The notes beneath the pieces are model-generated. The model did no database searches. It was not told the DNA's origin and saw only the letters and a program-made list of their open reading frames with translations. This document shows, piece after piece, positions 1 through 64,000 of a stretch of 64,000 nt of DNA. The position numbers and the translations under genes were made by a program. The stretch is from an uncultured Actinomycetes bacterium (lineage in GTDB: Bacteria > Actinomycetota > Thermoleophilia > UBA2241): the NCBI GenBank assembly GCA_963764225.1, contig CAVXRL010000007.1, positions 531,510 through 595,509 of the forward strand. The letters are read 5' to 3'. Numbering within the stretch: position 1 is the stretch's first letter; each line of letters starts with the position of its first letter.

Positions 1-450
1 CACGGAGATCTCGTGCGTGTCCATCTCGCTGAGGTAGTCGTTCAGCCGGGCGATGTCGCCGACGTCCTGGAGCGTGCACTCGCGGACCCGGCCGGTGTCC
101 ACGTCGACGACGGCGATGCCCTCGCTGAAGTTGGTGAAGGCGACCCGCCCCGGCTCCATGAGGAAGTCGTTCTTGGGGTCGCGGCCGCAGAGCACGTACT
201 TGCTCGGCGACGAGGCGATGGCCTCCTCGACGACGTGCGGCGGGATGCGTACCATGCGCGTCTCCGCGTCGATCGTGCAGCCGCCGTCCTTGAAGATGTC
301 CCGCGCGTCCTGGGCCTCGACGAACACGCCCGTGCGCTCGAGCACCTCGAGCGAAGCGAGGTGGATGTCGTCGAGCTCCGACTCGGTGAACACGTTCACG
401 CTCAGCCCGCGGCTGCGCATGCCGCCGGCGAAGAGGTTGCGCTTCACACC
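1..450 (-). CDS. MttB-superfamily (trimethylamine/quaternary-amine:corrinoid) methyltransferase, 5' part only; gene continues past window start
   Basis: Minus-strand translation of 1-450 gives GTG-KRNLFAGGMRSRGLSVNVFTESELDDIHLASLEVLERTGVFVEAQDARDIF..., typical of the MttB-family N-terminus. GGAGG lies 6 nt before the GTG at 450. The plus-strand ORF 13..471 is its shadow. Confidence 0.6.
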
Positions 451-496
451 GCTCCTCCTGGTAGGGATTGACGAGTCTTGACTGCCCGGCGCGCGA

Positions 497-1894
497 TCAT
501 GCGCGCGCGCCCAGCCCGGCGTGCTCCTGGAAGCGCGCCACGCTGTTGATGGGCACCTCGAGCACCTCGGCGATGCGGAACTTGGCTTCCATCGCCCCGG
601 CGTGCGTGGGGTACGTGAGCTCCTGCACGGGGACACGGCCGAGGCCGAGGTCGCGGCGCACGTCGTGCATGGCGATGGGGTCGGCGAGATCGGTGACGGA
701 GCAACCGAGCTTGCCGGCCACGTAGGTCTTGGCGTCGCTGAGGCGCATGCCCCGGGTCATCTGCATGCGGCCCACCAGATCTCCGGTGGTCCGCATCCCG
801 CCCATGCCCGAAGCGAGCGCGTGGGTGCACGCCATGCCCAGCGGGTCACCCACGCCCACCTACAACCCGTCGCACTTGAGGATGTCGACGAGCGCGCGGG
901 AGACGCGTGACACGGCGTCCGCCGGCGGGTAGGGGCTCATCGGCACGCCGCCGACCCCCATGCCGACGTTGGGGTGCACGGGGATCTCCGCGACCGCCAT
1001 CGCCGGCTTGATGATGGCGCACGCCCGGGCCACGTTCCAGGCGATCGACTTGGTGGTGTTGACGTTGACGGCCGGCCCGAACATCGTCGCGCCGGCCTCC
1101 TGGGCGACCTCGAGCTGCGCCTTGGGCCACATGCCGGCGAGCCGCTTGCCCTTGTAGGTGAGCTCGCCGTGCATGCCCAGCACACACTCGCTCGCCATGC
1201 CGAGCTCGATGCCGATGTCGGGGTAGCGACCCTTGATGGTCTCGACGGCGGTCAGGGTCGCCAGGAAGTCGCCGTCGCCCGCGGCGCCGGCGGTGTCGAA
1301 GTCCATGCCGTCGGCGCCGGCCTCCCACATGCCCTCGGCGACGAACACCATGTCGCGGACCGCGTGGTCGATGGCCGCCACTTGCGCGTCGCGCGCCTCG
1401 TCGATCTTGCCGAGCGGCATGAGCTCCGACCAGTTCGGGATGGGCCCGTCGGGCATGGAGTAGCGGCCCAGGTCCGGCATCGCGCCGTATTGGCAGGGCG
1501 CGATGAGGTTGAGCTGGGCCACCTTCATCGCCTGTGCCTCGAAGCTCAGGATGGTCTTGATGGCCTTGTACGAGTAGTCGATGGCGAACAGCTCGAGCAT
1601 GTCCGCTCCGCGGTGGCTCTGGTAGCTGTAGAGCTCGTCCACCCGGGTGCCGGAGTCGAGGTTGCCGGAGCCGTCGAAGCTGAGGCAGACCTCGTCGCCC
1701 ATGTCCACCGCGCTGAACTTCGACTCGCTCGAGAAGATGTCCAGCAGGTGGTCGATCTCCGCCTCGGAGAGCGGAGAGGCCTTCGCGCGGCGGGCCCCGA
1801 GCGCGGAGCCTGCCACCAGGTCTTCGCGGATCTCCGCCGGAGTCATCTCGACGAGCCCACCGTCGCCGAGGCGCGTACGTACAGGTCGCTCCAC
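497..1894 (-). CDS. mtbB: Dimethylamine:corrinoid methyltransferase MtbB, copy 1, with in-frame UAG (pyrrolysine) codon at 860-862
   Basis: ORFs 860..1894 and 497..859 are in the same frame, separated only by TAG. The junction reads ...[45 protein letters not shown], matching the MtbB Pyl site (...[14 protein letters not shown]...). Conserved motifs are present across the 465 aa (RLGDG, YGAMPDLG, GADGMDFDTAGAAGDGDF, GMHGELTYKGKRLAG, FGPAVNVNTTKS, VGGVPM). Start is GTG at 1894 and the final stop is TGA. Confidence 0.85.
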
Positions 1895-1923
1895 TTCAGC
1901 ACCCCCGATGGCCGTCCTGAGCG

Positions 1924-1943
1924 ATTAGTTAGTTGTGTAACTA
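1924..1943. promoter_or_regulatory. Candidate TetR operator, inverted repeat TTAGTTA-gttgtg-TAACTAA, 30 bp upstream of mtbB1 start, in the mtbB1/tetR divergent region
   Basis: Inverted repeat seen directly in the sequence. An almost identical site lies upstream of mtbB2. Confidence 0.5.
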
Positions 1944-2110
1944 ATTGGTGAGGTAGACTACCAGACGCGATTGGGGTGTCAAGGAGACGCGGATGCCGAT
2001 CCGGCGGCCGGCGCGCGGTGGTCTGGCTCGCCGGCCGCGCAATCCGGTAAGGTGCGCATCGATGAGAAAGCGGGCCGTGCTGCGGCGCCCGCGGGAGACG
2101 CGAGGGAGGG

Positions 2111-2743
2111 GTGGCGGGCTTGACCAGGTACGAGCTTCCGTTCGACGATCCCACCCCCGACCTGTCGCCGACGGCGGCCAGGATCCTGGAGGCGGCCAGG
2201 CAGGTCCTCTCGAGGGACGGGTTACGGGGGCTCACGTTCGAGATCATCGCCCGGCAGGCGGGAGAGAACCCGGCCCTGATCCGCTACCACTTCGGCAGCA
2301 AGGCCGGGCTCCTGTCCGCGCTCGTGGACTCCGTGCTCTACCAGGAGGCCGTGGAGCTCGTCGAGCGACTCACGGACGTGCCCGCCGGCGACGAGCGGCG
2401 CGCCCGGCTGCTCGACCTGCACGAAGGGCTGCCGGAGGACACGGACGCGTACCGCAACTTCTTCGAGCTGATCCCGCACATCCTGCGCGACGAAGAGCTC
2501 CGGCCGCACCTGCGCGGCCTGTTCGACTGGTACCGCAAGCTGGACGCGTGGGCGCTCAAGGACGCCGGCGCCACGGAGCCGGCGGCGCACATCGCGCCCC
2601 TGGCGCTGCTCACGGTGGCGATCGCCGACGGCATCGCGCTGCAGAAGCTGGCCGACCCGGGCCTGGACTTCGAGCCGGCCTTCGCGCTGTGGCGCCGGCT
2701 CGTCCTCGGCCACGTGGAGTCGGGCGGCGAAGCAGCCGGCTGA
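2111..2743 (+). CDS. TetR/AcrR family transcriptional regulator
   Basis: N-terminal HTH with the TetR signature ...ILEAARQVLSRDGLRGLTFEIIARQAGENPALIRYHFGSKAGLL, followed by a helical ligand-binding domain. Divergent from mtbB1. Confidence 0.8.
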   Translation: MAGLTRYELPFDDPTPDLSPTAARILEAARQVLSRDGLRGLTFEIIARQAGENPALIRYHFGSKAGLLSALVDSVLYQEAVELVERLTDVPAGDERRARLLDLHEGLPEDTDAYRNFFELIPHILRDEELRPHLRGLFDWYRKLDAWALKDAGATEPAAHIAPLALLTVAIADGIALQKLADPGLDFEPAFALWRRLVLGHVESGGEAAG

Positions 2744-2820
2744 GCCCCCGGGGTCGGCCGCTGCTCCTGCGGCCGCCGGGGCGGCTGCTCGCGCGGCCGG
2801 CCGGGGCGGCCCCGTCCGTC

Positions 2821-4287
2821 TCAGCCGAGCTCGGCGTCGGCGGCGGCGCAGATCCTCGCCAGCTCCGCCGCCTTCCCCGCGTCGAGCGGCTCGGGCACGT
2901 AGTTCTCGAGGATGTCGAGCCCGCGCTCGCGCGCGACCTCCACGGGGTCGCGCAGGTGCGCGCCGTCCGGCCCGATCTCCTGCCCGATCGAGCGCTCGAC
3001 CGTCTCCTTCATGTGCCGGCGGGTGTGCGCCTGCCCCAAAAAGTGCCCGCCGGGCCCCACCGCGTCGATCACGTCGAGCGCCAGCTGCTCCTCGTCCAGC
3101 TCGAGGTCGCGGAACGCGCTCGCCGCGCGCCGGTAGAGGTCGTCGTCCAGCAGCAGGTGTTCGGGGGTGAACAGCTGGTACCGGTTGGTCAGCCCTATGG
3201 TGGTCATGAGTTCCGAGCCGACGATGCCGGCGAGCATGACGGTGTGCGCCGTCTCGGCCGCCGCCAGCCAGCTGCCCGGCAGGTCGTCGTCGGTGCCGGC
3301 GTACCCGGTCATCGCCGGCAGCCCGAAGTGGTGCACGAGCTCGCCGGGCAGGAACAGCCCCTTGTGGTTCAGCGGCGCCGTCGTGAGCGCCGCCGTCCGC
3401 GGGTCGGCGTGCACCGGCAGGGGGAAGAGGATCACGGGCGCCCCGGGGTGCGCCAGCTGCACGCACACCGTGGCGCTCACGAGCTCGGCGAAGCCCATGA
3501 CGAGGGCGCCGGCCTTGGTGGCCGGCGCCGTCGTCCCGTAGGTCGGCATGGTGACGAAGCACACGGGGACGCCGGCCTCGGCGAACACGAGCGCCGCCTC
3601 GATGCCGTCCCTGTCGTTGACGAGCGGCTGCACGGTGCCGATGAGGTTGCTCAGCGGGGGGCGGCGGCGCAGCCGCTCCGCCCCGCCCGCGACAACCGTC
3701 GCCATCTCGACCGCGTACCTCGCCTGGCGCTCACCCTGGACCATGCCCTGCAGGTGCTTGGCGGTGTTGTTCCAGGCCGCGTCGAGCTCGTGCAGCGTGT
3801 GCGTGTCGCCGGTGTCGGCGGCGGCCACGGTGGGCCACCAGAACTGCAGCGAGCCGAGGTAGTCGACCATGCGCGTGATCGCGGAGAGGTCGTCCTTGGT
3901 CGGCGCCCGGCGCAGCCCGGTGCGCCAGTCGACGACCTCGGTGCCGCAGCCGTTGGTGGTGTTGTACGTCTCGCCGCTGGAGAGGTCGAGGTCGAGGGTA
4001 CCGTCGCGCGACCCGAGCCGGAAGGTGCGCGGGGCTTCGGCCAGCGCTGCCGTCACGAGGTCGGGCGCGAAGCGCACGACGCCGGACGCGCGGTCCACCC
4101 GCGCACCGTGCCCGGCCAGGATGTCGAGCGCCTTGGGCGAGCCGAACCTGACCCCGGTGCGCTCGAGCACCAGCAGGACGGCCTCCTTGTAGCGGTCGAG
4201 CCTGGCGTCGTCGTAGAAGCGCACGGTGAAGTCCGAGCCGAGCGGCAGCAGCGGCTGCCGCCGGCTGAGATCGAGCTGAGAGGTCAT
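2821..4287 (-). CDS. MttB-superfamily methyltransferase (COG5598), non-pyrrolysine member with no in-frame stop; likely quaternary-amine or other methylamine:corrinoid methyltransferase
   Basis: 488 aa from MTSQLDLSRRQPLLPLGSDFTVRFYDD... to ...AADAELG. MttB-family motifs are present (GGHFLGQAHT, LFTPEHLLLDDD). The ATG overlaps the mtbB2 TGA (ATGA). The long ORF 2821..5136 in the track over-extends the N-terminus. Confidence 0.8.
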   Translation of the reverse strand: MTSQLDLSRRQPLLPLGSDFTVRFYDDARLDRYKEAVLLVLERTGVRFGSPKALDILAGHGARVDRASGVVRFAPDLVTAALAEAPRTFRLGSRDGTLDLDLSSGETYNTTNGCGTEVVDWRTGLRRAPTKDDLSAITRMVDYLGSLQFWWPTVAAADTGDTHTLHELDAAWNNTAKHLQGMVQGERQARYAVEMATVVAGGAERLRRRPPLSNLIGTVQPLVNDRDGIEAALVFAEAGVPVCFVTMPTYGTTAPATKAGALVMGFAELVSATVCVQLAHPGAPVILFPLPVHADPRTAALTTAPLNHKGLFLPGELVHHFGLPAMTGYAGTDDDLPGSWLAAAETAHTVMLAGIVGSELMTTIGLTNRYQLFTPEHLLLDDDLYRRAASAFRDLELDEEQLALDVIDAVGPGGHFLGQAHTRRHMKETVERSIGQEIGPDGAHLRDPVEVARERGLDILENYVPEPLDAGKAAELARICAAADAELG

Positions 4288-5681
4288 GCAGTCACCCCGA
4301 GCCCGGCGTTGGCCTTGAAGCGCTCCACCGAGTTGATCGGGATGTCCAGCACCTCGGCGATGTGGAACTTGGCCTCCATCGTGCCGGGGTGGTTCGGATA
4401 GGTGAGGTCCTGCACCTGCATACGCGCGAGGCCGAGGTCGCGCCTGAGGTCGTGCATGGCGATGGTGTCGCTGAGGTCGAGGACGGAACACCCGAGCTTG
4501 TCGGCGACGTACTGCTTGGCCTGCGGAAGGCGCAGGCCCCGGGTCAGTTGCATGCGAGCCACCAGATCTCCGGCGGTCCGCATCCCGCCCATGCCCGAGG
4601 CGAGCGCGTGTGACGAGGCCATCCCGAGGGGATCCCCGACCCCTACCTACAACCCGTCGATCTTGCAGATGTCGACCAGGGCTTTGGAGGCCCGGGACGT
4701 CGCGTCGACGGGCGGGTACGGGGTCATGGGCACGCCGCCGACCCCCATGCCGGCGTTCACGTGCACGGGGATCGTGGCCTCGGCGGTGACCGGCTTGATG
4801 AGCGCGCAGGAGCGCGCGGTGTTCCAGGCGAGCGACTTCGTCGTGTTCACGTTGACGGCCGGCCCGAAGATCGTGGCGCCGGCCGCCTCGCAGGCGCGGA
4901 GCTGGCCGAGCGGCCACTGGCCGGCCAGCCGCGTGCCCTCGTACTCGAGCTGTCCGTGCATGCCGAGCACGAGCTCGGAGGCCTGGCCGATCTCGATGCC
5001 GACGTCGGGATAGGCGTCGCGCAGCCGGCGGGCGACGCGCAGGGTGGCGAGCAGGTCGGCGTCGCCGGAGGCGCCGGCGGTGTCGAAGTCGAGCCCGTCC
5101 ACGCCGGCCTCGATCATGCCCTCCGCCACCAGCCACATGTCGTGCTCGAGGTGCCCGGCGGCCTCCTCCTGGGCGGCGCGCGCCTCCGCGATCTTGCCGA
5201 GCGGCATCAGCTGCGACCAGTTGGGCGCCGGGCCGTCGGGCTGCGAGTAGCGGCCCAGGTCCGGCATGGCCCCGTAGTTGAGCGGCACGACCGTCTGCTG
5301 CTGCGCGTCCTTGAGCATCTGCGTCTGGAACGGCAGCACGGTGCGCACGGCCTTGTACGAGTAGTCGTGGTGCCAGAGCTCGATCATGTCGGCGCCGTGG
5401 TGGTTCTGGTAGATGACCTGCTCGAGCACCGGTGAGGAGATGTCCGCGTTGCCGGAGCCGTCGAAGCTCAGGACGACCTCGTCGCCGTAGTCGACGGAGC
5501 TGAACCGGGCCGCGGAGCTGAAGATGTCCAGGAGGTGGGCGATCTCGTCGTCGCTCAGCGGTTCGACCTTGGCCCGCTTGACGGCCGCCTCCGAGCCGGC
5601 GTGCAGGTCGGCCTCGAGCTCCGCGCGCGTCAGCTCGGTCAGCGACCCGTCACCGAGCCGCGTCGGGATGCGGTGTGCCAT
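4284..5681 (-). CDS. mtbB: Dimethylamine:corrinoid methyltransferase MtbB, copy 2, with in-frame UAG (pyrrolysine) codon at 4647-4649
   Basis: ORF 4647..5681 ends at TAG 4647-4649 and the same frame continues as ...[41 protein letters not shown]... to TGA at 4284. About 70% identical to copy 1. RBS GGGAGG lies 5 nt before the ATG at 5681. Confidence 0.85.
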
Positions 5682-5717
5682 CGATCCTCCCGTCGTCCCC
5701 CCGAAGGGCGGTCGTCG

Positions 5718-5737
5718 TTAGTTAGTCGTATAACTAA
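5718..5737. promoter_or_regulatory. Candidate TetR operator, inverted repeat TTAGTTA-gtcgta-TAACTAA, 37 bp upstream of mtbB2 start
   Basis: Same half-sites and 6-nt spacer as the site at 1924-1943. Confidence 0.5.
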
Positions 5738-5825
5738 ACGAACCAGCCCTCGGACGATACCAGAAGCGGGCGCCGGGGTGTCAAGCGCACGGCGGCGGGA
5801 CGACGGGGGAACCGGAGGGCCGGCC

Positions 5826-6119
5826 TCAGAATTCCTCCGCCTCGGCGCCGGCCGGCGGCTCCTGCATGACGCCGTCCGCGTCCTGGCGCTCGGCGGCCAG
5901 TCGCTCGATGCGGTCGACGAGCTCGCGCGGAGCCTCTCCGCTGGAGAGCGCCTCACGGTCGACGGTCCACTGCCCCTGCTCGTCGAAGCGGCACGCCTCC
6001 CAGCCGCTCTCGCACACCTCCACGAGGCCCTCGCCGGTCAGCGGCAGCCCGAACTGCCGCCGGATGACCTCGGCGGCCTCGTCCACGCTGAGTCTGTCCT
6101 GTTCGAAATCCATCGTCAC
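5826..6119 (-). CDS. Hypothetical small acidic protein (97 aa)
   Basis: Intact ORF with GC3-rich codon usage. No recognisable domain. Confidence 0.4.
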   Translation of the reverse strand: MTMDFEQDRLSVDEAAEVIRRQFGLPLTGEGLVEVCESGWEACRFDEQGQWTVDREALSSGEAPRELVDRIERLAAERQDADGVMQEPPAGAEAEEF

Positions 6120-6245
6120 TCGTCCTCGCTCGCGGCCCGCGCGCTCAGCGGCGCGCCCTCACCCTCAGTCGTACCCGGCCGGACGGGCGCCGTGCGGGCA
6201 GGTGTGGCCGGGTGGGCGTGGCGCTGATGCCGTACCATTGACGGC

Positions 6246-7115
6246 ATGAGCGCCCACGCATCGCCCCAGTCGCTCTCCGTGACGTTCGCGGGACACTCGA
6301 CGGTGCTCCTGGACGTCGGCGGCGTGCGGCTGCTCACCGACCCGCTGCTGCGGCGGCGCGTCGGTGTGCTGATCCGGCGCGCCGCCGTCCCGGCGGCGGA
6401 GTTGCGGCGCGACCTCGACGCCGTGCTCATCTCCCACGCGCACCTCGACCACCTCGACGTCCCGTCGCTGCGCATGCTCGACCGGGACACCCCGGTCGTG
6501 GCGCCGCGCGGGGTCGGCAAGCTGCTGCGGCGCCAGGGGTTCGAGCCGGTCGAGCTCGAGGCGGGGGAAGAGGTCGAGCTCGCTGCTCGGCGGCAGGCCG
6601 GGGAGGAGGCGCATGCGCCGGTCACGGTGCGCGCCGTCCCGGCGTTCCACAGCGGCACGCGGTACCCGCTGGGCACGCCCTCGTCGGCTCTGGGCTACGT
6701 GGTCAGCGGCGCCCTGAGCGCCTACTTCGCCGGCGACACGGGCCTCTTCGACGGCATGCGGGAGCTCGGCCCCGTGGACGTCGCCGTGCTGCCGGTGGGC
6801 GGGTGGGGGCCGCGCCTGCCCGACGACCACCTCGGCCCCCTCTCGGCCGCGCGGGCGCTCCAGTTGCTGCGGCCGCGGGCCTGCGTGCCGGTGCACTGGG
6901 GCACGCTGTACCCGCCGTGGCTGCCGCCCGAGTTCAACGCGAAGTGGAGCGAGTGGCCGCGCGCGTTCGAGCGGTACGCGCGGCACCTGGCCCCCGACGT
7001 GGAGGTGCGCGTGCTGCCCCCGGGCGGCACGACGACGTTCACACCCGGGCAGACCATGCTCCCGGACGAGCCGGCGGCGCCCGTCGGCGAGCCGGCTCGG
7101 GACGGGTCCCCATGA
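6246..7115 (+). CDS. MBL-fold metallo-hydrolase
   Basis: HAHLDH metal-binding motif and a beta-lactamase-fold pattern. Confidence 0.75.
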   Translation: MSAHASPQSLSVTFAGHSTVLLDVGGVRLLTDPLLRRRVGVLIRRAAVPAAELRRDLDAVLISHAHLDHLDVPSLRMLDRDTPVVAPRGVGKLLRRQGFEPVELEAGEEVELAARRQAGEEAHAPVTVRAVPAFHSGTRYPLGTPSSALGYVVSGALSAYFAGDTGLFDGMRELGPVDVAVLPVGGWGPRLPDDHLGPLSAARALQLLRPRACVPVHWGTLYPPWLPPEFNAKWSEWPRAFERYARHLAPDVEVRVLPPGGTTTFTPGQTMLPDEPAAPVGEPARDGSP

Positions 7116-7993
7116 GCTCCTCGGAGCTGCGCGTCGCCCTGCTGCAGCTCGCGGGCTCCGGCTACGACCGGGAGCGCAGCCTGGCGCGCGGACTGGCCGC
7201 CTGCCGGGAGGCGGCCGAGCGGGGCGCGCACCTCGCCCTGTTCCCGGAGCTCTGGAGCACCGGCTACGCGTTCCCCGACGGCGACCTCGAGCGCTGGCGG
7301 GCGCAGGCGCTGCAGCGCGAGGACCCGTGGGTGCAGGCGTTCGCGGCCTCCGCCGCCGAGCTCGGCATGGCGGTGGCGGTCACCTACCTGGAGGCGTCCC
7401 CGGCGGGGCCGCGCAACGTGCTGACGCTCTTCGACGGCCGCGGCCACGAGGTACTCACCTACGCCAAAGCGCACACCTGCAGCTTCGATCTGCCCGAGCA
7501 GGCGCTCGTACCCGGTGACGAGTACCCCGTGGCGACGCTGCCGACGGGCGCCGGGCCCGTGGAGGTCGGAGCCATGATCTGCTTCGACCGCGAGTTCCCG
7601 GAAGCGGCAAGAGCCCTCGGCCTGGGCGGCGCCGAGCTGATCCTCGTGCCCAACGCCTGCGAGCTCGAGGCCAACCGGCTCGGGCAGGTGCGGGCGCGCG
7701 CGTTCGAGACCATGACGGCCGTGGCGGTGGCCAACTACGCGGCGCCGCGGAAGAGGCCCGTCGCGGAGGAGAACGGCCACTCCACGCTGGTCGACCCGAT
7801 CGCCTTCGACGCGGAGGGCCGCAGTCGCGACACGCGCCTGTTCGAGGCCGGCGAGGCGGAGGGGGTCTACGTGGTGACGCTCGACCTCGGCGCTCTGCGC
7901 GAGTGGCGCGAGCGGGAGGTCTGGGGGAGCAAGTGCCGCCGGCCGGAGACCTACGGCGCGCTGGTGGAACCCAGAGAGGACGTCTGCGGCTGA
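7112..7993 (+). CDS. Carbon-nitrogen hydrolase (nitrilase superfamily) protein
   Basis: MSSSELRVALLQ...LALFPELWSTGY... with catalytic E-K-C context (GAMICFDREFPE). Start overlaps the upstream stop (ATGA). Confidence 0.75.
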   Translation: MSSSELRVALLQLAGSGYDRERSLARGLAACREAAERGAHLALFPELWSTGYAFPDGDLERWRAQALQREDPWVQAFAASAAELGMAVAVTYLEASPAGPRNVLTLFDGRGHEVLTYAKAHTCSFDLPEQALVPGDEYPVATLPTGAGPVEVGAMICFDREFPEAARALGLGGAELILVPNACELEANRLGQVRARAFETMTAVAVANYAAPRKRPVAEENGHSTLVDPIAFDAEGRSRDTRLFEAGEAEGVYVVTLDLGALREWREREVWGSKCRRPETYGALVEPREDVCG

Positions 7994-8127
7994 GGATCGC
8001 AGGCCGCCGGGTCTTCAGGCGACCAAACGCGACGCGGCGGCCGGCTCACGCCGGCCGCCGCGCCGCCTCCGGGCATCAGTGTGGGGTGCGCCTCGCGGCG
8101 CCCCCCACGCTAAGCCGCCTGCGGTGC

Positions 8128-9408
8128 TTAGTCGTCGAAGTTGCCGGCGGCGCCCTTGTCGGTGTCGAGCGTCTTGGCGCGCTCGACGATCTTCTCGTCG
8201 GTCCACTCCGCGGGGTCCTCGATGCGGCCGACCTTGGGCCCGAGGTCGTACGAGCCGGCCTCCAGGATCGCCTCGACGGCGAGCGGCGCCGTGTCTCCGC
8301 CGTTGAGGACGTCGGTCATCATCTTGTAGGCGAAGTCCTCGACGCGCCTGGCCATACGCTCGCGGATCTCGGCCGGCTGCGCCAGGAACCTGCTCTCGAA
8401 CGGCAGGTTGAGGTTCTTGTAGTCGCCCTTCTTCCAGCCCTTCTCGTCGGCGTAGGCGACCACCTCGGCCCACATCTCCTCGGTCACGCCCTCGCCCTCG
8501 ACCTTGATGAAGCCGCCGTCGGCGTCGAGCTGCGCGTTGCCGTAGTCGTTGACCTCGAGGCCCCAGCTGATCATCTGCAGGGCGGTCGCCACGTTGGCCT
8601 TGGTGGTGTGCGTGCGCGCGGCGATCTCGCGCAGGCGGTCGGAGCTGTTGCCCGAGGTACCGTGCTGGGCGCCGCTCACGTTGTACGGCTCGAGGACCCT
8701 GTGGACCTCGGCGGTGAGCCCGACCTGGATGCCGGCGTCGGACGCCTCGATGCCGTGGGTGGTGCCGTTGTTAAGGGCGATCCAGTCCGCGGCGATGCCG
8801 TGGGCGTTGAGCCCCTGGATGAGGAACAGCGCCTCGTCCGGCGTGGAGAGGCCGGTGGAACCCTTGATCTCCCCGATCTCGGTCTCGAGGCCGGCCCACG
8901 CCGGGATGTACTCGTGCACGGCGAGGTTGGTGAGCAGGTTCTGGTCGTTGGGCTGGTGCGAGGCGTCGATGGCGATGGAGGTGATGCCGGCGTCGAACAT
9001 GCTGGGGATCTCGACCCGCGCCTGGGCGAGGTCCTTCTCGTTCTTCATGCCGTAGTGGTCCGCGTGGACGGCCACCGGGATGGTGATGCCCATCTCGTTG
9101 CAGAGCGAGTCGACGATGCGCGCCATGTTCCAGTAGTTCACGGCGCAGTACGCCTTCTGCCCGCCCTCGGACTTGGCGATCTCGACGATGAGCGCGGCGT
9201 TGGCCCGCTGCGCGGCCCGCAGGGCGCCGCGGATGACGAAGCTGTTGCGGCCGTTCGCGGCCATCGCGATGGCCTTGCCCTTGGCGCGCATGGCCCGGTC
9301 GATGGCCTTGCCGCTGACAAGGAGAGCCTTGGAGTTGGGGAACAGAGCCTGCACGTTGGGAGGCCGTCCCACCTGGAGGGCTCTCTCGAAATCCTCTGCG
9401 TACGCCAT
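8128..9408 (-). CDS. Class II fructose/tagatose-bisphosphate aldolase family protein (long form)
   Basis: Motifs VAVHADHYG, SIAIDASH, TEIGEIKG, NGTTHG and GAQHGTSGNS match PF01116 metal and substrate sites. Stop codon is TAA. Confidence 0.7.
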   Translation of the reverse strand: MAYAEDFERALQVGRPPNVQALFPNSKALLVSGKAIDRAMRAKGKAIAMAANGRNSFVIRGALRAAQRANAALIVEIAKSEGGQKAYCAVNYWNMARIVDSLCNEMGITIPVAVHADHYGMKNEKDLAQARVEIPSMFDAGITSIAIDASHQPNDQNLLTNLAVHEYIPAWAGLETEIGEIKGSTGLSTPDEALFLIQGLNAHGIAADWIALNNGTTHGIEASDAGIQVGLTAEVHRVLEPYNVSGAQHGTSGNSSDRLREIAARTHTTKANVATALQMISWGLEVNDYGNAQLDADGGFIKVEGEGVTEEMWAEVVAYADEKGWKKGDYKNLNLPFESRFLAQPAEIRERMARRVEDFAYKMMTDVLNGGDTAPLAVEAILEAGSYDLGPKVGRIEDPAEWTDEKIVERAKTLDTDKGAAGNFDD

Positions 9409-9553
9409 GGACGTCTCCTTCAGGGGGTTGTGGACGCTGTCTTCGGCAGGATTCTACCGAATACCAGACGGCGCTATGCGCAGTGGTGACCGAAAAGGCT
9501 CAGAGCAGCACAGCGGGGGCGTGATGGCGACAGGGCGCGGCGAGCGGCGGCGC

Positions 9554-10561
9554 TCAATCGAACGCCCCCGCCGCCGCGCGGACGGCGGCCGTGACGATCC
9601 GGTCGGCGTTCTCCTTCTTGACGTGCACGCCGTCGTAGAACGCGTCCGGATCACCGTGGAAGCTCTCGATGCGGCTGTAGTCGAGCACCGCGATGCGGTA
9701 GTCGCGGGAGAGGAACCGCAGGAAGCGCAGCAGGCGCAGCCGGCGATCCTCCCAGGCCTGCTCGCCCATCGCCCGGATGACGTAGGGATGGGTGGGCATG
9801 ATCACCAGGACCGGCGTCACGCCGATGCTGTTGAAGAGCCCGAGCGTCATCGCGAAGTACTGCTGGTTGAGGCCCCAGGAGTCTCGCCGCTGCCCGGTGC
9901 CGTGGCGGTTGGCCAGCTGTGCGGCGACGTACTGTCGCAGGGACTGATCGAGCGTGCGGCCCTGCGACTCCAGGTAGTCGTACCAGTTGTTGGTCATCAG
10001 TCCGTTGGAGGCGAACTGGTCCGGAGACCAGAACAGCGGCAGGCCGAGCGCCACGTACGCGACCTGGTCGGGCACGGCCTCGTCGAGGAGCTTCTGCGGG
10101 AAGTAGCGCGCGAGACGCTTGTCCTGCAGCAGGCCCGGGTCGAGGACCTTCTGGTAGAAGACGGAGGGCTGGATCGCCCACAAGCAGTGGAGCTTGACCT
10201 TGGGCGCCCGCTCGAGGCAGGAGCAGGCGAGCGCCCACGCGTCGGTGGGGCGCCCGTTGGAGAAGGCCGCATTGAAGGTGCGCAGCCCCGTCTTGCGGCC
10301 CAGGAGGCTCGGGTCGAAGCGCGTGCCGCGCGACCCGCCGAACACGATGAGCTCCGGCGGGGCCTTCAGGTTGTCGATGAGGTCGAGCTTGTAGGTGCGA
10401 TCGGACGCGCGGTGGGCCGAGGCGGGCAGCGACGCCGGGGGCGTGGCGTGGGTGAGCGGGAGGTCCACGTGCCCGGCCGCGGGCGGGAACATGAGGATGA
10501 ACCCGACCGAGAGACGCGCGGCCAGCCTGCCGACCCGCCGTGAACCCCTGCGCCGGTCCAT
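9554..10561 (-). CDS. Hypothetical secreted protein (signal peptide, about 335 aa)
   Basis: Starts MDRRRGSRRVGRLAARLSVGFILMF...; hydrophobic N-terminus, no known domain. The track ORF over-extends the N-terminus. Confidence 0.55.
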   Translation of the reverse strand: MDRRRGSRRVGRLAARLSVGFILMFPPAAGHVDLPLTHATPPASLPASAHRASDRTYKLDLIDNLKAPPELIVFGGSRGTRFDPSLLGRKTGLRTFNAAFSNGRPTDAWALACSCLERAPKVKLHCLWAIQPSVFYQKVLDPGLLQDKRLARYFPQKLLDEAVPDQVAYVALGLPLFWSPDQFASNGLMTNNWYDYLESQGRTLDQSLRQYVAAQLANRHGTGQRRDSWGLNQQYFAMTLGLFNSIGVTPVLVIMPTHPYVIRAMGEQAWEDRRLRLLRFLRFLSRDYRIAVLDYSRIESFHGDPDAFYDGVHVKKENADRIVTAAVRAAAGAFD

Positions 10562-10744
10562 CCGCGCGCTCCCTCGAGTGTGGACTGTCTCCAGCGGCAG
10601 GATAGAGGCACGGCGGGGCGGGCGGCGGCAGCGCCGTTGACGAGGTAAGTAGGAGCGGGGTGACGACTGCGAGCCGTGACAGCGGGCCGTCACTCTCGGC
10701 GCTCCGGGGGAATGCGTGAAGTAGGCCACCGAGGAGGTGCTTCC

Positions 10745-10912
10745 ATGGGAGGCAAGACGGACGAGAGCAAGGGTCGCCTGGAGAAGGCCGCCGGAGAGTT
10801 GACCGGCGACGAGAAGCTCAAGCGAGAAGGAGACGTGGACAAGGCCAGCGGCAAGGTCAAGAAGACCACCGACAAGGTCGCGGACAAGGCCAAGGACACG
10901 CTGGACAAGTGA
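10745..10912 (+). CDS. CsbD-family general stress protein
   Basis: MGGKTDESKGRLEKAAGELTGDEKLKREGDVDKASGKVKK... is the CsbD signature. Confidence 0.7.
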   Translation: MGGKTDESKGRLEKAAGELTGDEKLKREGDVDKASGKVKKTTDKVADKAKDTLDK

Positions 10913-11036
10913 TCTGCCGCGAGCGCGGCAGTGGGTCGGGGCCCGGGGCGAGAGAGCGCCCCGGGCCCCGCAGTACGTGGGGCGAGCGCGGCGGCGATCC
11001 GGGAGCGCGGCCGGCCGCGGCCGGCCGGAAGGACCG

Positions 11037-11330
11037 TCAGGGCAACTGGTTCACGAGGCCGGCGAACTCCTCGGGCGTGAAGGCGCGGAGCGTCTGGGTC
11101 GTGACGTAGCCCTTGGCGGCGGTCGCCATCGACATGAGGGCCGCGAACTCGTCGCCCGGGCCTTCCGCCACCATCACGTAGTCGTAGGCGCCCATCGTGG
11201 CATGGAAGCTGAGCACCTTGCCGCCGGCGGCCTCTATCCCTTTGACGACCTCCTGGTACCGCGCCGGCCCGCCCTTGAGGTCGGCCAGCCCCTTCGCGGT
11301 CAGGTTCGAGAGTATGACGTACTGCGGCAT
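11037..11330 (-). CDS. GYD domain protein
   Basis: The 97-aa protein ending ...GAYDYVMVAEGPGDEFAALMSMATAAKGYV matches the GYD family. Confidence 0.7.
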   Translation of the reverse strand: MPQYVILSNLTAKGLADLKGGPARYQEVVKGIEAAGGKVLSFHATMGAYDYVMVAEGPGDEFAALMSMATAAKGYVTTQTLRAFTPEEFAGLVNQLP

Positions 11331-11584
11331 GGCGAACCTCCGTCGTAGCGGGGTCGCACCCCTGTGTGCGGCGCCCTCTCACGGAGTTCTAGCCCGGGCC
11401 GTGCAATCGGCAACCGTTGCGACCGAGCCGGCTTCTCCGAGAGAGTCCATCATCCAGGGGGCGGCAGGAGCGCGAGCACGGTGACCGCGAGCGGGGAGTC
11501 GAGCGCCGGGATCGTCGGCGCGGCGTCAACCCGCATGCCTCGATGCGTGGAGCGGCGGTCGGACGCCCTCTCCGTCCGTGCGGG

Positions 11585-11761
11585 CTACGAGCGGAACTGG
11601 ACGAACAAGAGGCCGAGCACCGCGAGACACAGGCCACCGAGTGCCCAGCCGACGGTGCCGAACGAAGGGACGCTGCGCGCCGTGGCGCTGTAGACCGAGT
11701 AGTGGCCGAACGCCGCCACGACGATCCCGGAGCCGACCATCAGCCAGCCGATCTTCCTCAC
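11585..11761 (-). CDS. Possible small membrane protein (58 aa, GTG start), not in the ORF track
   Basis: VRKIGWLMVGSGIVVAAFGHYSVYSATARSVPSFGTVGWALGGLCLAVLGLLFVQFRS-TAG, with two hydrophobic helices. Confidence 0.25.
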   Translation of the reverse strand: MRKIGWLMVGSGIVVAAFGHYSVYSATARSVPSFGTVGWALGGLCLAVLGLLFVQFRS

Positions 11762-11925
11762 GGCAGTTGCCTCGCCTCACCCTCCATGTCAGTACGCTAC
11801 GCCGCGGGCATGGAATCGCTGTTAACTCCCCGTGAAGGAATGCGAACCGGGAAGGTCCCTGGAGGACGTGGAGCAACCGGAGTACAACGGCCGGGAGCCG
11901 TATGCCGTTTGCAGGGAAAGCGGAG

Positions 11926-12001
11926 TGGAGCCGACGCGGGGAATCGAACCCCGGACCCCATCATTACGAGTGATGTGCTCTGCCAGCTGAGCTACGTCGG
12001 C
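11926..12001 (-). tRNA. tRNA-Thr (anticodon CGU)
   Basis: Cloverleaf: acceptor GCCGACG/CGTCGGC, D-arm GCTC/GAGC, anticodon stem CATCA/TGATG with loop CTCGTAA, T-arm CGGGG-TTCGATT-CCCCG, CCA encoded. Confidence 0.85.
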
Positions 12002-12207
12002 CCATGTGAAGCCTAGGCATTCTAGGTCACCTCGTCTGCGCACGCAAAACCGTGGGCGCCTTCTTCTTCATGCTCGCCGAACGCCGACTCGATGTTTTGA
12101 CGTCCGAAACACGCTAAACTGCTCCGCACTCCGTCGACGGAGCAGCGGCGACCTCGCCGCGCCGGGCCGATCCCAGCCGGGGGCCCGCAGGACGACCAAG
12201 GAGGACC

Positions 12208-12612
12208 ATGAGGAAGTCACTGCTCACGCTCACCGTTGTGATCCTGGCGCTCGCGGCCGCCGTGCTGGCCGTCGTCGGCTTCACGGCTCCGCGCACGAGC
12301 GCCACATCCTCGCTGTGCCACAGCACGACGCTGTCGATCAAGGCGCCCAGGACCGCGAAGGCCGGTACGACCGTCAAGGTGACCGGCAGGGAGGCGCGCG
12401 CGCCGGCGCACACGGTGAAGGCGACGCTGCAGTACAGGAAGGCGACGGCGACCAGGTGGAAGAACGGCGCCTCGGCCAACCTCTCGTCGAGCGGCGCCTA
12501 CTCCCTGAAGTGGAAGGCGCCGGCGAAGACCGGCAAGTACAAGCTGCGGGTGCGCGTGACGCACGTATCAGCCTCGAACAAGTCCGCGGTCAAGACGATC
12601 GCCGTCAAATAG
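12208..12612 (+). CDS. Hypothetical secreted protein (signal peptide, 134 aa)
   Basis: MRKSLLTLTVVILALAAAVLAVVG... signal peptide. Ends with a TAG stop. Confidence 0.5.
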   Translation: MRKSLLTLTVVILALAAAVLAVVGFTAPRTSATSSLCHSTTLSIKAPRTAKAGTTVKVTGREARAPAHTVKATLQYRKATATRWKNGASANLSSSGAYSLKWKAPAKTGKYKLRVRVTHVSASNKSAVKTIAVK

Positions 12613-12880
12613 GTCAAAGTCCTGCTCGCTTGCGGCCGGCGGCGCTCTCTCCGTGCTGGAGCGCCGCCGGCCTCGTTCGTGACGGGAGCCGCCGCCCGTT
12701 CTGTTCATGTGAATGCTCGCACATGGACTGATTGGCGTGCAGACGGCCCCTTTGCAGGCCCCGCAGGAGACCAGGCGCCCATTGTGGCCCTAGGGTGTCT
12801 GCCCTACCATCTACTCGTATGAAGTACCGGCGCCGAGGTGGGGGGGAACCTGCTTCCTGAGACCGGCCGAGGGGAGAACG

Positions 12881-13546
12881 GTGGAACGCGCAGCTGAGAT
12901 CCGCGTCCTGCTCGTCGACGATCACGCGATCGAGCGGCAGGGGGTACGGTCGCTGCTCGACGCGCAACCCGACATCCAGGTCGTCGCCGAGGCCGGCGAC
13001 GGTCTCGAAGCTCTTCCTCTCGTCTCCCAGTACCACCCTGACGTCGTCATCACCGAGACCATCATGCCGCGCATGAACGGGCTCGAGCTCACCGGGCAAC
13101 TGCTGCGCCGGTACCCCGACCTCAAGGTCCTCGTCCTCACCCGCAACGACCGCGAGGACTGCGTGCTGAGGCTGGTGCAGGCCGGTGCGGGGGGATACCT
13201 GCTCAAGACGGTGGACCGCGCCGACCTGCTGGCGGCGCTCCGCGCCGTCATGCGCGGGGGGCGTGTGCTGCAGCCGTCCGCGCTCGACTGCGTGATGGAG
13301 GACTACCTGCAGCGCGTGCGTGAGCCCTCCGCGCGCCGCTATGGGGTGGAGCTCACGGCCCGCGAGCGCGAGGTCCTCAAGCTCATCGCCGAGGGCAACA
13401 CCAACCAGGACATCGCCGACTTGCTGTGCCTCAGCCGCAAGACGGTGGAGACCCACCGCAGCAACATCATGGACAAGCTCAGCCTCCACAAGGTCACGGA
13501 CCTCGTCAGGTACGCCATCCGCGAGGGTCTGGTCGGGCTGGATTAG
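12881..13546 (+). CDS. NarL/LuxR-family two-component response regulator
   Basis: REC domain (VLLVDDH...ITETIMPRMNG) plus C-terminal LuxR HTH (LTAREREVLKLIAEGNTNQDIADLLCLSRKTVETHRSNIMDKL). TAG stop. Confidence 0.8.
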   Translation: MERAAEIRVLLVDDHAIERQGVRSLLDAQPDIQVVAEAGDGLEALPLVSQYHPDVVITETIMPRMNGLELTGQLLRRYPDLKVLVLTRNDREDCVLRLVQAGAGGYLLKTVDRADLLAALRAVMRGGRVLQPSALDCVMEDYLQRVREPSARRYGVELTAREREVLKLIAEGNTNQDIADLLCLSRKTVETHRSNIMDKLSLHKVTDLVRYAIREGLVGLD

Positions 13547-13720
13547 GTCGTCCCGTCGCGGCGGGGAGGAGTGCTTCGGGCTGCCGGGGAGCCGATCCTG
13601 GATGGAGTGGCGGCGCCTCGTTCGCCCGCATTTGTGACACGATTCACCCAGAGGGATTATTATTGACGCAGTGAACGAAGGCTTGGGAGAGAAGAGAGTG
13701 GCGCTCACCTGGGTGACGGC

Positions 13721-14596
13721 ATGACCGAGGTCGGCATCGTCGCGGTCGTCAACCACGGGTTGCCGGAGCTGCGCACTGCGCTCCGGACCATCCGCGAGAC
13801 CGCTCCGCCCGAGGCGCAGCTGGCCGTGATCGCCCTCGACCTGGGGGACCATGAGGGCACCTACCTGCTGCGCCAGTACCTGCGCGGGCGCATCCACGCG
13901 GTGCAGTTCGACCACCGGCAGGACCACGGCTGCCACTGCGGCCTGGACCGCTCCGCACGCCTGGTGCGCGGCGACTACGTGGCGCGCGTCGACGACACGC
14001 TCCAGTTGAAGCCGGGCTGGGCAGAGAAGGCGGTCGCGGCGCTGGAGGCGGACCCGGGCATCGGCTGTCTCTCCCTCGTCCCCCCGAGCGACTATCAGCG
14101 AGGCCGCGGACGGCCGCGGACGGTGAACGTGGAGCCGATCGAGGTCGACCACCTCGACATGCGCTGCTTCGTGGTCCGGCGCGAGCTCCTGGCGCGGATC
14201 GGGTGCGGGGTCGCGGCCGGCCGGGAGGACGGCTGCGGGTTCCAGGAGGCGGTGCGCGCTCAGGGGCTCCGCCTCGCCTTCCTGCCGGGGCAGGCAAGCC
14301 CGCTCCGCAGCGTGGAGGTGCCGGCGGAGTACGACATCTGGCCGCTCGAAGAGGAGTTGCCGCCTCACGAAGGAGCGAGCGGCGCGCTCCAGCGTCTCGA
14401 GCAGGCGTATCAGCTCGGTGACGACGTGCTGCTCACGTGTCTCTCGTGCGGCGGCACGGAGCTCGAGACCATCGCCGCCCGCATCCGCTTCTGCGAGCGG
14501 CATCAGGTCGCCACCGGCTTCTGGTACGAGCTGCGCTGCCCCGAGTGCGGCGAGCTCCTCTACAAGGACGACTACCAGTTCCGGTGCCCCGACTGA
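13721..14596 (+). CDS. Glycosyltransferase family 2-like protein with C-terminal Cys-pair (zinc-ribbon-like) region
   Basis: N-terminus resembles a GT2 fold. C-terminus has CLSCGG...CERH and CPECG...CPD motifs. Confidence 0.45.
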   Translation: MTEVGIVAVVNHGLPELRTALRTIRETAPPEAQLAVIALDLGDHEGTYLLRQYLRGRIHAVQFDHRQDHGCHCGLDRSARLVRGDYVARVDDTLQLKPGWAEKAVAALEADPGIGCLSLVPPSDYQRGRGRPRTVNVEPIEVDHLDMRCFVVRRELLARIGCGVAAGREDGCGFQEAVRAQGLRLAFLPGQASPLRSVEVPAEYDIWPLEEELPPHEGASGALQRLEQAYQLGDDVLLTCLSCGGTELETIAARIRFCERHQVATGFWYELRCPECGELLYKDDYQFRCPD

Positions 14597-14687
14597 CCTC
14601 CTCCGCGATCAGCCGAGCGCTCCGCTACTTCGCCGCTTGATCTCGACACCAAGGCTCAGAGCCTGGCATGCCACGACGTGGGCCTCC

Positions 14688-15161
14688 TCAGAACGGCTTG
14701 GCGCTCATCGCCCACACGGTGACCGTCCAGGCCACGACGGCAATGCCGAGCGCCAGGGAGGCCGCAGCCGCCAGCCGACGGCTTCGGCGCCGCGCCGACA
14801 GCCAAATCAGCACCGTCCCCGCGATCAGCAGCAAGAAGCCGCCATCGGACGTGACGTAGCCGAGTACGACCCAGCCGGGATCCGAAGCGCCGTCTCCGAA
14901 CTCGCGCGAGCGGACCAGTTCGGCGCCGACGCGCATGACCACGTAGGAGGGAAGCGTCGCGAGCAGCAGGACGCGGAAGGCGAGGCGCCGCGACCAGACC
15001 GCCACGTCCGGACCGGAGAGAACCGCGATGTACGCCGCGGCCGCGGCTGCGCCGATGAGGGCGGCGGCGCCCGCTACGTGCAGGAGCAGAGGCAGGGCCA
15101 GATCGCCCGGCCGTCCGGCGGCGACCAGGGCGAAGAGGGCCGAGAGGATATCGGGCATCAT
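14688..15161 (-). CDS. Hypothetical integral membrane protein
   Basis: Several hydrophobic helices. Start MMPDILSALFAL overlaps the upstream stop (ATGA). Confidence 0.5.
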   Translation of the reverse strand: MMPDILSALFALVAAGRPGDLALPLLLHVAGAAALIGAAAAAAYIAVLSGPDVAVWSRRLAFRVLLLATLPSYVVMRVGAELVRSREFGDGASDPGWVVLGYVTSDGGFLLLIAGTVLIWLSARRRSRRLAAAASLALGIAVVAWTVTVWAMSAKPF

Positions 15162-15649
15162 GCGCCCGGCCTCCAGATCATGAGGGCGAACTCGGCGACG
15201 GTCGCTGCAGCCGCGCCAAGCTCCAGCCAAAGGAGGCCTCTGACATGCGGTACCGGTAGTCCCGTGTCGGCGGCTTTGCCCGTCATGCGCCTGAGACGCG
15301 AGATCCCCATGTCACTGAGGCCTCCGATCACCAGCCACAGCAGGATGGCAGCGATGACCCAGGTGTCCAGGAGCGAATAGGCGTCGCGCGTGAGCACCAG
15401 CCAGAGGCCGAGCACGAGCGTTGCCGCCACCCCCAAGCGAAGCACGGCGGCGGACACACGGACGAGGCCAGCGAGCGCGGGCATCGTCGCCGAGTCGCCG
15501 GACGTGATGGCTGCAGCGATCACCAATGCCGTCACCGGTGCGCCGACAGCGAACGCGGCGAGGACGTGCAGCGAAAGGAGCCAGCCGGCGCCGCTCACGG
15601 CGGTCAAGATCATGGATGCGATCCCTGGCGTGTCGACACGTTCGACCAC
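15158..15649 (-). CDS. Hypothetical integral membrane protein
   Basis: Four or more predicted transmembrane helices. Confidence 0.5.
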   Translation of the reverse strand: MVERVDTPGIASMILTAVSGAGWLLSLHVLAAFAVGAPVTALVIAAAITSGDSATMPALAGLVRVSAAVLRLGVAATLVLGLWLVLTRDAYSLLDTWVIAAILLWLVIGGLSDMGISRLRRMTGKAADTGLPVPHVRGLLWLELGAAAATVAEFALMIWRPGA

Positions 15650-15744
15650 CTTTCTCTGCGTGGGGTCTTCCCTCTGTGCAGTGAGCAGGTGCGCCGTGCG
15701 TCGACACGCGCGCGGGTCGAGAAACGAGAGGGGGAAGAGGAAGC

Positions 15745-15820
15745 TGGAGCCCGGTCGCGGATTCGAACCGCGGACCCCCTCCTTACCATGGAGGTGCTCT
15801 GCCAGCTGAGCTAACCGGGC
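15745..15820 (-). tRNA. tRNA-Thr (anticodon GGU)
   Basis: Acceptor GCCCGGT/ACCGGGC, anticodon stem CCTCC/GGAGG with loop ATGGTAA, T-loop TTCGAAT, CCA encoded. Confidence 0.85.
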
Positions 15821-15821
15821 T

Positions 15822-15906
15822 TGGTGGGGGAGCTAGGATTTGAACCTAGGTAGGCTGCGCCAACGGATTTACAGTCCGCCCCCTTTAACCACTCGGGCAC
15901 TCCCCC
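15822..15906 (-). tRNA. tRNA-Tyr (anticodon GUA), long variable arm
   Basis: GGGGGAG...CGGAC-TGTAAAT-CCGTT...long variable arm...CTAGG-TTCAAAT-CCTAG-CTCCCCC-A-CCA. Lies 1 nt from tRNA-Thr. Confidence 0.85.
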
Positions 15907-16000
15907 GGGAGCCGTGGAATCGTAGCCCAAAGCCGGAGCGCTTTCAACCGCGGTGGAGGCGGTCAGCGGGGAGGTCGTCCGAGGCCTGAGAAGAAGACAG

Positions 16001-16029
16001 CCGGGGTCGTCAGGGGATGACGACCCCGG
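16001..16029. terminator. Perfect 12-bp stem hairpin CCGGGGTCGTCA-ggggA-TGACGACCCCGG; T-rich tract follows on the minus strand (possible minus-strand intrinsic terminator)
   Basis: Seen directly. Lies in the 486-bp non-coding gap between tRNA-Tyr and tRNA-Met. Confidence 0.35.
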
Positions 16030-16392
16030 CCGGAAAGGTTGTGCCGCCCGGCCAGGGGAAGCGGGCGGGCACAGTGACTCGCAGTGTCATCATGCCGCCG
16101 TCGGCTGGAGGGGGATCCAGGTCCGGGGCGCTTGTGATGACAAGCGCATTCTACCCGAAATACGGACACACGCAACCGCTTCGTGGACGAATCGCTCCGG
16201 GCGGTTTGTACCCTTTGTCCTGCTTTTTCCGCCATGCGGACAGCGGCTCGCGGAGGCGCGGATCGAGACCCGGACCGAGGCGCGATCGAGGCGCGGATCA
16301 AGGCGCCGATGGAGGCGCAGGATGACCTCTGCGCGTCTCCTTGGCGCGGATTGAGCACCCTTTGGGCCTGTGGTACCGTAAGCATCCGCCGT

Positions 16393-16469
16393 GGCGGCGT
16401 AGCTCAGCTGGTCAGAGCAGCGGAATCATAATCCGCGTGTCGTAGGTTCGAGTCCTACCGCCGCTACCA
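16393..16469 (+). tRNA. tRNA-Met (anticodon CAU); elongator Met or possibly Ile2 precursor
   Basis: GGCGGCG-TA-GCTC...GAGC-A-GCGGA-ATCATAA-TCCGC...GTAGG-TTCGAGT-CCTAC-CGCCGCT-A-CCA. Confidence 0.85.
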
Positions 16470-16544
16470 GCACTCATCCCTTCGGTCGCCGGCCTGTCGA
16501 GTGGAGGGCAGGCGGACGAGCTGCCGACTTCGTCTCCGTCCTGG

Positions 16545-16724
16545 TCACGCGGGACTCCATGCGCAGGCCTGGACCGGATCCGCGGGCAGCGACCATTCGG
16601 TCTTTCGCGATCCCACAGGCGCTTCGCTGCCCTCGGCCCGGACGTCCTGCTCGTCCGCGGACTCGCTCAAGCTCATCTCCTCCATGCGCTCCAACGCTCG
16701 CCAGAACTCGATACACATCACGCT
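16545..16724 (-). CDS. Possible small hypothetical protein (about 58 aa from MCIEFWRALERMEEM...)
   Basis: GC3-rich codon usage only. No homology recognised. Confidence 0.2.
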   Translation of the reverse strand, partial: SVMCIEFWRALERMEEMSLSESADEQDVRAEGSEAPVGSRKTEWSLPADPVQACAWSPA

Positions 16725-17094
16725 CACCTCTTGACGCTCAAAGGCGGATCGCCTCTCCGCAGCCCGGGGGCCACCCAACTGCTTTCCGGGTTCCCGGGTC
16801 CTGCCCACGGAAACACCCCGCCGTGGGGCGCCCGGACGGGAAGGCGCTCGTCCTCGGGCGCGATGACGGCGGACGGACGACGACGGCGTCCCCTCATCGT
16901 GAACTCCGACGGTAGCGGCCTCTAGTGTGATGCGAGAGGCGGTGAGGAGGGAGCCGCAGCGGTTGCCGGAGTGAAGTGCCAGCCGTCCAGAGGGGGCCTC
17001 GTTTGCCACAGCACTTCAACGGGAAAGTAACTTTTCGTCCGAGATACCTCACCGTCGTCGTGTGGCGGAACGCGAAGCTGAGAGGGGTCCCACC

Positions 17095-17397
17095 ATGAAG
17101 AAGACCTTGATCGTGATGTCGGTCGTAGCCTTGGTCCTGGCCGTCATGGCCGTGCCGGTACTGGCGGCGCCAGGCGGCGCGCCGGCGGCGCACGGCGTCG
17201 ACGGCAAGACTTTCGGCGCGGCCGTGAGCGGGCTTGCTCAGAGCTCGCCCGGCGCCGTAGCCGCGCACGTGAGCGGCGGCAACTCCGGCGGCATGCCCGC
17301 CGCGCACGGACTCTCCGGCGCTGACTTCGGCGCCGCAGTCAGCGGCCTCGCGCAGAGCGCCCCGGGAGCCGTTGCAGCTCACGTCTCCGGCAAGTAG
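17095..17397 (+). CDS. Small secreted repeat protein (two copies of about 30 aa: FGAAVSGLAQS-PGAVAAHVSG)
   Basis: Signal peptide MKKTLIVMSVVALVLAVMAVPVLAAPG, then an internal tandem repeat. Confidence 0.5.
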   Translation: MKKTLIVMSVVALVLAVMAVPVLAAPGGAPAAHGVDGKTFGAAVSGLAQSSPGAVAAHVSGGNSGGMPAAHGLSGADFGAAVSGLAQSAPGAVAAHVSGK

Positions 17398-17522
17398 AAG
17401 CTGACGCGATCAGCGTAACGTCCACGGGGGGGCGGTCCCGGTCTTGGCCGGGACCGCCCCCCCGTCACTCGTGCTCCTGCTCGTGCCGCGGGTCCAGCTA
17501 CCGCGGCGCCGTCTCAACGATC

Positions 17523-18506
17523 TCAGTGAGCCGGTTGCGGCATGATCGCGCGGTCGCTGAGGGTCTTCATGAAGGCGACGAGCGCCAGCTCCTCGCGCTT
17601 CGTCAGGCCGAGGTCACCGAGCTCGTCCGTGTTGACGGTCTCGGGCACTTCAGGCGCCGCCCAGCCTGCTCCCGCGACGTCGCGCGTGTTGTAGAAGTGC
17701 ACGATGTCGTAGAGCGTCGCGAAGTAGCCATTGTGGCCGTAGGGGCGGTTCCTGGCGACGTTGCGCAGCGTCGGCACCTTGAACTTGCCCATCTCGGCCA
17801 TCCAGACGGCGTCGTCGTACCCTGCCGCGTAGAGGAAGCCGCCGAGACCGAGGTCCACGTCGCTGCTCCCAGTCAGCGCTGCGATCGTGGGGTTCGCCGG
17901 GAGGCCGAGGTTGTCGTAGGTGTGGTCGGTGAACAGCGCTTTGCCCGCGGCGATGCCGGTCGAGTCCCTCGAGGGCTCGCTCAGGTGGCACAGGTTGCAC
18001 TTGGCCTTGCCGTTGAAGAGCTTGAGCCCCAGCTTCTGCTGCGCCGTGAGCGCGTCCCTCTGGCCCGCCATATACGAATCGAAGCGCGAGTTGAAGCGGT
18101 TGACGGAACTGGACGACTCGTAGGCGGCGATGGCGAGGGCCATGTCGTCGTAGGCTTGATCGACATCAGTCCAGTCCGTGTGCGGGAAGACCTGGAGGAA
18201 GAGGTCGGCGTAGTCGCTGGCGCCGATGTCCCGGATGACCTCGGCCTTGCTCGCGTTGTGCATCTCGACGGGGTTCAGGAAGGGACCTTGGGCCTGCTCG
18301 GCGAGCGGCGATCCGAGCGTCCAGCCGGTGGCGCGGCCGTCCCAGAACATGCCGCCGATCCAGAGGCCCTCCGCTTCGTCGAAGTACAAAATCGGGCTCC
18401 AGGCGGTGTAGGCCCAGGACGGACAGGATTGAGTAGCCCGTTCGGACAACGCCCCGCCGGGTCGGCCTGCCGCCGGCCCGGCGGGCGGCAACGGCCCGAA
18501 CCCCAC
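17523..18506 (-). CDS. Cytochrome c peroxidase (CCP/MauG) family protein; only the second haem motif (CNLCH) is in frame, so the 5' region is possibly frameshifted
   Basis: ...FNGKAKCNLCHLSEP...PTLRNVARNRPYGHNGYFATLYDIVHFYN matches the CCP C-terminal haem domain. Confidence 0.6.
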   Translation of the reverse strand: MGFGPLPPAGPAAGRPGGALSERATQSCPSWAYTAWSPILYFDEAEGLWIGGMFWDGRATGWTLGSPLAEQAQGPFLNPVEMHNASKAEVIRDIGASDYADLFLQVFPHTDWTDVDQAYDDMALAIAAYESSSSVNRFNSRFDSYMAGQRDALTAQQKLGLKLFNGKAKCNLCHLSEPSRDSTGIAAGKALFTDHTYDNLGLPANPTIAALTGSSDVDLGLGGFLYAAGYDDAVWMAEMGKFKVPTLRNVARNRPYGHNGYFATLYDIVHFYNTRDVAGAGWAAPEVPETVNTDELGDLGLTKREELALVAFMKTLSDRAIMPQPAH

Positions 18507-18550
18507 GAGCCCCTCCGCTCGGGGTAGGAACGGTCCGTGAGAGGAGGGCC

Positions 18551-18826
18551 ATGATGAGTGATCTGCTGTCCCTGAACGAGGTGCGCAGCCTCCAGCGTCC
18601 GGCGCTGTTCATCGACTTCGGAGAGAAGCTGCTGTACCACGACGAGCGGTTGTTCGACCTGACGCCCGAAGCCCCCGGCAGGCCTCCCGACTACTCACCG
18701 GTCATGCTGCCCGCGCAGGTGCTCGACTTGGGGGTCGGCATCGAGTTCGGTTGGCGCCACCTGGCGGAGTGCGACTGCGACCACTGCCGCTCCCTGCGCG
18801 CCCGCCGCGGGCGGCACGCCGCCTGA
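18551..18826 (+). CDS. Hypothetical protein (91 aa) with CDCDHC motif
   Basis: Strong RBS GAGGAGGG lies 4 nt before ATGATG. GC3-rich codon usage. Confidence 0.45.
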   Translation: MMSDLLSLNEVRSLQRPALFIDFGEKLLYHDERLFDLTPEAPGRPPDYSPVMLPAQVLDLGVGIEFGWRHLAECDCDHCRSLRARRGRHAA

Positions 18827-18949
18827 CGACCGGGGAGTCGCTTTCCGGCAGCGCGGCGTGTTCACGGCGAGGAATCGAGGAAGCGGCAACAGGGAGGGCG
18901 CCCTGGGGCGCCCTTTCGCTTCTCTCGCGGCCACGGCGGTCGCGTCGAT

Positions 18950-21007
18950 CACTTGGCCGGGCACTTGGAGGGGCTCACGGGGATCTGCATGATAACGGCC
19001 CTTCGAGCTGATCTCCGTCGATCGTGATCTTGGTCCCCGTCTTGGGCAGGATGACGCTGCCGTACGGGTTCTCCATGTCGTAGTAGGTCTCGGGTCGTTG
19101 AAGGTCCGCACGGCCGGCAGGCTCTGGTACTTGACGGCCGCTGTTGTAGTGCAGCGTGATGCCGTCGGTCCGGGACAGCGTGAAGGTCGAGTCGTAGCTC
19201 TGGACGCGGTTTCGCCAGACGCACCGTCGGGGCACTTGAGCGCCTCGGGATGCGCGTCGACGGCAGGAGGAGGCCCTGCCCGGGGGCTCGGGACGGTGTT
19301 GTTGTTGGCCGTAGGTGTCCCAGTAGTTGATCAGCAGGCCGTCCTGGTACGGGAAGTGGTCGACGAGTTCCGCCGAGGTCGGGATTGTTCAGATAGCCGA
19401 AGTGGTACGGACCGACCTTCAGCGTGGAGTCGTAGCCCCTGTACGTGCGGTACTCGGCCACGTAGTACTGGCTGTACAGCTTGCTCCTCGGTGCCGGTCG
19501 TGACGCGGAAGCCGTTGGCGTAGGTCCAGCCGGCGTCGGTCTCGGCGCCGTCGAGTCGGCTATCCGGTGATGTTGATGTCGTCGACCATGAACCCGGCGT
19601 AGTTGACGCCGCCGTCGCTCCGGTACTGGAAGCCGAGGAGGACGTGCCTGCTGGCGAGAGGTTCGCGGTCAGGTCGACCCAGCCGCTCGAGAAGCCCTCG
19701 ATGCTGTTCGCCTCGACGCGTCGAGTTCGAGAGGTTGGTCGGGACCGTCTGCCAGGTCGCGCCGCCGTCGGTCGAGGCGATCAGGTTGGCGTAGTCGTAG
19801 CCCTGCTCGATGCCGTAGTTGACCTTGGCGCTGAGCGTCGCCCCGGCGGCCGAGCGTGAACGCCTTGGTCATGTTGTTGTTGAGGTTGTTGGCGGAGCCG
19901 CTGAAGTAGAACTTGGACCCGCGTAGGGAGCGCCGATGTCGGCAGTCACCGGCTTCTTCGGCAGGACGACGAACAGGCCCTGCGCCTGCTTGGTGTTGAA
20001 CTCCATCGGGCCGAGCTCGGTACTCGCGATTTCGGCCTGCACGGGCCACCTCGTAGTTGAGCCAGCCGAGCTGGAACTTCTCCCAGGCGCCCATGTGCCC
20101 CGGCTTGGTGCCGATGTCTCGTTGCCGTCGCCCATCCAGGAGCCGGAGGACATGAGCGTCCAGAACCCGGTGCCGTTCTCGCCCGAGGTGTCGTACAGGT
20201 CCGGGCAGGCCCAGGTCGTGGCCGAACTCGTGGGTGAAGACGCCCACGCCGCCGTTCTCGGGCTGGATAGTGTACTTGCCGACCCAGTAGTCGCTGTCCC
20301 CGATCTGGATGCCGCCGAGCTTGTTGAACGGCGCGGGCCGGTCTTGTCGATGTCGGGTAGTTGGCGTACCAGCTGTGGCTCCAGATGCGTCGGCGCCGAG
20401 CGCGCCGCCGCCGGCCTCCTCGCCCTCGCCCGCGTGCACCGACTGGAAGGTGTCGATGTAGCCGTCGGGCTCGTCGAAGTTGCCGTCGCCGTCGTAGTCG
20501 TAGCGGTCGCAGCGGTCGAACTGCGCCAGGTACGCGTCGATCTGGGCGGGCGTCTTGCCGGCCGCGATCTGTCGTCGTACCAGCCGTCGGCCATGTCCTG
20601 GAGGAAGAACCAGACGTTCGTCGAGGTGCCTGTCCGGGTTGTCGTCGTAGTGGAGGTCGCCAGGGCACGGTGACCCAGTCGGTCGCGTCGCCGTCCACGC
20701 TGTAGCGGCCGGAGGACTGCTCGATGTAGAAGTTGCCCATCGAGTTCACGCCGGGCGAGTCGTCGTAGAGCAGTTTGTTGAAGTAGTCGCGGCTGAAGTC
20801 CTGCATCCAGATCGTGGTGTTGTCGACGGCGCGGTCCGGCTCGGCGATGCTGTTGTGCTGGAAGTCCGTGAACTCGCCGAGGAGCGTCCAGACCGGGTCC
20901 TCGCCCTCGAGCTCGAGCTGGACGTACTGGCCCTCGGCGACCTCGACGACGCCGCCCTTGTCTTGCCGTAGCTTGCCCTTGAGCTTCTTCTCGAGGGCGG
21001 CCTGCAT
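18950..21007 (-). pseudogene. M6 (immune inhibitor A-like) zinc metallopeptidase gene disrupted by multiple frameshifts
   Basis: Homologous segments alternate among three minus-strand frames: ...TLLGEFTDFQHNSIAEPDRAVDNTTIWMQDFSRDYF..., ...VFTHEFGHDLGLP (HEXXH)..., ...DLYDTSGENGTGFWTLMSSGSWMGDGNE..., ...GAWEKFQLGWLNYEVA... and a C-terminal piece. Confidence 0.6.
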
Positions 21008-21469
21008 CAGCGCCGCCTGCTTGACCGCGAGCGGACTGTGACGATCATCTTTCTTGACGTGCCTGGTCCGCGCGTCGGAGGCGCCGTCGAGTCGGCTACC
21101 GCAGGCGAGCCCACACCAGGCGCGGCACTACAGCAGCAGCGGCAGTAACGCGAACAGCACGAGACTGAAGCAGCTTTACTGACATGTAGGAACCCCCTTC
21201 TGTCCCTCGTGTGCAGCTCGGGCAGGACCTGCGCGGTACCGGGTCCACGAATACACCCCGGGGGGTACCAGCGCAAGCTTGGGCCGGGTGCTCCGCCTGC
21301 CCGCCTGGGCCTTCTTGTAGTCAAGCTGGCAACGGCGCCCGGCCCGCCGGCTCGCGCCTCCGCCTGGAGCGGCCTCAGCCCCTCGCGATGGTGACGCCGC
21401 GCGCCTCGGCCATCCACCTGACGGGCCGGCGCGGGCAGCCGACACCGGCTCTTACTGCGTCCGGCGCCC

Positions 21470-22192
21470 TCAGGCTCCCGGACCGCCGGGTCCGCTGACC
21501 ACGCTGCCGGCGGTCTCGCCGCCGTCCATCACGATCACCGAGCCGGTGAAGTAGGCGGCCTCGTCGCTCGCCAGGTAGGCGAAGAGGCCGGCGAGCTCCT
21601 CGGGCGTCGCGTGCCGGCCCAGCGGGATGCGCTCGTTGACCTGGGCCAGCATCTCGGGCGTGTACTCCGACTCCTGCATCGGCGTCAGCACGTAGCCCGG
21701 GCAGACGGCGTTGACCCGCACCGTCGGCGCCCACTCGAGCGCCAGGGAGCGGGCGAGCGCCACGAGGCCGGCCTTGGACGCGTTGTAGTCGGCGTAGTAG
21801 CGGTAGCCGACCAGAGCGTTGGTGGAGGCCGTGAAGACGATGGAGCCGCCGCCTGCCGCCAGCATCCTCGCGGCGGCCGCCTGCGCCGCCCAGAACGCGC
21901 CGCTGAGGTTGGTGCCGATCACCTGGTCCCACTGCGGGGCGCCGATCTCCACCGCCGGGCTGCGCAGGCTCACGCCGGCGTTGTCGATCAGGACGTCGAG
22001 GGCGCCGATCCGCTCGAAGGCGGCCTCCACCTGGTCGCGGTCGCTCACGTCACAGGGGATCACGTCCGGGCCGGGCGTGCGGGCCAGGACGATCACCTCA
22101 GAGCCCTCCTCGCGGAATCGCCGCACCGTCGCCGCGCCGATGCCGCTGGTGCCGCCGGTGACCACCACGCGCTTGCCCGCCAGACCCTTCAT
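21470..22192 (-). CDS. SDR-family short-chain dehydrogenase/reductase
   Basis: TGGTSGIG cofactor motif and YxxxK (YNASK). Confidence 0.8.
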   Translation of the reverse strand: MKGLAGKRVVVTGGTSGIGAATVRRFREEGSEVIVLARTPGPDVIPCDVSDRDQVEAAFERIGALDVLIDNAGVSLRSPAVEIGAPQWDQVIGTNLSGAFWAAQAAAARMLAAGGGSIVFTASTNALVGYRYYADYNASKAGLVALARSLALEWAPTVRVNAVCPGYVLTPMQESEYTPEMLAQVNERIPLGRHATPEELAGLFAYLASDEAAYFTGSVIVMDGGETAGSVVSGPGGPGA

Positions 22193-22251
22193 CGCCGTCC
22201 TCCTCGTCGCTCCGGCTCCAGCCGTACTGCCCTTGCCTGTATCCTATCTGC

Positions 22252-22734
22252 ATGCCTGACGAGCAGGACCCCTTCATCGGTGTCGTCAGCGACACCCACG
22301 GCTACTACGACCCGCAGCTGGATGAGCTGCTGGCCGGCGCCGTGCGCATCATCCACGCCGGCGACATCGGCACCCAGGAGGTGCTCACTCGCCTGCGGGC
22401 GATCGCCCCGACGACCGCCGTGCTCGGCAACACCGACCTGCCGTACTGGGACGAGAGCCTGCCGTGGGAGACGGAGGTGCGCGAGCTCGGCCTGCGCATC
22501 CTGCTGTGCCACATCGGCAAGAGCCTCATGGGGCGGCACGACCCGGTGGCCGAGGGCTACGACCTCGTGATCAGCGGTCACAGCCACAAGGCGGCGGTGG
22601 AGTGGCGGGAGCAGACGCTGTTCCTCAATCCCGGCGCGGCCGGCAAGGCCCGGTTCGGCCTGCCGCGCACGCTCGCGCGCGTCACCGTGAGCGCGGAGGG
22701 GCGTCCCGTTCCCCAGATCGTCGAGCTGGGGTAA
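22252..22734 (+). CDS. Metallophosphoesterase (YfcE-like)
   Basis: GVVSDTHG, HAGDIG, GNTD and SGHSH motifs. Confidence 0.75.
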   Translation: MPDEQDPFIGVVSDTHGYYDPQLDELLAGAVRIIHAGDIGTQEVLTRLRAIAPTTAVLGNTDLPYWDESLPWETEVRELGLRILLCHIGKSLMGRHDPVAEGYDLVISGHSHKAAVEWREQTLFLNPGAAGKARFGLPRTLARVTVSAEGRPVPQIVELG

Positions 22735-22784
22735 GGGGCGGGGCCGGTCCGTGCGGGAAGGGCGCGAGCCGGCCTCCCGGCCGC

Positions 22785-24281
22785 TCAGCGCTTCTTGACC
22801 GCTTCGTAGGCGGCGAGCGCCCGCAGGCGGGCCTCGCCGTGATCCACCAGCGGCTCCGGGTAGGTCTCGCCGAGGGCGAGGCCGGCGCCCGCCGGCGCCT
22901 CCGGCCCCGCCAGCCAGGGGGCCTGCGCCAGCTCCGCCGGCAGGCCCGCCAGCTCCGGCAGCCACCGGCGCACGAACGCCGCGTCCGGGTCGTACCGCGA
23001 TCCCTGCGTCACCGGGTTGAACACGCGGAAGTACGGCGCCGCGTCGGCGCCGCAGCCGGCGACCCACTGCCAGCCGAGCGTGTTGTTGGCGAGGTCGGCG
23101 TCCACCAGCGTCTCCCAGAACCAGGCGGCGCCGTCCTGCCACGGCAGGAGCAGGTCCTTGACGAGGAACGACCCGGCCAGCAGGCGCGCCCGGTTGTGCA
23201 TCCAGCCCGTGGTCCAGAGGGAGCGCATCGCGGCGTCGACGATCGGGTAGCCGGTGCGGCCGCGCCGCCAGGCCTCGAGCGCGGCCGGGTCGTCGCGCCA
23301 GGGGAACGCCGCGAACCGCTCGTGCAGCGGGCGCGCGACGGTGTGCGGAAACGCGGCCAGCAACTGGTGGCCGAACTCGCGCCAGCCCAGCTGGCGGAGG
23401 AAGGCGCCGGCGGACCTGCGCAGCCCCGGCGCCTGCTCTTCGTCCCTGCTCCGCGGTCCGACCGAGGCCTCCAGGTCCATCCCGGCCTCCTCGAGCGCGC
23501 CGGCGACGCCGTACCAGACCTGGCGGGCGGTCAGCTCCCCCCAGTGCAGGTACGGCGAGAGACGGGAACTGCCGTCGAGGTCGGGACGGTCGCGGTCGGC
23601 CGCGTAGCTGCCGAGGCCGTCGGCCAGGAACGTCTCGAGGCGCTGGTGAGCGCCGGGCTCGCCCGGCCGCCACAGCTCCGCGAAGCCGCCGGCCCAGGGG
23701 CGCACGGCTTCGTCGCGCAGGGCGTCGAGCGAGAGCCCGCGCGGCGCGTCCGGCGCCGGCGGCAGGGCGCCGGGCGCCGGCAGCGGCTCGTCGGGCGCGC
23801 CGGCCGCCAGGCGGGCGCGCCAGAACGGCGTGAACACCGTGTAGGCCCCGCCGGCCTTCGTGCGCACGGCGCGCGGGTCCGCGAGCAGGTTCGCCTGCCG
23901 CACGGGCGCCGCCTCGATGCCCGACGAGCGCAAGGCCGTCTCGAGCGCCCGGTCGTCGTCCAGCTCGTCCGGCTCCAGGCCCTCGGCCCAGACGACGGCG
24001 CGGGCGTGGGCCGAGCGGGCAAGCCCCGCGACCACCGAGACCGGGTCGCCGCGCTCGACCAGCAGCCGCGACCCGAGCCCGCGCAGGGCCTCGTCCAGGC
24101 TGCGCAGCGAGTGCCAGAGCCACCAGCGCGCCGCGCCTCCCGGCGCCCAGGCGCGGCGCTCCCGCGGCTCCCACACGTACACGGGCAGGAGCAGGCCGCC
24201 CCGGTCCCGGTTCGCCCGCTCGGCCGCCTCCAGCAGAGCCGGGTTGTCGCTCAGCCGCAGGTCGCGGCGCAGCCACAGCAC
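22785..24281 (-). CDS. phr: Deoxyribodipyrimidine photolyase / cryptochrome family (GTG start)
   Basis: VLWLRRDLRLSDNPAL... at the N-terminus. FAD-binding C-terminus ...TGYPIVDAAMRSLWTTGWMHNRARLLAGSFLVKDLLLPWQDGAAWFWETLVDADLANNTLGWQW. Confidence 0.8.
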   Translation of the reverse strand: MLWLRRDLRLSDNPALLEAAERANRDRGGLLLPVYVWEPRERRAWAPGGAARWWLWHSLRSLDEALRGLGSRLLVERGDPVSVVAGLARSAHARAVVWAEGLEPDELDDDRALETALRSSGIEAAPVRQANLLADPRAVRTKAGGAYTVFTPFWRARLAAGAPDEPLPAPGALPPAPDAPRGLSLDALRDEAVRPWAGGFAELWRPGEPGAHQRLETFLADGLGSYAADRDRPDLDGSSRLSPYLHWGELTARQVWYGVAGALEEAGMDLEASVGPRSRDEEQAPGLRRSAGAFLRQLGWREFGHQLLAAFPHTVARPLHERFAAFPWRDDPAALEAWRRGRTGYPIVDAAMRSLWTTGWMHNRARLLAGSFLVKDLLLPWQDGAAWFWETLVDADLANNTLGWQWVAGCGADAAPYFRVFNPVTQGSRYDPDAAFVRRWLPELAGLPAELAQAPWLAGPEAPAGAGLALGETYPEPLVDHGEARLRALAAYEAVKKR

Positions 24282-24546
24282 GGTCGCGGGAGCTTGACTG
24301 CCTGCCGCCGAGCGGCTGCTGGCCGCTGTCTCGTTGATGGAGGTCCTCCGTCGTTGGGACCGCGCCCGCGGCGCGCGCCGTTCACATGAAGGCGCGCCGT
24401 GATGGAATATGACCGGCTGTCGCGACGGCCAACCACTACGCCATCCGGCCGGAGAGGAGGAGCAGGTGAGCGCTGAGGACGGCGGCAGGGATCTGAGCCC
24501 CGGGCATCGAGCGGCCCTGGATCGCCTGCGGTCGCAGTGGGGCCGC

Positions 24547-25380
24547 ATGGACGGCAAGACGGTGCTGGTCACCGGCGCGACCCGCGGGGTCGGCCTGGAG
24601 AGCGCCTGCCGGCTGGCGAGCCTCGGGGCCCAGGTGCTGGTGCACGGGCGCGACCCGGACCGGACCCACGGCGCTCTGCGCGCCGTCCGCAGGGAGGCCG
24701 CTCCGTACGCGTCGCCGGTCGTGTTCACGGCGGACCTCAGTTCGCTCGCCGACGTGCGCGACCTGGCAGCCGCCGTCCTGCGGGACCGGCCGCGCCTCGA
24801 CGTGCTGCTCGCCAACGCGGGCGTGTACGCGCCCCAGCGGAGCGAAACGGCGGACGGCCTGGAGCTCACGTTCGCGGTCAACGTGGTCGCGCCGATCCTG
24901 CTCGCGTCCGAGCTCCTGCCTGCTCTGCGAGCCGCGGCGCCGTCGCGCATCGTCATCCTGAGTTCGGCGTCACACTGGACGGGCGAGATCCACTGGGACG
25001 ACCTGCAGCTCGCCCGTCCCGGCGCGTACGCCGGCCTGCGCGCCTACGACCAGTCCAAGCTGGCCGTGCTCATGCTCACGCTGGCGCTCGCCCGGCGCCT
25101 GGAAGGCGCCGGGGTGACGGCCGCCTGTCTGGACCCCGGCGACGTGGCCACCGCCATGCTGGCGTCCGGCTGGCCCGGCCTCCCCGGCATCCCGGTGAAG
25201 GACGGCGCCGTCACCAGCGTGTATCTCGTTTCGGCGGCCGAGGCCTCGGGCCTGACCGGCGTCTACCTGGAGGGCGGCGAGGTCACCACGCCGCTCGCCG
25301 CCGCCCTGGACGTCGAGGCCCAGGAGCGTCTCTGGCGCGCCGTCGAGGACGTCGCCGGTCCGCTCGTGCGCGGCGCGTAG
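24547..25380 (+). CDS. SDR-family oxidoreductase
   Basis: TGATRGVG and YDQSK motifs. Confidence 0.75.
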   Translation: MDGKTVLVTGATRGVGLESACRLASLGAQVLVHGRDPDRTHGALRAVRREAAPYASPVVFTADLSSLADVRDLAAAVLRDRPRLDVLLANAGVYAPQRSETADGLELTFAVNVVAPILLASELLPALRAAAPSRIVILSSASHWTGEIHWDDLQLARPGAYAGLRAYDQSKLAVLMLTLALARRLEGAGVTAACLDPGDVATAMLASGWPGLPGIPVKDGAVTSVYLVSAAEASGLTGVYLEGGEVTTPLAAALDVEAQERLWRAVEDVAGPLVRGA

Positions 25381-25450
25381 TCGCGGGTATACACGCTGTG
25401 GGACAAGGAAGAGCGTGGTCGCGCGATCCCCGACGCGCGTGGAGGACGAC

Positions 25451-25705
25451 ATGAGCACACCACCCGTGACCATCTACTCACTCACGACCTGTGGCTGGAG
25501 CCGGAAGGCCAAGGAGTACTTCAAGCAGCGAGGCATCAAGGCGTTCGTCATCGAATACGACACCGTAGGCCCCGAACTGCAGCAGAAGATCTCGGCGGAG
25601 ATGCACAAGGAAGGCGCGGACGGGTTCCCGTTCGTGCGCATCGCCGGCAAGGTCGTCAAGGGGTACGACCCCGCCGCCTACGACAGGCTGCTGAGGGCCG
25701 CCTGA
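25451..25705 (+). CDS. Glutaredoxin-family protein (CGWS active-site variant)
   Basis: VTIYSLTTCGWSRKAKEYF...GFPFVRIAGKVVKGY. Confidence 0.6.
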   Translation: MSTPPVTIYSLTTCGWSRKAKEYFKQRGIKAFVIEYDTVGPELQQKISAEMHKEGADGFPFVRIAGKVVKGYDPAAYDRLLRAA

Positions 25706-25735
25706 GAGGCCGAGACGACCAGAGGAGCGACCAGA

Positions 25736-26068
25736 GTGGGCGAGCAGATCAAGGTGGAGTTGTACTCACTGAGCACGTGTCCGTGGAGCCGCAACACCCG
25801 CGCCTGGCTCGACAACCACCACGTGCCCTACGACTTCGTGGACTACGACCTCGCCGACGAGGGCATGCAGCGGCACATCCAGGAGGAGATGGTGAGCCGC
25901 GACGCGTCGGCGTTCCCCTACGTGAAGATCGGCGACAGCGACTTCATCATCGGCTACAACCCGGACGCGTTCGCGCGGCTGCTCGGGTTGCCGAAGGACC
26001 CCGAGCCGGCGGCGGCCGAGACCGGCGAGTGCGCCGCGGACTTCGAGGCGGGCGCGCCCGAGCCGTGA
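25736..26068 (+). CDS. Glutaredoxin-family protein (CPWS active-site variant)
   Basis: VELYSLSTCPWSRNTRAWL...AFPYVKIGDSDFIIGY. Confidence 0.6.
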   Translation: MGEQIKVELYSLSTCPWSRNTRAWLDNHHVPYDFVDYDLADEGMQRHIQEEMVSRDASAFPYVKIGDSDFIIGYNPDAFARLLGLPKDPEPAAAETGECAADFEAGAPEP

Positions 26069-26120
26069 GGGTGGCGCCGCCGCGCGCATCGTCGTGACCG
26101 ACGGCGGAGGGAAGGGAAGA

Positions 26121-26197
<77 letters not shown>

Positions 26198-26433
26198 ACG
26201 CGGGGACGGATTCTAGCGGAATGCGGCCGGAGGCGCTACCACGCGTCTGGCCTGACTCTCTCTCGCTGCCGGTCACTTGCCCGCCGTTGGCCTCGGCCTC
26301 ACATCCCCGTTGTCAGCCTTGACGACGAACGCCGCGTGTCCTTGACACACTGCCTGCGCCGTCCATAGCCTGCTTGTATTGATGCCTTCCGGGCTGGAGC
26401 CTGGTGGGGTACCGCATCACGAAGGGGGACTCG

Positions 26434-28118
26434 ATGGTTATCGTTCGCAAGGGGTCACTGCTCGGGCTCATCGTCCTGCTCATCTTGCTGGTCGCCGCCG
26501 GGGCGGCACTCGGCAAGACGCCGAAGCGCGTGATCATCGTGGTGATGGACCAGATGCAGCCCGGGTACGCGCAGCAGTACGACATGAAGAACGTACTGTT
26601 CCTGCAAGACCACGGTGTCAACTTCAAGAGGGCCTACGTCGGCGACATGGCCTCCGAGACGGTCGTGAGCCACAACGTGATGGTCAGCGGCCTGTTCCCC
26701 GAGCAACATGGGCTGGTCGGACGAGGCCATCCGCGACGTCGACAGGCGTCCTTGGTTACGGTGAGAACGCTATCGTGACCGTCGGAGACCTCGGCTACGC
26801 CGACTACGTGAAGCTCATCGATCACTACGGTCCCTATCCAAAGCTCGGCGACTACCTGCAAGGCCAAGTTCCCGGGGACGATCGTCGCCAACGTCGGCGA
26901 AAAGGGCTACCAGGTCGAGTCCATGGCGGCCAAGAGTTCCGACTGGTACGTGCGCATGGGGAGCAAGAAGACCCCGCCCGGCACGGCGGAAAAGCCAGTG
27001 CCGTACATCGCCGGGCTGCCGGGGTCGTATCGTGGCCCGTCCGGCTCTGTACCTCCGTACATCGCTTCTGACCCCCGGTTCTATGTAAGCGTGGGGAACA
27101 GCAGCACCGACACAAGCTTGGGCTTCATTCCCCCCGCGGATTACTACGGCACCAAGACCGACAAGCCCGCGTGGATGTACCCAGAGGACGGGCGCTACGT
27201 GAAGGGTCCGTACGCCGGTCACGAGAGCGGCGACATTGGGTCGCCGACGCCGCCCTGAAGATCATGGACAACGAGAAGTGGTCCGGTCTGTGGGTGACCT
27301 TCAGCGCCATCGACAAGGTCGGCCACATGTGGGGCGGTGGCGCCGTCGACACGCTGAAGAACTACAAGTGGGACCCGAACTCGATCTTCCGCGAGGTCCA
27401 CATGCCGTGGGCTGCCAAGAACGCGGATGACCAGCTCGGGCGCCTCATCAAGAAGCTGAAGCAGAAGGGCCAGTACGACGACACGCTGATCGTCGTCACC
27501 GCCGACCATGGCTCGACCTACGGCGGCAAGGGCTGGTACGGCGACAACGTGTACGACGGCGGCAATGTCGCCGGCTGGTACGCGGGCACCTGGTATCCGG
27601 GGTATGGAACGGACGCTCACGTTCCGAACACCTCGGCCGGCCCGTCGGCCCTGAAGCCGCTCATGGACACCGGCCTGGTCGACTTCAGCTATCAGTCCAC
27701 GTCGATCCAGACCTGGCTCAAGGAGCCGACCGCGGACAACATGGCGAGGTGTGCCGGTGTCATGGCCGAGCTGCCAGGCGTCATTGCCACCTACGTCAAG
27801 GACGGCGACCACTACACGCTGACCTGGGCCAGCGACTCGATGACGAGGGCTGAGCATCGCTGGTGGGCCCGTCACGGACAGGAGTTGGTCGACACGATGG
27901 CGTTCGAGGGTTCGGGCGACGTGGTCGGGCTGCTCGCGGACAAGACGCTCTACGCGGTCTACGGCGACCACGGCGGCGCTCAGAAGGACGTCCAGCGGAT
28001 CCCGATGGCGTTCTACATGCCGGGTATCTCGAAGGACACGAGCAAGGCCGGATTCCGCCTGGTCGACATCATGCCGACGGTCCTCGATACTTCGGCATCG
28101 AGCCGAGCAGCGACATGA
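26434..28118 (+). pseudogene. Nucleotide pyrophosphatase/phosphodiesterase (ENPP, alkaline-phosphatase superfamily) gene split over at least four frames
   Basis: Signal peptide then ...VIIVVMDQMQPGY...VSGLFPEQHGLVG (frame 1). ...GYGENAIVTVGDLGYADYVKLIDHYGPYPKLGDYLQGQ (frame 2). ...YVRMGSKKTPPG...HESGDIG (frame 3). ...ALKIMDNEKWSGLWVTFSAIDKVGHMWGG...IVVTADHGSTYGGKGWYG...YGDHGG (frame 1). Confidence 0.55.
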
Positions 28119-28240
28119 ACGGCAAGGCCTACAACCTCCCGATCCCCGGCAGCAAGTAGCCCGAGGCGCAGCGAGGGAGACGCGAAGGGGCCGGGGGTGC
28201 TGTGCACCCCCGGCCCCTTCGCTCGTCCGGGCGACCGCGC

Positions 28241-29339
28241 TCAGGCGGCGCCGCGGCCGCCGGCGCCGGCGCCGGCGGTGCGGCCGAGCGACGAGAGCAG
28301 CTGCTGGATGCTCTCGTTGATGGCCTCGGCCGTCTCGTGCACGGCGGCCTTCTCCGGGTAGATCTCGTAGCGCTCGCGCTCGTCCGGCGGCGTCAGGTTG
28401 GGCATGACCACGTTGGCGCCGCGCTCCAGCCCGTGGACGCGGCCGCCGGCCTTGTTGACGAGCGAGAGCGCCGTGGTGGCCGGCAGGTTCGCGTCCGGGC
28501 CGCGCCAGGCGTGTCAGGGCGAGCGCCTTGCAGGTCATGAGCTCGCTGTTGGGCGCCTGGTCCTCGGGCCAGTCGTCGTCCGCCAGCCGCCGCTCGAACT
28601 CCCGCCCCAGGGGCGTGGCCGGGTGGGGCAGGTAGGGGCCGATGCCGATCATGTCCATGTCCATGCCGCGGAACAGCTCGATGTCGGCGGCGATGCTGGC
28701 GTGGGTCTGGCCGGGGATGCCGACCATGATCCCCGTGCCTGCCTCGTAGCCCAGCTCCTGCAGGCGGCGGAGGATGCGCATGCGGTCGCTGACCTTGCCC
28801 GGCAGGTCGGGGTGGATGCGCCGGTAGAGCTCCTCGTCCGAGGTCTCGAAGCGCAGGAGGTAGCGGTCGCCGCCCGCCTCGCGCCAGGCGATGAGGTCCT
28901 CATCGGGCCGCTCCCCCAGACTGAGGGTGATCGCCGAGATGGTCGTCTCCGCGCGGATGCGGCGCAGCACGCCGGCCATCCACTCCGCGGTGATGCCGTA
29001 GTCCTCGCCGGCCTGCATGACGAGCGTGCCGTAGCCGAACGCCACCGCCTTGCGGGCGCAGTCGAGGACGACCTCCTCCGAGACACGGTAGCGCTCGACG
29101 CCGCGGTTGCCGGCGCGGATGCCGCAGTAGGTGCAGCCGCGCACGCAGTAGTTGCTCACCTCGACGAGGCCGCGGAGGTGGACGGCGTCGCCGACGTAGC
29201 GGCGTCTCGCCTCGTCCGCCGCCGCCCACAGCGTCTCCAGGCGCGCCTCGTCGGTCTCCCGCAGCCACCACTCGATGGCCTCGCGGGAGAGCTCGTCGGC
29301 GACGCCGAGCGGCGGGGGAGAGGGCGGAGAAGGCGTCAC
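28241..29339 (-). CDS. hydE: [FeFe]-hydrogenase maturase HydE (radical SAM); apparent -1/+1 frameshift near 28490
   Basis: CVRGCTYCG radical-SAM motif. ...ELMTCKALALTRLARP then the frame is lost. The other frame continues PDANLPATTALSLVNKAGGRVHGLERGANVVMPNLTPP...GRGAA-TGA, matching the HydE C-terminus. Confidence 0.7.
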
Positions 29340-29367
29340 GGGCGCGGCTCGGTGGAGGGCGGCGGCG

Positions 29368-30675
29368 TCAGCAGAGGTCGTCGACGGCGGCGCCGTCCGG
29401 CAGGCCGCTGGTCACCGGCTCCGCCGGCACGTGCCCGGCCCGCCGCGCCCGCGCCGCGCGGAGCGCCTCGAGCGCCGCCGGGAACGGCTGCAGCGCCCGG
29501 TCGAAGATGCCGAGGCTGAAGGCGATGACGAGCCCGTAGTTGGTGATCGGCACGCCTTGCTGGCGGCAGCGCAGGATGCGTCCCAGCATCGCCCTGCGGT
29601 TGAACGTGCAGGCGCCGCAGTGGATGACGAGGTCCCACTTCGAGAGGTCCGCGGGGAAGTCGTGTCCCTGCATGTGCTCGATCTCCAGCTTGCCGCCCAC
29701 GTACTGCGTGAGCCAGCGCGGGATCTTGACGCGCCCGATGTCCTCGGCGATGGGGTGGTGGCTGCAGGCCTCGGCGATGAGGATCCTGGCGCCGCTCCTG
29801 AGGTCGTCGACCGCGAGCGTGCCCTCCACCTGGCTCACCAGGTCGCCCTTGAAGCGGCTGAAGAGGATGCTGAAGCTCGTCATCGGCACCTCCGGCGGCG
29901 TGTCGGCCGCCACCTTGAGGAAGGCCTGGGAGTCGGTGACCACGAGCTTGGGCGGCCGGTTGAGCCGCTCGATGGCGTTGCGCAGCTCCCGCTCCTTGAC
30001 CACCAGCGCCATCGCGTCGCTGTCCATGAGGTCGCGGATGCTCTGCACCTGCGGCAGGATCAGGCGCCCGCGCGGCGCCTCCTTGTCGATGGGCACCACG
30101 AGCACGGCGAGCTCGCCGGTGTTGACCAGGTCGCCGAGGATCGACGGGTTGTCGATGAAGTCCGGCGGCGCCGCGTCGAGCAGCGCCTGGCGGAAGTCGA
30201 GCACGCCGCGGCCCTCGCTCGCGGCGGTCAGGACGGGCTTGAGCTTGAGCTCCTCCAGGCGCCTGACCGGCGCCGGCCGGTCCACGAGGTCGCTCTTGTT
30301 GAAGACGACGACGATGGGCGTCTCGCGCTCGAGGAACTCGTCGAGGATGCCGTCCTCGTACTCGCCCCAGCTGCCCGCCTCGGTGACCAGCACGCCGAGG
30401 TCGGTGCGGTCGAACACCTGCGTGGTCTTCTTCGCCCGCAGCTCGCCCAGTACGCCGACGTCGTCGATGCCGGCGGTGTCGATGAAGAGGACCGGGCCGA
30501 GGGGCAGCAGTTCCATCGGCTTCTCGACCGGATCGGTGGTGGTGCCGGCGAAGTCGCTGACGATGCTGACCTCCTGCCGGGTGATGGCGTTGAGCAGGCT
30601 CGACTTGCCGACGTTGCGGCGGCCGAAGATCCCGATGTGGAGGCGCATGCCCTTGGGTGCGTCCATCAGGCCCAT
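29368..30675 (-). CDS. hydF: [FeFe]-hydrogenase maturation GTPase HydF
   Basis: GRRNVGKSSL P-loop, DTAG, NKSD and a C-terminal CxH...HCGAC FeS-binding region. Confidence 0.85.
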   Translation of the reverse strand: MGLMDAPKGMRLHIGIFGRRNVGKSSLLNAITRQEVSIVSDFAGTTTDPVEKPMELLPLGPVLFIDTAGIDDVGVLGELRAKKTTQVFDRTDLGVLVTEAGSWGEYEDGILDEFLERETPIVVVFNKSDLVDRPAPVRRLEELKLKPVLTAASEGRGVLDFRQALLDAAPPDFIDNPSILGDLVNTGELAVLVVPIDKEAPRGRLILPQVQSIRDLMDSDAMALVVKERELRNAIERLNRPPKLVVTDSQAFLKVAADTPPEVPMTSFSILFSRFKGDLVSQVEGTLAVDDLRSGARILIAEACSHHPIAEDIGRVKIPRWLTQYVGGKLEIEHMQGHDFPADLSKWDLVIHCGACTFNRRAMLGRILRCRQQGVPITNYGLVIAFSLGIFDRALQPFPAALEALRAARARRAGHVPAEPVTSGLPDGAAVDDLC

Positions 30676-30695
30676 GCGGAGGTCCTTTCGGTGCT

Positions 30696-32078
30696 TCAGT
30701 CTTCCACGCCGCGGCCGCGGGTCTGGGGGGTCCCCAGACGGCACACGGCCTCGGCGGTGAGCAGTTCGTCGTACTGCTCGGCGGTGAGCAGGCCGTCGGC
30801 GAGGACGACGTCGCGGATGGCCGCGCCCTGCGCCTCGGCGCGCCGGGCGACGTCGCAGGCGGCGTCGTAGCCGATCTCCGGCACGAGCGCCGTGGCGGCG
30901 GCGCTCGAGGCGCGCACGTGCGCGGCGCAGCGCTCCTCGTCGGCCTCGATGCCCTCCACGCAGAGCCGCCGCAGCACCTCGTCGGCGCTCGCCAGCAGCC
31001 GCAGGCTCTCGAGCAGGCAGTCGGCGATCAGCGGCAGGAACGCGTTGAGCTCCAGGTTGCCGAGGCCGGCGGCGGTGGCGATCGTGGCGTCGTAGCCGAA
31101 CACCAGCAGCGCCACCTGGCTCACGGCCTCGGGGATCACCGGGTTGACCTTGCCGGGCATGATGCTCGACCCGGCCTGCCGCCGCGGCAGCCGGATCTCG
31201 CCGAACCCGGCCTCGGGGCCGGAGCTGAGCAGGCGCAGGTCGCCGCTGATCTTGAGCAGCGTCGCGGCGTGCGCCTTGAGGATGCCGGAGACCTCGACGA
31301 AGACGTCGACGTTCTGCGTGGCCTCGGTGAGGTTCTCCGCGCGGGCGAACCCGATGCTGGTGAGCTCGCGCAGCGCGTCCACCACGCGGAAGATGTACTG
31401 CCGCGGCGCGGCGAACCCGGTGCCGATGGCCGTGCCGCCGAGGTTGACCACCCGCAGCCGCTCCTCGCACTTGTAGATGCGCCAGCGGTCGCGGTTCAGC
31501 GCCTCGGCGTAGGCGCCCATCTCGCGTCCGAGCGTGGTGAGCACGGCGTCCTGCAGCTGCGTGCGCCCGACCTTGACCACGTGGGCGAACTCCTGCTCCT
31601 TGGCCTGGAACGCCTCCTGCAGCGCGACGACCTGGTCCTCGAGGCGGTGCAGCAGGTCGATGGCCGCCACGCGCAGGGCGGTGGGGAAGGTGTCGTTGGT
31701 GCTCTGGTGGAGGTTGAGGTCGTCGGCGGGGGAGACGCGGGCGTAGGCGCCGAGCGGCTCGCCGAGGAGCTGCAGGGCGCGGTTGGCGAGCACCTCGTTG
31801 ACGTTCATGTTGGTGCTCGTCCCGGCTCCGCCCTGCAGGCGGTCGGCGACGATGTGCTCGTCGAGCAGGCCGTCGGCGAGCTCGCGGCAGGCGCGCTCGA
31901 TGGCGTCGGCCTTGGCGTCGTCGCCCTCCCAGGCGCCGAGCGCGCGGTTGGTCCTGGCGCAGGCGAGCTTGACGACGCCGAACGCCCGCGCGAGCTCCGC
32001 GTGCACCGGGCGTCCGGCGAGCGGGAAGTTCTCGAGCGCCCGCTCGGTGTGCGCGCCGTGCAGGCTGCCCGCCGGCAC
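30696..32078 (-). CDS. aspA: Aspartate ammonia-lyase / class II fumarase family protein (hyd-cluster-associated AspA-like); true start may lie slightly upstream
   Basis: GSSIMPGKVNP signature and TNDTFPTA. Confidence 0.75.
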   Translation of the reverse strand: MPAGSLHGAHTERALENFPLAGRPVHAELARAFGVVKLACARTNRALGAWEGDDAKADAIERACRELADGLLDEHIVADRLQGGAGTSTNMNVNEVLANRALQLLGEPLGAYARVSPADDLNLHQSTNDTFPTALRVAAIDLLHRLEDQVVALQEAFQAKEQEFAHVVKVGRTQLQDAVLTTLGREMGAYAEALNRDRWRIYKCEERLRVVNLGGTAIGTGFAAPRQYIFRVVDALRELTSIGFARAENLTEATQNVDVFVEVSGILKAHAATLLKISGDLRLLSSGPEAGFGEIRLPRRQAGSSIMPGKVNPVIPEAVSQVALLVFGYDATIATAAGLGNLELNAFLPLIADCLLESLRLLASADEVLRRLCVEGIEADEERCAAHVRASSAAATALVPEIGYDAACDVARRAEAQGAAIRDVVLADGLLTAEQYDELLTAEAVCRLGTPQTRGRGVED

Positions 32079-32128
32079 GGCGACCTCACCGAGCAGGTCG
32101 TGTTCGCTAGCGCGTGTCGCTCATGGGC

Positions 32129-32393
32129 TCAGGGATGGCCGAACACCATCTTCTGGACGTGCACGCCCTCGATCGCGTCGAGCTTGTCGACCATCGTCTG
32201 CGCCGCGGCCTCGTCGCCGAAGAACTCGATCAGCACGATGCCGCTCGGTGAGCAGAAGGACGCGTCGACGTCGTGGAGCCCGACGCGCGTCTTGATGTTG
32301 CAGCCGTACTCGGTGAAGACGGCCTGCACGTCGCGCGCCTCCTGCAGCCTGTCGCGTGACGTGGATGCCGAGGATGATGTGGTCGTCGCTCAC
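32129..32393 (-). CDS. TM1266-like putative [FeFe]-hydrogenase system regulator (ACT-like small protein); apparent frameshift near 32355
   Basis: N-terminus MSDDHIILGIHV in one frame (ORF 32121..32393). Remainder ...DRLQEARDVQAVFTEYGCNIKTRVGLHDV...KMVFGHP in the adjacent frame (ORF 32129..32329). Confidence 0.55.
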
Positions 32394-32451
32394 GCTGGCC
32401 CTCCGTGGTCGTGGTCGTGGCTGGCTGGTCGTGCGCTCGCGGCGTGCCGGC

Positions 32452-33855
32452 TCAGCAGAGCACGTCCCGGTCGCCGGCGCGCACCTTGGCCAGCATCTTC
32501 TCGGTGAACTCGCGCCGCACCGGGTCCATCTCCGCGACCGTCTTCGCGATGGCGGTCTCGCCGATCGCGCGCGTCTCCTCGCTGCCGTAGTCGATGAGGT
32601 ACTCGAGGTACGTGCTGAGGGCGTTGGGGTCGCAGTGGTGCTTGATGTCGCCCGGCTTGGCCAGGTCCATGAAGTCCATGCCCGTGCGGCCCAGGCGGTA
32701 GCAGGCGGTGCAGAAGCTGGGGATGAAGCCGAGCTCGGAGACGTCGCGGATGACCTCGTCCAGCGTGCGGTGGTCGCCGAGCTGGAACTGGGCCGCGTCG
32801 AACTCCTCGTCCTCTTCGTAGCCGCCGGGGTTGGTGCGGCTGCCGGCGCTGATCTGGCTGATGCCGAGGGCGAACGTCTCGCTGCGCAGGTTGGCGGTCT
32901 CCCGCGTGCTCAGGATCATGCCGGTGTAGGGGACGGCGAGCCGCAGGATGGCGACGATCTTGCGGAAGTCGACGTCGCTCACCGGCTGCGGCGGGTGACT
33001 GGCCATGTCGGAGCCGCTGGCGGGCTCGAGGCGCGGCACGCTGATGGTGTGCGGGCCGACGCCGTACGCCCGCTCGAGCTCACGGATGTGCTGCAGCATG
33101 GCGAGGATCTCGTAGCGCCAGTCGGCGAGGCCGAAGAGCACGCCGATGCCGACGTCGTCGATGCCCGCCTCCATGGCGCGGTGCATGCCGGTCACGCGCC
33201 AGTCGAAGTCCTTCTTCTTGCCGCCGACGTGCACCGCGTGGTAGGTCGCGCGGTGGTAGGTCTCCTGGAACAGCTGGAACGTGCCGATGCCGCTCGCCTT
33301 GAGCTCGCGGAACTGGTCCACCGGGAGCGGCGCCACGTTGACGTTGACGCGGCGGATCTCGCCGTTGCCGCGCTTGACGTCGTAGATGGTCGCGATGCTG
33401 TCGAGCACGTACTGGAAGCCGCCGTCCTTGGGGTAGGACTCGCCGGCCACGAGCAGGATGCGCTTGTGACCCTGGTCGACCAGCACCTCGACCTCGTGAC
33501 GGATCTCCGCCTGCGTGAGCGCCCGGCGGTGGAGCTCCTTGTTGCGCACCCGGAACGCGCAGTAGAGGCAGTCGTTGTTGCACAGGTTGCTGATGTACAG
33601 CGGGGCGAAGAGCACGAGGCGCGCGCCGTAGATGGCCTCCTTGACCTCGCGCGCCGTGCCGAACAGCTCCGCCATCAGCTCCGGGTCGCTGATCGACGAG
33701 AGCACGGCCACCTCGTCCATCTCCAGCCCGTGGAGCTCGCGCGCCTTGGCGAGGATCTCGCGGACCCGCGCGGCGTCCTTGGTGGCCGCGGACTGCATCG
33801 CCTGGGCGATGGCGGCCTCGTCGATGAACTCTCCTGTGTCTACAACGGCTGTCAT
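32452..33855 (-). CDS. hydG: [FeFe]-hydrogenase maturase HydG (radical SAM tyrosine lyase)
   Basis: CNNDCLYC radical-SAM motif and C-terminal CTACYRLGRTG auxiliary-cluster motif. About 467 aa from MTAVVDTGEFID. Confidence 0.85.
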   Translation of the reverse strand: MTAVVDTGEFIDEAAIAQAMQSAATKDAARVREILAKARELHGLEMDEVAVLSSISDPELMAELFGTAREVKEAIYGARLVLFAPLYISNLCNNDCLYCAFRVRNKELHRRALTQAEIRHEVEVLVDQGHKRILLVAGESYPKDGGFQYVLDSIATIYDVKRGNGEIRRVNVNVAPLPVDQFRELKASGIGTFQLFQETYHRATYHAVHVGGKKKDFDWRVTGMHRAMEAGIDDVGIGVLFGLADWRYEILAMLQHIRELERAYGVGPHTISVPRLEPASGSDMASHPPQPVSDVDFRKIVAILRLAVPYTGMILSTRETANLRSETFALGISQISAGSRTNPGGYEEDEEFDAAQFQLGDHRTLDEVIRDVSELGFIPSFCTACYRLGRTGMDFMDLAKPGDIKHHCDPNALSTYLEYLIDYGSEETRAIGETAIAKTVAEMDPVRREFTEKMLAKVRAGDRDVLC

Positions 33856-33860
33856 GGAAC

Positions 33861-35228
33861 TTACTCCCTCGGGTCGACAGCGACAGGCTCGGCGCAGTCC
33901 GCCGTAGCCGGGATCTCGAAACTGAACTCGGCCCACTCACCCCGTTTGGAGTCGGCCGTGATGCGCCCGCCGTGCAGCTGGACGATGCGCCAGGAGTTGT
34001 AGAGCCCGACGCCGGTGCCGCGGCGGCTTTTGAGGGCCGGGTCGTCCAGGCGCGAGAAGCGGCGGAAGAGCTTGTCCTGCTGCGCCGTGTCGAAGCCCGG
34101 CCCGCTGTTCCACACGCTGATGCGCAGGCGTTCGCCGAGCTTGCGGTCGAACAGCACCTCGGCCTTGACGCGGATGTCGCCGCCCTCGTTGCCGTACTTG
34201 ATGGCGTTGTCCAGCAGGTTGACGGTGACGATGCGCAGCAGGGTGGGGTCGCAGCACACCGGCGGCAGCGCCGGCGACGGCATGCAGACCATGAGGTGCA
34301 CGCCGTGCGAGTCCGCCTGGGGGCGGACCAGGTCGACGGCCTCGTCGAGGACCTCTTCCATGACGTCCACGCGCGAGCGCGTGGCGAGCGTGAGCTCGCC
34401 GCCCTCGACGCGCGCCAGGTCGAGGTACTCGCGCACGAGGCTGAGCAGGTACTGCCCCTTGCGCGCCATGCTCTCGACCTTGGCCTTCTGCTCGGGAGTG
34501 AGGTCGCCGAGATAGCCCTGGGCGAGGACCTGGGCGTCCGTCACCATGGACGCCACGGGGCTCTTGAGCTCGTGGCTCACGAACCCGAGCATCTGGGTGT
34601 ACGCGTAGTTGGCGTCTTCGAGCTGTTCGATGCGCCAGGCCTTCTCCACGGCCTGGCTGAGGCGCTCGGTGATGGCCATCTGCAGCTCGATGTGCTGTGG
34701 GCCGTACATGTGGGGCCGCAGCGAGCTGCGGAAGATGAACCCGACCACGCGGCCCTCGACGCTGAGCGGGCAGGTGAGGCTGGAGCGCACGCCCTCGCGC
34801 ACGAGCAGGCGCGAGGAGCGGCTCTGCGGGCGGTCGTGGCTGTACGCCTCGAGGTCGCCGATGATGCGCGGCAGCCCGTTCTGCAGCACCTCGCTCAGCG
34901 TGCTGTTCTGAAGCGACTCGCGGTACCCCTGCTTCACGTACAGACGGTCGTAGGACGCCCGGTTGTAGTAGCTGGTGACCGAGCCGCCGTGCTCGTCCAC
35001 GAACGCCAGGCCCATGCGGTCGCAGGGGATGAGCGCCTGGGTGTGCTCGAAGAGGTAGTCGACGATGGCGCGCAGCGACGGCCTGGCGGCGATCTTCTGA
35101 TTGACGGTGCGGAGCACCGTCCGCGCCTCCGGGCTGATGGGTCTGAGGGCGTCGCCGTCACGGAACGGGTCGACGTAGGTGACGGCGGGGCGCTGGGTCT
35201 GCTGGGGTTCGTCGGCCATCGGCCTCAA
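33861..35228 (-). CDS. GAF-domain sensor histidine kinase
   Basis: N-terminal GAF-like region, HisKA (FVSHELKSP) and HATPase (NLLDNAIKY...GTGVGL). Confidence 0.75.
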   Translation of the reverse strand: MRPMADEPQQTQRPAVTYVDPFRDGDALRPISPEARTVLRTVNQKIAARPSLRAIVDYLFEHTQALIPCDRMGLAFVDEHGGSVTSYYNRASYDRLYVKQGYRESLQNSTLSEVLQNGLPRIIGDLEAYSHDRPQSRSSRLLVREGVRSSLTCPLSVEGRVVGFIFRSSLRPHMYGPQHIELQMAITERLSQAVEKAWRIEQLEDANYAYTQMLGFVSHELKSPVASMVTDAQVLAQGYLGDLTPEQKAKVESMARKGQYLLSLVREYLDLARVEGGELTLATRSRVDVMEEVLDEAVDLVRPQADSHGVHLMVCMPSPALPPVCCDPTLLRIVTVNLLDNAIKYGNEGGDIRVKAEVLFDRKLGERLRISVWNSGPGFDTAQQDKLFRRFSRLDDPALKSRRGTGVGLYNSWRIVQLHGGRITADSKRGEWAEFSFEIPATADCAEPVAVDPRE

Positions 35229-35298
35229 GTGTACCTCGTGCGGGCGGCCGGGCTGCCCTGAGTCGGGTCAGCCCGGCCGCCGCTGGTCTTGCGTCAGG

Positions 35299-37233
35299 TC
35301 ACGCCTGCGGGATGTGCTTGCCGCGGGCGATGTACTCCGTGTGCAGGAGCTTGTGGCTCTTGTGGCCGCACGGGCCGTCGGTGAGGAACTCACCGTAGGT
35401 GGCGAGCACGGCCGGGTTCTCGTGCGACTTGCGCACCGCGTAGGCCGAGTCCTCCGAGTAGATGGCCCTGGCCCGGGCGGCACGGATGTCCGCGCTGGTC
35501 GGGATGGGCTGGCCGCCGCCGCCCAGGCAGCCGCCCGGGCAGGCCATGAACTCGATGAAGTGGCACTCGCTGAACTTGCCGCCGGCCTTGATGTCGTCCA
35601 TGACCTTCTTGGCGTTGGCGGTGCCGTGCGCCACGGCCACCTTGAGCGTCGCGCCGTCCAGCCAGTCCCAGTCCGGCACGAGGTGCGCCACGATCTCGGG
35701 CACCGGGCCGACCTTGGGGACGGTGATCTCGGCGTACTTGACGCCCTCGAAGCCGCGCACCGGGATGATGTCGCCGTGGTCGTAGATGCTCTCGATCTTC
35801 TCCCCCGTGACCATCTCGATGACGGTGCGCAGGGCGGCCTCCATCACGCCGCCGCTGGCGCCGAAGATGACGCCGGAGCCGGTGGCCGAGCCGAAGGGGT
35901 CGTCGAAGTCGCTCTTCGGCAGCGTCGGCACGTGCAGGCCGGCCTCCTTGAACATCTTGCCGAGCTCGCGCGTGGTGAGGCCGTAGTCGACGTCCTGGAA
36001 GCCCGAGTCGACCATCTCCGGCCGGTTGCACTCGAACTTCTTCGCCGAGCAGGGCATGAGCGCGACGCTCACGATCTTGGCGGGGTCGACGCCCATCTTC
36101 TCGGCGTAGAACGTCTTGATGAGCGCGCCGAACATCTGCTGCGGGCTCTTGGCGCTCGAGGCGTTGGGCAGGTACTCGGGGTAGAAGTGCTCGAGGTACT
36201 TGACCCAGCCCGGCGAGCAGCTGGTGAACTGCGGCAGAGCCACGCTCTCGTCCTTCTCCACCAGCGCCTTGTAGAGCCGGAGGATGAGCTCGGTGCCCTC
36301 CTCGATGATGGTGAGGTCGGCGGTGAAGTTGGTGTCGAACACCTTGTCGAAGCCGGCGCGCCGCAGGGCGGTGTTCATCTCGAACGTGACCGGCGTGCCC
36401 GGCTCGAGGCCGAACAGCTCGCCCATCGCCGAGCGCGGCGCGGGCGCCGTCTGGATGACGACGTGCTTGTCGGGGTCGTCGATCGCCGCCCACACCTCGT
36501 CGGTCTCGTCCTTGGCGTACAGGGCGCCGACGGGGCAGCGGTTGACGCACTGCCCGCAGTTGATGCAGACGGCGGTGCCGAGGGGCATGTCCTCGAACGT
36601 CTCGATGGTGACCTTGTTGCTGCGCCCGACGGCCTCCAGCACGCCGACCTCCTGCACGTCGATGCAGGTGCGGATGCAGCGGCGGCAGCGGATGCACTTG
36701 TTCATGTCGCGGACGACGCTGTAGCTCGAGTCGTCCACCGCGAACGCCGGCTCCTCGGGATGGCCGTAGGGGTAGCTCGTCACCCCGTACTCCTCGGCCA
36801 GCGTCTGCAGCTCGCAGTTGCCGTTGCGCACGCAGCTGTAGCACTCGCCGCAGTGCTCGCTGAGGAGCAGCTCGAGCACGTGCTTGCGCGCCATGCGTAC
36901 CTTGCGCGTGTGCGTGTTGATCTTCTGCTGGTTCACGACCGGGAACGTGCAGGCGGGCTGCAGCGTGCGCTGGCCCTCGACCTCCACGACGCACATGCGG
37001 CACACGCCGGCTACGTCGAGGTCCGGGTGGTCACACAGCGTGGGGATCTTGATCCCGGCGGTCTTGGCGGCCTCGAGGATGGTCGTCCCGAAGGGGACCT
37101 TGGCCTCGACGCCGTCGATGACGACGCTCACCTGGGCGCCGATGGCGTCCGGGCTGGTGGTGGTGATGACGCGCCGGTGCTGCTGCGAGAGCGGCGCGCG
37201 ATGGATCGGCGTGGTCGGGTTGCTCATGCTCAC
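35299..37233 (-). CDS. hydA: [FeFe] hydrogenase catalytic subunit HydA (set 1; group A3 multimeric/bifurcating-type architecture)
   Basis: N-terminal 2Fe-2S ferredoxin domain, 4Fe-4S motifs, and H-cluster motifs TSCSPGW, MPCSAKK and EFMACPGGCLGGGGQP. Confidence 0.9.
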   Translation of the reverse strand: MSMSNPTTPIHRAPLSQQHRRVITTTSPDAIGAQVSVVIDGVEAKVPFGTTILEAAKTAGIKIPTLCDHPDLDVAGVCRMCVVEVEGQRTLQPACTFPVVNQQKINTHTRKVRMARKHVLELLLSEHCGECYSCVRNGNCELQTLAEEYGVTSYPYGHPEEPAFAVDDSSYSVVRDMNKCIRCRRCIRTCIDVQEVGVLEAVGRSNKVTIETFEDMPLGTAVCINCGQCVNRCPVGALYAKDETDEVWAAIDDPDKHVVIQTAPAPRSAMGELFGLEPGTPVTFEMNTALRRAGFDKVFDTNFTADLTIIEEGTELILRLYKALVEKDESVALPQFTSCSPGWVKYLEHFYPEYLPNASSAKSPQQMFGALIKTFYAEKMGVDPAKIVSVALMPCSAKKFECNRPEMVDSGFQDVDYGLTTRELGKMFKEAGLHVPTLPKSDFDDPFGSATGSGVIFGASGGVMEAALRTVIEMVTGEKIESIYDHGDIIPVRGFEGVKYAEITVPKVGPVPEIVAHLVPDWDWLDGATLKVAVAHGTANAKKVMDDIKAGGKFSECHFIEFMACPGGCLGGGGQPIPTSADIRAARARAIYSEDSAYAVRKSHENPAVLATYGEFLTDGPCGHKSHKLLHTEYIARGKHIPQA

Positions 37234-37246
37234 TCCTCCGCTCTCG

Positions 37247-38443
37247 TCAGGCGCTCGGGGCGCGGTTTGCGATCTCGTCGCCGAAGCCCTCGAGGATCGA
37301 GAGGAAGGCGCTCGGGCTGGTCTGGCCGAGGCCGCACTTCGAGGCGACCTGCATGGTGGCGGCGAGGTCCTTGACGCTCTTGAGGAACTCGGGCGGGCAC
37401 TCGCCCTTCTTGAGGAGCTTGACGGCCTCGAGCATCTGGGGGTTGCCCAGACGGCACGGGGTGCACTGGCCGCAGCTCTCCTCGACGAAGAAGTCGAGGA
37501 AGTTCTCGGCCACGTCGAGGATGTCGCGGTCGGGGCCGATGACCATCACCGAGCCGCCCGTCGGGATGTCCTCGAACGCCAGAGCGCGCGTGAAGTCCCT
37601 TGCGGGGACGCACACGCCGCTGGCGCCGCCGATCTGCACCGCCTTGGCGCCCTCACCGCCGACCTCCCTGAGCAGGTCGGCCACGGTGATGCCCCACGGG
37701 AACTCGTACACGCCGGGCTTCTCGCAGTCGCCGCTGATGCTGAACAGCTTGTAGCCGGTCGACTTGTCGGTGCCGAACGTCTTGAACCAGTCACAGCCCC
37801 GGCAGAAGATCGCCGCCACCGAGGCGAGCGTCTCCACGTTGTTCACCACGGTGGGGTTGTTGAGCAGGCCGGCGACCACCGGGAACGGCGGGCGGTTGCG
37901 CGGCTCGCCGCGGAAGCCCTCGAGGCTCTCGATGAGGGCCGTCTCCTCGCCGCACACGTAGGCGCCGGCGCCCATGGCCACGAGGATGTCGAAGTCGAAG
38001 CCCTCGACGCCCATGATGTTGCGCCCGAGCAGGCCGGCCGCGCGCCGCCGCTGGATGACCTCGTTGAGGTGCGGGCGCAGGTAGGTGTACTCGGCGCGCA
38101 GGTAGACGATGCCGAGGGTCGCGCCGATGGCGCGGCCGCCGATGGTCATGCCCTCGAAGACGAGGTCGGCGAACCGCGTGAGGATGACCCGGTCCTTGAA
38201 CGTGCCGGGCTCGCCCTCGTCGGCGTTGCAGATGATGTACTTCTGGTCGGCCTTCTCCGCCGCGCAGAAGCCCCACTTCATGCCGGTGGGGAACCCGGCG
38301 CCGCCGCGGCCCTTGAGGCCGCTGTCACGCATGAAGTCGACGAGGTCGGCGCGGCTCATGGCCAGGGCGGCCGTGAGGCCGGCCTCGGCCTCGATGGTCT
38401 CGTAGGTGAGGGCGTTGCCCTGCGTCTCGATCGTGGCAGGCAT
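37247..38443 (-). CDS. hydB: Hydrogenase NADH-binding flavoprotein subunit HydB (NuoF-like, short form)
   Basis: [20 protein letters not shown] and ESCGQCTPCR motifs. Confidence 0.85.
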   Translation of the reverse strand: MPATIETQGNALTYETIEAEAGLTAALAMSRADLVDFMRDSGLKGRGGAGFPTGMKWGFCAAEKADQKYIICNADEGEPGTFKDRVILTRFADLVFEGMTIGGRAIGATLGIVYLRAEYTYLRPHLNEVIQRRRAAGLLGRNIMGVEGFDFDILVAMGAGAYVCGEETALIESLEGFRGEPRNRPPFPVVAGLLNNPTVVNNVETLASVAAIFCRGCDWFKTFGTDKSTGYKLFSISGDCEKPGVYEFPWGITVADLLREVGGEGAKAVQIGGASGVCVPARDFTRALAFEDIPTGGSVMVIGPDRDILDVAENFLDFFVEESCGQCTPCRLGNPQMLEAVKLLKKGECPPEFLKSVKDLAATMQVASKCGLGQTSPSAFLSILEGFGDEIANRAPSA

Positions 38444-38446
38444 CGC

Positions 38447-38947
38447 TCACGCCTCCTTCGACGCGGCCCGGCAGGCGGCCACGATCTCTTTGGCGGTCTC
38501 GGGAGTGACCCGCGTGTGGACTTCGTCGTTGACGAGCAGAGCGGGGCCCTGGTCGCACATGCCGACGCAGCTGGCCCACTCGAGCGTGAACAGGCCGTCG
38601 TCGGTGGTCTGGTCGAAGTCGATGCCGAGCTCGGTCTTGAGCGCGTCGGCGACGGCGTCCTTGCCGGCGAAGTCGCACGAGAGCGTGCCGCACAGGCGCA
38701 CCACGAACTGCCCGGTGGGGGCGCCGTGGAGGAACGCGTAGAACGACGCGACGCTGTAGACCTCCACGGGGTGGATGTCGAGCACGTCGGCGATGGTCTG
38801 CATGGTCTCCGAGTCGATCTCGTGGAACCGCCTCTTGACATCCGCGAGGATCGGGATGAGAGAAGAGCGGCCGGGGCCGAGCTTCTCGACGAGGCTCTCC
38901 ACCTCGGCCCTGAGCTGGTCCTGATTGGTGATGATGGTCGCTGGCAT
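38447..38947 (-). CDS. hydC: Hydrogenase subunit HydC (NuoE-like 2Fe-2S thioredoxin-like)
   Basis: C-x4-C ... C-x3-C (CGTLSCD ... CVGMCDQGP). RBS GAGAGGA lies before the ATG at 38947. A GTG at 38962 is an alternative start. Confidence 0.8.
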   Translation of the reverse strand: MPATIITNQDQLRAEVESLVEKLGPGRSSLIPILADVKRRFHEIDSETMQTIADVLDIHPVEVYSVASFYAFLHGAPTGQFVVRLCGTLSCDFAGKDAVADALKTELGIDFDQTTDDGLFTLEWASCVGMCDQGPALLVNDEVHTRVTPETAKEIVAACRAASKEA

Positions 38948-38958
38948 CTGGAGTCCTC

Positions 38959-39332
38959 TCACTGCTCGAGGAGCTTCTTGACCTTGGCGACCAGCGTCTG
39001 AGGCTCCACCGGCTTGGGCTGGAACTCATCGACCGGCACGATCTCGCCGTCCTTGTCGATGTTGAGGCCCATGGCGGCGTTGACGCTGGTGAGCATGATG
39101 ATCGGCAGCTCATTACCGTTCTTGCGGATCTCGCGCGCCATGCGGAGGCCGTCGTCGGGCTCTTCCATCATGACGTCGAGGATGAGGAGGTCGGGCTTGA
39201 CCTCATCAAGCTTCTTCATGCCGTCGGCGCGATTGGCTGCGCCGATGATCTCGTAGCCCTCGCGCTCGAGGACCAGGCGGCCGGCATCGACGATGTCCGG
39301 GTCGTCGTCAATGATGAGAATCTTTGGCACCA
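38959..39332 (-). CDS. Single-domain response regulator (CheY-like REC), GTG start
   Basis: KILIIDDDPDIVDAG...LILDVMMEEPDDG...KP. Confidence 0.7.
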
Positions 39333-39702
39333 CGCTCTCCTCTGTCCGTTTGCGTTCCCCCGGGGCGGGGTCGGCCCGCCCTCCACAAGCCCGATCCACT
39401 GCCCGGTCCCGCACCCATCCCGGAGAGACCGCTGCGCGGCAGGGACGGGTGGAGGAAGGACGATCGGTCAGGCCACACACTCCACTGGATCAACGGCAAG
39501 AACTTGGCCTCAAATCCGCTCATTTTCTAACACATCAACGGCAGCTTGTGCAAGGGTGCACGAGCGTCTGAAGTTAGTATCGCACATCCTCGAACAGGCA
39601 CAAGCCGTACCTTCTGGCGAGGTGAGGGAGACGATTGTGGACAGCTCGGAGTGCGCGGCGGGGAAGAGGCGACGCCGGGGCGGCCCTTGACGCGGCGAAG
39701 CC

Positions 39703-40933
39703 TCAGAGTTGGGGCGCCGCCGCGGTCGCGGCGTCGGCCGCCGGCTCGGCCGGCCTGGCCGGCCCCTCCGGCCGCGCGTCGTGCAGCGTGACGGTGAAGG
39801 TGCTGCCGACGCCGGGCTCGCTCTTCACCGTCGGCCTCGCCGTCGTACATGTTGGCGATCTTGCGCACCGTGCTGAGGCCGAGGCCGCTGCCGAGGATCT
39901 TGACCGTCTGCTCGTTCTTGATGCGCGTGAACTCGTTGAACAGCTTGCCGGCCTCTTCCGCGCTGAGCCCGATGCCCGTGTCGCTCACGGTGACGACCGC
40001 CGCGTCGCCCTTGCGGCTGAGCGTGACCTTGACGTCGCCGCCGTCGCGGTTGTACTTCACGGCGTTCGAGATGAGGTTGTTCAGGACGATCTCGACCTCG
40101 CCGGGGTCGGCCTTGAGCTCGACGTCCGGTCCGTCCGCGAGCTCCACCGTGATGCCCCGGCGCTCGGCGTCGACGGCGAACAGTTCCATCGACGCGCGCG
40201 CGAGCTCGCGCAGGTCCACGCGCCTGATGACGCGCTCGCGCTGCCCGGACTCGATGCGCGTGAGGTCGAGCAGGTCCATGATGAGCTTCTTCATGCCGTC
40301 CACGCGCACGATGCTGCGCTCCACCATCTGCAGGTTCTGGTCGGCCTCGGTGGTGCGCAGGATGTTGAGGTAGCCCTCGACGGCGTTGAGCGGCGCCTTG
40401 AGCTCGTGCGCGAGCACCGAGATGAAGTTGAAGCGGATCTCGCGCTTCTCCTCGGCGAGCTTGCGCGCCTGCTTGCTCAGGATGAGCTGGCTGGTCGCCT
40501 TGCGCAGCGCGTAGCGCAGCTCCTCGGGCGTGAAGGGCTTGGCGAGGAAGTCGTAGGCGCCGAGCTTGGTGGCCTTGACCGCCGTCTCGAACGTGGCGTA
40601 GGCCGTGATCATGATGGTGAGGACCTCGCGGCCCTGGGCGCTCATGGCGTCGAGCACGTCCATGCCGCCGACGCCCGGCAGCTTGAGGTCGAGCAGCAGC
40701 AGGTCGACCTCGCCGCCCTCGCCGAGCCACGTCAGGTAGTCCTCGCCGCTGGTGAAGTAGCGGAACTCGTAGTCGGCGTCGACGAGCACGTCGGCCACGT
40801 GCACCCTGTACTTCTGGATGATGCGGCGGACGCCGAGGCAGAGCGCCTCCTCGTCGTCGACCATGACGACCTTGAGGGTGACCTGCTGCGGGTCCATGAG
40901 GCTCTCGCGCGCGGTCGGGTCAGGAGAGTTCAT
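39703..40933 (-). CDS. Hybrid response regulator-histidine kinase (REC-HisKA-HATPase); apparent frameshift near 39835 in the HATPase C-terminus
   Basis: REC (VVMVDDEEAL...LLLLDLKLPG), HisKA (FISVLAHELKAPLN), HATPase (NLISNAVKY...DTGIGL...GSGLGLSTVRKIANMYDGE). In-frame junk follows. The +1 frame gives ...VKSEPGVGSTFTVTL... ending at TGA 39703. Confidence 0.65.
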
Positions 40934-40935
40934 GA

Positions 40936-42990
40936 TCAGCTCCCGGTGATCTCCTGCAGGCTGGCCGGGACGTCGGTGGGCGCCTCGTACCGGGGCAGGG
41001 AGATGCTGAAGGTGGTGCCGGTGGGGCCCTTGGCGGGGTCGGCGTTGGACTCCACGCCGATCTGGCCGCGGTGCATCTTGACGATGCCGTGCGTGACGGC
41101 GAGCCCGAGCCCGGTCCCCTTGCCGACCTGTTTGGTCGTGAAGAACGGGCTGAAGAGCTTGTCCAGGTTCTCGGGGGGGATGCCCGTGCCCTCGTCCTGC
41201 ACCGTGATGAGGACGTGCTCGTCGGTACCGTCGAGCTTGACGAGGATCTCGCCTCCGTCCGGCATGGCGTGCTGGGCGTTGGTGAGCAGGTTGGTGAGCA
41301 CCTGGACGATCTGGTCGCCGTCGAGCTCGGCGACGGGGTCCTCGAGGTGGTCGACGACCTGCACGGAGACGCCCTCGGCGACGGGCAGCGTGCGCATGAC
41401 CTCGGCGACGAGGCTGGTGACGTCGGTGGGCTGGCGCACCACCCGGCTCTGGCGGGCGAAGTTGAGCAGGCCGGAGATGATCTTCTTGCAGCGGTTGGCC
41501 TGGTCGACGATGAGCTTGACGTCGTCGGCCTCCTGGGAGTCGACCTCGCAGTCCTCGAGCAGCAGGTTGGCGTGCAGGAGGAGGATGCCGAGCGGGTTGT
41601 TGACCTCGTGGGCGATGCCGGCCGCGAGCTGGCCCATGCTGGCGAGCTTCTCGCTCTTGACCAGGGCCTCCTTGGTGGTCTCCAGCGAGTGGTTGGTCTC
41701 CTGCAGTTCGTCGACCGTCTTGCGCAGCTCCTCGACGGAGTACGGCAGGCACATCTCCACCTCGGCCAGGCCCTGCCAGATGGCCACCGCGTGGTGGCGG
41801 CAGGTGTCGTACCCGCAGGCCCCGCAGTCGAGCTCGTCCTCGGGGCCGTACTTGTTCATGCGCGCGAGGATCTCCTCGACCTCCTCGCCGGACGGCATGT
41901 CGTCGAAGCGCTGGTCGAACGGAGCGAAGGTGCGCGAGAGGTCCACGTCGGCGAACTCGGCGACCGCGGCCTCCCACGCCGCCTGGTCGAAGGCGCTCTG
42001 GCGGCGGCGCGTCTCCTGGCTGACGTCCGAGCGGCGTTTGAAGACGGGGTCCTCGCAGCTGAAGCCGGCGCCCATGATGCAGCCCTCGCAGCAGAGGATG
42101 TCGAGCAGCCGGGCCTCGGTGTCGCCGTGCTCGAAGTCGGTGATGGCCTCCACCAGGTTCTGGCGGCCGTCGGCGCTGACGATCTCGCCGTCCAGCAGGT
42201 CTTCTTCGAGATCGGCGGCCTGGAGCAGGCCGCGCGTGATGGGGAAGAGGGCGCCGAGGCTGCCGTGCGGCGGGTCGAAGTCGTCGTCGCCGCCGTCGCG
42301 CCCCGTGAGGCGGATGCCGTTCGAGGCGAGCAGGGTGCGCAGCTCGACGTAGGTGAGCGCCGCGTGGACCTCTCCCTCGAACTGCTCGTAGCGCGCCTCG
42401 CCCTTCTTGGCGATGCACGGGCCGATGAACACGACCCTGAGGTCCGGCCCGTGCTTCTTGTGCAGCACGCGCGCGATCGCGAGCATCGGCGAGACGATGG
42501 GCGCCAGGTTGTCGAGGATGCCGGGGTTGTACTTGCGCACGTAGCTGACGACGGCGGGGCAACTGGTGGCGATGTGCCGGCCGTCGCTCTCCTCGAGCAG
42601 GCGCGCGTACTCGGCGGCCACGAGGTCGGCGCCGAAGCTCACCTCGTGGACCTGGGCGAAGCCGAGGTCGCGGAGGGCGCCGACCAGCGCCGCCGTGTCG
42701 CACTCCGTGAACTCGGCCGGGTAGCTCGGCGCCACGATGGCCGCGACGGGAGCGTCACCGGCCAGCAGTCCCTCGGTGTCCTCGATGCCGCTGAGCACCT
42801 GCTTGGCGTTCTGGCTGCAGATGGTGACGCAGTTGCCGCAGCCGATGCAGCGCGTCTGGATGACGCTCGCCTGCCCGTCGAGGATCTGGATGGCCTTGGC
42901 CGGGCACTCGCGCACGCAGGTGTAGCAGCGGCGGCACTTCTCCCGGATCGTCGTGACCAGCTGGAGGTAGGGGACCTTGTCTTCGTTCAT
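40936..42990 (-). CDS. Sensory [FeFe]-hydrogenase-like protein fused to a histidine kinase (group C3-like HydS-HK): 2x[4Fe-4S]-H-domain-Cx2Cx4Cx16C-HisKA-HATPase
   Basis: CRRCYTCVRECP and CIGCGNCVTIC; H-domain variants TSCPAVVSY, GPCIAKKGE and CCEGCIMGAG; CGACGYDTCRHHAVAIWQGLAEVEMC; HisKA AHEVNNPL; HATPase LTNLLTNAQHAM...DEGTGI...GTGLGLAVTHGIV. Stop TGA overlaps the start region of the next gene. Confidence 0.85.
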   Translation of the reverse strand: MNEDKVPYLQLVTTIREKCRRCYTCVRECPAKAIQILDGQASVIQTRCIGCGNCVTICSQNAKQVLSGIEDTEGLLAGDAPVAAIVAPSYPAEFTECDTAALVGALRDLGFAQVHEVSFGADLVAAEYARLLEESDGRHIATSCPAVVSYVRKYNPGILDNLAPIVSPMLAIARVLHKKHGPDLRVVFIGPCIAKKGEARYEQFEGEVHAALTYVELRTLLASNGIRLTGRDGGDDDFDPPHGSLGALFPITRGLLQAADLEEDLLDGEIVSADGRQNLVEAITDFEHGDTEARLLDILCCEGCIMGAGFSCEDPVFKRRSDVSQETRRRQSAFDQAAWEAAVAEFADVDLSRTFAPFDQRFDDMPSGEEVEEILARMNKYGPEDELDCGACGYDTCRHHAVAIWQGLAEVEMCLPYSVEELRKTVDELQETNHSLETTKEALVKSEKLASMGQLAAGIAHEVNNPLGILLLHANLLLEDCEVDSQEADDVKLIVDQANRCKKIISGLLNFARQSRVVRQPTDVTSLVAEVMRTLPVAEGVSVQVVDHLEDPVAELDGDQIVQVLTNLLTNAQHAMPDGGEILVKLDGTDEHVLITVQDEGTGIPPENLDKLFSPFFTTKQVGKGTGLGLAVTHGIVKMHRGQIGVESNADPAKGPTGTTFSISLPRYEAPTDVPASLQEITGS

Positions 42991-43008
42991 GGCACTGCCA
43001 CCGTCACG

Positions 43009-43416
43009 TCAGTCCGCGCCGGCGAGCAGCTCGCTCACCTTGGCGAGGAGCGCCGGTGCGTCGATGGGCTTGTCGAAGTAGGCGTCGACGTTCATCTCGG
43101 CGAGGTCCTCGTCCGAGCCGGGGCGGAAGTTGAGGCCGAGCGCGCTGCTCACCGACGTGCTGATGATGATGGGCACGTGGGCGGTGCGCGCGTCGCTCTT
43201 GAGGCGGGCGGCGAAGGAGAATCCGGCGTCGATGCTCGTCATCATGAGGTCGGTGATGACGAGGTCCGGGGCCTCCTCGTCGATGCGCGTCTGCGCCTCG
43301 ACCGGGTTGGTGGCGGTGACGACGCGGTAGCCGGCTCCCTCGAGGATGAAGCGGTTGATCTCGAGGAAGTCGAAGTCGTCGTCGACGATGAGTATCAGTG
43401 CCTGCTGTCCGCTCAT
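43009..43416 (-). CDS. Single-domain response regulator (REC)
   Basis: LILIVDDDFDFLE...LVITDLMM...KP. Confidence 0.75.
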   Translation of the reverse strand: MSGQQALILIVDDDFDFLEINRFILEGAGYRVVTATNPVEAQTRIDEEAPDLVITDLMMTSIDAGFSFAARLKSDARTAHVPIIISTSVSSALGLNFRPGSDEDLAEMNVDAYFDKPIDAPALLAKVSELLAGAD

Positions 43417-43537
43417 GCTCCGCCTTCAGTATAGATGCTGCGTCTTCTTCGGCGGCGGCCCGGGCGGCCCCGGTCTCCCGGGGCCGCCCTGGGGCGCGCC
43501 GCCCACGCGCCCGGCCGCCGTCTTGCTCAGACGCGTC

Positions 43538-45316
43538 TCAGACGCGGTCGTGCTCGAAGTAGTGGGTGTGCAGGAGGTGGTGCGAGATCTCGCCGCACGG
43601 CGCCCCGAGGTACTCCTCGTACAGGGCGCAGACGGCGGGATTCTCGTGCGACTTGCGCAGCTCGCGGCCCTCGTCCTCGCGGTAGATCGCCTCGATGCGC
43701 TTCCTGCGCACCTCGTTGGTGGTGAAGCGCGGCTGCCCGCCGCCGCCGATGCAGCCGCCGGGGCAGGTCATGACCTCGACGAAGTGGTACTCGGCCTCGC
43801 CGCTCTTGATCTGGTCGATGACCTTCTGCGCGTTGCCGAGCCCGTGGGCCACGGCGACCTTCAGGTCGGCGCCCTCGAGGAACGCCCAGTCTCCCTTGGC
43901 TCCCTCGACCTTGACGGTCGCCACCTTCACGCCGTCGAGGCCCTCGATGGGCTGGACGTGCAGGTCGGGGAAGGGGAACGGGGTCTCGGTGACGATCTCC
44001 CAGGCCGTGCGCAGGGCCGCCTCCATGACTCCGCCCGTGTTGGCGAAGATGTCGGCGGCGCCGGTGCTGATGCCGAGCGGCGCGTCCATCTGCTCGTCGG
44101 GCAGGCTGCGGAAGTCGATGCCGGCCTGCTTGATGAAGGCGCCGAGCTCGCGCGTGGTGAGCACGATGTCGACGTCCTGCACGCCGCTGTCGTTCATCTC
44201 GGGACGTGCCGCTTCGTACTTCTTCGCCGTGCACGGCATGACCGAGACCACGACCATGTCCTTCGGGTCCACGCCGATCTTCTCGGCGTAGTAGGTCTTC
44301 GCGATGGCTCCGAACATCTGCTGCGGGCTCTTGCAGGTGCTCAGGTTGTCGAGCATGTCGGGGTTGAAGTGCTCCATGTAGTTGATCCAGCCCGGGGAGC
44401 AGCTGGAGAACTGCGGCAGGGCGACCTGCTCGCCGTCCACGAGGGCCTTCTTGAGCCGCACGAGCAGCTCCGTGCCCTCCTCCATGATCGTGAGGTCGGC
44501 GGTGAAGTCCGTGTCGAACACGGCGTCGAAGCCGAGGCGGCGCAGGGCGGCGACCATCTTGCCGGTCACCAGGGTGCCGGCCGGGTAGTCGAAGCATTCG
44601 CCGAGAGCGGCGCGGATGGCCGGCGCGGTCTGGACGATCACCGTCTTGCCCGGGTCCTCGAGCGCCGCCCAGACGTCGTCGATCTGATTGCGCTCGGTGA
44701 TCGCGCCCACCGGGCAGACGGCGGCGCACTGGCCGCACTGCACGCACACGACGTCGCTCAGGTTCTGGGCGAACGCCGGGCCGATGAGGGTGGCGAAGCC
44801 GCGGCCCTGGGCGAACAGGCCGCCCACCTGCTGGACCTCGTTGCACACCGTGACGCAGCGGCGGCAGGCGACGCACTTGCCGGTGTCGCGGATGAGCGCC
44901 GGGGTGCTGTCGTCCACCATCCTGAGGGTCTTCTCGCCCTCGTACCGGAGGTCGCCGATGCCGAGGTCCTCGGCCAGCGTGCGCAGCTCGCAGTCGCCCG
45001 AGCGGGAGCAGGTGCGGCAGTCGCCGTCGTGCTCGGAGAGCAGCAGTTCGACCACCATCTGGCGCGCGTCGCGCACCTTGCCGGTGTTGGTCTTGACGAC
45101 CATGCCGTCGGTGGCCGGCTGGCTGCACGAGGCGACGAGGGAGCGAGCGCCCTCGACTTCCACGAGGCAGACGCGGCAGGCGCCGATGGACTGGACGTCT
45201 TCGAGGTAGCAGAGGGTCGGCACCTTCACGCCCGCCTGTCTGGCGGCCTGAAGCACCGTGGTGCCCTCGGGGACCTCGACGGTGATCCCATCAATGGTGA
45301 GGGTAGGCATGGTCAT
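43538..45316 (-). CDS. hydA: [FeFe] hydrogenase catalytic subunit HydA (set 2)
   Basis: 592 aa from MTMPTLTIDG. H-cluster motifs SSCSPGW, MPCTAKK and EVMTCPGGCIGGGGQP, plus N-terminal ferredoxin domains. Confidence 0.9.
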   Translation of the reverse strand: MTMPTLTIDGITVEVPEGTTVLQAARQAGVKVPTLCYLEDVQSIGACRVCLVEVEGARSLVASCSQPATDGMVVKTNTGKVRDARQMVVELLLSEHDGDCRTCSRSGDCELRTLAEDLGIGDLRYEGEKTLRMVDDSTPALIRDTGKCVACRRCVTVCNEVQQVGGLFAQGRGFATLIGPAFAQNLSDVVCVQCGQCAAVCPVGAITERNQIDDVWAALEDPGKTVIVQTAPAIRAALGECFDYPAGTLVTGKMVAALRRLGFDAVFDTDFTADLTIMEEGTELLVRLKKALVDGEQVALPQFSSCSPGWINYMEHFNPDMLDNLSTCKSPQQMFGAIAKTYYAEKIGVDPKDMVVVSVMPCTAKKYEAARPEMNDSGVQDVDIVLTTRELGAFIKQAGIDFRSLPDEQMDAPLGISTGAADIFANTGGVMEAALRTAWEIVTETPFPFPDLHVQPIEGLDGVKVATVKVEGAKGDWAFLEGADLKVAVAHGLGNAQKVIDQIKSGEAEYHFVEVMTCPGGCIGGGGQPRFTTNEVRRKRIEAIYREDEGRELRKSHENPAVCALYEEYLGAPCGEISHHLLHTHYFEHDRV

Positions 45317-45327
45317 GCTCTCCTTGC

Positions 45328-48300
45328 TCACGAGCCGTACTTGCCGTAGTCGCAGCGCAGGCAGCGCTTCGCCTCGGCGACCGCGACCTCCGCGGCCCAG
45401 CTCAGCTCGACCTCGTCGAAGTTGGTGACGCGGGCGCCGACGGCCAGTTCCTCGACCGCGTGGCGCTCGACGAACGCGGGGTCGGCGTCGGGGTCGAAGA
45501 ACGTCGGCGGCTCGATGTCGCGCCGCCAGAAGGCGTGGTTGACGCCGGTGAGGAGCTCGTCCATGGCGACGGCGGCCTTCTCGCCGGCGCCGATGGCCTC
45601 GACCACCGACGACGGACCGGTCGCCGCGTCGCCGCCGGTGAACACCCAGTCGACGCTCGTCTGGCCGGTGTCCGGGTCGGCGCCGAGGTAGCCCCAGCGG
45701 TTGAGCTCGACGGGGGTGCCGTCCAGCACGGCCGGCGCGTCGAGCTTCTGCCCGATCGCGGCGATGACGGTGTCGGCCTCGACCACGAAGTCGGGGTTGT
45801 GGCCGGCCACCGGACGGCGACGGCCGCTGCGGTCGTAGTCGCCCAGCGCCATCTCCTTGCAGCGCACGCCGGTGACGTTGCCGCTCGCGTCGCGGAGGAT
45901 CTCCTCCGGCGCGACGAGCGTCATGATGTCGATGCCCTCGAGGTCGGCGGCGTCGATCTCCTCGCCCCACGCCGGCATCTGCGCGCGCGTGCGGCGGTAG
46001 AGGATCCTGACGCTCTCGGCGCCGAGGCGCAGGGCGGTGCGGGCGGCGTCGATGGCCGCGTTGCCGCCGCCGATGACGGCGACGTTCTTGCCCACTTCGC
46101 CCTTGCCGCTGACGTTGTACTCCTTGAGGAAGGAGAGGCCGTCGTACACGCCCGGGCCGTCTTCGCCCGGGACGCCGATGCCGGCGCCCTGCGGGGCGCC
46201 GACGCCGACGAACACGGCCTCGTAGCCCTCGTCCCGGAGGCTCTGCAGCGTGAAGTCCTTCCCGAGCGCCTTGCCGTACTCGAAGCGCGCGCCCATGGAC
46301 TCGATCATCCTGACCTCGCGCTCGAGCTCGGGACGCGGCAGGCGGTAGGCCGGGATGGCCTGGACCAGCATGCCGCCGGCCTTGGGCTCGGCCTCGAACA
46401 CGACCGGCTTGTAGCCCAGCCGCGCGAGGAAGTAGGCGGCGGAGAGGCCGGCCGGCCCGGAGCCGACGACCGCGACCTTGCGCGCGGCGTTCTCGGCGTT
46501 CTCCACGACCTCCGGAAGCTGGATCTCCTCCTCCTGCTCCACCATGAAGCGCTTGACGTGGCGGATGGCGAGGGCGCCGTCGAGGCTGGAGCGCATGCAC
46601 TTGCTCTCGCAGGGGTGGAAGCAGACGCGGGCGCAGACGCTGGCGAGCGGGTTGCGCTCGCGGTGCAGCTTGAGCGCCTCGTCGTAGCGCTGCTCGCCCA
46701 CCAGGCTCACGAAGCCGGGGATGTTGACGCTGGCCGGGCACGCGTTGGAGCAGCGCGCCTTGAACAGCGTCGAGCAGACGCCGGCCTCGCAGTACTTGTC
46801 CTTGATGTGGGCCTCGTACTCGTGGCGGAAGTGGCGGATGGTGCTGAGCACCGGGTTGGGGGCCGTCTGGCCGAGGCCGCAGAGCGCGGTCTGGCTGATG
46901 GACTCGCCGAGGGCGATGAGACGCTCGATGTCGCCCTCCTCGCCCTCACCGTTGCAGATGCGCTCGACGATCTCGAGCATCCGCTTGGTGCCGACGCGGC
47001 AGGGCGGGCACTTGCCGCAGCTCTCTTCCTGCGTGAACTCGAGGAAGAACCGGGCGATGTCCACCATGCAGGTGTCCTCGTCCATGACGATGACGCCGCC
47101 GGAGCCCATGATCGCGCCGAGCTCCTGCAGGGTGGCGTAGTCCACCGGCACGTTGAGGTGCTCCTTGGGGATGCAGCCGCCCGAGGGACCGCCGAGCTGG
47201 GCGGCCTTGTACGCCTTGCCGTTCGGGATGCCGCCGCCGACCTCGTAGATGAGCTCGCCGAGCTGCATGCCGATCGGGACCTCGACGAGGCCGGTGTGCT
47301 GCACGTTGCCGCCGAGCGCGAACACCTTGGTGCCCTTGCTGCTCTCGGTGCCGGTGCTGGCGTACCAGGCCGACGCCCTTGAGGATGATCGGCGCGATGT
47401 TGGCGAAGGTCTCGACGTTGTTGAGCACGCTGGGCTTGCCCCAGAGGCCGCTGACGGCCGGGAACGGCGGGCGCGGCCGCGGCTCGCCGCGGTGACCCTC
47501 GATCGAGGTCATCAGCGCGGTCTCCTCGCCGCAGACGAAGGCGCCGGAGCCCATGCGGATCTCGAGGTCGAAGTCGAAGCCCGAGCCCATGATGTCGTTG
47601 CCGAGCAGGCCGTACTCGCGCGCCTGCCCGAGCGCGTGCTCGAGGCGCTCGACGGCGAGCGGGTACTCGGCGCGCACGTACACGTAGCCCTGGTGCGCGC
47701 CGATCGCGAAGGCGCCGACGACCATGCCCTCGATCAGCGAGTGCGGGTCGCCCTCGAGCACGGAGCGGTCCATGAACGCGCCCGGGTCGCCCTCGTCGGC
47801 GTTGCAGAGGATGTACTTGACGTCGTTGTCCTGCTGCTGGGCGAAGCGCCACTTCATCCCGGTGGGGAACCCGGCGCCGCCGCGGCCGCGCAGGCCCGAG
47901 GCGAGGACTTCTTCGACGACCTGCTCGGGGGTCATCGCGGTGAGCACCTTGGCGAGGGCCTGGTAGCCGTCGCGGGCGATGTACTCGTCGATGTTGAGGG
48001 GGTCGATGATGCCGGAGTTGCGCAGCACGATCTTGACCTGGCGGTTGAAGAACGGGATGTCGTCCATCTCCGCCTGCGTCCGCTCGGTGCCGGGCGCGTG
48101 ACTCACGAGACGCTCGACGACGCGGCCCTTGAGGAGGTGCTCCTCGACGAGCTCGGGCACGTCGTCGACCTTGATGTTCTGGTAGAACACGCCGTCCGGG
48201 TAGACGAGCGCCACGGGGCCCTGCACGCAGGGGCCGAGGCAGCCGGTCTCGACGACGTCGACCTCGCCGGCGAGCTCGCGAGCCTTGAGCTCCTCGCGCA

Positions 48301-48382
48301 CCGCCTTGCTCACGTCGAGGGCGCCGGAGGCGATGCAGCCGCCGCCGGTGCAGATGAGGAAGTGACTTCTCACGTCAGCCAT
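45328..48382 (-). CDS. hydB: HydB (NuoF-like flavoprotein with N-terminal thioredoxin-like domain) fused to a C-terminal GltD-like FAD/NAD(P) oxidoreductase domain; one apparent frameshift near 47327
   Basis: N-part is ORF 46946..48382 (...[13 protein letters not shown]...[10 protein letters not shown]...[10 protein letters not shown]). C-part is ORF 45328..47325 (...[20 protein letters not shown]...[10 protein letters not shown]..., then [22 protein letters not shown]...[15 protein letters not shown]...). Shifting the frame by +1 at the aagggcg/tcggcc junction restores ...[29 protein letters not shown]. Confidence 0.75.
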
Positions 48383-48399
48383 AGCAGATCCACTCGCTC

Positions 48400-48771
48400 T
48401 CAGGTCTTGATGAGGTAGGCCTCGACGGGGGTCCCGCCGACGAGGTGGTTGACGACGATGGTGTGCACTCTGGCCTTGTCGAGCAGGCCGTAGCGGTAGG
48501 TCCTGCCGTCGGACAGGGTCAGGGTCGCCATCGGCTCCTGTTCGCAGAGTCCGGCGCAGCCGGACTGGTGCAGGCTGGCGGAGGTGACGCCGTTGGCCGA
48601 GAGCTCGGTCATGAACGCGGCCACGATCTCGCGCGCGCCGGCGGCGATGCCGCAGGTGCCCATGTGCACGGTCACCTGCGTCTCCTTGCGGCCGGAGCGG
48701 AGGTCGATGTCGGCCTTCGCCTTCTCGGCCAGTGCCTTGAGCTGGTCGGGGCTCGTGATCCGGTCGGTCAT
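48400..48771 (-). CDS. Thioredoxin-like [2Fe-2S] ferredoxin (HydD-like small hydrogenase subunit)
   Basis: 123 aa with CGIAAG...CAGLC. ATG overlaps the hydC2 stop (ATGA). Confidence 0.65.
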   Translation of the reverse strand: MTDRITSPDQLKALAEKAKADIDLRSGRKETQVTVHMGTCGIAAGAREIVAAFMTELSANGVTSASLHQSGCAGLCEQEPMATLTLSDGRTYRYGLLDKARVHTIVVNHLVGGTPVEAYLIKT

Positions 48772-49307
48772 CAGGCGCTCCTCTCTACAAGGGCCGGCTC
48801 CTCGGCGTACTGGGCGAGGATCTCGTTGACGCGCTTGGGCTTGACCCGGTGGTGCACGTCGTCGTCGACCATGATCACCGGGGCGAGGCCGCAGGCGCCG
48901 AAGCAGCGGCCGATCTCCAGGGAGAACTGACGGTCCTCGGTGGTGCCGCCGATGTCGATGCCGAGTTCTTTCTTGAAGGCGTCCATGACGGCGACGCCGC
49001 CGCGCACGTAGCAGGCCGTGCCCAGGCAGATGCGGACGAGGTGCTTGCCGCGCGGGACGGTGGTGAAGAAGGAGTAGAACCCCACCACGCCGGCCACTTC
49101 GCTGTACGGTTTCCGCAGCTCGCGTGCGATGTGCTTGAGCGCGACCTCCGGCAGGTAGCCGAAGATGCCCTGGGCGAGCTGCAGCACGGGGATCAGGGCC
49201 CCGGGCTTGCCCCTGTACTCGGCGATGACCGCGTCGAGGCGCTCGAGGAGTTCCTCCTCGGTCGGCTCCTCGGTGCAGCATGCGCACTGGTTGACTGCTT
49301 CAGCCAT
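48771..49307 (-). CDS. hydC: Hydrogenase subunit HydC (NuoE-like 2Fe-2S), set 2
   Basis: ...CLGTACYVRG...CFGACGLAP. Confidence 0.8.
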   Translation of the reverse strand: MAEAVNQCACCTEEPTEEELLERLDAVIAEYRGKPGALIPVLQLAQGIFGYLPEVALKHIARELRKPYSEVAGVVGFYSFFTTVPRGKHLVRICLGTACYVRGGVAVMDAFKKELGIDIGGTTEDRQFSLEIGRCFGACGLAPVIMVDDDVHHRVKPKRVNEILAQYAEEPALVERSA

Positions 49308-49362
49308 TCCCCTCTCCTTCGCTTGGTTCTGCTGCGATCGCTTCGCAGATGATGTCCATGGC

Positions 49363-49858
49363 TCAGCCAGCGCTCTCTGGAACAGCGGTGAGTTCCGAGA
49401 AGCGTGCCGGTATGTCCGGGCCGCGCAGGGTGGTGCGCGACCCGTCGTCTTTGAGGTCGACCCGGAACTCGATCTCCGGGTTGGTGGCGAACATCGCGGC
49501 GATGGAGGCGGCCACGTCGCCCAGCGGCGGGCGGTCGACGTTGGCGAGCCGCATGTGCGCGGTCGACGCAGACCCCGCCGAGCTCGCCGGACCGCCCCAC
49601 GGTGAGGCCGCCGCCGGCGGCCTCGGCCGCCTGCCGGAAGAGGCTGAGGCCGAGGCCCGTCTTCTTGTCGCTCTTGGTGGTGAAGAACGGGTCGAGGGCC
49701 TGCTCCGGTTCCACCGGCAGGCCCGGCCCGTCGTCCTCGACGCGCATCGTGAGCTCGTCCGCCGCGCGGTCGGCGACGATGGTCGTGGCGATCACCGTCG
49801 CCCCGGCGCGCACCGAGTTCTCGAGGATGTCGAGGAGGTAGAGCGAGAGGTCATGCAT
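49363..49858 (-). CDS. Histidine-kinase-like ATPase (HATPase_c-only) protein typical of hyd operons; apparent frameshift near 49560
   Basis: MHDLSLYLLDILENSVRAGA...VEDDGPGLPV...DKKTGLGLSLFRQAAE...GRSGELGG in frame 1 (ORF 49193..49858). C-terminus ...MRLANVDRPPLGDVAASIAAMFATNPEIEFRVDLKDDG... in the adjacent frame (ORF 49363..49554). Confidence 0.6.
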
Positions 49859-50590
49859 CGCCGATGCGCCTGCCTTCGCGGCCGTGGATGGCGAGCGCCA
49901 GCTCGTCGAAGCCGGGGCGCTCGCACGTGACGGCCGTGCGCGTGGCGCCCACGTCGGTCACGTAGTGGGCGTCGGACGAGTGCAGCACCGGGAGGCCGTG
50001 GACCTTGAACCCGGCCTCCTGCTCCGAGCCGGCCGGCACGTGGCGCGAGAGCTCCACCGCGTCGAACCCGGCCTCGTCCGGGAAGAAGCCCAGCTGGCCG
50101 ATGACCCCGAAGCTGGGGCGGTCGATGTGCGCCGCCACGGCGATGCCGCCGTGCCGGTGCACCAGGGCGACGGCGGCGTCCACGCTCAGCAGCGTGGCGG
50201 TGGCGAGCGCCAGTGTCTCGCGGCCGGTCTCCAGCCCGGCCGCGTCCAGCAGGCGCTGCTCGCCGAAGAACGTCTCGTAGTCCTCGTCGGCCGGGCCCAG
50301 CGTGGCCCCGACCTCCGCGCCGGCCGCCTCGGCGGCCGCGGCGTCGGGGAAGAGCCCCACCACGTGGCACTCCTCCACGGTCGTGATCTCCATGCCGGCG
50401 AGCACGCACAGGTGCTCGCCGGCCGCCTCCTGGACGGCGGCGACGTTGCGCGCGCTGTTGTGGTCGCAGACGGCGATCATCCCCAGCCCCTCAGTGAGCG
50501 CCGATCCCACGATCACCGGCGGGGTCATCGCTTCGTCCGCGCACGGCGAGAGCGCGGTGTGCACGTGCAGGTCTGCGAAGCAGATGTTCA
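49851..50590 (-). CDS. PHP-domain (polymerase/histidinol-phosphatase-like) protein, GTG start
   Basis: ADLHVHTALSPCAD...AVCDHNS...HIDRP...HSSDAH metal-ligand pattern. Confidence 0.7.
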
Positions 50591-50937
50591 CGCATGGGTC
50601 CCCTTGACGCCCAGGGCGTACAGGCGGCCGACGACGTCGAACGTGTCGGCCGGGGAGGAGTAGAGGGCCAGGCCCTCGGCCACCGCCTTGCCGAGCACGT
50701 CGTCCTCGGGCTTGCGGCCGCCGGCGAACACCACGGCGGCGAGCTCGGCGTGGCTGGCCACGGCGATCACGTTGAGGTGGACCTGCAGGGTGACCAGGAG
50801 CCCGCCCTCCGGGGCGTGCGCCAGCACGTCACTCAGCAGGTCGGACGCGTAGCCTCGTTCGATGTCCGCATCTTTGGCGCCGGAGACCTCCGGCGTGAGC
50901 TCCGCGAACCCGAGCTCGCTGGCGATGTCCTCGAGTC

Positions 50938-52504
50938 TCATCTCGCGCTCTCCTCCTCCACACGGGCGGTGTATGGACAGAGCGCGCGCGTGGCGCGCCC
51001 CATGACGACGTCCTCGGCGAGCGCGGCGCACGTGGGCGCGCCGCAGACGCCGCAGTCGCGACCGGGCAGCGCCCGGCTCTCTTCGTCGAGCTGGGCGAGC
51101 TTGCGGATGGCGGTCGCCATGTCCGCGTCCAGGCGGATGCCGGGCCGGGCGCGGAACGGCCGCGTGCGCGTGTGGCTGCCGCCGCCGCCCGGAGCGCCGC
51201 CGCCGCCGGCGGCCCAGCGCCAGGCCGCCACCGACGTGTCCTCGGCGAGCAGCGGGGTGCCGAAGCAGCCGCCGTCGCAGATGTACGGCTCCACGACCGC
51301 GACGCCGGGCAGCCGGCCGTCCTCGACCGCCTCGAGCACCGCGAGCACGTGGGCGACGCCGCTGACCACGAGCAGGTCGTCCGCTCCGACGCGCCTGCTG
51401 TGGGGAGGCGTCGCCGGGCGTGCGGAGCGCGCGCGCCGAGAGCCGCGGCAGCACCGCTTCGCGGACGGCCGCGGCCGTCACCGTGTCGCGCTGCGCCGTG
51501 GGCCGCTGCGAGAGCAGCGCCGTGCGCTGGCTCGGGCAGGACACGGCGAAGGTGGCGCTGCGCCCGTCGAGCTCGAGCTGCGCCGCCTCCCAGGGCGACG
51601 CGAGCGGCGCGAGGTGGTCGAGCAGCGAGGGGAACTTGACCTCCACGAGGCTGACGACCGCCGGGCACACCGGCGAGATCACGGGCGCCGGGCCGTCGCC
51701 GGTGGTGGCGAGGTCGATCAGCTCCCGGCGCAGGTCGTCCTCGTAGCGGTGCACGGAGACGACCTCGTCGTAGCCGAGCCCGAGGAGCTCCTCGACCACC
51801 TCGGGCACGGAGTGGTCGCCGAAGCCGGCGAGGAGCGCCGGTGGGACCACGAGCACGTCCCCGCCGGCGAGCGCGCCGGGCACGTCCTTCATCGTGAGCG
51901 CGCGCGGCGCGCAGGCGGCGATGCACGCGGTGCAGTCGATGCAGAGGTGGTCGAGCACGTGCGGCCGCGCGTCCCGCACGCGGATCGCGGCCGTCGGGCA
52001 GGCGACCAGGCAGTGGCGGCACTCCTTGCAGAGCGCGGCGTCCACGCCGAGCGAGGAGGGCCGCGCGCCCTGGTCCGCGGCCTCCGGCCGCAGCGACACG
52101 GTGAAGCTGACGCGCGTGCCGGCGCCGGGCGCCGAGGTGACCCGGAGCCGGTCGCTGTTGCGCAGGATGTTGGGCAGGCCCATGCCCGCGCCGAACCCGA
52201 GCGCGCGGGCCTCGGCCGAGGCCGTCGACCAGCCCTCGCGCATGGCCGCGTCCACGTCCGTCATGCCCGGGCCCTCGTCCACGACGTCCACGTCCAGCTG
52301 GCCGTCGCTCACGGCCGCCTCCAGGCGGCCGCCGCCCCGGGCGTGGATGACCACGTTCATCTCGGCCTCGTAGGCGGCGATCATGGCGCGCCGCACGGCG
52401 TCGCTCTCGGCGCCGATCCGCTTGAGGTGCTGCTTGAGGTCGCGGGAGGCAGCGCCCGCGCTCGTGAAGTCCCCGCAGCGGATGTCGTAGGCCAGGTGCT
52501 CCAT
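50938..52504 (-). CDS. RsbW-like serine-kinase/HATPase domain fused to ferredoxin and a degenerate [FeFe]-hydrogenase H-domain with C-terminal Cys cluster; apparent frameshift near 51410
   Basis: N-terminus MEHLAYDIRCGDFTSAGAASRDLKQHL...NVVIHARGG (anti-sigma/serine-kinase fold). CKECRHCLVACP and CIDCTACIAAC. H-domain relics SPVCPAVVSLV and VSCPSQRTA. C-part in another frame (ORF 50938..51369): ...VAVVEPYICDGGCFGTP...RDCGVCGAPTCAALAEDVVMGRATRALCPY. Confidence 0.65.
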
Positions 52505-52507
52505 GCG

Positions 52508-53551
52508 TCAGGAGACGCGCTCTCCGTCGAGCGCCGCGTAGATGAGGCCGCAGGTCTCGAAGACGCCCTGCGGCGAGACCATGAGCAGCGTGTCGTTGTC
52601 CTGGGCGAGCTGCACCATCTCGGCGTCCGGTTGGACGCCGTTGACGAAGCAGATGCCCGGCACGTCCATGAGCTCCGCGACGCGCAGCATCTGCACGCTG
52701 GCCAGGTTGCTCACCAGCAGCGTCTTGTCCGACGCCTCGTTGAGCAGGTCGCTGACGCGGTCGCCGGCGTAGACCTTGGCGACACTGGTGCCGCCGGGCT
52801 TGCCCGGAGTCACCAGGTGGGCCCCGATGGTGGCGGCCAGTTCCTCGAGCTTCATGTTCGACCTCGCGAGCAGGGATTCCAGTTCCTTGACGATGGGTCC
52901 GATGTCGCCGCTCCCGTTGGGCTGCGGCTCGGCGCGGCTGCTGAGCCGCGCGAAGTAAGCGGCCGACTCGAGCGCCGCCGTGATGTCCATGTACTCGACG
53001 AAGATCTCGTTGGGCAGGGCGAGCGGCGTGGGGGCGAAGCTGATGATGCTCTTGACCCCCGCGCGCACGAGCACGTCCGCGACCTCCTGGGCCGCCGTGC
53101 CGGGAACGGTGAGCACGGCGATCTGGATGCCGAGGTCGCGCACCAGTCCTTCCATGCGCGCGACGTCGAAGCAGCGCACGCCGTGCACCAGGGTGTCGTC
53201 GAGCGCCGGGTCGCTGTCGAACGCGGCGACGATGGCGACCGACGGGCTCTTCTCGGCGAAGTGCGAGAGCACGGCGTGCCCGAGGTTGCCGGCACCCACC
53301 AGCACGACCTCCTGGCGCACCGAGCCGTCGAGGAAGTGCGTGATGCTCTCGATGCAGGCGGCCACGTCGTAGCCCTTGTTGGGGCTGCCGGAATAGCCGA
53401 TCTCCATGAGGTCGCGGCGCACCTGGGCGGCGCTGACGACGGCGTGACGGGCGAGCTGGTGGGAGTAGATGCTCTCGACGCCGTCGGCCTGGAGGGATTG
53501 CAGCAGCCGCCGGTAGCGGCTCATGCGCGATACGGTCTTCCTCGATACCAC
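52508..53551 (-). CDS. rex: Redox-sensing repressor Rex fused to a C-terminal DRTGG-like domain
   Basis: Rex winged helix (SRYRRLLQSL...) plus Rossmann domain (VLVGAGNLGHAV...). Then about 140 extra residues (...KVYAGDRVSDLL...GICFVNGVQP...) resembling DRTGG-domain proteins found in hyd clusters. Confidence 0.75.
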   Translation of the reverse strand: MVSRKTVSRMSRYRRLLQSLQADGVESIYSHQLARHAVVSAAQVRRDLMEIGYSGSPNKGYDVAACIESITHFLDGSVRQEVVLVGAGNLGHAVLSHFAEKSPSVAIVAAFDSDPALDDTLVHGVRCFDVARMEGLVRDLGIQIAVLTVPGTAAQEVADVLVRAGVKSIISFAPTPLALPNEIFVEYMDITAALESAAYFARLSSRAEPQPNGSGDIGPIVKELESLLARSNMKLEELAATIGAHLVTPGKPGGTSVAKVYAGDRVSDLLNEASDKTLLVSNLASVQMLRVAELMDVPGICFVNGVQPDAEMVQLAQDNDTLLMVSPQGVFETCGLIYAALDGERVS

Positions 53552-53602
53552 AAGGGCTCCCGGGCGGTGGGTGGCCTCACTGGTCCGTTACGGAACGAAC
53601 GC

Positions 53603-53619
53603 TGTGAAATCTGTCACGA
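53603..53619. promoter_or_regulatory. Candidate Rex box TGTGAA-atct-GTCACG, about 55 bp upstream of the rex start (autoregulation?)
   Basis: Resembles the Rex consensus TTGTGAA-N4-TTCACAA, with two mismatches in the right half. Confidence 0.35.
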
Positions 53620-53859
53620 TTCTCTCCCTCACGAGCGCTGGTGTCAACACTCCCGCGCAAAACAGAACACCTCCGCGCACTTGTCCAAGTTGGCCAATCG
53701 GGGCCGCTCTCTCGTGTCGCGCGTACGTTGACCTGTCGCAATCCGGGCGCGGCGCTCTGCTAAAGTGCGGGCACAGCGAGCCATGGGGGAATCTCTCGCT
53801 TCGGCGGGCCGCGGACGGCTCGCCGACCGTGTCTCGGCAGACCGTTCGACTGGAGGTCA

Positions 53860-55146
53860 TTGATGACGGTGACGACGGACAGACCGGCCCACATGCGGCA
53901 CATGCCGCACTTCGTGGCGCCGCTTGCACCCTTCACGGCGGAGAGCGCCCAGGGCAGTTGGGTCACGGACACCGACGGCAACCGGTGGCTCGACTTCGTC
54001 ATGGGCATCGCCGTGATGAACACCGGCTACTCGCACCCCAAGGTGGTCAAGGCGGTGCAGGACCAGGCCGCCAAGGTGTCGCACGCGCAGATGGGCGTGT
54101 GGCGGCACCAGCCCATGCTCGACCTCGCCGCCAAGATGCAGGAGATCCTGCCTGAGGGCATGGACCAGGTCCTGTTCCAGAACTCGGGCGCCGAGGCCGT
54201 GGAGAACGCCGTCAAGCTGGCCAAGCAGGCCACCCGGCGCCCCGGCATCATCGCCTTCCAGGGCGCGTTCCACGGCCGCACGCACCTCACCATGGCGCTC
54301 ACCGACTCGGCCGTGCACTACCGCGGCCACATGGAGCCGCTCATGGGCGGCATCTACCACGCGCGCTACTGCTACCCGTACCGCACCCCGGCGAGTGAGG
54401 ACCCCACCGCCTACGCGCTCGACGACGTGCGCCGCGTGCTCCGCGCCGAGATCGTCGGCGACGACGTGGCCGGCATCATCGTCGAGCCCATCCAGGGCGA
54501 GGGCGGCTTCGTCGTGCCGACCGCGGAGTTCATGCAGGGCCTGCGCGCCATCGCCGACGAGATCGGCGCCAAGCTCATCATCGACGAGATCCAGGCCGGC
54601 ATGGGCCGCACCGGCACGTGGTACTGCCACGAGCACTACGGCGTGAAGCCGGACATCCTGACCAGCGCCAAGGGCCTCGGCTCCGGCTACCCGATCGCCG
54701 CCATCGCGGCCAACGGCGAGCTCTGGGACAAGTGCATGCCGGGCTCCATGGGCGGCACCTACGGCGGCAACGCCGTCGGCTGCGCCGCCGCCGTCGCCAC
54801 CATCGAGGCGATGAAGGAAGAGGGGATGCTCGAGAACGCCGCCCGCCAGGGCGACAAGCTCAAGGCGTACTTCGAGAAGCTGCAGCAGGCGTACCCGGCC
54901 ATCGGCGAGGTGCGCGGCAAGGGCCTCATGATGGCCGTCGAGCTCGTCATGCCGGGCACCAAGGAGCCCAACGCCCCGGCCGCCAAGGCCTTCATCGCCG
55001 AGTGCATCAAGCGGCACATGATCGTCATGGGCGCCGGCGCGTTCGGCAACTGCGTGCGCATGCTGCCGGCCCTCAACGTCACCGACGAGGACCTGGACGC
55101 CGCCATGGCCATCTTCGACGAGGTCGCGCCCATCGCGTTCGCCTGA
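53860..55146 (+). CDS. Class III pyridoxal-phosphate aminotransferase (GabT/ArgD-like)
   Basis: ...IIVEPIQGEGGF...LIIDEIQAGMGRTG...LTSAKGLGSGYP. Confidence 0.85.
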   Translation: MMTVTTDRPAHMRHMPHFVAPLAPFTAESAQGSWVTDTDGNRWLDFVMGIAVMNTGYSHPKVVKAVQDQAAKVSHAQMGVWRHQPMLDLAAKMQEILPEGMDQVLFQNSGAEAVENAVKLAKQATRRPGIIAFQGAFHGRTHLTMALTDSAVHYRGHMEPLMGGIYHARYCYPYRTPASEDPTAYALDDVRRVLRAEIVGDDVAGIIVEPIQGEGGFVVPTAEFMQGLRAIADEIGAKLIIDEIQAGMGRTGTWYCHEHYGVKPDILTSAKGLGSGYPIAAIAANGELWDKCMPGSMGGTYGGNAVGCAAAVATIEAMKEEGMLENAARQGDKLKAYFEKLQQAYPAIGEVRGKGLMMAVELVMPGTKEPNAPAAKAFIAECIKRHMIVMGAGAFGNCVRMLPALNVTDEDLDAAMAIFDEVAPIAFA

Positions 55147-55253
55147 GCCCGCTATTCGCACACCGGCTCGTCCAGGAGGGCGGGGCGCCTTGGCGCCCCG
55201 CCCTCCTCGCGTGCGGGGGCGGGCGCACCCGGCGCCGTGCTATCCTCGCCTCC

Positions 55254-55697
55254 GTGAGCACGTCGCCCAAGTCACAGCCCAGGTTCGAGACGCGCGTGCG
55301 CGTGCGCTACGCCGACACGGACGCCGACCAGGTCTGCTACTACGCCAACTACCTCACGTACTTCGAGGTGGTCCGGGTGGAGTGGCTCCGGGCGCTCGGC
55401 TATCCCATCGGCAGGATCCTCGAGCAGGGCGTCATCCTGCCGGTGGTCGAGGCGCGCGTGCGCTATCTGCGTCCCGCGCGTGTGGACGACCTCCTCACGG
55501 TGCGCGCCACGCTCGCTTCGGTCGGCCCCGCGTCGTTCGCGTTCGACTACGAGATCGAGCGTGAGGACGGCCTGCTGCTGGTCACCGGCTGGACGCGACT
55601 CGCGGTGTGCGAGCGCGACTCCGCGCGCGCCTGCGCCATGCCCTCGTGGCTGCGTGATCTGTTTGCGCAGCTGCCCCGCTCGGTAGAGGAAGTGTGA
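55254..55697 (+). CDS. Acyl-CoA thioesterase (4HBT/YbgC hotdog family), GTG start
   Basis: ...RYADTDADQVCYYANYLTYFEV.... Confidence 0.65.
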   Translation: MSTSPKSQPRFETRVRVRYADTDADQVCYYANYLTYFEVVRVEWLRALGYPIGRILEQGVILPVVEARVRYLRPARVDDLLTVRATLASVGPASFAFDYEIEREDGLLLVTGWTRLAVCERDSARACAMPSWLRDLFAQLPRSVEEV

Positions 55698-56647
55698 TGG
55701 GTGACGTGTACCAGTTCCCGGGCGGAGACCTGCCGCCCGACTTCGAGACCAGGATGCCTCCGGACATCGAGGTCAAGCACTGCTACCGCCATCACGACCG
55801 CGAGACCGGAGTCTCGTGCTCCAACTGCGGGCGGCCGATCTGCCACGAGTGCATGATCCCGGCGCCGGTGGGGTTCCACTGCCCGGAGTGCGTCAAGGAG
55901 CAGAACGCCCGCGGCTCGCGGAGCAGGGTCGTCACCCGTGGGCAGATGCGCTCACGCTGGGACGGGGCGCTCGCCGGGTACGGAGGCGGCCTCTCCGCCA
56001 CCAAGGTGCTCGTCGCCATCAACGTGGTCATCTTCCTGCTGCGCCTCTTCCCGGTGATGGGCGATTGGATCTACCGGTGGGGGGCGATGAGCACCCCGCT
56101 TGTACTCCTGGATCATCAGTACTGGCGCATGTTCACGTCGCTGTTCCTCCATGCCGGCATCATCCACATCCTGTTCAACATGTGGGCCCTGTGGCTGGTC
56201 GGCGGGTTCCTTGAGTCGGCGCTGGGGCGCGGCAAGTTCCTCGTCGTGTACTTCATCTCGGGCTTCGCCGGTTCGGCGCTGGTGCTCTTGACGCTGTCGC
56301 CGAATCCGGTGGTCGGAGCCTCCGGGGCGATCTTCGGCCTCTTCGGCGCCCTCGCGGTGCACGCCTTCTTCAATCGTGGCGACTTCCAGTCACAGGCGTT
56401 CCTGCGCCAGATCCTCTTCATCATCGTCCTGAACCTGGTCTTCACGTTCGCGCTCGGCGGCATCTCGTGGCAAGCGCACATCGGCGGCCTCATCGGCGGC
56501 GCCGCCACCATGTTCGCGATGATCCTCGGCGGGCGAAAGGATGCCCGGCGGCCCTTCGAGCTGGCCGACGGCCTCGCCGTGGGCGGCATCGTGCTGGTCC
56601 TGGTGTTCCTCACCGCTTGGCGGGTGCTCACCGTCTCGGTGATGTGA
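55694..56647 (+). CDS. Rhomboid-family intramembrane serine protease with N-terminal zinc ribbon
   Basis: CxxC...CxxC N-terminus. GASGAIFGL (catalytic Ser) and AHIGG (catalytic His). Confidence 0.8.
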   Translation: MMGDVYQFPGGDLPPDFETRMPPDIEVKHCYRHHDRETGVSCSNCGRPICHECMIPAPVGFHCPECVKEQNARGSRSRVVTRGQMRSRWDGALAGYGGGLSATKVLVAINVVIFLLRLFPVMGDWIYRWGAMSTPLVLLDHQYWRMFTSLFLHAGIIHILFNMWALWLVGGFLESALGRGKFLVVYFISGFAGSALVLLTLSPNPVVGASGAIFGLFGALAVHAFFNRGDFQSQAFLRQILFIIVLNLVFTFALGGISWQAHIGGLIGGAATMFAMILGGRKDARRPFELADGLAVGGIVLVLVFLTAWRVLTVSVM

Positions 56648-57873
56648 GCGTGGGGGAGGGCCGCGCAGAGCGGCTGGTCGAGCCGCGCGCGGTCCTCACG
56701 CCGGCGGCCGAGCTGGCGCATCGCCTCGCCGGCCTGCAGGCTTCGCTGTCGAGCCTGGGCCTCGACGCCGCCCTCCTGCAGCAGAACGCCGACCTCTACT
56801 ACTACGCCGGCACCATCCAGCAGTCGTACCTCTACGTGCCGGCGGAGGGCGAGGCGACGCTGTTCGTGCGCAAGGTCGCCGAGCGCGCCCGCCTGGAGTC
56901 GGCGCTCGACGCGATCGAGCAGCTGGCGTCGCCCAAGGACCTTCCGCGGGTCATCGCCGAGCGCTACGGCCGCCTGCCGGCGCGGCTCGGCCTTGAGCTC
57001 GACGTGCTGCCCGTGGCGCTGTTCCGCCGCCTGGAGAAGTCGTTCCCGCAGGCGGCGTTCGAGGACGTCGGCCGCGCGGTCGTACGCCAGCGGGCGGTCA
57101 AGTCGGCCTGGGAGGTCGAGCGCATCCGCGCCGCGGCCGCCGTGGCCGACGAGGTCTGCGGCCTCATCCCCGGCCTCCTCGAGGAGGGGCTCACCGAGGT
57201 CGAGTTCGCCGGCCGGGTGGAGGCCGAGGCGCGCCGCCTGGGGCACGAGGGCTACATCCGCATGCGCGGGTTCAATCAGGAGATGTTCTACGGCCAGCTG
57301 CTCACGGGGGTGAGCGGCACGGTGCCCAGCTATCTCGACACGCCGCTCGCCGGCACGGGCCTGAGCGCCTCCGTGGCGCAGGGCGCCAGCTTCCGGCGCA
57401 TCGGCCGCGGCGAACCGGTGGTGTTCGACTTCGTGCCGGTGCGCGACGGCTACATGGCCGACTTCACGCGCGCGTTCAGCCTCGGGCCGCTGCCCGCGGA
57501 GCTCACGCGCGCCTACGCCGCCGCCCTGCGCGTGCAGGAGGCGGCGACCGCGGCCGCCCGGCCCGGCGCTGCCTGCCGCGCCGTCTGGGAAGCGGCGCGT
57601 GGCGCGGCCGAGGCGGCGGGGCTGGCCGGGAACTTCATGGGCCACGGCGCCGGCCAGGTGCCCTACGTGGGCCACGGCATCGGCATCGAGCTCGACGAGC
57701 TGCCGGTGCTCACCGGCAGCAGCCTCGAGCTCGAGCCCGGCATGGTGTTCGCGCTCGAGCCCAAGTTCGTGCTGCCGGGGCTGGGAGCCGTCGGCATCGA
57801 GAACACCTGGGTGGTCACCGACGACGGCGTGGAGCGGCTCACGCTGGCGCCGGAGGAGCTCGTGATCGTCTAG
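56644..57873 (+). CDS. M24-family peptidase (Xaa-Pro aminopeptidase/creatinase-like), GTG start
   Basis: ...VFDFVPVRDGYMADFTRAF...GHGIGIELDELP...ALEPK.... Confidence 0.75.
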   Translation: MSVGEGRAERLVEPRAVLTPAAELAHRLAGLQASLSSLGLDAALLQQNADLYYYAGTIQQSYLYVPAEGEATLFVRKVAERARLESALDAIEQLASPKDLPRVIAERYGRLPARLGLELDVLPVALFRRLEKSFPQAAFEDVGRAVVRQRAVKSAWEVERIRAAAAVADEVCGLIPGLLEEGLTEVEFAGRVEAEARRLGHEGYIRMRGFNQEMFYGQLLTGVSGTVPSYLDTPLAGTGLSASVAQGASFRRIGRGEPVVFDFVPVRDGYMADFTRAFSLGPLPAELTRAYAAALRVQEAATAAARPGAACRAVWEAARGAAEAAGLAGNFMGHGAGQVPYVGHGIGIELDELPVLTGSSLELEPGMVFALEPKFVLPGLGAVGIENTWVVTDDGVERLTLAPEELVIV

Positions 57874-57933
57874 ACAGCCGTGATCCGTCGCGGTGGGCAA
57901 GGGCAGGCCTGCCGCGTGACCTGAGGAGGAGAA

Positions 57934-58734
57934 GTGACGATGCAGCAACTGGCGCCGTCCGTGTGGGCGCACGTCCTCGAGGCCGAGGGGTTCCAGACGG
58001 CCGCGGCCGTGGTGCTCACGCCGCGCCGCGCGGTCGTCGTGGACACGCTCACCGGTCCCGAGCACATGACGCCGGTCCTCGAGTTCCTCGCCGCCGAGGC
58101 GGGCGACCGTTCCCGGCTCGTCGTCAACACGCACCACCACTGGGACCACGTGTTCGGCAACGCCGCCTTCCCGGGGGTGGACATCGTGGCGCAGCAAGCC
58201 TGCCCACGGATGATCCAGGCCGAGCTGGAGGGAGGCGACGAGTCGCTGCGCCTGCCGCCGGACGAGGGCGTGCCGCTGCCGACCGTCACCTTCGGCGACC
58301 GGCTCAGCTTCGCCGACGAAGGCGAGACGGCGCACCTCATCCACACGCCCGGCCACACCGAGGACTCGCTGGTCGTCTACCTCGCCGGCAGCAGACTGCT
58401 GCTGGGCGGCGACACGGTGGAGTGGCCGCTGCCCAACTTCTGCCAGCGCGACGGCCGGGAGCAGTGGGTGCGCAGCCTGCGCCAGCTCAAGCAGCTGCCG
58501 GTGCGCCTCGTCGTCCCCGCGCACGGGCCGGCCATGGACCGGACCATCCTCGACGCCAACGAGCGGTACGTGGAGGGCGTGTACGAGGCGGTCGCCGCGG
58601 CCAAGGCCGCCGGAGCGGGCCGCGGGGAGCTCGACCTGCCGGCGGAGCAGTTCCTGGCCGCCGGCGTCGCCGTCGACGAAGCCTACCGGCACGCGCACCG
58701 CGAGAACCTCCTCTGGGCCTGGGACGAAGTCTAG
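57934..58734 (+). CDS. MBL-fold metallo-hydrolase
   Basis: NTHHHWDH motif. Confidence 0.75.
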   Translation: MTMQQLAPSVWAHVLEAEGFQTAAAVVLTPRRAVVVDTLTGPEHMTPVLEFLAAEAGDRSRLVVNTHHHWDHVFGNAAFPGVDIVAQQACPRMIQAELEGGDESLRLPPDEGVPLPTVTFGDRLSFADEGETAHLIHTPGHTEDSLVVYLAGSRLLLGGDTVEWPLPNFCQRDGREQWVRSLRQLKQLPVRLVVPAHGPAMDRTILDANERYVEGVYEAVAAAKAAGAGRGELDLPAEQFLAAGVAVDEAYRHAHRENLLWAWDEV

Positions 58735-58742
58735 GCCCGAGG

Positions 58743-58770
58743 ACTAATTGGACATTGTCTTCCAATTAGT
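58743..58770. promoter_or_regulatory. Perfect 10-bp inverted repeat ACTAATTGGA-N8-TCCAATTAGT immediately upstream of or overlapping the rrf2 start; candidate Rrf2 operator
   Basis: Seen directly in the sequence. Confidence 0.45.
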
Positions 58771-58783
58771 GTACAAAGGACCC

Positions 58784-59230
58784 ATGAAGCTCTCCACACA
58801 AGCGGACTACGCCGTGCGCGCCGTCTACGAGCTCGCCCGGCGCGAGCCGGGCGTGGTGCTGCACACCGGCGACATCGCCGCCGCGCAGCACATCCCGGTG
58901 CCGCGGCTCGCCAAGGTCATCCACGACCTGGCGCGCGCCGACCTGGTGCGCACGCAGCGCGGCCACCAGGGCGGCGTCATGCTGGCGCGTCCGGCCGCCG
59001 ACATCACGGTCAAGGACGTGTACGAGGCCGTGGAGGGTCCCATCTTGCTGTGCCGCTGTCGTCAGCGCGTGGAACCGTGCGTCGACAACGGCTGCGACAC
59101 CCACGAGTTCTGGCACGGTGTCGAGACGCTCCTCACCGAGGAGCTCCAGACCATGACGTTCGCGGCCCTGACCGACGCGCGGCGACGCGCGTGCGTCTCG
59201 AGCGGCCGCCCGCAGGCGACGGGGAGGTGA
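58784..59230 (+). CDS. Rrf2-family transcriptional regulator (IscR/NsrR-like, Cys-containing)
   Basis: MKLSTQADYAVRAVYELAR... HTH, plus CRC...C...C cysteines. Confidence 0.8.
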   Translation: MKLSTQADYAVRAVYELARREPGVVLHTGDIAAAQHIPVPRLAKVIHDLARADLVRTQRGHQGGVMLARPAADITVKDVYEAVEGPILLCRCRQRVEPCVDNGCDTHEFWHGVETLLTEELQTMTFAALTDARRRACVSSGRPQATGR

Positions 59231-59238
59231 CAACTTAC

Positions 59239-59475
59239 ATGGCAGTGATCAAGGAGCAGGTCGAGAAGGCCCTGGGCGACATCCGCCCGGCTCTGCAGGC
59301 CGACGGTGGCGACATCGAGCTGGTCGACGTGCAGGACGACGGCGTCGTCCAGGTGCGCCTCCAGGGCGCCTGTGCAGGGTGCCCGATGTCCCAGCTCACG
59401 CTCACCAACGGTGTGGAGCGCCACCTCAAGAACGTGGTGCCCGGCGTCGAGCGGGTCGAGAACATCGGGTTCTGA
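59239..59475 (+). CDS. NifU-like (Nfu-type) Fe-S cluster scaffold domain protein
   Basis: ...GGDIELVDVQDDGVVQVRLQGACAGCPMSQLTL... with a CxxC motif. Confidence 0.75.
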   Translation: MAVIKEQVEKALGDIRPALQADGGDIELVDVQDDGVVQVRLQGACAGCPMSQLTLTNGVERHLKNVVPGVERVENIGF

Positions 59476-59649
59476 GCTGCAAGCGTGCGGCGGCGGCCGG
59501 CCGGGTCACCCGCGGGTGACCCGGCCGGCCGCCGCCGTTCTGCCGTCCGCGGGCAACGGGCATATACTGTCAAGTCCGGACGGTAAGGCCGGAGGGTCTG
59601 CAGATCCGACGGGGCGCCGACAGGCGCCCCGAACGTCGAGGAGGTTGTC

Positions 59650-61881
59650 GTGAGGGGCCCACAAGACCACAGCCGCGCGGAGGAGTACCACGGTCGTGAG
59701 GCCGTCAAGGCCACGACCCGGGCGGCTCAGGAGGAGTTCACCGGCGAGCTGGAGGGCAAGGCCGAGCTCAGCGACGCCGACCTGCGCGACCCCGCGCTCT
59801 ACATCAACCGCGAGCTCAGCATGCTCGACTTCTTCGAGCGCGTCCTGGACGAGGCCCGCGACGGCAACAATCCCCTCATCGAGCGCGTCAAGTTCGTCGG
59901 CATCGTCGGGTCGATCCTCGGCGAGTTCTTCATGGTCCGCATCGCCGGCCTGCGCCAGCAGGTCGAGGCCGGGGTCACCGAGGCTTCGGCCGACGGCTAC
60001 ACGCCGCAGCAGCTGCTTCCCCTGGCGCAGGAGCGCGCCTGGAACGTCATGAAGGCGGCGCGCCAGTGCTTCAGCGAGCTCAGGCCCGAGCTCGACGCCG
60101 CCGGCATCCACATCGTCGACTACGGCGACCTCGGCGCCGAGCAGCGGGCCGAGCTCGGCCGGTACTACCAGGAGCAGGTCTTCCCGGTGCTGACGCCGCT
60201 GGCGTTCGACCCCGGGCGGCCCTTCCCGCACATCTCCAACATGAGCCACAACCTCGCCGTGCTCCTGCGCGACGCCAACGGCGACGACCGGTTCGCGCGC
60301 GTCAAGGTGCCGGATTCTCTGCCGCGCCTCGTGCCCGTGCGGCAGCCCGCCGGCGCGGAGGTCCCCGATGACGGCGTGGAGCACCAGTGGTTCACCTGGC
60401 TGGAGCAGGTCATCGCCGCCAACCTCGAGACCCTGTTCCCCGGTATGGACCTCCTCGAGTCGCACGCGTTCCGCGTGACGCGCGACGCGGAGCTCGCCAT
60501 CCAGGAACTGGAGGCGGACGACCTCCTCGAGACCATCGAGCAGTTCGTGCGCAGGCGCCGCTTCGGGTCGGTCATCCGCGTCACCATCGACGACAAGATG
60601 CCGCCGCCCGTGCGCGACATCCTCGCCGAGAACCTCGAGCTGGGCGAGTCCGACATCTACGAGGTGCGCTCGCCGCTCGGCCTCAGCAGCCTCTGGGGCG
60701 CCGGCGCCATCGACCGGCCGGAGCTCAAGTACGCGCCGCTGGTGCAGTCGGTGCCGCCGTCCATCGCCGGGCTGGAGGGGACCGAGCTCTTCGCCGCCAT
60801 CCGCCACCGCGACGTGCTGCTGCACCACCCCTACGACTCGTTCGACCCGGTGGTGGAGTTCCTGCGCGCCGCGGCCAACGACCCCGACGTGCTCGGCATC
60901 AAGCAGACGCTGTACCGCGTGGGGCGCAACGCGCCCGCCGTCGAGCAGCTCATGGAGGCGGCCGCCAACGGCAAGGACGTCGCCGTGCTGGTCGAGCTCA
61001 AGGCGCGCTTCGACGAGGAGAGCAACATCGGCTGGGCCAAGGCGCTCGAGCGTGAGGGAGCCCACGTCGTGTACGGGCTCATCGGGCTCAAGACGCACTG
61101 CAAGGCGCTGCAGGTGGTGCGCCGCGAAGGCGAGCGTATCCGGCGCTACACGCACCTCGGCACCGGCAACTACAACAGTGTCACCACCAAGCAGTACACC
61201 GACCTCGGGTACCTCACCGCCGACGACGACATCGGCGCCGACGCCAACCTCGTCTTCAACCACCTGACCGGGGGCGGGCAGGCCACCGAGTACCGCAAGC
61301 TGCTGGTCGCGCCGGTCAACATCCGCCAGGGCATCGCCGCCCGCATCGACCGCGAGATCGCCCACGCCGAGGCCGGGCGCGAGGCGCACCTCATCTTCAA
61401 GATGAACTCCCTGGTCGACAAGCCGATGATCCGCAAGCTGTACCGCGCCTCGCAGGCCGGGGTGAAGGTGGAGCTCAACGTGCGCGGCATGTGCTGCCTG
61501 CGGCCGGGCGTGCCCGGGGTGAGCGAGAACATCACCGAGCAGAGCGTGGTGGGCCGGTTCCTCGAGCACAGCCGCATCTACTGGTTCCGCAACGACGGCG
61601 ACGACGAGGTCATCCTCGGCAGCGCCGACCTCATGCCGCGCAACCTCAACCGCCGCGTCGAGATCCTGTTCCCCGTGCAGGACAAGGGCATCCTGCGCCG
61701 CATCCGCGACGAGATCCTGCCGGCGTACATGAGCGACAACATGAAGACCCGCGTGCTCGGTGCGGACGGCAGGTGGACGCACATCTGGCCCGCGGAGGGC
61801 GAGGAGCCGCTGAACGCGCAGGAGTGGTTCGTGGCGCGGGCGCGCGAGCAGGCCGTGGACGTGAGCGAGCTGGCCCGATGA
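59650..61881 (+). CDS. ppk: Polyphosphate kinase 1
   Basis: ...YINRELSMLDFFERVL... N-terminus. PLD-like C-terminal domains (...HCKALQVVRREG...; ...LEHSRIYWF...). Confidence 0.85.
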   Translation: MRGPQDHSRAEEYHGREAVKATTRAAQEEFTGELEGKAELSDADLRDPALYINRELSMLDFFERVLDEARDGNNPLIERVKFVGIVGSILGEFFMVRIAGLRQQVEAGVTEASADGYTPQQLLPLAQERAWNVMKAARQCFSELRPELDAAGIHIVDYGDLGAEQRAELGRYYQEQVFPVLTPLAFDPGRPFPHISNMSHNLAVLLRDANGDDRFARVKVPDSLPRLVPVRQPAGAEVPDDGVEHQWFTWLEQVIAANLETLFPGMDLLESHAFRVTRDAELAIQELEADDLLETIEQFVRRRRFGSVIRVTIDDKMPPPVRDILAENLELGESDIYEVRSPLGLSSLWGAGAIDRPELKYAPLVQSVPPSIAGLEGTELFAAIRHRDVLLHHPYDSFDPVVEFLRAAANDPDVLGIKQTLYRVGRNAPAVEQLMEAAANGKDVAVLVELKARFDEESNIGWAKALEREGAHVVYGLIGLKTHCKALQVVRREGERIRRYTHLGTGNYNSVTTKQYTDLGYLTADDDIGADANLVFNHLTGGGQATEYRKLLVAPVNIRQGIAARIDREIAHAEAGREAHLIFKMNSLVDKPMIRKLYRASQAGVKVELNVRGMCCLRPGVPGVSENITEQSVVGRFLEHSRIYWFRNDGDDEVILGSADLMPRNLNRRVEILFPVQDKGILRRIRDEILPAYMSDNMKTRVLGADGRWTHIWPAEGEEPLNAQEWFVARAREQAVDVSELAR

Positions 61882-62360
61882 AGGTCTACTTTCTGCGGCA
61901 CGGCAGGGCGGAGAGCCGCTCGGCGTGGCAGGGCCGCGACGCCGACCGGCCGCTCACGCCCGAGGGCGAGCAGGCGCTGCGGCGCGAGACCAGGGTCCTG
62001 CGGGACCTCGACCTCGCGCTCGACGCCATCGTCACGAGCCCGCTGGCGCGCGCGCGGCGCACGGCCGAGATCGTGGCGGAGGACCTGGGGCTGCAGGGCA
62101 AGCTCGTGGAGGACGAGCGGCTGGCGCCGGGGTTCGACGTGCGCCGCCTGGAGCAGGTGCTGGCGGCGCACGAGCCGGCCGACGCGCTCATGGTCGTCGG
62201 GCACGAGCCCGACTTCAGCGCCACCGTGGCCGAGCTCATCGGCGGCGGCGAGATCGTGATGAAGAAGGGCGGGCTGGCACGCGTCGACGTCACCGCGCCC
62301 GTGGCCGGCGGCGGCGAGCTGGTGTGGCTGCTCACGCCGCCTCTCCTGGGGAGCAGATGA
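61878..62360 (+). CDS. sixA: Histidine-phosphatase family protein (SixA-like)
   Basis: MKVYFLRHGRAE... with RHG motif. Start overlaps the ppk stop (ATGA). Confidence 0.7.
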   Translation: MKVYFLRHGRAESRSAWQGRDADRPLTPEGEQALRRETRVLRDLDLALDAIVTSPLARARRTAEIVAEDLGLQGKLVEDERLAPGFDVRRLEQVLAAHEPADALMVVGHEPDFSATVAELIGGGEIVMKKGGLARVDVTAPVAGGGELVWLLTPPLLGSR

Positions 62361-64000
62361 CGATGGAGGTCGAAGCCAAGTTCCTGGTGCCGGACGCAGA
62401 GACGCTGGCGCGTCTCGTCGAGACCGCGGCGCTGGGCGGCTACAGGGTCGAGCCCGGCGCCGAGCGCCACGACGCGGACACGTTCCTCGACACGCCGGGG
62501 CGGCGGCTGCTGGCGGCGGGGTACTACTTCCGCCGGCGGGAGACCGACGACGGCGTGCGGCTCACGCTCAAGCAGCTGGTCGCGCCGGCCGAGGGCGTGC
62601 TCCGGCGCGAGGAGATCGAGGCGCTGGTGGCCGCCGACGTGCCCGTGGCCGAGTGGCCGGACGGCGAGCTGCGCAGCCGTGTGGAAAGCCTCACCGGCGG
62701 CGAGCCGCTGGAGCCCATGCTCACGCTCTCGCAGGTGCGCGTGGCCCGCGTGGTGCGCAAGGCCAGGCGCGAGGTCGCCGAGCTCAGCTGCGACCGCGTC
62801 ACCGCGAGCGCGCAGGACGGCGAGCGCGGCTGGCTGGAGTGCGAGGTGGAGGCGCGCGGCCAGGGCGGCGACGCCGACGTGACCGCGCTGGCGGCCGTGC
62901 TGCGCGACGAGTGGGGCCTCACGCCCGAGGGCCGCGCCAAGTTCACGCGGGCGCTCGAGCTGGCCACCGACGAGGACGACGGCCTGCTCATGAGCGCCGC
63001 CGAGCGCGCCGTGCACGAGGCGCACGCCTCCGGCGACGGCGCGCGCGCCCGGCGCGCGCAGGCGCTGCTCGCGCTCGACCGCGGCCTCTCGCAGGTCGAG
63101 GCCGGCCGCGTGGCCGGGCTCTCGGACCGTCGCGTCCGCTACTGGCTCGCGCGCTACCGCGCCGAGGGCGCCGGCATCTACGGCGACGAGGCGGCCGACC
63201 CCGGCGCCGGCGCGACCGGCGAGGCCGCTCCCGCGGCGGCGCCGAAGAAGCGGCCCGACATCTTCCCGGCCGACACCATGACCGAGGCGGCCGTCAAGAC
63301 GCTCGCGTTCCACCTCGCCAGGATGCTCGAGCACGAAGAGGGCACCCGGCTGGGCGAGGACCCGGAGGAGCTGCACGACATGCGCGTCTCCACGCGCCGC
63401 ATGCGCATGGCCCTGCGCGTGTTCGCCGACTACCTGGACCCGGAGGTGATGCGGCCGGTGCTCAAGGGGCTCCGCCGCACCGGCCGTACGCTGGGCAACG
63501 TCCGCGACCTCGACGTGTTCAACGAGAAGACGCAGGTGTACCTGGACGGCCTGCCCGACGAGCACACGGGCGACCTCGACGGCCTGCTGGAGGCCTGGAA
63601 GGCCGAGCGCGACAAGCAGCGCGAGGCCCTGGTCCGGTACCTCGACGGCAGGCGCTACCACCGCTTCGTCGAGGCCGCGCAGGAGCTGCTCGACGGCCCG
63701 GTGGAGGCGCTGGCGCCGAAGCACGTCGTCTCGCCGCGCCCGCAGCGCGTGGCCCAGGTGCTGCCCGGCGTGCTCTACAAGGACATGGCCGTGGTGTGGG
63801 CGTTCGAGGGGCAGCTCGGCGGCCTCCAGACGCCGCTGCCGCGGTTTCACGCGCTGCGCAAGGCGTGCAAAGGCCTGCGCTACACGCTGGAGTTCTTCGA
63901 GGGCGTGCTGGGCCCGGGCGCGCGGCCGCTCATCAAGCGGGTCAAGGGCCTCCAGGACCACCTCGGCGACCTGCAGGACGCGGTGGTGACCAGCGGCGTG
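62357..64000 (+). CDS. CYTH domain-HTH-CHAD domain protein (polyphosphate-granule-associated type), 3' end beyond window
   Basis: MEVEAKFLVPD... CYTH start. CHAD-like helical C-terminus with conserved Arg/His. Start overlaps the sixA stop (ATGA). Confidence 0.65.
   Translation, partial: MTMEVEAKFLVPDAETLARLVETAALGGYRVEPGAERHDADTFLDTPGRRLLAAGYYFRRRETDDGVRLTLKQLVAPAEGVLRREEIEALVAADVPVAEWPDGELRSRVESLTGGEPLEPMLTLSQVRVARVVRKARREVAELSCDRVTASAQDGERGWLECEVEARGQGGDADVTALAAVLRDEWGLTPEGRAKFTRALELATDEDDGLLMSAAERAVHEAHASGDGARARRAQALLALDRGLSQVEAGRVAGLSDRRVRYWLARYRAEGAGIYGDEAADPGAGATGEAAPAAAPKKRPDIFPADTMTEAAVKTLAFHLARMLEHEEGTRLGEDPEELHDMRVSTRRMRMALRVFADYLDPEVMRPVLKGLRRTGRTLGNVRDLDVFNEKTQVYLDGLPDEHTGDLDGLLEAWKAERDKQREALVRYLDGRRYHRFVEAAQELLDGPVEALAPKHVVSPRPQRVAQVLPGVLYKDMAVVWAFEGQLGGLQTPLPRFHALRKACKGLRYTLEFFEGVLGPGARPLIKRVKGLQDHLGDLQDAVVTSGV

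Follow-up and report, generated by a model that had tools for sequence, protein, structure and literature searches.

A GHKL kinase fused to a reduced [FeFe]-hydrogenase-like module in an uncultured Thermoleophilia bacterium: a putative H2/redox sensor linked to Rex and DRTGG proteins

The window, a stretch of 64,000 nucleotides from the genome of an uncultured Thermoleophilia bacterium, contains a gene in which a kinase-like domain precedes a hydrogenase-like one. This gene, here named kinase-HydS, raises three questions: whether it encodes one protein or two, whether the product is an enzyme or a sensor, and with which partners a sensor of this kind would signal. An initial annotation had described an RsbW-like kinase/ATPase fused to a degenerate hydrogenase H-domain, with one break in the frame, and had read it as a redox-sensing partner-switch kinase rather than an enzyme. 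It proposed as checks a structural prediction and a search for STAS, anti-sigma-antagonist and PP2C partners. All the sequence features that it listed were found, on the minus strand (Table 1).

The data show that the locus is a single gene encoding a 522 aa signalling protein. The deposited sequence yields a chimeric ORF of 638 aa (50588-52504) which runs out of frame into the downstream gene. This ORF is an annotation artefact and should not be propagated. Once the net +1 frame error is mended the product has 522 aa and comprises, from N to C terminus, a GHKL kinase, two [4Fe-4S] ferredoxin motifs, a shortened H-domain and a Cx2Cx4Cx16C cluster. At E <= 1e-5 the search gave 1056 homologues. 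The best of them had 520-525 aa and matched HATPase_c_2, Fer4, Fe_hyd_lg_C and FeS, and this same Pfam set was present in more than 100 homologues of that length, which bears out the fusion. One of them, P0001, with 522 aa, aligns with 100% of the repaired query at 91% identity. Full-length coverage was found in about 60 clusters at 50% identity, and 423 loci were confirmed in GTDB species genomes.

The two ORFs of the deposited sequence, and the position of the gene in a hydrogenase operon, could be taken to mean two separate genes or the catalytic hydrogenase subunit of a HydABC enzyme. This reading is extremely improbable. More than 100 relatives have the whole sequence in one intact ORF of 520-525 aa, which speaks for one gene, and the junction is an internal H-domain linker without start codon context or a conserved stop. 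A bona fide HydA is encoded downstream, and kinase-HydS lacks the catalytic motifs of Group A. In place of TSCCPxW, MPCxxKxxE and ExMxCxxGCxxGGGQP the window has SPVCPAV, VSCPSQRTA and EPYICDGGCFGTPL, and the NCBIfam model FeFe_hydrog_A gave 43 bits against a cut-off of 406.

Table 1. Features of kinase-HydS and its operon in the window
Feature	Position	Strand	Basis and remarks
Kinase-HydS (D-like) fusion, whole gene	50938..52504	-	Relatives' intact ORFs, GC3, repaired frame; runs from 52504 to 50938, ATG 52504-52502, stop 50940-50938
GHKL Ser/Thr-kinase / anti-sigma-factor-like domain, residues 1-140	52085..52504	-	N, G1 and G2 boxes intact; EAEMNVVIHA (52369-52340), DEGPGM (52279-52262), GFGAGMGLP (52198-52172)
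F-domain, two [4Fe-4S] ferredoxin motifs	51893..52045	-	Pfam Fer4_7, Fer4_10 and related models; CxxCxxCxxxC[P/A]P at 52030-51995 and 51943-51905
H-domain part 1, upstream frame	51413..51862	-	PPA motif, L1 SPVCP (C280; 51676-51662), SPW motif, L2 VSCPSQR (C323; 51544-51524)
(GC)5 run, not the break site	51427..51436	-	In-frame S-A-R-A-L, conserved in L001
Frame-break interval, net +1 shift	51388..51412	-	GC3, relative alignment, model confidence
H-domain part 2, downstream frame, then variable Gly-rich linker	51055..51387	-	Aligned with hydrogenase L3; E406 in VEPY (51294-51283), L3 YICDGGCFG (C410, C414; 51285-51259)
C-terminal Cx2Cx4Cx16C [4Fe-4S] motif, CGVCGAPTC-x16-C	50977..51054	-	PF04060 FeS 46 bits, cut-off 23
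Rex repressor (residues 1-205) with C-terminal DRTGG-like domain (~225-347)	52508..53551	-	NCBIfam Rex NF003995 186 bits, cut-off 126
Rex-operator-like palindrome CGTGACAGATTTCACA	53603..53618	-	Pattern match, conserved upstream of rex
Stand-alone DRTGG / HPrK-N-like protein, 117 aa	50588..50941	-	Pfam DRTGG 22.8 bits (window copy)
PHP-domain phosphoesterase, 246 aa	49851..50591	-	Pfam PHP and PHP_C, NCBIfam, synteny
Second small HATPase_c protein	49363..49858	-	164 aa in intact relatives; frame break 49554-49565
Operon structural genes	43538..49307	-	
HydC/NuoE	49307-48771	-	
Small 2Fe-2S protein	48783-48400	-	
HydB/NuoF fused to GltD-like domain	48382-45328	-	Frame break 47327-47367
HydA	45310-43538	-	

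The frame break reported near 51410 is real in the deposited sequence but does not lie within the GC run to which it had been assigned. Reading frame 1 was valid through codon G364 (51415-51413) and frame 2 from the residues GADD (51387) onwards. The GC3 signal switched frame at about 51480-51420. With 1567 nt, against 1569 nt in a relative, the gene is 2 nt shorter. The break site is a hypervariable linker, and the pLDDT of the model fell below 50 at residues 366-374. Slippage at the (GC)5 run was rejected as the cause, as the run is in frame, is conserved in L001 and ends 15-39 nt before the break, which is downstream of it. In relatives up to 91% identical kinase-HydS is intact at 520-522 aa. 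When the proteins of an intact operon (L002) were compared with the window exactly one frame change was found in each of three of 18 genes, the other two being the small HATPase and HydB-GltD.

A census of frame breaks was made by tblastn comparison with the proteins of intact relatives across 80 related loci. Contigs named in the style 'MFD ... contig_N' had 64 breaks in 288 kb of aligned coding sequence, while the other loci, mostly on NODE_ or k141_ contigs, had three in 284 kb. Kinase-HydS itself was broken, at differing positions, in six of 37 nanopore-style MAG loci and in none of the 43 others. A programmed frameshift was rejected on these grounds: the positions differ among the long-read-style contigs, and no break occurs in the 43 other loci. 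The frame after the break is stop-free with a GC3 of 0.95-1.0, and dN/dS against L001 was 0.21 for the part ahead of the break and 0.33 for the part beyond. With high confidence the break is read as a consensus or assembly error of long-read sequencing, presumably the technology used for the window, rather than as biology.

That the frameshift is genuine and the operon, with its three broken genes, is decaying was considered unlikely. The three breaks do fall within about 10.5 kb of the operon while eight flanking housekeeping genes are intact, and the GC3 frame-hop heuristic, which is semi-informative, gave a single additional candidate on the rest of the minus strand. Yet three breaks in ~19 kb of aligned coding DNA is a density in line with that of the same operon in other contigs of the same style, 2.2 per 10 kb. 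These contigs have a break rate 20 times that of the other, mostly short-read-style contigs, with breaks at differing sites in differing genes. The sequence after the break keeps a stop-free frame, normal GC3 and the dN/dS of 0.33, and all catalytic and ligand residues on both sides are intact.

The N-terminal domain was assigned to the GHKL fold. It matched Pfam HATPase_c_2 with 36 bits (cut-off 27.4) and also HATPase_c, and scored 43 bits with NCBIfam spIIAB, under the cut-off of that model. Residues E46, N50, D76, G78, G80 and G103-G107 are invariant in the family alignment. The family profile matched SpoIIAB (1til/1l0o) at E = 8.6e-5. The AF2 model of an intact relative with 91% identity also matched SpoIIAB in a Foldseek search (target-normalised TM-score 0.83, rmsd 2.2 A). 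A phmmer search of PDB sequences with the kinase domain alone returned zero matches, in contrast to the profile and fold searches. The domain resembles SpoIIAB and RsbW in its fold, its N, G1 and G2 ATP-binding boxes and its length of ~140 aa. The label 'HPr-kinase-type ATPase' was wrong, the domain being GHKL and not P-loop. Pfam searches of kinase-HydS gave no match to Hpr_kinase_C, the P-loop C-terminal domain of HPr kinase/phosphorylase, or to any other P-loop model. A resemblance to the N-terminal domain of HPrK was found only in the neighbouring DRTGG proteins.

The remainder of the protein is hydrogenase-like. Motif and Pfam Fer4 matches confirmed both ferredoxin motifs, and their eight cysteines (C159, C162, C165, C169, C188, C191, C194 and C198) are all invariant. 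The diverged H-cluster loops L1, L2 and L3 and the terminal cysteine cluster were likewise located as annotated. At the terminal cluster the family profile also matched the RnfB and CFeSP N-termini. Pfam Fe_hyd_lg_C matched residues 222-307 with 27.4 bits (cut-off 22.1), covering only positions 9-104 of the 245 in the model. The H-domain similarity held in profile searches, in which the family profile matched solved [FeFe] hydrogenases at E = 2.9e-16 and aligned to HDCR HydA2 and DdH. The same AF2 model that matched SpoIIAB also matched hydrogenases (Foldseek E = 6e-10, probability 1.0).

Conservation within the H-domain is uneven. The four H-cluster cysteines C280, C323, C410 and C414 are invariant in the family, and across phyla there is little or no variation in the PPA and SP motifs or at E406. 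In CpI numbering C299 is replaced by V279, M353 by V321, K358 by Q326 and M497 by Y408. The loop holding E252 (GGE) of TamHydS is missing throughout the fused clade to which the window protein belongs. L1 and L3 are 130 residues apart against ~155 in TamHydS-like proteins, a difference of ~25, and L3 reads GGCFG[ST] rather than GGCxGG. The term 'degenerate' is thus apt in that the domain is diverged and lacks the proton-relay cysteine, the L2 lysine and ~25 residues. It should not be read as cofactor-less, because the four H-cluster cysteines are invariant and the maturases HydE, HydF and HydG are encoded in the window, 17 kb from kinase-HydS in the same island. Judged from these residues, binding of an H-cluster by kinase-HydS is doubtful.

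The large, uncharacterised family that includes kinase-HydS is near to the putative sensory hydrogenases of Group D (M2e), for example TamHydS of Thermoanaerobacter mathranii (PMC8163306, PMC10407848, PMC13104023). As in TamHydS, an F-domain with two [4Fe-4S] motifs lies N-terminal to an H-domain homologous to Fe_hyd_lg_C (a partial Pfam match here) with four H-cluster cysteines. A C-terminal Cx2Cx4Cx16C motif, as defined in PMC8163306, follows with no PAS match. This cluster is a signature of the Group C and D sensory hydrogenases (PMC8163306, PMC13104023), and in TamHydS it does not respond to H2 (PMC13104023). The D-C and E-D residues around it are conserved in both proteins. At the position of the proton-relay Cys299 both proteins have a hydrophobic, non-protonatable residue instead, V279 in the window and A137 in TamHydS (PMC10407848). 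Both genes lie ahead of those for a bifurcating-type Group A hydrogenase and are associated with a histidine-kinase-like ATPase, adjacent in TamHydS and covalently joined to the N-terminus in the window protein. For Group D/M2e, the closest group to have been characterised, a sensory rather than catalytic role has been proposed (PMC8163306, PMC3561251).

Other features depart from TamHydS. The H-domain of the window protein is ~25-35 residues shorter. Replacement of Met353 by Ser/Thr is well conserved in M2e (PMC8163306); the window has Val (V321), the fused family V, A or P, and unfused sequences mostly T or S. The L2 lysine is Gln, and L3 differs as described above. E252 and E289 are Group D-specific proton pathway residues (PMC10407848), of which the window protein keeps the E289 equivalent, E406, and lacks the E252 loop. 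Sequence identity to unfused relatives is only ~30%. In unfused relatives the kinase is a separate gene of 142-143 aa directly upstream of the hydrogenase-like gene. The nearest of these non-fused proteins have the M2e architecture (E about 1e-35 to 1e-41). Counted from the L1 cysteine, their offsets match those of TamHydS at +114 (the GGE glutamate, E252), at +151 (E289) and at the C-terminal cysteines (about +241/+266) (PMC10407848, PMC13104023). A further relative with a fused kinase, P0175, has retained the canonical features of Group D, which makes the clade of the window protein a derived, reduced form.

The reduction bears on what is sensed. In Group A enzymes the L2 lysine binds the distal CN. 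Its loss (Q326), together with that of the proton-relay cysteine (V279), both framing methionines and the E252 loop, would fit a module stripped of the [2Fe] subcluster, comparable to the eukaryotic hydrogenase-like proteins of Nar1/NARF type, with only a [4Fe-4S] cluster left on the four cysteines. Such a protein would sense ferredoxin or redox poise, not H2, and would still signal through the kinase. The altered L3, the shortened span from L1 to L3, the partial Pfam match of the H-domain and the derived position of the clade relative to P0175 also fit. Against this stand the near invariance across phyla of the four cysteines, the PPA and SP motifs and E406, and the presence of hydE, hydF and hydG in the same island. 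The L2 position is also variable (K, M, Q or R) among unfused Group D-like sequences. A purely FeS-based sensor is the less probable reading.

Among other known sensors, the Group C (M2f) proteins TmHydS, R. albus HydS and T. saccharolyticum HfsB (PMC5707799, PMC3561251) share with kinase-HydS a hydrogenase-like sensor with a C-terminal four-cysteine cluster and genetic linkage to a Ser/Thr kinase and bifurcating hydrogenase genes. A regulatory phenotype has been shown for hfsB, and HfsB has the kinase HfsC and the phosphatase HfsD (PMC5707799, PMC3561251). Group C systems have a PAS domain with separate kinase and phosphatase, whereas the window protein has no PAS, a fused kinase, and DRTGG and PHP proteins as linked partners. 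The regulatory [NiFe] hydrogenase HoxBC of Ralstonia eutropha with its histidine kinase HoxJ (cited in PMC5707799) is similar in that a low-activity hydrogenase acts as H2 sensor and signals through a kinase to hydrogenase gene expression. Its metal site and fold are unrelated, and it is a non-covalent complex with histidine kinase and response regulator output.

Kinase-HydS is the second gene of a tightly coupled operon in the order Rex-DRTGG, kinase-HydS, DRTGG, PHP, HATPase, HydC, HydD, HydB-GltD and HydA. The rex stop codon lies 3 nt ahead of the kinase-HydS ATG, the start of the DRTGG gene overlaps the kinase-HydS stop (ATGA), and the PHP gene is translationally coupled through a GTGA overlap. 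The C-terminus of Rex aligns with the stand-alone DRTGG protein at 32% identity (E = 3e-13). Members of the stand-alone family have an invariant D34-x-x-S37-D38. Pfam DRTGG was matched by 16 of 22 members and Hpr_kinase_N by four of 22, and the PDB HPrK N-domain 1ko7 was also matched. The motif (S/T)SCSPGW of HydA was considered as a possible error or oddity and rejected; it is ordinary, the same motif being present in the solved HydA1 chain 7q4v_A.

The palindrome CGTGACAGATTTCACA is located just downstream of a promoter-like site (TTGACA-18 nt-GAGAAT), ~50 nt upstream of the rex start. Four Rex-operator-like matches were found in the window compared to 0.28 expected. In 59 of 62 loci the region upstream of rex had this operator-like sequence with <=3 mismatches, where the background distribution peaked at 5-6. 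Synteny of the operon was kept in ~80 loci from Actinomycetota, Planctomycetota and MAGs labelled Nitrospirota, Spirochaetota, Hydrogenedentota and Bradymonadales; as the 80 loci were chosen by similarity to kinase-HydS, the synteny statistics hold within the family only.

The conserved neighbours of kinase-HydS are two DRTGG/HPrK-N-like domains, the PHP phosphoesterase and the second small HATPase. The search for partners of the classical kind, namely a STAS or anti-sigma antagonist, PP2C/SpoIIE or a sigma factor, found none in the operon of ~80 loci or in ~45 scanned ORFs of the window. The neighbourhood thus differs from that of SpoIIAB and RsbW, as do the fusion of the kinase to a metallo-sensor domain and the DRTGG/HPrK-N-like partner proposed for it. 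Known RsbW/SpoIIAB kinases use the STAS fold, from which DRTGG is distinct. Natural fusions were found as DRTGG-HydS (P0251), HydS-DRTGG (P0208) and, in the window, Rex-DRTGG. The trio of DRTGG, HATPase and HydS was also seen outside any hydrogenase operon.

A classical anti-sigma partner switch, with a sigma factor bound by the kinase, a STAS anti-anti-sigma protein as its substrate and a PP2C phosphatase encoded elsewhere in the genome, is very unlikely. SpoIIAB is the closest relative of the kinase domain in sequence and fold, and Group C HydS/HfsB systems adjoin a Ser/Thr kinase and phosphatase (PMC5707799), both of which favour such a switch. What outweighs this is the absence of STAS, PP2C/SpoIIE and sigma-factor genes over the range searched, and the nature of the small proteins that are invariably linked, namely DRTGG domains, which also occur in fusions with the hydrogenase module or with Rex. 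Of the original reading as a redox-sensing partner-switch kinase, the sensory, non-enzymatic role agrees with the Group D/M2e literature, but the classical partner-switch set was not found.

Taken whole, the evidence is best explained by kinase-HydS as an H2/redox sensor kinase acting on DRTGG proteins and Rex, with a probability of about 0.6. A path from metal-cluster input to Rex-dependent output can be proposed with moderate confidence. The metal-cluster module would report H2 or the cellular redox state and would thereby govern the fused kinase, either its activity or its state of binding. This kinase may act on the DRTGG domains of the adjoining stand-alone protein and of the Rex tail, with the invariant D-x-x-S as candidate phospho-acceptor and the PHP protein as candidate opposing phosphatase. 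The output would be modulated Rex-dependent expression of the hydrogenase operon, so that the H2/redox signal would be combined with the NADH/NAD+ signal of Rex.

It is suggested more tentatively that kinase-HydS, the two DRTGG domains and PHP form an undescribed module resembling a partner switch. In it an RsbW-type kinase would have a DRTGG / HPrK-N-like domain, in place of STAS, as its phospho-acceptor or binding partner; the H2/redox input would come from a reduced, non-catalytic hydrogenase domain, and output to Rex would be direct through its DRTGG tail. No description of the kinase-fused form was found in the literature searched. Searches for DRTGG with hydrogenase, DRTGG with Rex, anti-sigma with Group D and FeFe, and TM142x locus tags returned nothing relevant.

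The kinase-HydS arrangement is widespread yet unstudied. How Group D 'sensory' [FeFe]-hydrogenases transmit their signal is explicitly an open question, TamHydS being without PAS (PMC8163306, PMC13104023). The fusions of kinase to HydS, DRTGG to the hydrogenase module and Rex to DRTGG point to direct signalling partners. From the three sets of fusions together a simple circuit can be drawn up, open to testing, by which H2 or redox state would control electron-bifurcating hydrogenases; it occurs in abundant uncultured Thermoleophilia of soil and sediment and also in several further phyla. As a natural experiment, the reduced H-domain can tell which features of the active site are dispensable in a sensor. 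If the proposed module is correct, an electron-bifurcating hydrogenase would be controlled by a circuit within one operon that senses both H2 and NADH/NAD+. The arrangement suggests how bacteria may relay an H2/redox signal to the genes of a hydrogen-producing enzyme.

The gene designated kinase-HydS (GHKL kinase, ferredoxin motifs, reduced hydrogenase H-domain and C-terminal cluster) was found to be a single gene lying in two frames. GC3 of the upstream frame was ~1.0 from the ATG to ~51420, after which the coding signal was in another frame. In the upstream frame, Pfam models above gathering thresholds identified HATPase_c_2/HATPase_c at residues 16-139, a pair of 4Fe-4S ferredoxin motifs and, for Fe_hyd_lg_C, the first 100 model positions. 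The downstream frame contained the YICDGGCFG loop and the Cx2Cx4Cx16C motif of PF04060 "FeS", also above threshold. Joined, the two frames encode 522 aa. Alignment with homologues was good in the first frame up to ...LSARALRTPG (G364, 51415-51413) and in the second from GADDLLVV (51387). The gene is 1,567 nt long compared to 1,569 nt in the related locus L001 (92% identical), and all indels in the DNA alignment fell within 51389-51413, a hypervariable linker. The initial annotation had placed the break in a GC run; (GC)5 at 51427-51436 is in frame and conserved, and that placement was off by 15-39 nt. A large-database search gave 1,056 homologues (E ≤ 1e-5). The best ~100 were 520-525 aa with an identical Pfam set and at most 91% identity over 100% of the query, which bears out one gene rather than two separate ones.

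The deposited 638-aa ORF, P0073, arises because the first frame meets no stop past the break and continues, out of frame, into the next gene. P0073 exists as such in public protein sets. In this chimera the kinase, with half of the hydrogenase module, is followed by ~155 Arg-rich residues read out of frame and by the in-frame DRTGG protein; it exists only because, at 70% GC, the wrong frame lacks stop codons.

Proteins translated from the intact operon of L002, a 70%-identical relative, were searched against the window. Exactly one frame change was present in three of 18 syntenic genes, namely kinase-HydS and the genes for a small HATPase (164 aa) and a NuoF-GltD fusion (1,022 aa), all intact in relatives. 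A fourth candidate break was seen in a radical-SAM (HydE/G-like) gene. The test was repeated on 80 related loci from GTDB genomes. These comprised 37 "MFD ... contig_N" records, which we take to be Microflora Danica nanopore/Flye MAGs, and 43 others, mostly NODE_/k141_ contigs. Across 288 kb of aligned coding sequence the MFD records had 64 breaks, or 2.2 per 10 kb, against three in 284 kb for the others; the MFD rate in the kinase-HydS operon was thus ~20 times that of the other loci, most with short-read-style contig names. Kinase-HydS itself was broken, at differing positions, in 6/37 MFD records compared to 0/43 others. MFD contigs with breaks in the operon included L001, L003, L008, L011, L016, L018, L023, L026, L034, L041, L056 and L071, among others. 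A true frameshift in the window strain is less likely; three of the ~4 breaks detected in the window do sit in this operon. The window gene has no stops 3' of the break, with GC3 of 0.95-1.0 and dN/dS against L001 of 0.33 after the break and 0.21 before it. Given this coding signal, the L002 frame test and the break rates, a consensus error in long-read data is the most likely cause of the break. Caution is warranted with gene calls from MFD records, among them fragment and chimeric ORFs.

The H-domain similarity held in profile searches: the family profile matched solved [FeFe] hydrogenases in two blocks, F-domain-to-L1 and L3 (E = 2.9e-16). It also matched SpoIIAB over residues 34-134 and, at the C-terminal cluster, RnfB/CFeSP N-termini. 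An AF2 model of P0001, an intact relative (91% identical), had a pLDDT of 77.7 (H-domain core ~90) and matched both folds: CbA5H, DdH, CpI and HydABC HydA over ~380 columns (E = 6e-10, probability 1.0), and SpoIIAB (target-normalised TM-score 0.83, rmsd 2.2 Å). No family member varies in the GHKL N, G1 or G2 box, so that the kinase/ATPase domain looks functional. The SpoIIAB/RsbW fold is present, but neither the partners that the initial annotation suggested looking for (STAS or anti-sigma-antagonist, PP2C) nor sigma-factor genes were found in the operon or in ~45 scanned window ORFs. No NCBIfam model reached its cut-off; the family is effectively unnamed.

In an exhaustive representative search, ~60 clusters (50% identity) represented the fused form over its full length, and unfused proteins of 415-450 aa matched residues ~150-515 at E ~1e-35 to 1e-41. 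The latter show Group D (M2e) hydrogenase architecture, and their motif offsets equal the numbering of TamHydS, the putative sensory hydrogenase of Thermoanaerobacter mathranii (PMC10407848, PMC13104023): L1 Cys138, +114 = E252 in the GGE loop, +151 = E289 and ~+241/+266 = C379/C404. Where the two are unfused, the gene immediately upstream of the hydrogenase-like one encodes a HATPase of 142-143 aa; on this gene order the window protein is a fusion of two adjacent genes. Judged by its motifs, the kinase-HydS clade is reduced relative to TamHydS-like proteins. CpI residues C299, M353, K358 and M497 correspond to V279, V321, Q326 and Y408, L3 GGCxGG is GGCFG[ST], and the L1-to-L3 span is ~25 residues shorter. 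Kinase-HydS has the defining Group D/M2e architecture and lacks two Group D active-site features, Ser/Thr at M353 and E252, the GGE loop being absent. The four H-cluster cysteines, the PPA and SP motifs and the E289 equivalent are invariant. The reduced H-domain may bind a [2Fe] subcluster; hydE/F/G are encoded in the window. Another kinase-fused relative, P0175, keeps canonical Group D motifs, indicating that kinase fusion and H-domain reduction were separate events.

Coupling within the operon is tight: neighbouring genes overlap (ATGA/GTGA) or lie 3 nt apart. Rex is followed by kinase-HydS, a 117-aa DRTGG protein, a PHP phosphoesterase, the 164-aa HATPase, HydC/NuoE, a small 2Fe-2S protein, NuoF-GltD and HydA, an order kept in ~80 loci. 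A response regulator and a second sensory-type hydrogenase-like protein come next, so the operon is flanked by two differing hydrogenase-kinase fusions, Ser kinase versus His kinase; this arrangement is conserved in L002. The Rex-operator-like palindrome is conserved upstream of rex in 59/62 loci. The gene upstream of kinase-HydS matches Rex full length in Actinomycetota/Thermoleophilia-labelled loci and only its DRTGG-like part under Planctomycetota, Nitrospiraceae, Spirochaetales, Hydrogenedentota and Bradymonadales labels. The C-terminal ~120-aa domain of Rex and the stand-alone DRTGG protein are paralogues (32% identity, E = 3e-13).

Both catalytic HydA paralogues (52% identical) have (S/T)SCSPGW rather than textbook TSCCPxW. 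An error was rejected, since this ordinary variant is conserved in L002 and identical in solved HydA1 chain 7q4v_A. Elsewhere, an in-frame TAG interrupts each of two MtbB genes (dimethylamine methyltransferase, Pfam Dimeth_Pyl) exactly between model positions 353 and 355, the pyrrolysine position. With the MttB-family genes, this suggests that a Thermoleophilia-like genome encodes pyrrolysine-dependent use of methylamines.

Coordinates of features in the window
Feature	Position	Strand	Remark
MttB-family gene	1-756		
MtbB	497-1924	-	TAG 860-862
MttB-family gene	2821-4308		
MtbB	4284-5717	-	TAG 4647-4649
H-cluster maturation island	28241-33936	-	
Radical-SAM gene	28470-29411	-	candidate break ~28470-28525
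HydF	29368-30705	-	
Aspartate ammonia-lyase/fumarase-type lyase	30696-32120	-	
Small ORF	32129-32389	-	
Radical-SAM + BATS gene	32452-33936	-	
GAF-histidine kinase	33861-35267		next after island
Second NuoE-NuoF-HydA set	35299-38962	-	HydA 35299-37128
Response regulator	38959-39480		before second set
Receiver-HisKA-HATPase protein	39527-40954		before second set
Second sensory-type hydrogenase-like protein	40936-42990	-	F-domain; H-domain ATSCPAVV, GPCIAKKGEA, LCCEGCIMG; C-terminal 4-Cys motif; HisKA + HATPase_c
Response regulator	43009-43416	-	accompanies 40936-42990
HydA	43538-45310	-	40936-42990 directly downstream
NuoF-GltD frame change	47327-47367	-	
164-aa HATPase frame change	49554-49565	-	
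P0073	50588-52504	-	
Kinase-HydS	52504-50938	-	ATG 52504, TGA 50940-50938
Rex + C-terminal DRTGG-like domain	53551-52508	-	
Rex-operator-like palindrome	53603-53618	-	downstream of TTGACA-18-GAGAAT

The small proteins of the operon are DRTGG/HPrK-N-like and not STAS. A trio of DRTGG, HATPase and HydS is also seen away from hydrogenase operons, and DRTGG is fused to the hydrogenase module in relatives (N-terminus in P0251, C-terminus in P0208). From these fusions and linkages we infer a circuit in which the metal-cluster module would sense H2 or redox state and control the fused kinase. The kinase would target DRTGG domains, with the invariant D34-x-x-S37 as candidate phospho-acceptor site, the PHP protein would oppose it by reversing the modification, and the output would reach Rex through its DRTGG tail. 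The logic resembles that of Group C HydS/HfsB-kinase-phosphatase systems (PMC5707799) and the HoxBC-HoxJ [NiFe] sensor. The searchable literature yielded no account of the reduced form with its fused kinase, and none of a connection to DRTGG. A sensory hydrogenase beside a kinase would not surprise a specialist; the set of fusions opens Group D signal transduction to direct testing.

Follow-up and report, generated by a model that had tools for sequence, protein, structure and literature searches.

A cassette of DRTGG, HATPase_c_2-FeS and PHP genes adjoins electron-bifurcating [FeFe]-hydrogenases from Thermotogae to Actinomycetota. The control of fermentative hydrogenases by Rex is established, and a regulatory logic that runs from Rex to hyd genes and includes autoregulation is not new. 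In Caldicellulosiruptor, Rex represses hyd, ech and hydG and autoregulates (PMC6391272); the consensus operator of Rex is TTGTGAANNNNTTCACAA (PMC6391272, PMC2883068). DRTGG folds are known from AF1212 (2ioj) and from the CBS-DRTGG-CBS insert of the C. perfringens family II pyrophosphatase (3l2b/3l31), and DRTGG-DRTGG' contacts dimerise the regulatory part of CBS-PPase (bioRxiv 10.1101/2020.04.07.028951). A precedent for DRTGG inside a bacterial transcription factor is SpxR of Streptococcus pneumoniae, which carries DRTGG, tandem CBS and HotDog domains and in which DRTGG is, according to its authors, a predicted ligand-binding domain (PMC9888711); its DNA-binding and accompanying domains differ from those of the protein described below. 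The searchable literature yielded no Rex to which a sensory or interaction domain had been added.

The window, by which we mean the whole stretch of 64,000 nucleotides analysed here, encodes such a protein: a complete Rex is here joined to the DRTGG protein that comes first in the cassette ahead of NADH- and ferredoxin-linked [FeFe]-hydrogenase operons. The first-pass annotation had read it as Rex fused to a DRTGG-like domain in one 347-aa polypeptide, and this was borne out by Pfam, NCBIfam and PDB comparisons for Rex and by profile and fold for DRTGG. The gene and the parts of its product are as follows.

52508..53551, minus strand: rex-DRTGG open reading frame, 347 aa, GTG start, TGA stop at 52508-52510
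53557..53561, minus strand: Shine-Dalgarno sequence GGGAG, 5 nt ahead of the GTG start, read from the sequence
53408..53548, minus strand: Rex winged-helix DNA-binding domain, aa 2-48 (PF06971, 52.2 bits against a cut-off of 27)
53030..53311, minus strand: Rex NAD(H)-binding Rossmann domain, aa 81-174 (PF02629, 57 bits)
52943..52987, minus strand: Rex C-terminal helix, aa ~189-203, DITAALESAAYFA, aligning with the C-terminal helix of 3keo and 2vt2
52856..52942, minus strand: linker, aa 204-232, from the conservation profile; first part variable, with the conserved short helix PIVKELESLLARS at its end
52517..52855, minus strand: DRTGG-fold domain, aa 233-345, beginning at the Met that matches residue 1 of stand-alone homologues

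The GTG start is favoured because the N-terminus VSRKTVSRMSRYRRLL is kept in relatives and Met10 is replaced by Leu in three of them (L015, L016 and L019). The GGGAG sequence is kept as well; relatives show indels between it and the start codon whose length is not a multiple of three. The GC3 of the reading frame is 0.95.

Judged by its domains and motifs, the first part of the protein (residues 1-205) is a complete Rex: it has a winged helix, a Rossmann domain of the GxGxxG type and a C-terminal helix matching in sequence the one that is swapped in solved Rex. These elements, together with the FD motif, are shared with canonical Rex proteins (T. aquaticus T-Rex 1xcb/3ikt, B. subtilis 2vt2, S. 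agalactiae 3keo, T. maritima 3wg9 and S. coelicolor Rex/ROP), the homology extending over aa 1-203. Three NCBIfam Rex models score above threshold (NF003995, 186.5 against 126; NF003994, 167.1 against 130; NF003996, 151.2 against 138), and eight solved Rex sequences align end to end with the Rex part at E-values from 3e-36 to 5e-27; the end-to-end match holds for the T. aquaticus and B. subtilis structures, the alignment proposed at the outset. The recognition helix AAQVRRDL is intact and aligned with RRD/RKD of solved Rex structures. The Rossmann motifs (GxGxxG and the acidic ribose-binding residue) likewise align with those of solved Rex; across 42 fused sequences, G86-x-G88-x-x-G91 is invariant and D112 is conserved in at least 90%. 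Unlike in T-Rex, the position of Tyr98 is occupied by Phe. In solved Rex dimers the C-terminal helix is domain-swapped between subunits; in the full-length AF2 monomer it has pLDDT below 50, and the swap is not visible in a monomer model. The intact motifs suggest that the protein would respond to NADH.

What sets the protein apart from canonical Rex is about 140 extra C-terminal residues, comprising the linker and the DRTGG domain. The direct match of the C-terminal domain to Pfam PF07085 is sub-threshold (13.3 bits, E 0.075, cut-off 25.2), its alignment spanning profile positions 2-102 of 105; there is no precomputed PF07085 match among 120 fused relatives and no above-threshold NCBIfam DRTGG match for the domain. 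Because the Pfam model misses it, databases name these proteins plain 'Rex', and for the same reason we turned to a family profile and to fold comparison. Within the family alignment 29 of the 46 members do match PF07085 (best E 6.5e-9), and the family profile retrieves the DRTGG structures 2ioj, across the whole domain, with E 1.2e-5 and 3l2b with E 7.8e-5. BLASTP of the domain against the neighbouring stand-alone DRTGG-like reading frame (50588..50941) gave E 3e-13. The AF2 model of the domain has a pLDDT of 91.8, and its five best PDB matches in Foldseek all belong to 3l2b, 3l31 and 2ioj (TM 0.74-0.76, rmsd 2.6-2.8 A, Foldseek probability 1.0), at a sequence identity of 14-17%. Profile and fold thus support the C-terminal extension as a DRTGG homologue, as had been proposed. 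The eponymous motif reads D264-R265-V-S267-D, with D and R retained and TGG replaced; S267 and E332 are invariant, the former being the Ser of a DR-x-S-D-L-L motif in which it is invariant throughout the subfamily. No CBS domains flank the domain, and nothing therefore suggests regulation by adenine nucleotides or Ap4A.

The single reading frame might in principle be an artefact of assembly or frameshift that joins two genes, for frameshifts do occur in genes next to it, both in the window and in several related long-read MAGs. Yet the same uninterrupted architecture is found in at least 120 protein clusters and in 26 species-level MAGs, the latter down to 57% identity, all from Thermoleophilia or related Actinomycetota. 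Each of the best 120 clusters in the database measures 336-392 aa and covers at least 96% of the query; they were drawn from JGI, ENA, NCBI and Logan assemblies, and all carriers are MAGs from uncultured organisms. Where errors occur, they break the gene apart (L021, L025, L039, L040 and L126) and do not create the fusion. Recurrence in so many clusters from independent sources effectively refutes an artefact: Rex-DRTGG is a real, lineage-specific gene fusion of uncultured Thermoleophilia and related Actinomycetota. What looked like unfused close relatives, 115-aa proteins (77-85% identical) and others of 201-215 aa, are pieces of fused genes that frameshifts in long-read MAGs have split, and no unfused member of the fused clade, diverged to 57% identity, was found.

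A real fusion might still be functionally neutral, with a stop codon lost between adjacent co-transcribed genes, both halves working as they do when separate, and nothing more than co-expression meant by it. The junction coincides precisely with the old Met1, the linker shows little conservation and a predicted flexibility (pLDDT below 50 for aa 190-228 in the full-length AF2 monomer), and in one relative (L010) the reading frame of the fused gene even continues into the next gene. We nevertheless hold a neutral fusion to be improbable. It has been retained across a clade diverged to 57% identity, the 115-aa 'stand-alone' relatives being frameshift artefacts; the short helix PIVKELESLLARS directly before M233 is conserved; and a protein tethered to a DNA-bound dimer would have an altered local concentration and an altered stoichiometry, however the fusion arose.

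The gene heads a series of reading frames on the same strand.

50938..52504, minus strand: HATPase_c_2 (RsbW/SpoIIAB-type), two [4Fe-4S], Fe_hyd_lg_C-like and FeS gene, next after rex-DRTGG
50588..50941, minus strand: second, stand-alone DRTGG-like gene (DRTGG2), 117 aa, its ATG overlapping the upstream stop codon (ATGA)
49851..50591, minus strand: PHP-domain phosphoesterase gene
49193..49858, minus strand: HATPase_c protein gene
43538..49307, minus strand: hydrogenase 1 structural genes, NuoE-like, NuoF-like/GltD-like fusion and HydA1 (599 aa)

Only 3 nt separate the rex-DRTGG stop from the next gene (TGA CGC ATG), the junctions from rex to hydA1 are tight, and a GC-rich hairpin follows the hydrogenase 1 genes at about 43460-43510. 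No promoter-like site other than that of rex-DRTGG (P_rex) was found in 34000-53900. These genes would thus form one operon headed by rex-DRTGG, which, unlike canonical Rex, is the first gene of a hydrogenase operon under its own predicted control. In the window copy, the HATPase_c_2/Fe-S gene carries one frameshift near 51375-51389 and the NuoF-like/GltD-like gene is split by another.

The gene order of the cassette is DRTGG, HATPase_c_2+Fer4+Fe_hyd_lg_C+FeS, DRTGG, PHP, HATPase_c, NuoE-like, NuoF-like and HydA, and the window matches the unfused loci L041, L123 and L124. There, a stand-alone DRTGG gene stands directly upstream of the HATPase_c_2/Fer4/FeS gene, with 4-nt stop/start overlaps, and the remaining gene order is that of the window. 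Stand-alone homologues (112-122 aa, up to 63% identical) align with their Met1 on M233; those of about 117 aa that head the cassette, for example in L041 (GCA_040961035.1), L123, L124 and L038, share 50-63% identity with aa 233-345, with which they are colinear from Met1 onwards. By this alignment, the DRTGG domain of the fusion corresponds, from its own Met, to the first stand-alone gene of the cassette. In contrast to the fusion, the stand-alone proteins are free, with neither a DNA-binding domain nor a Rex box upstream. Wherever a locus offered enough downstream sequence, DRTGG2 was present, about 1.9 kb beyond the fused gene. It had been assumed that Rex and DRTGG are separate genes in related hyd loci. 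This holds for DRTGG, which is a separate gene in six sampled unfused cassettes; none of them has an adjoining rex gene or Rex box, and separate but adjacent rex and DRTGG genes were found neither there nor in 12 unfused Rex loci (L023-L034). One short contig has an upstream gene of 195 aa.

Upstream of the fused gene, the following promoter and operator elements were identified.

53642..53647, minus strand: P_rex -35 hexamer TTGACA, conserved in 24 loci; 34000-53900 holds no other sigma70-like site
53619..53624, minus strand: P_rex -10 hexamer GAGAAT, which other subclades replace by TAGATT or TAAATT
53603..53618, no strand assigned: operator O1, predicted Rex box TGTGAAATCTGTCACG, reading CGTGACAGATTTCACA on the gene strand and adjoining the -10 hexamer
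53586..53601, no strand assigned: predicted operator O2, a 16-bp dyad reading CGTTCGTTCCGTAACG on the gene strand (YGTTnn-N4-nTAACG)

P_rex thus reads TTGACA-17-GAGAAT, its -35 hexamer being conserved in the 24 loci while spacer and leader are not. The first-pass annotation had placed a Rex box in the gene's own leader, about 55 bp upstream; it was located in O1, which leaves 51 nt to the GTG start and differs from TGTGAA-N4-TTCACA by two mismatches. As in canonical Rex, a palindromic GTG-N10-CAC operator overlaps the protein's own promoter, and since O1 lies immediately next to the -10 hexamer, it extends over the predicted transcription start. Sites of this stringency number four in the window, against 0.28 expected from shuffles; the site at 385-400 lies within coding sequence and probably matches by chance. 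O1 is conserved upstream of all 24 fused relatives examined, down to 57% protein identity. It is a perfect Rex box, TGTGAATCGATTCACA, in L009-L013, and GTG-N10-CAC is kept everywhere. The half-site preferred in the main clade is CGTGAC rather than the canonical TGTGAA.

O2 begins one base past O1, the two centres lying 17 bp apart. Its footprint is conserved to the same degree as that of O1 in the 24 loci, its PWM score is 15.3, and both dyads are fixed relative to the promoter, while their distance to the start codon ranges from 52 to 191 nt among relatives. For O2, a predicted site, a DNA operator is favoured over an RNA hairpin. A hairpin or riboswitch reading was dropped in view of a fold z-score of -0.83 and a consensus of four pairs at -0.63 kcal/mol; the consensus structure of the leader shows no compensatory changes, and 53400-53950 has no Rfam match.

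The dyads might, alternatively, be the operators of another regulator of the cluster, for example a response regulator, with the Rex half binding elsewhere or having lost DNA binding. Two sets of histidine kinase and response regulator do occur in the same supercluster, and O2 and the box at the second hydrogenase operon (see below) deviate from the canonical Rex consensus. We regard this as very improbable: the recognition helix is intact, O1 is a perfect Rex box in some relatives and keeps GTG-N10-CAC in all, and the response regulators adjoining the hydrogenases are receiver-only proteins that lack a DNA-binding domain.

A second hydrogenase operon in the window has a related element at its promoter.

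39547..39562, no strand assigned: predicted Rex-like operator in front of the second hydrogenase operon, gene-strand sequence CGTGCACCCTTGCACA, conserved in metagenome loci
35299..39480, minus strand: second hydrogenase operon behind this operator, with response regulator, NuoE-like, NuoF-like and HydA2 (644 aa)

The putative operator lies 13 nt after an extended -10, TGTGCGATACT, at 39576-39581. It has three mismatches to the canonical Rex box, a stringency at which the window as a whole holds eight sites against 5.3 expected, that is, chance level; it is consequently conservation that argues for this operator. About 32 distinct metagenome loci keep CGTGAC-N4-TTGCACA there, its spacing from the -10 being constant, and TGTGAA-N4-TCCGCA occupies the same place in more distant ones. 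A second box or half-box follows, a full one in L079. O1 and this operator are about 14 kb apart.

The suggestion that Rex controls the whole supercluster was thus upheld in part. The box at P_rex can cover the genes from rex to hydA1, and the operator at 39547-39562 adds the second operon; no box was found at the sensory hydrogenase-kinase operon (43416). Nor did the further sites proposed upstream of 49858, 49307 and 42990 yield a Rex box, either at up to three mismatches or with two PWMs; the first two positions are internal to the first operon.

We consider it reasonably likely that Rex-DRTGG represses its own and the second hydrogenase operon, that NADH relieves this repression and that the DRTGG domain serves as a second interface. 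At low NADH/NAD+, a Rex-DRTGG dimer would bind O1 over the transcription start, probably also the weaker adjacent dyad O2, and the related operator that closely follows the -10 of the second operon, and both operons would be repressed. NADH bound at the Rossmann domain would free the protein from DNA, so that, in this proposal, the NADH-reoxidising hydrogenases are made. With conserved Rex-type operators on both promoters, NADH build-up probably switches hydrogen metabolism on. As in Caldicellulosiruptor (PMC6391272), hydrogenase genes are then among the predicted targets of Rex. More speculative is the role of the tethered DRTGG domain, which would give the repressor its second interface. Its most likely docking partners would be the Fe-S/HATPase_c_2 protein, which is co-translated, and the free paralogue DRTGG2, and it may also pair two Rex dimers on the tandem operators. 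The full-length AF2 monomer model (pTM 0.44) defines no contact or geometry between the Rex and DRTGG domains.

This last function could, in principle, be the only one, the domain being an oligomerisation module that makes a Rex tetramer cooperative on O1 and O2, with no partner in the cassette and no second signal. Tandem conserved dyads 17 bp apart at P_rex, the second box or half-box at the other operon, the dimerisation of DRTGG domains in the CBS-PPase regulatory fragment (bioRxiv 10.1101/2020.04.07.028951) and a long flexible linker that would let the domains reach each other are all in its favour. We find it rather unlikely that this is the whole role. The orthologous stand-alone protein occurs in many lineages without a DNA-binding partner, translationally coupled to the Fe-S/HATPase_c_2 gene, which indicates a function of DRTGG within the cassette, and competition could come from DRTGG2, a free paralogue that is always there. 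Ordinary Rex in B. subtilis, moreover, reportedly uses multiple sites without extra domains.

As to what a docked DRTGG domain might convey, the cassette could be a module of the partner-switching type with transcription as its output, in which an Fe-S RsbW-like Ser kinase and a PHP phosphatase switch or phosphorylate the DRTGG partners and, in the fused lineage, act directly on Rex. We put this forward tentatively and think it on balance doubtful; the invariant Ser267 would then be a candidate phosphorylation site. A bifurcating hydrogenase needs NADH and ferredoxin reductants simultaneously. If the partner-switching reading is true, one repressor would integrate NADH, through its Rossmann domain, with the redox state of ferredoxin or H2, by way of the Fe-S kinase and its action on the DRTGG domain, and the fusion would be a possible 'Rosetta stone' for the DRTGG/HATPase_c_2-FeS/PHP cassette.

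That the cassette DRTGG is stably fused to a redox sensor which binds DNA gives direct genomic evidence for a role of the cassette in transcriptional control, and it offers a concrete test system of one protein, two defined promoters and one small-molecule effector. Several unfused cassettes lie behind sigma54-type promoters, in one case with a gene for an NtrC-type activator upstream. To our knowledge, the host phylum of the fusion lacks sigma54, and the fusion shows the rewiring, within such a phylum, of a cassette that is sigma54-driven in others.

The putative regulator is encoded by one uninterrupted ORF, with the following coding and Rex-related features:
52508..53551, minus strand: rex-DRTGG ORF, 347 aa, GTG start (ORF listing)
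5 nt before the GTG start, minus strand: Shine-Dalgarno sequence GGGAG (read from the sequence)
aa 2-48 of the fused protein: PF06971 (Pfam)
aa 81-174 of the fused protein: PF02629 (Pfam)

Its GC3 of 0.95 is usual for coding sequence at the window's 70% G+C. The GTG start is favoured over an internal ATG at 53524, since the N-terminal peptide VSRKTVSRMSRYRRLL is kept among relatives, Met10 is replaced by Leu in more distant ones, and GGGAG precedes the GTG in a region where relatives carry non-triplet indels.

Sequence comparison indicates that the fusion is genuine and clade-wide. The best 120 database clusters (JGI, ENA, NCBI, Logan) are all 336-392 aa long, with query coverage of at least 96% and identity of 76-94%, and the fused gene occurs in 26 loci (GTDB contigs, one genome per species) at identities as low as 57%, which bears out the single Rex-DRTGG polypeptide of the first-pass annotation. 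All but one of these loci belong to MAGs of uncultured Thermoleophilia, Actinomycetes or Actinomycetota; the exception, labelled 'Deltaproteobacteria' (87% identity), is probably mis-binned. Seemingly unfused close relatives were rejected as fused genes split by frameshifts in long-read assemblies. A flexible structure is predicted for the linker (aa 204-232), which varies in length and has a conserved short helix at its end; the full-length monomer model (pTM 0.44) was uninformative on domain packing. At one relative's locus, L010 (8001-9503), the rex-DRTGG frame reads through into the HATPase_c_2 gene with no stop, exceeding 500 aa, which points to a triple fusion or else an assembly error; further along, this gene is broken across three frames. 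Neither Rex combined with DRTGG nor an extended Rex is described in the searchable literature, and source annotations call the fused proteins just Rex. The regulatory logic is already known; the architecture and its implications for the hydrogenase cassette are new.

By sequence criteria, the N-terminal two thirds of the protein make up a complete Rex, as first annotated, with Pfam, NCBIfam and PDB alignments in agreement. Three NCBIfam Rex models scored above curated cut-offs (top, 186.5 vs 126 bits) and residues 2-203 align with all eight distinct PDB Rex sequences (E 3e-36 to 5e-27). The protein has the recognition helix (AAQVRRDL), G86-x-G88-x-x-G91, the FD motif (D112) and the C-terminal helix DITAALESAAYFA, each invariant or nearly so among 42 fused sequences. 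The residue aligned with Tyr98 of T. aquaticus Rex is Phe.

The C-terminal third fails the direct Pfam test, scoring 13.3 bits (E 0.075) against a DRTGG cut-off of 25.2 with 2-102 of 105 profile positions aligned, and a precomputed PF07085 match is absent from the fused relatives among the best 120 clusters. Consistent indirect evidence nevertheless points to a DRTGG-fold domain. BLASTP matched it to the free DRTGG-like ORF two genes downstream (50588..50941; E 3e-13, 28% identity, 109 aa), and a HMMER search, run exhaustively with aa 226-347, returned 614 cluster representatives at E <= 1e-3, the majority being proteins of 112-122 aa whose own Met1 aligns to M233. In an alignment of 46 such homologues, 29 match PF07085 (best E 6.5e-9). 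The DRTGG homology first proposed is supported by the profile built from this alignment, which matches the DRTGG structure 2ioj over its full length (1.2e-5), as well as HprK-N and 3l2b, and by the AF2 domain model (pLDDT 91.8), for which the top five PDB hits all fall on DRTGG structures (3l2b, 3l31 and 2ioj; TM 0.74-0.76). Unlike the name-giving DRTGG motif, the fused protein has DRVSD, and only S267 and E332 are invariant across fused and free family members.

The nearest free homologues (53-63% identical) are the first gene of a conserved cassette: DRTGG, HATPase_c_2+Fer4+Fe_hyd_lg_C+FeS, DRTGG, PHP, HATPase_c, NuoE-like, 2Fe-2S, NuoF/GltD-like. The window shares this gene order but has the first DRTGG unit attached to Rex. 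In unfused cassettes, the stop codon of the free first DRTGG gene and the start of the Fe-S/HATPase_c_2 gene overlap; in the window, the latter gene begins 3 nt past the rex-DRTGG stop. A second, free DRTGG gene lies ~1.9 kb downstream at every fused locus with enough downstream sequence. Related hyd loci had been said to carry separate Rex and DRTGG genes: DRTGG is indeed separate, but neither rex nor a Rex box was found beside any of six unfused cassettes sampled. The fusion thus seems to reflect cassette rewiring within this actinobacterial lineage, not a merger of genes adjacent elsewhere. Three of the six, from other lineages, carry sigma54-type -24/-12 elements (TGGCAT-N5-TTGCT; GG-N10-GC), which indicates that transcriptional input of the cassette differs between phyla:
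L037:1640-1720: sigma54-type elements, unfused DRTGG cassette
L123:4890-4920: sigma54-type elements, unfused DRTGG cassette
L124:2870-2900: sigma54-type elements, unfused DRTGG cassette

At L037, an NtrC-type activator gene lies immediately upstream.

Cassette orthology and translational coupling favour a role in which the DRTGG domain would dock to the Fe-S/HATPase_c_2 protein and/or the free DRTGG protein; a neutral fusion remains a rival. The DRTGG domain of the transcription factor SpxR is predicted to bind a ligand (PMC9888711).

Two genes of the window's cassette appear interrupted. The HATPase_c_2/Fer4/Fe_hyd_lg_C/FeS gene (50938-52504, minus strand) occupies two frames with a single frameshift near 51375-51389, which may be a sequencing error or mark a recent pseudogene; its orthologues are intact in L001, L002, L007, L014, L015 and L019. 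The NuoF-like/GltD-like gene (45328-48382, minus strand) forms two ORFs overlapping in different frames near 47325-47400, one with Complex1_51K and the other with SLBB/NADH_4Fe-4S/Fer4_20/Pyr_redox_2, probably through another frameshift; in L041 and L039 it is one protein of about 800-1000 aa.

The only sigma70-like site within 34000-53900 (TTGACA, 53647-53642; 17-nt spacer; GAGAAT, 53624-53619) precedes rex-DRTGG and adjoins two dyads:
53603-53618: O1, Rex box, CGTGACAGATTTCACA on the gene strand, beginning at the base next to the -10 GAGAAT
53586-53601: O2, 16-bp dyad YGTTnn-N4-nTAACG, one base beyond O1

O1 is the half-site pair first noticed in the gene's own leader. Anchored comparison across 24 loci showed conservation of the -35, the -10 and O1 but not of the spacer or leader; O1 is fixed relative to the promoter and lies 52 to 191 nt from the start codon. 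Sites with at most two mismatches to TGTGAA-N4-TTCACA number 4 in the window vs 0.28 expected, and L009-L013 carry the perfect box TGTGAATCGATTCACA at O1. O2 is conserved equally to O1; RNA structure as its explanation was unsupported. The hybrid O1 (TGTGAA-N4-GTAACG) of the L015, L016, L019, L020 and L025 clade suggests that the same protein may read GTAAC-type half-sites. DRTGG-DRTGG pairing occurs in a CBS-pyrophosphatase regulatory fragment (bioRxiv 10.1101/2020.04.07.028951), and tetramerisation on tandem operators remains another rival to docking.

The interval from this promoter to the divergent class-III aminotransferase gene (53860-55146) holds a direct repeat (~53681-53700; gene strand, TTGGCCAAcTTGGACAA) that is kept in the main clade and takes the form of TTGTCCA repeats in L014; another regulator may bind there, or the repeat could be a piece of the divergent promoter.

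Regulation of the whole supercluster, as initially proposed, was only partly borne out: no Rex boxes were found upstream of 49858, 49307 (both operon-internal starts) and 43416/42990, but besides O1 one candidate emerged:
39547-39562: candidate hyd2 operator, 13 nt past the extended -10 TGTGCGATACT, before the response-regulator, NuoE, NuoF, HydA2 operon

Sites with three mismatches number 8 in the window vs 5.3 expected, so this one alone is unremarkable. Among 80 metagenome loci gathered via the response regulator, about 32 distinct sequences have CGTGAC-N4-TTGCACA (with CGTTAC variants) at this place, the N4 spacer varying between conserved flanks, and more distant loci have TGTGAA-N4-TCCGCA past a comparable -10. 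O1 has the same left half-site with the same G/T variant. From this conservation, we interpret 39547-39562 as a second operator for the rex-DRTGG product. Within the hyd2 promoter (39500-39546), a second semi-conserved element, GCGTTAGAAA, lies 12-13 nt past the operator; at its position L079 has a full box, CGTTACAACATTCACA (2455-2470), a hint that both promoters may have bipartite operators.

In known Rex systems, repression is relieved by NADH and the consensus operator is TTGTGAANNNNTTCACAA; Caldicellulosiruptor Rex represses hyd, ech and hydG and autoregulates (PMC6391272; PMC2883068). Together with the locus anatomy, this known biology makes an autoregulated repressor of two [FeFe]-hydrogenase operons, which NADH would release, the best explanation of the rex-DRTGG product.

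Between the two operons, a HydS-like protein (Fer4 + Fe_hyd_lg_C + FeS) fused to HisKA + HATPase_c (40936-42990, minus strand) is, by its domains, a sensory [FeFe]-hydrogenase linked to a histidine kinase; a receiver-only response regulator (43009-43416) lies on one side of it and a hybrid receiver-kinase (39527-40936) on the other, and no Rex box precedes this unit. Elsewhere, two intergenic Rex-like boxes with two mismatches each (12708-12723 and 13633-13648) were found; one of them precedes a NarL-type response regulator (12881-13546) and the other a family-2 glycosyltransferase (13721-14596). At the window's edge (1-860, minus strand), a fragment matches dimethylamine methyltransferase (Dimeth_PyL, PF09505), a normally pyrrolysine-dependent family that is surprising in an actinobacterial MAG.
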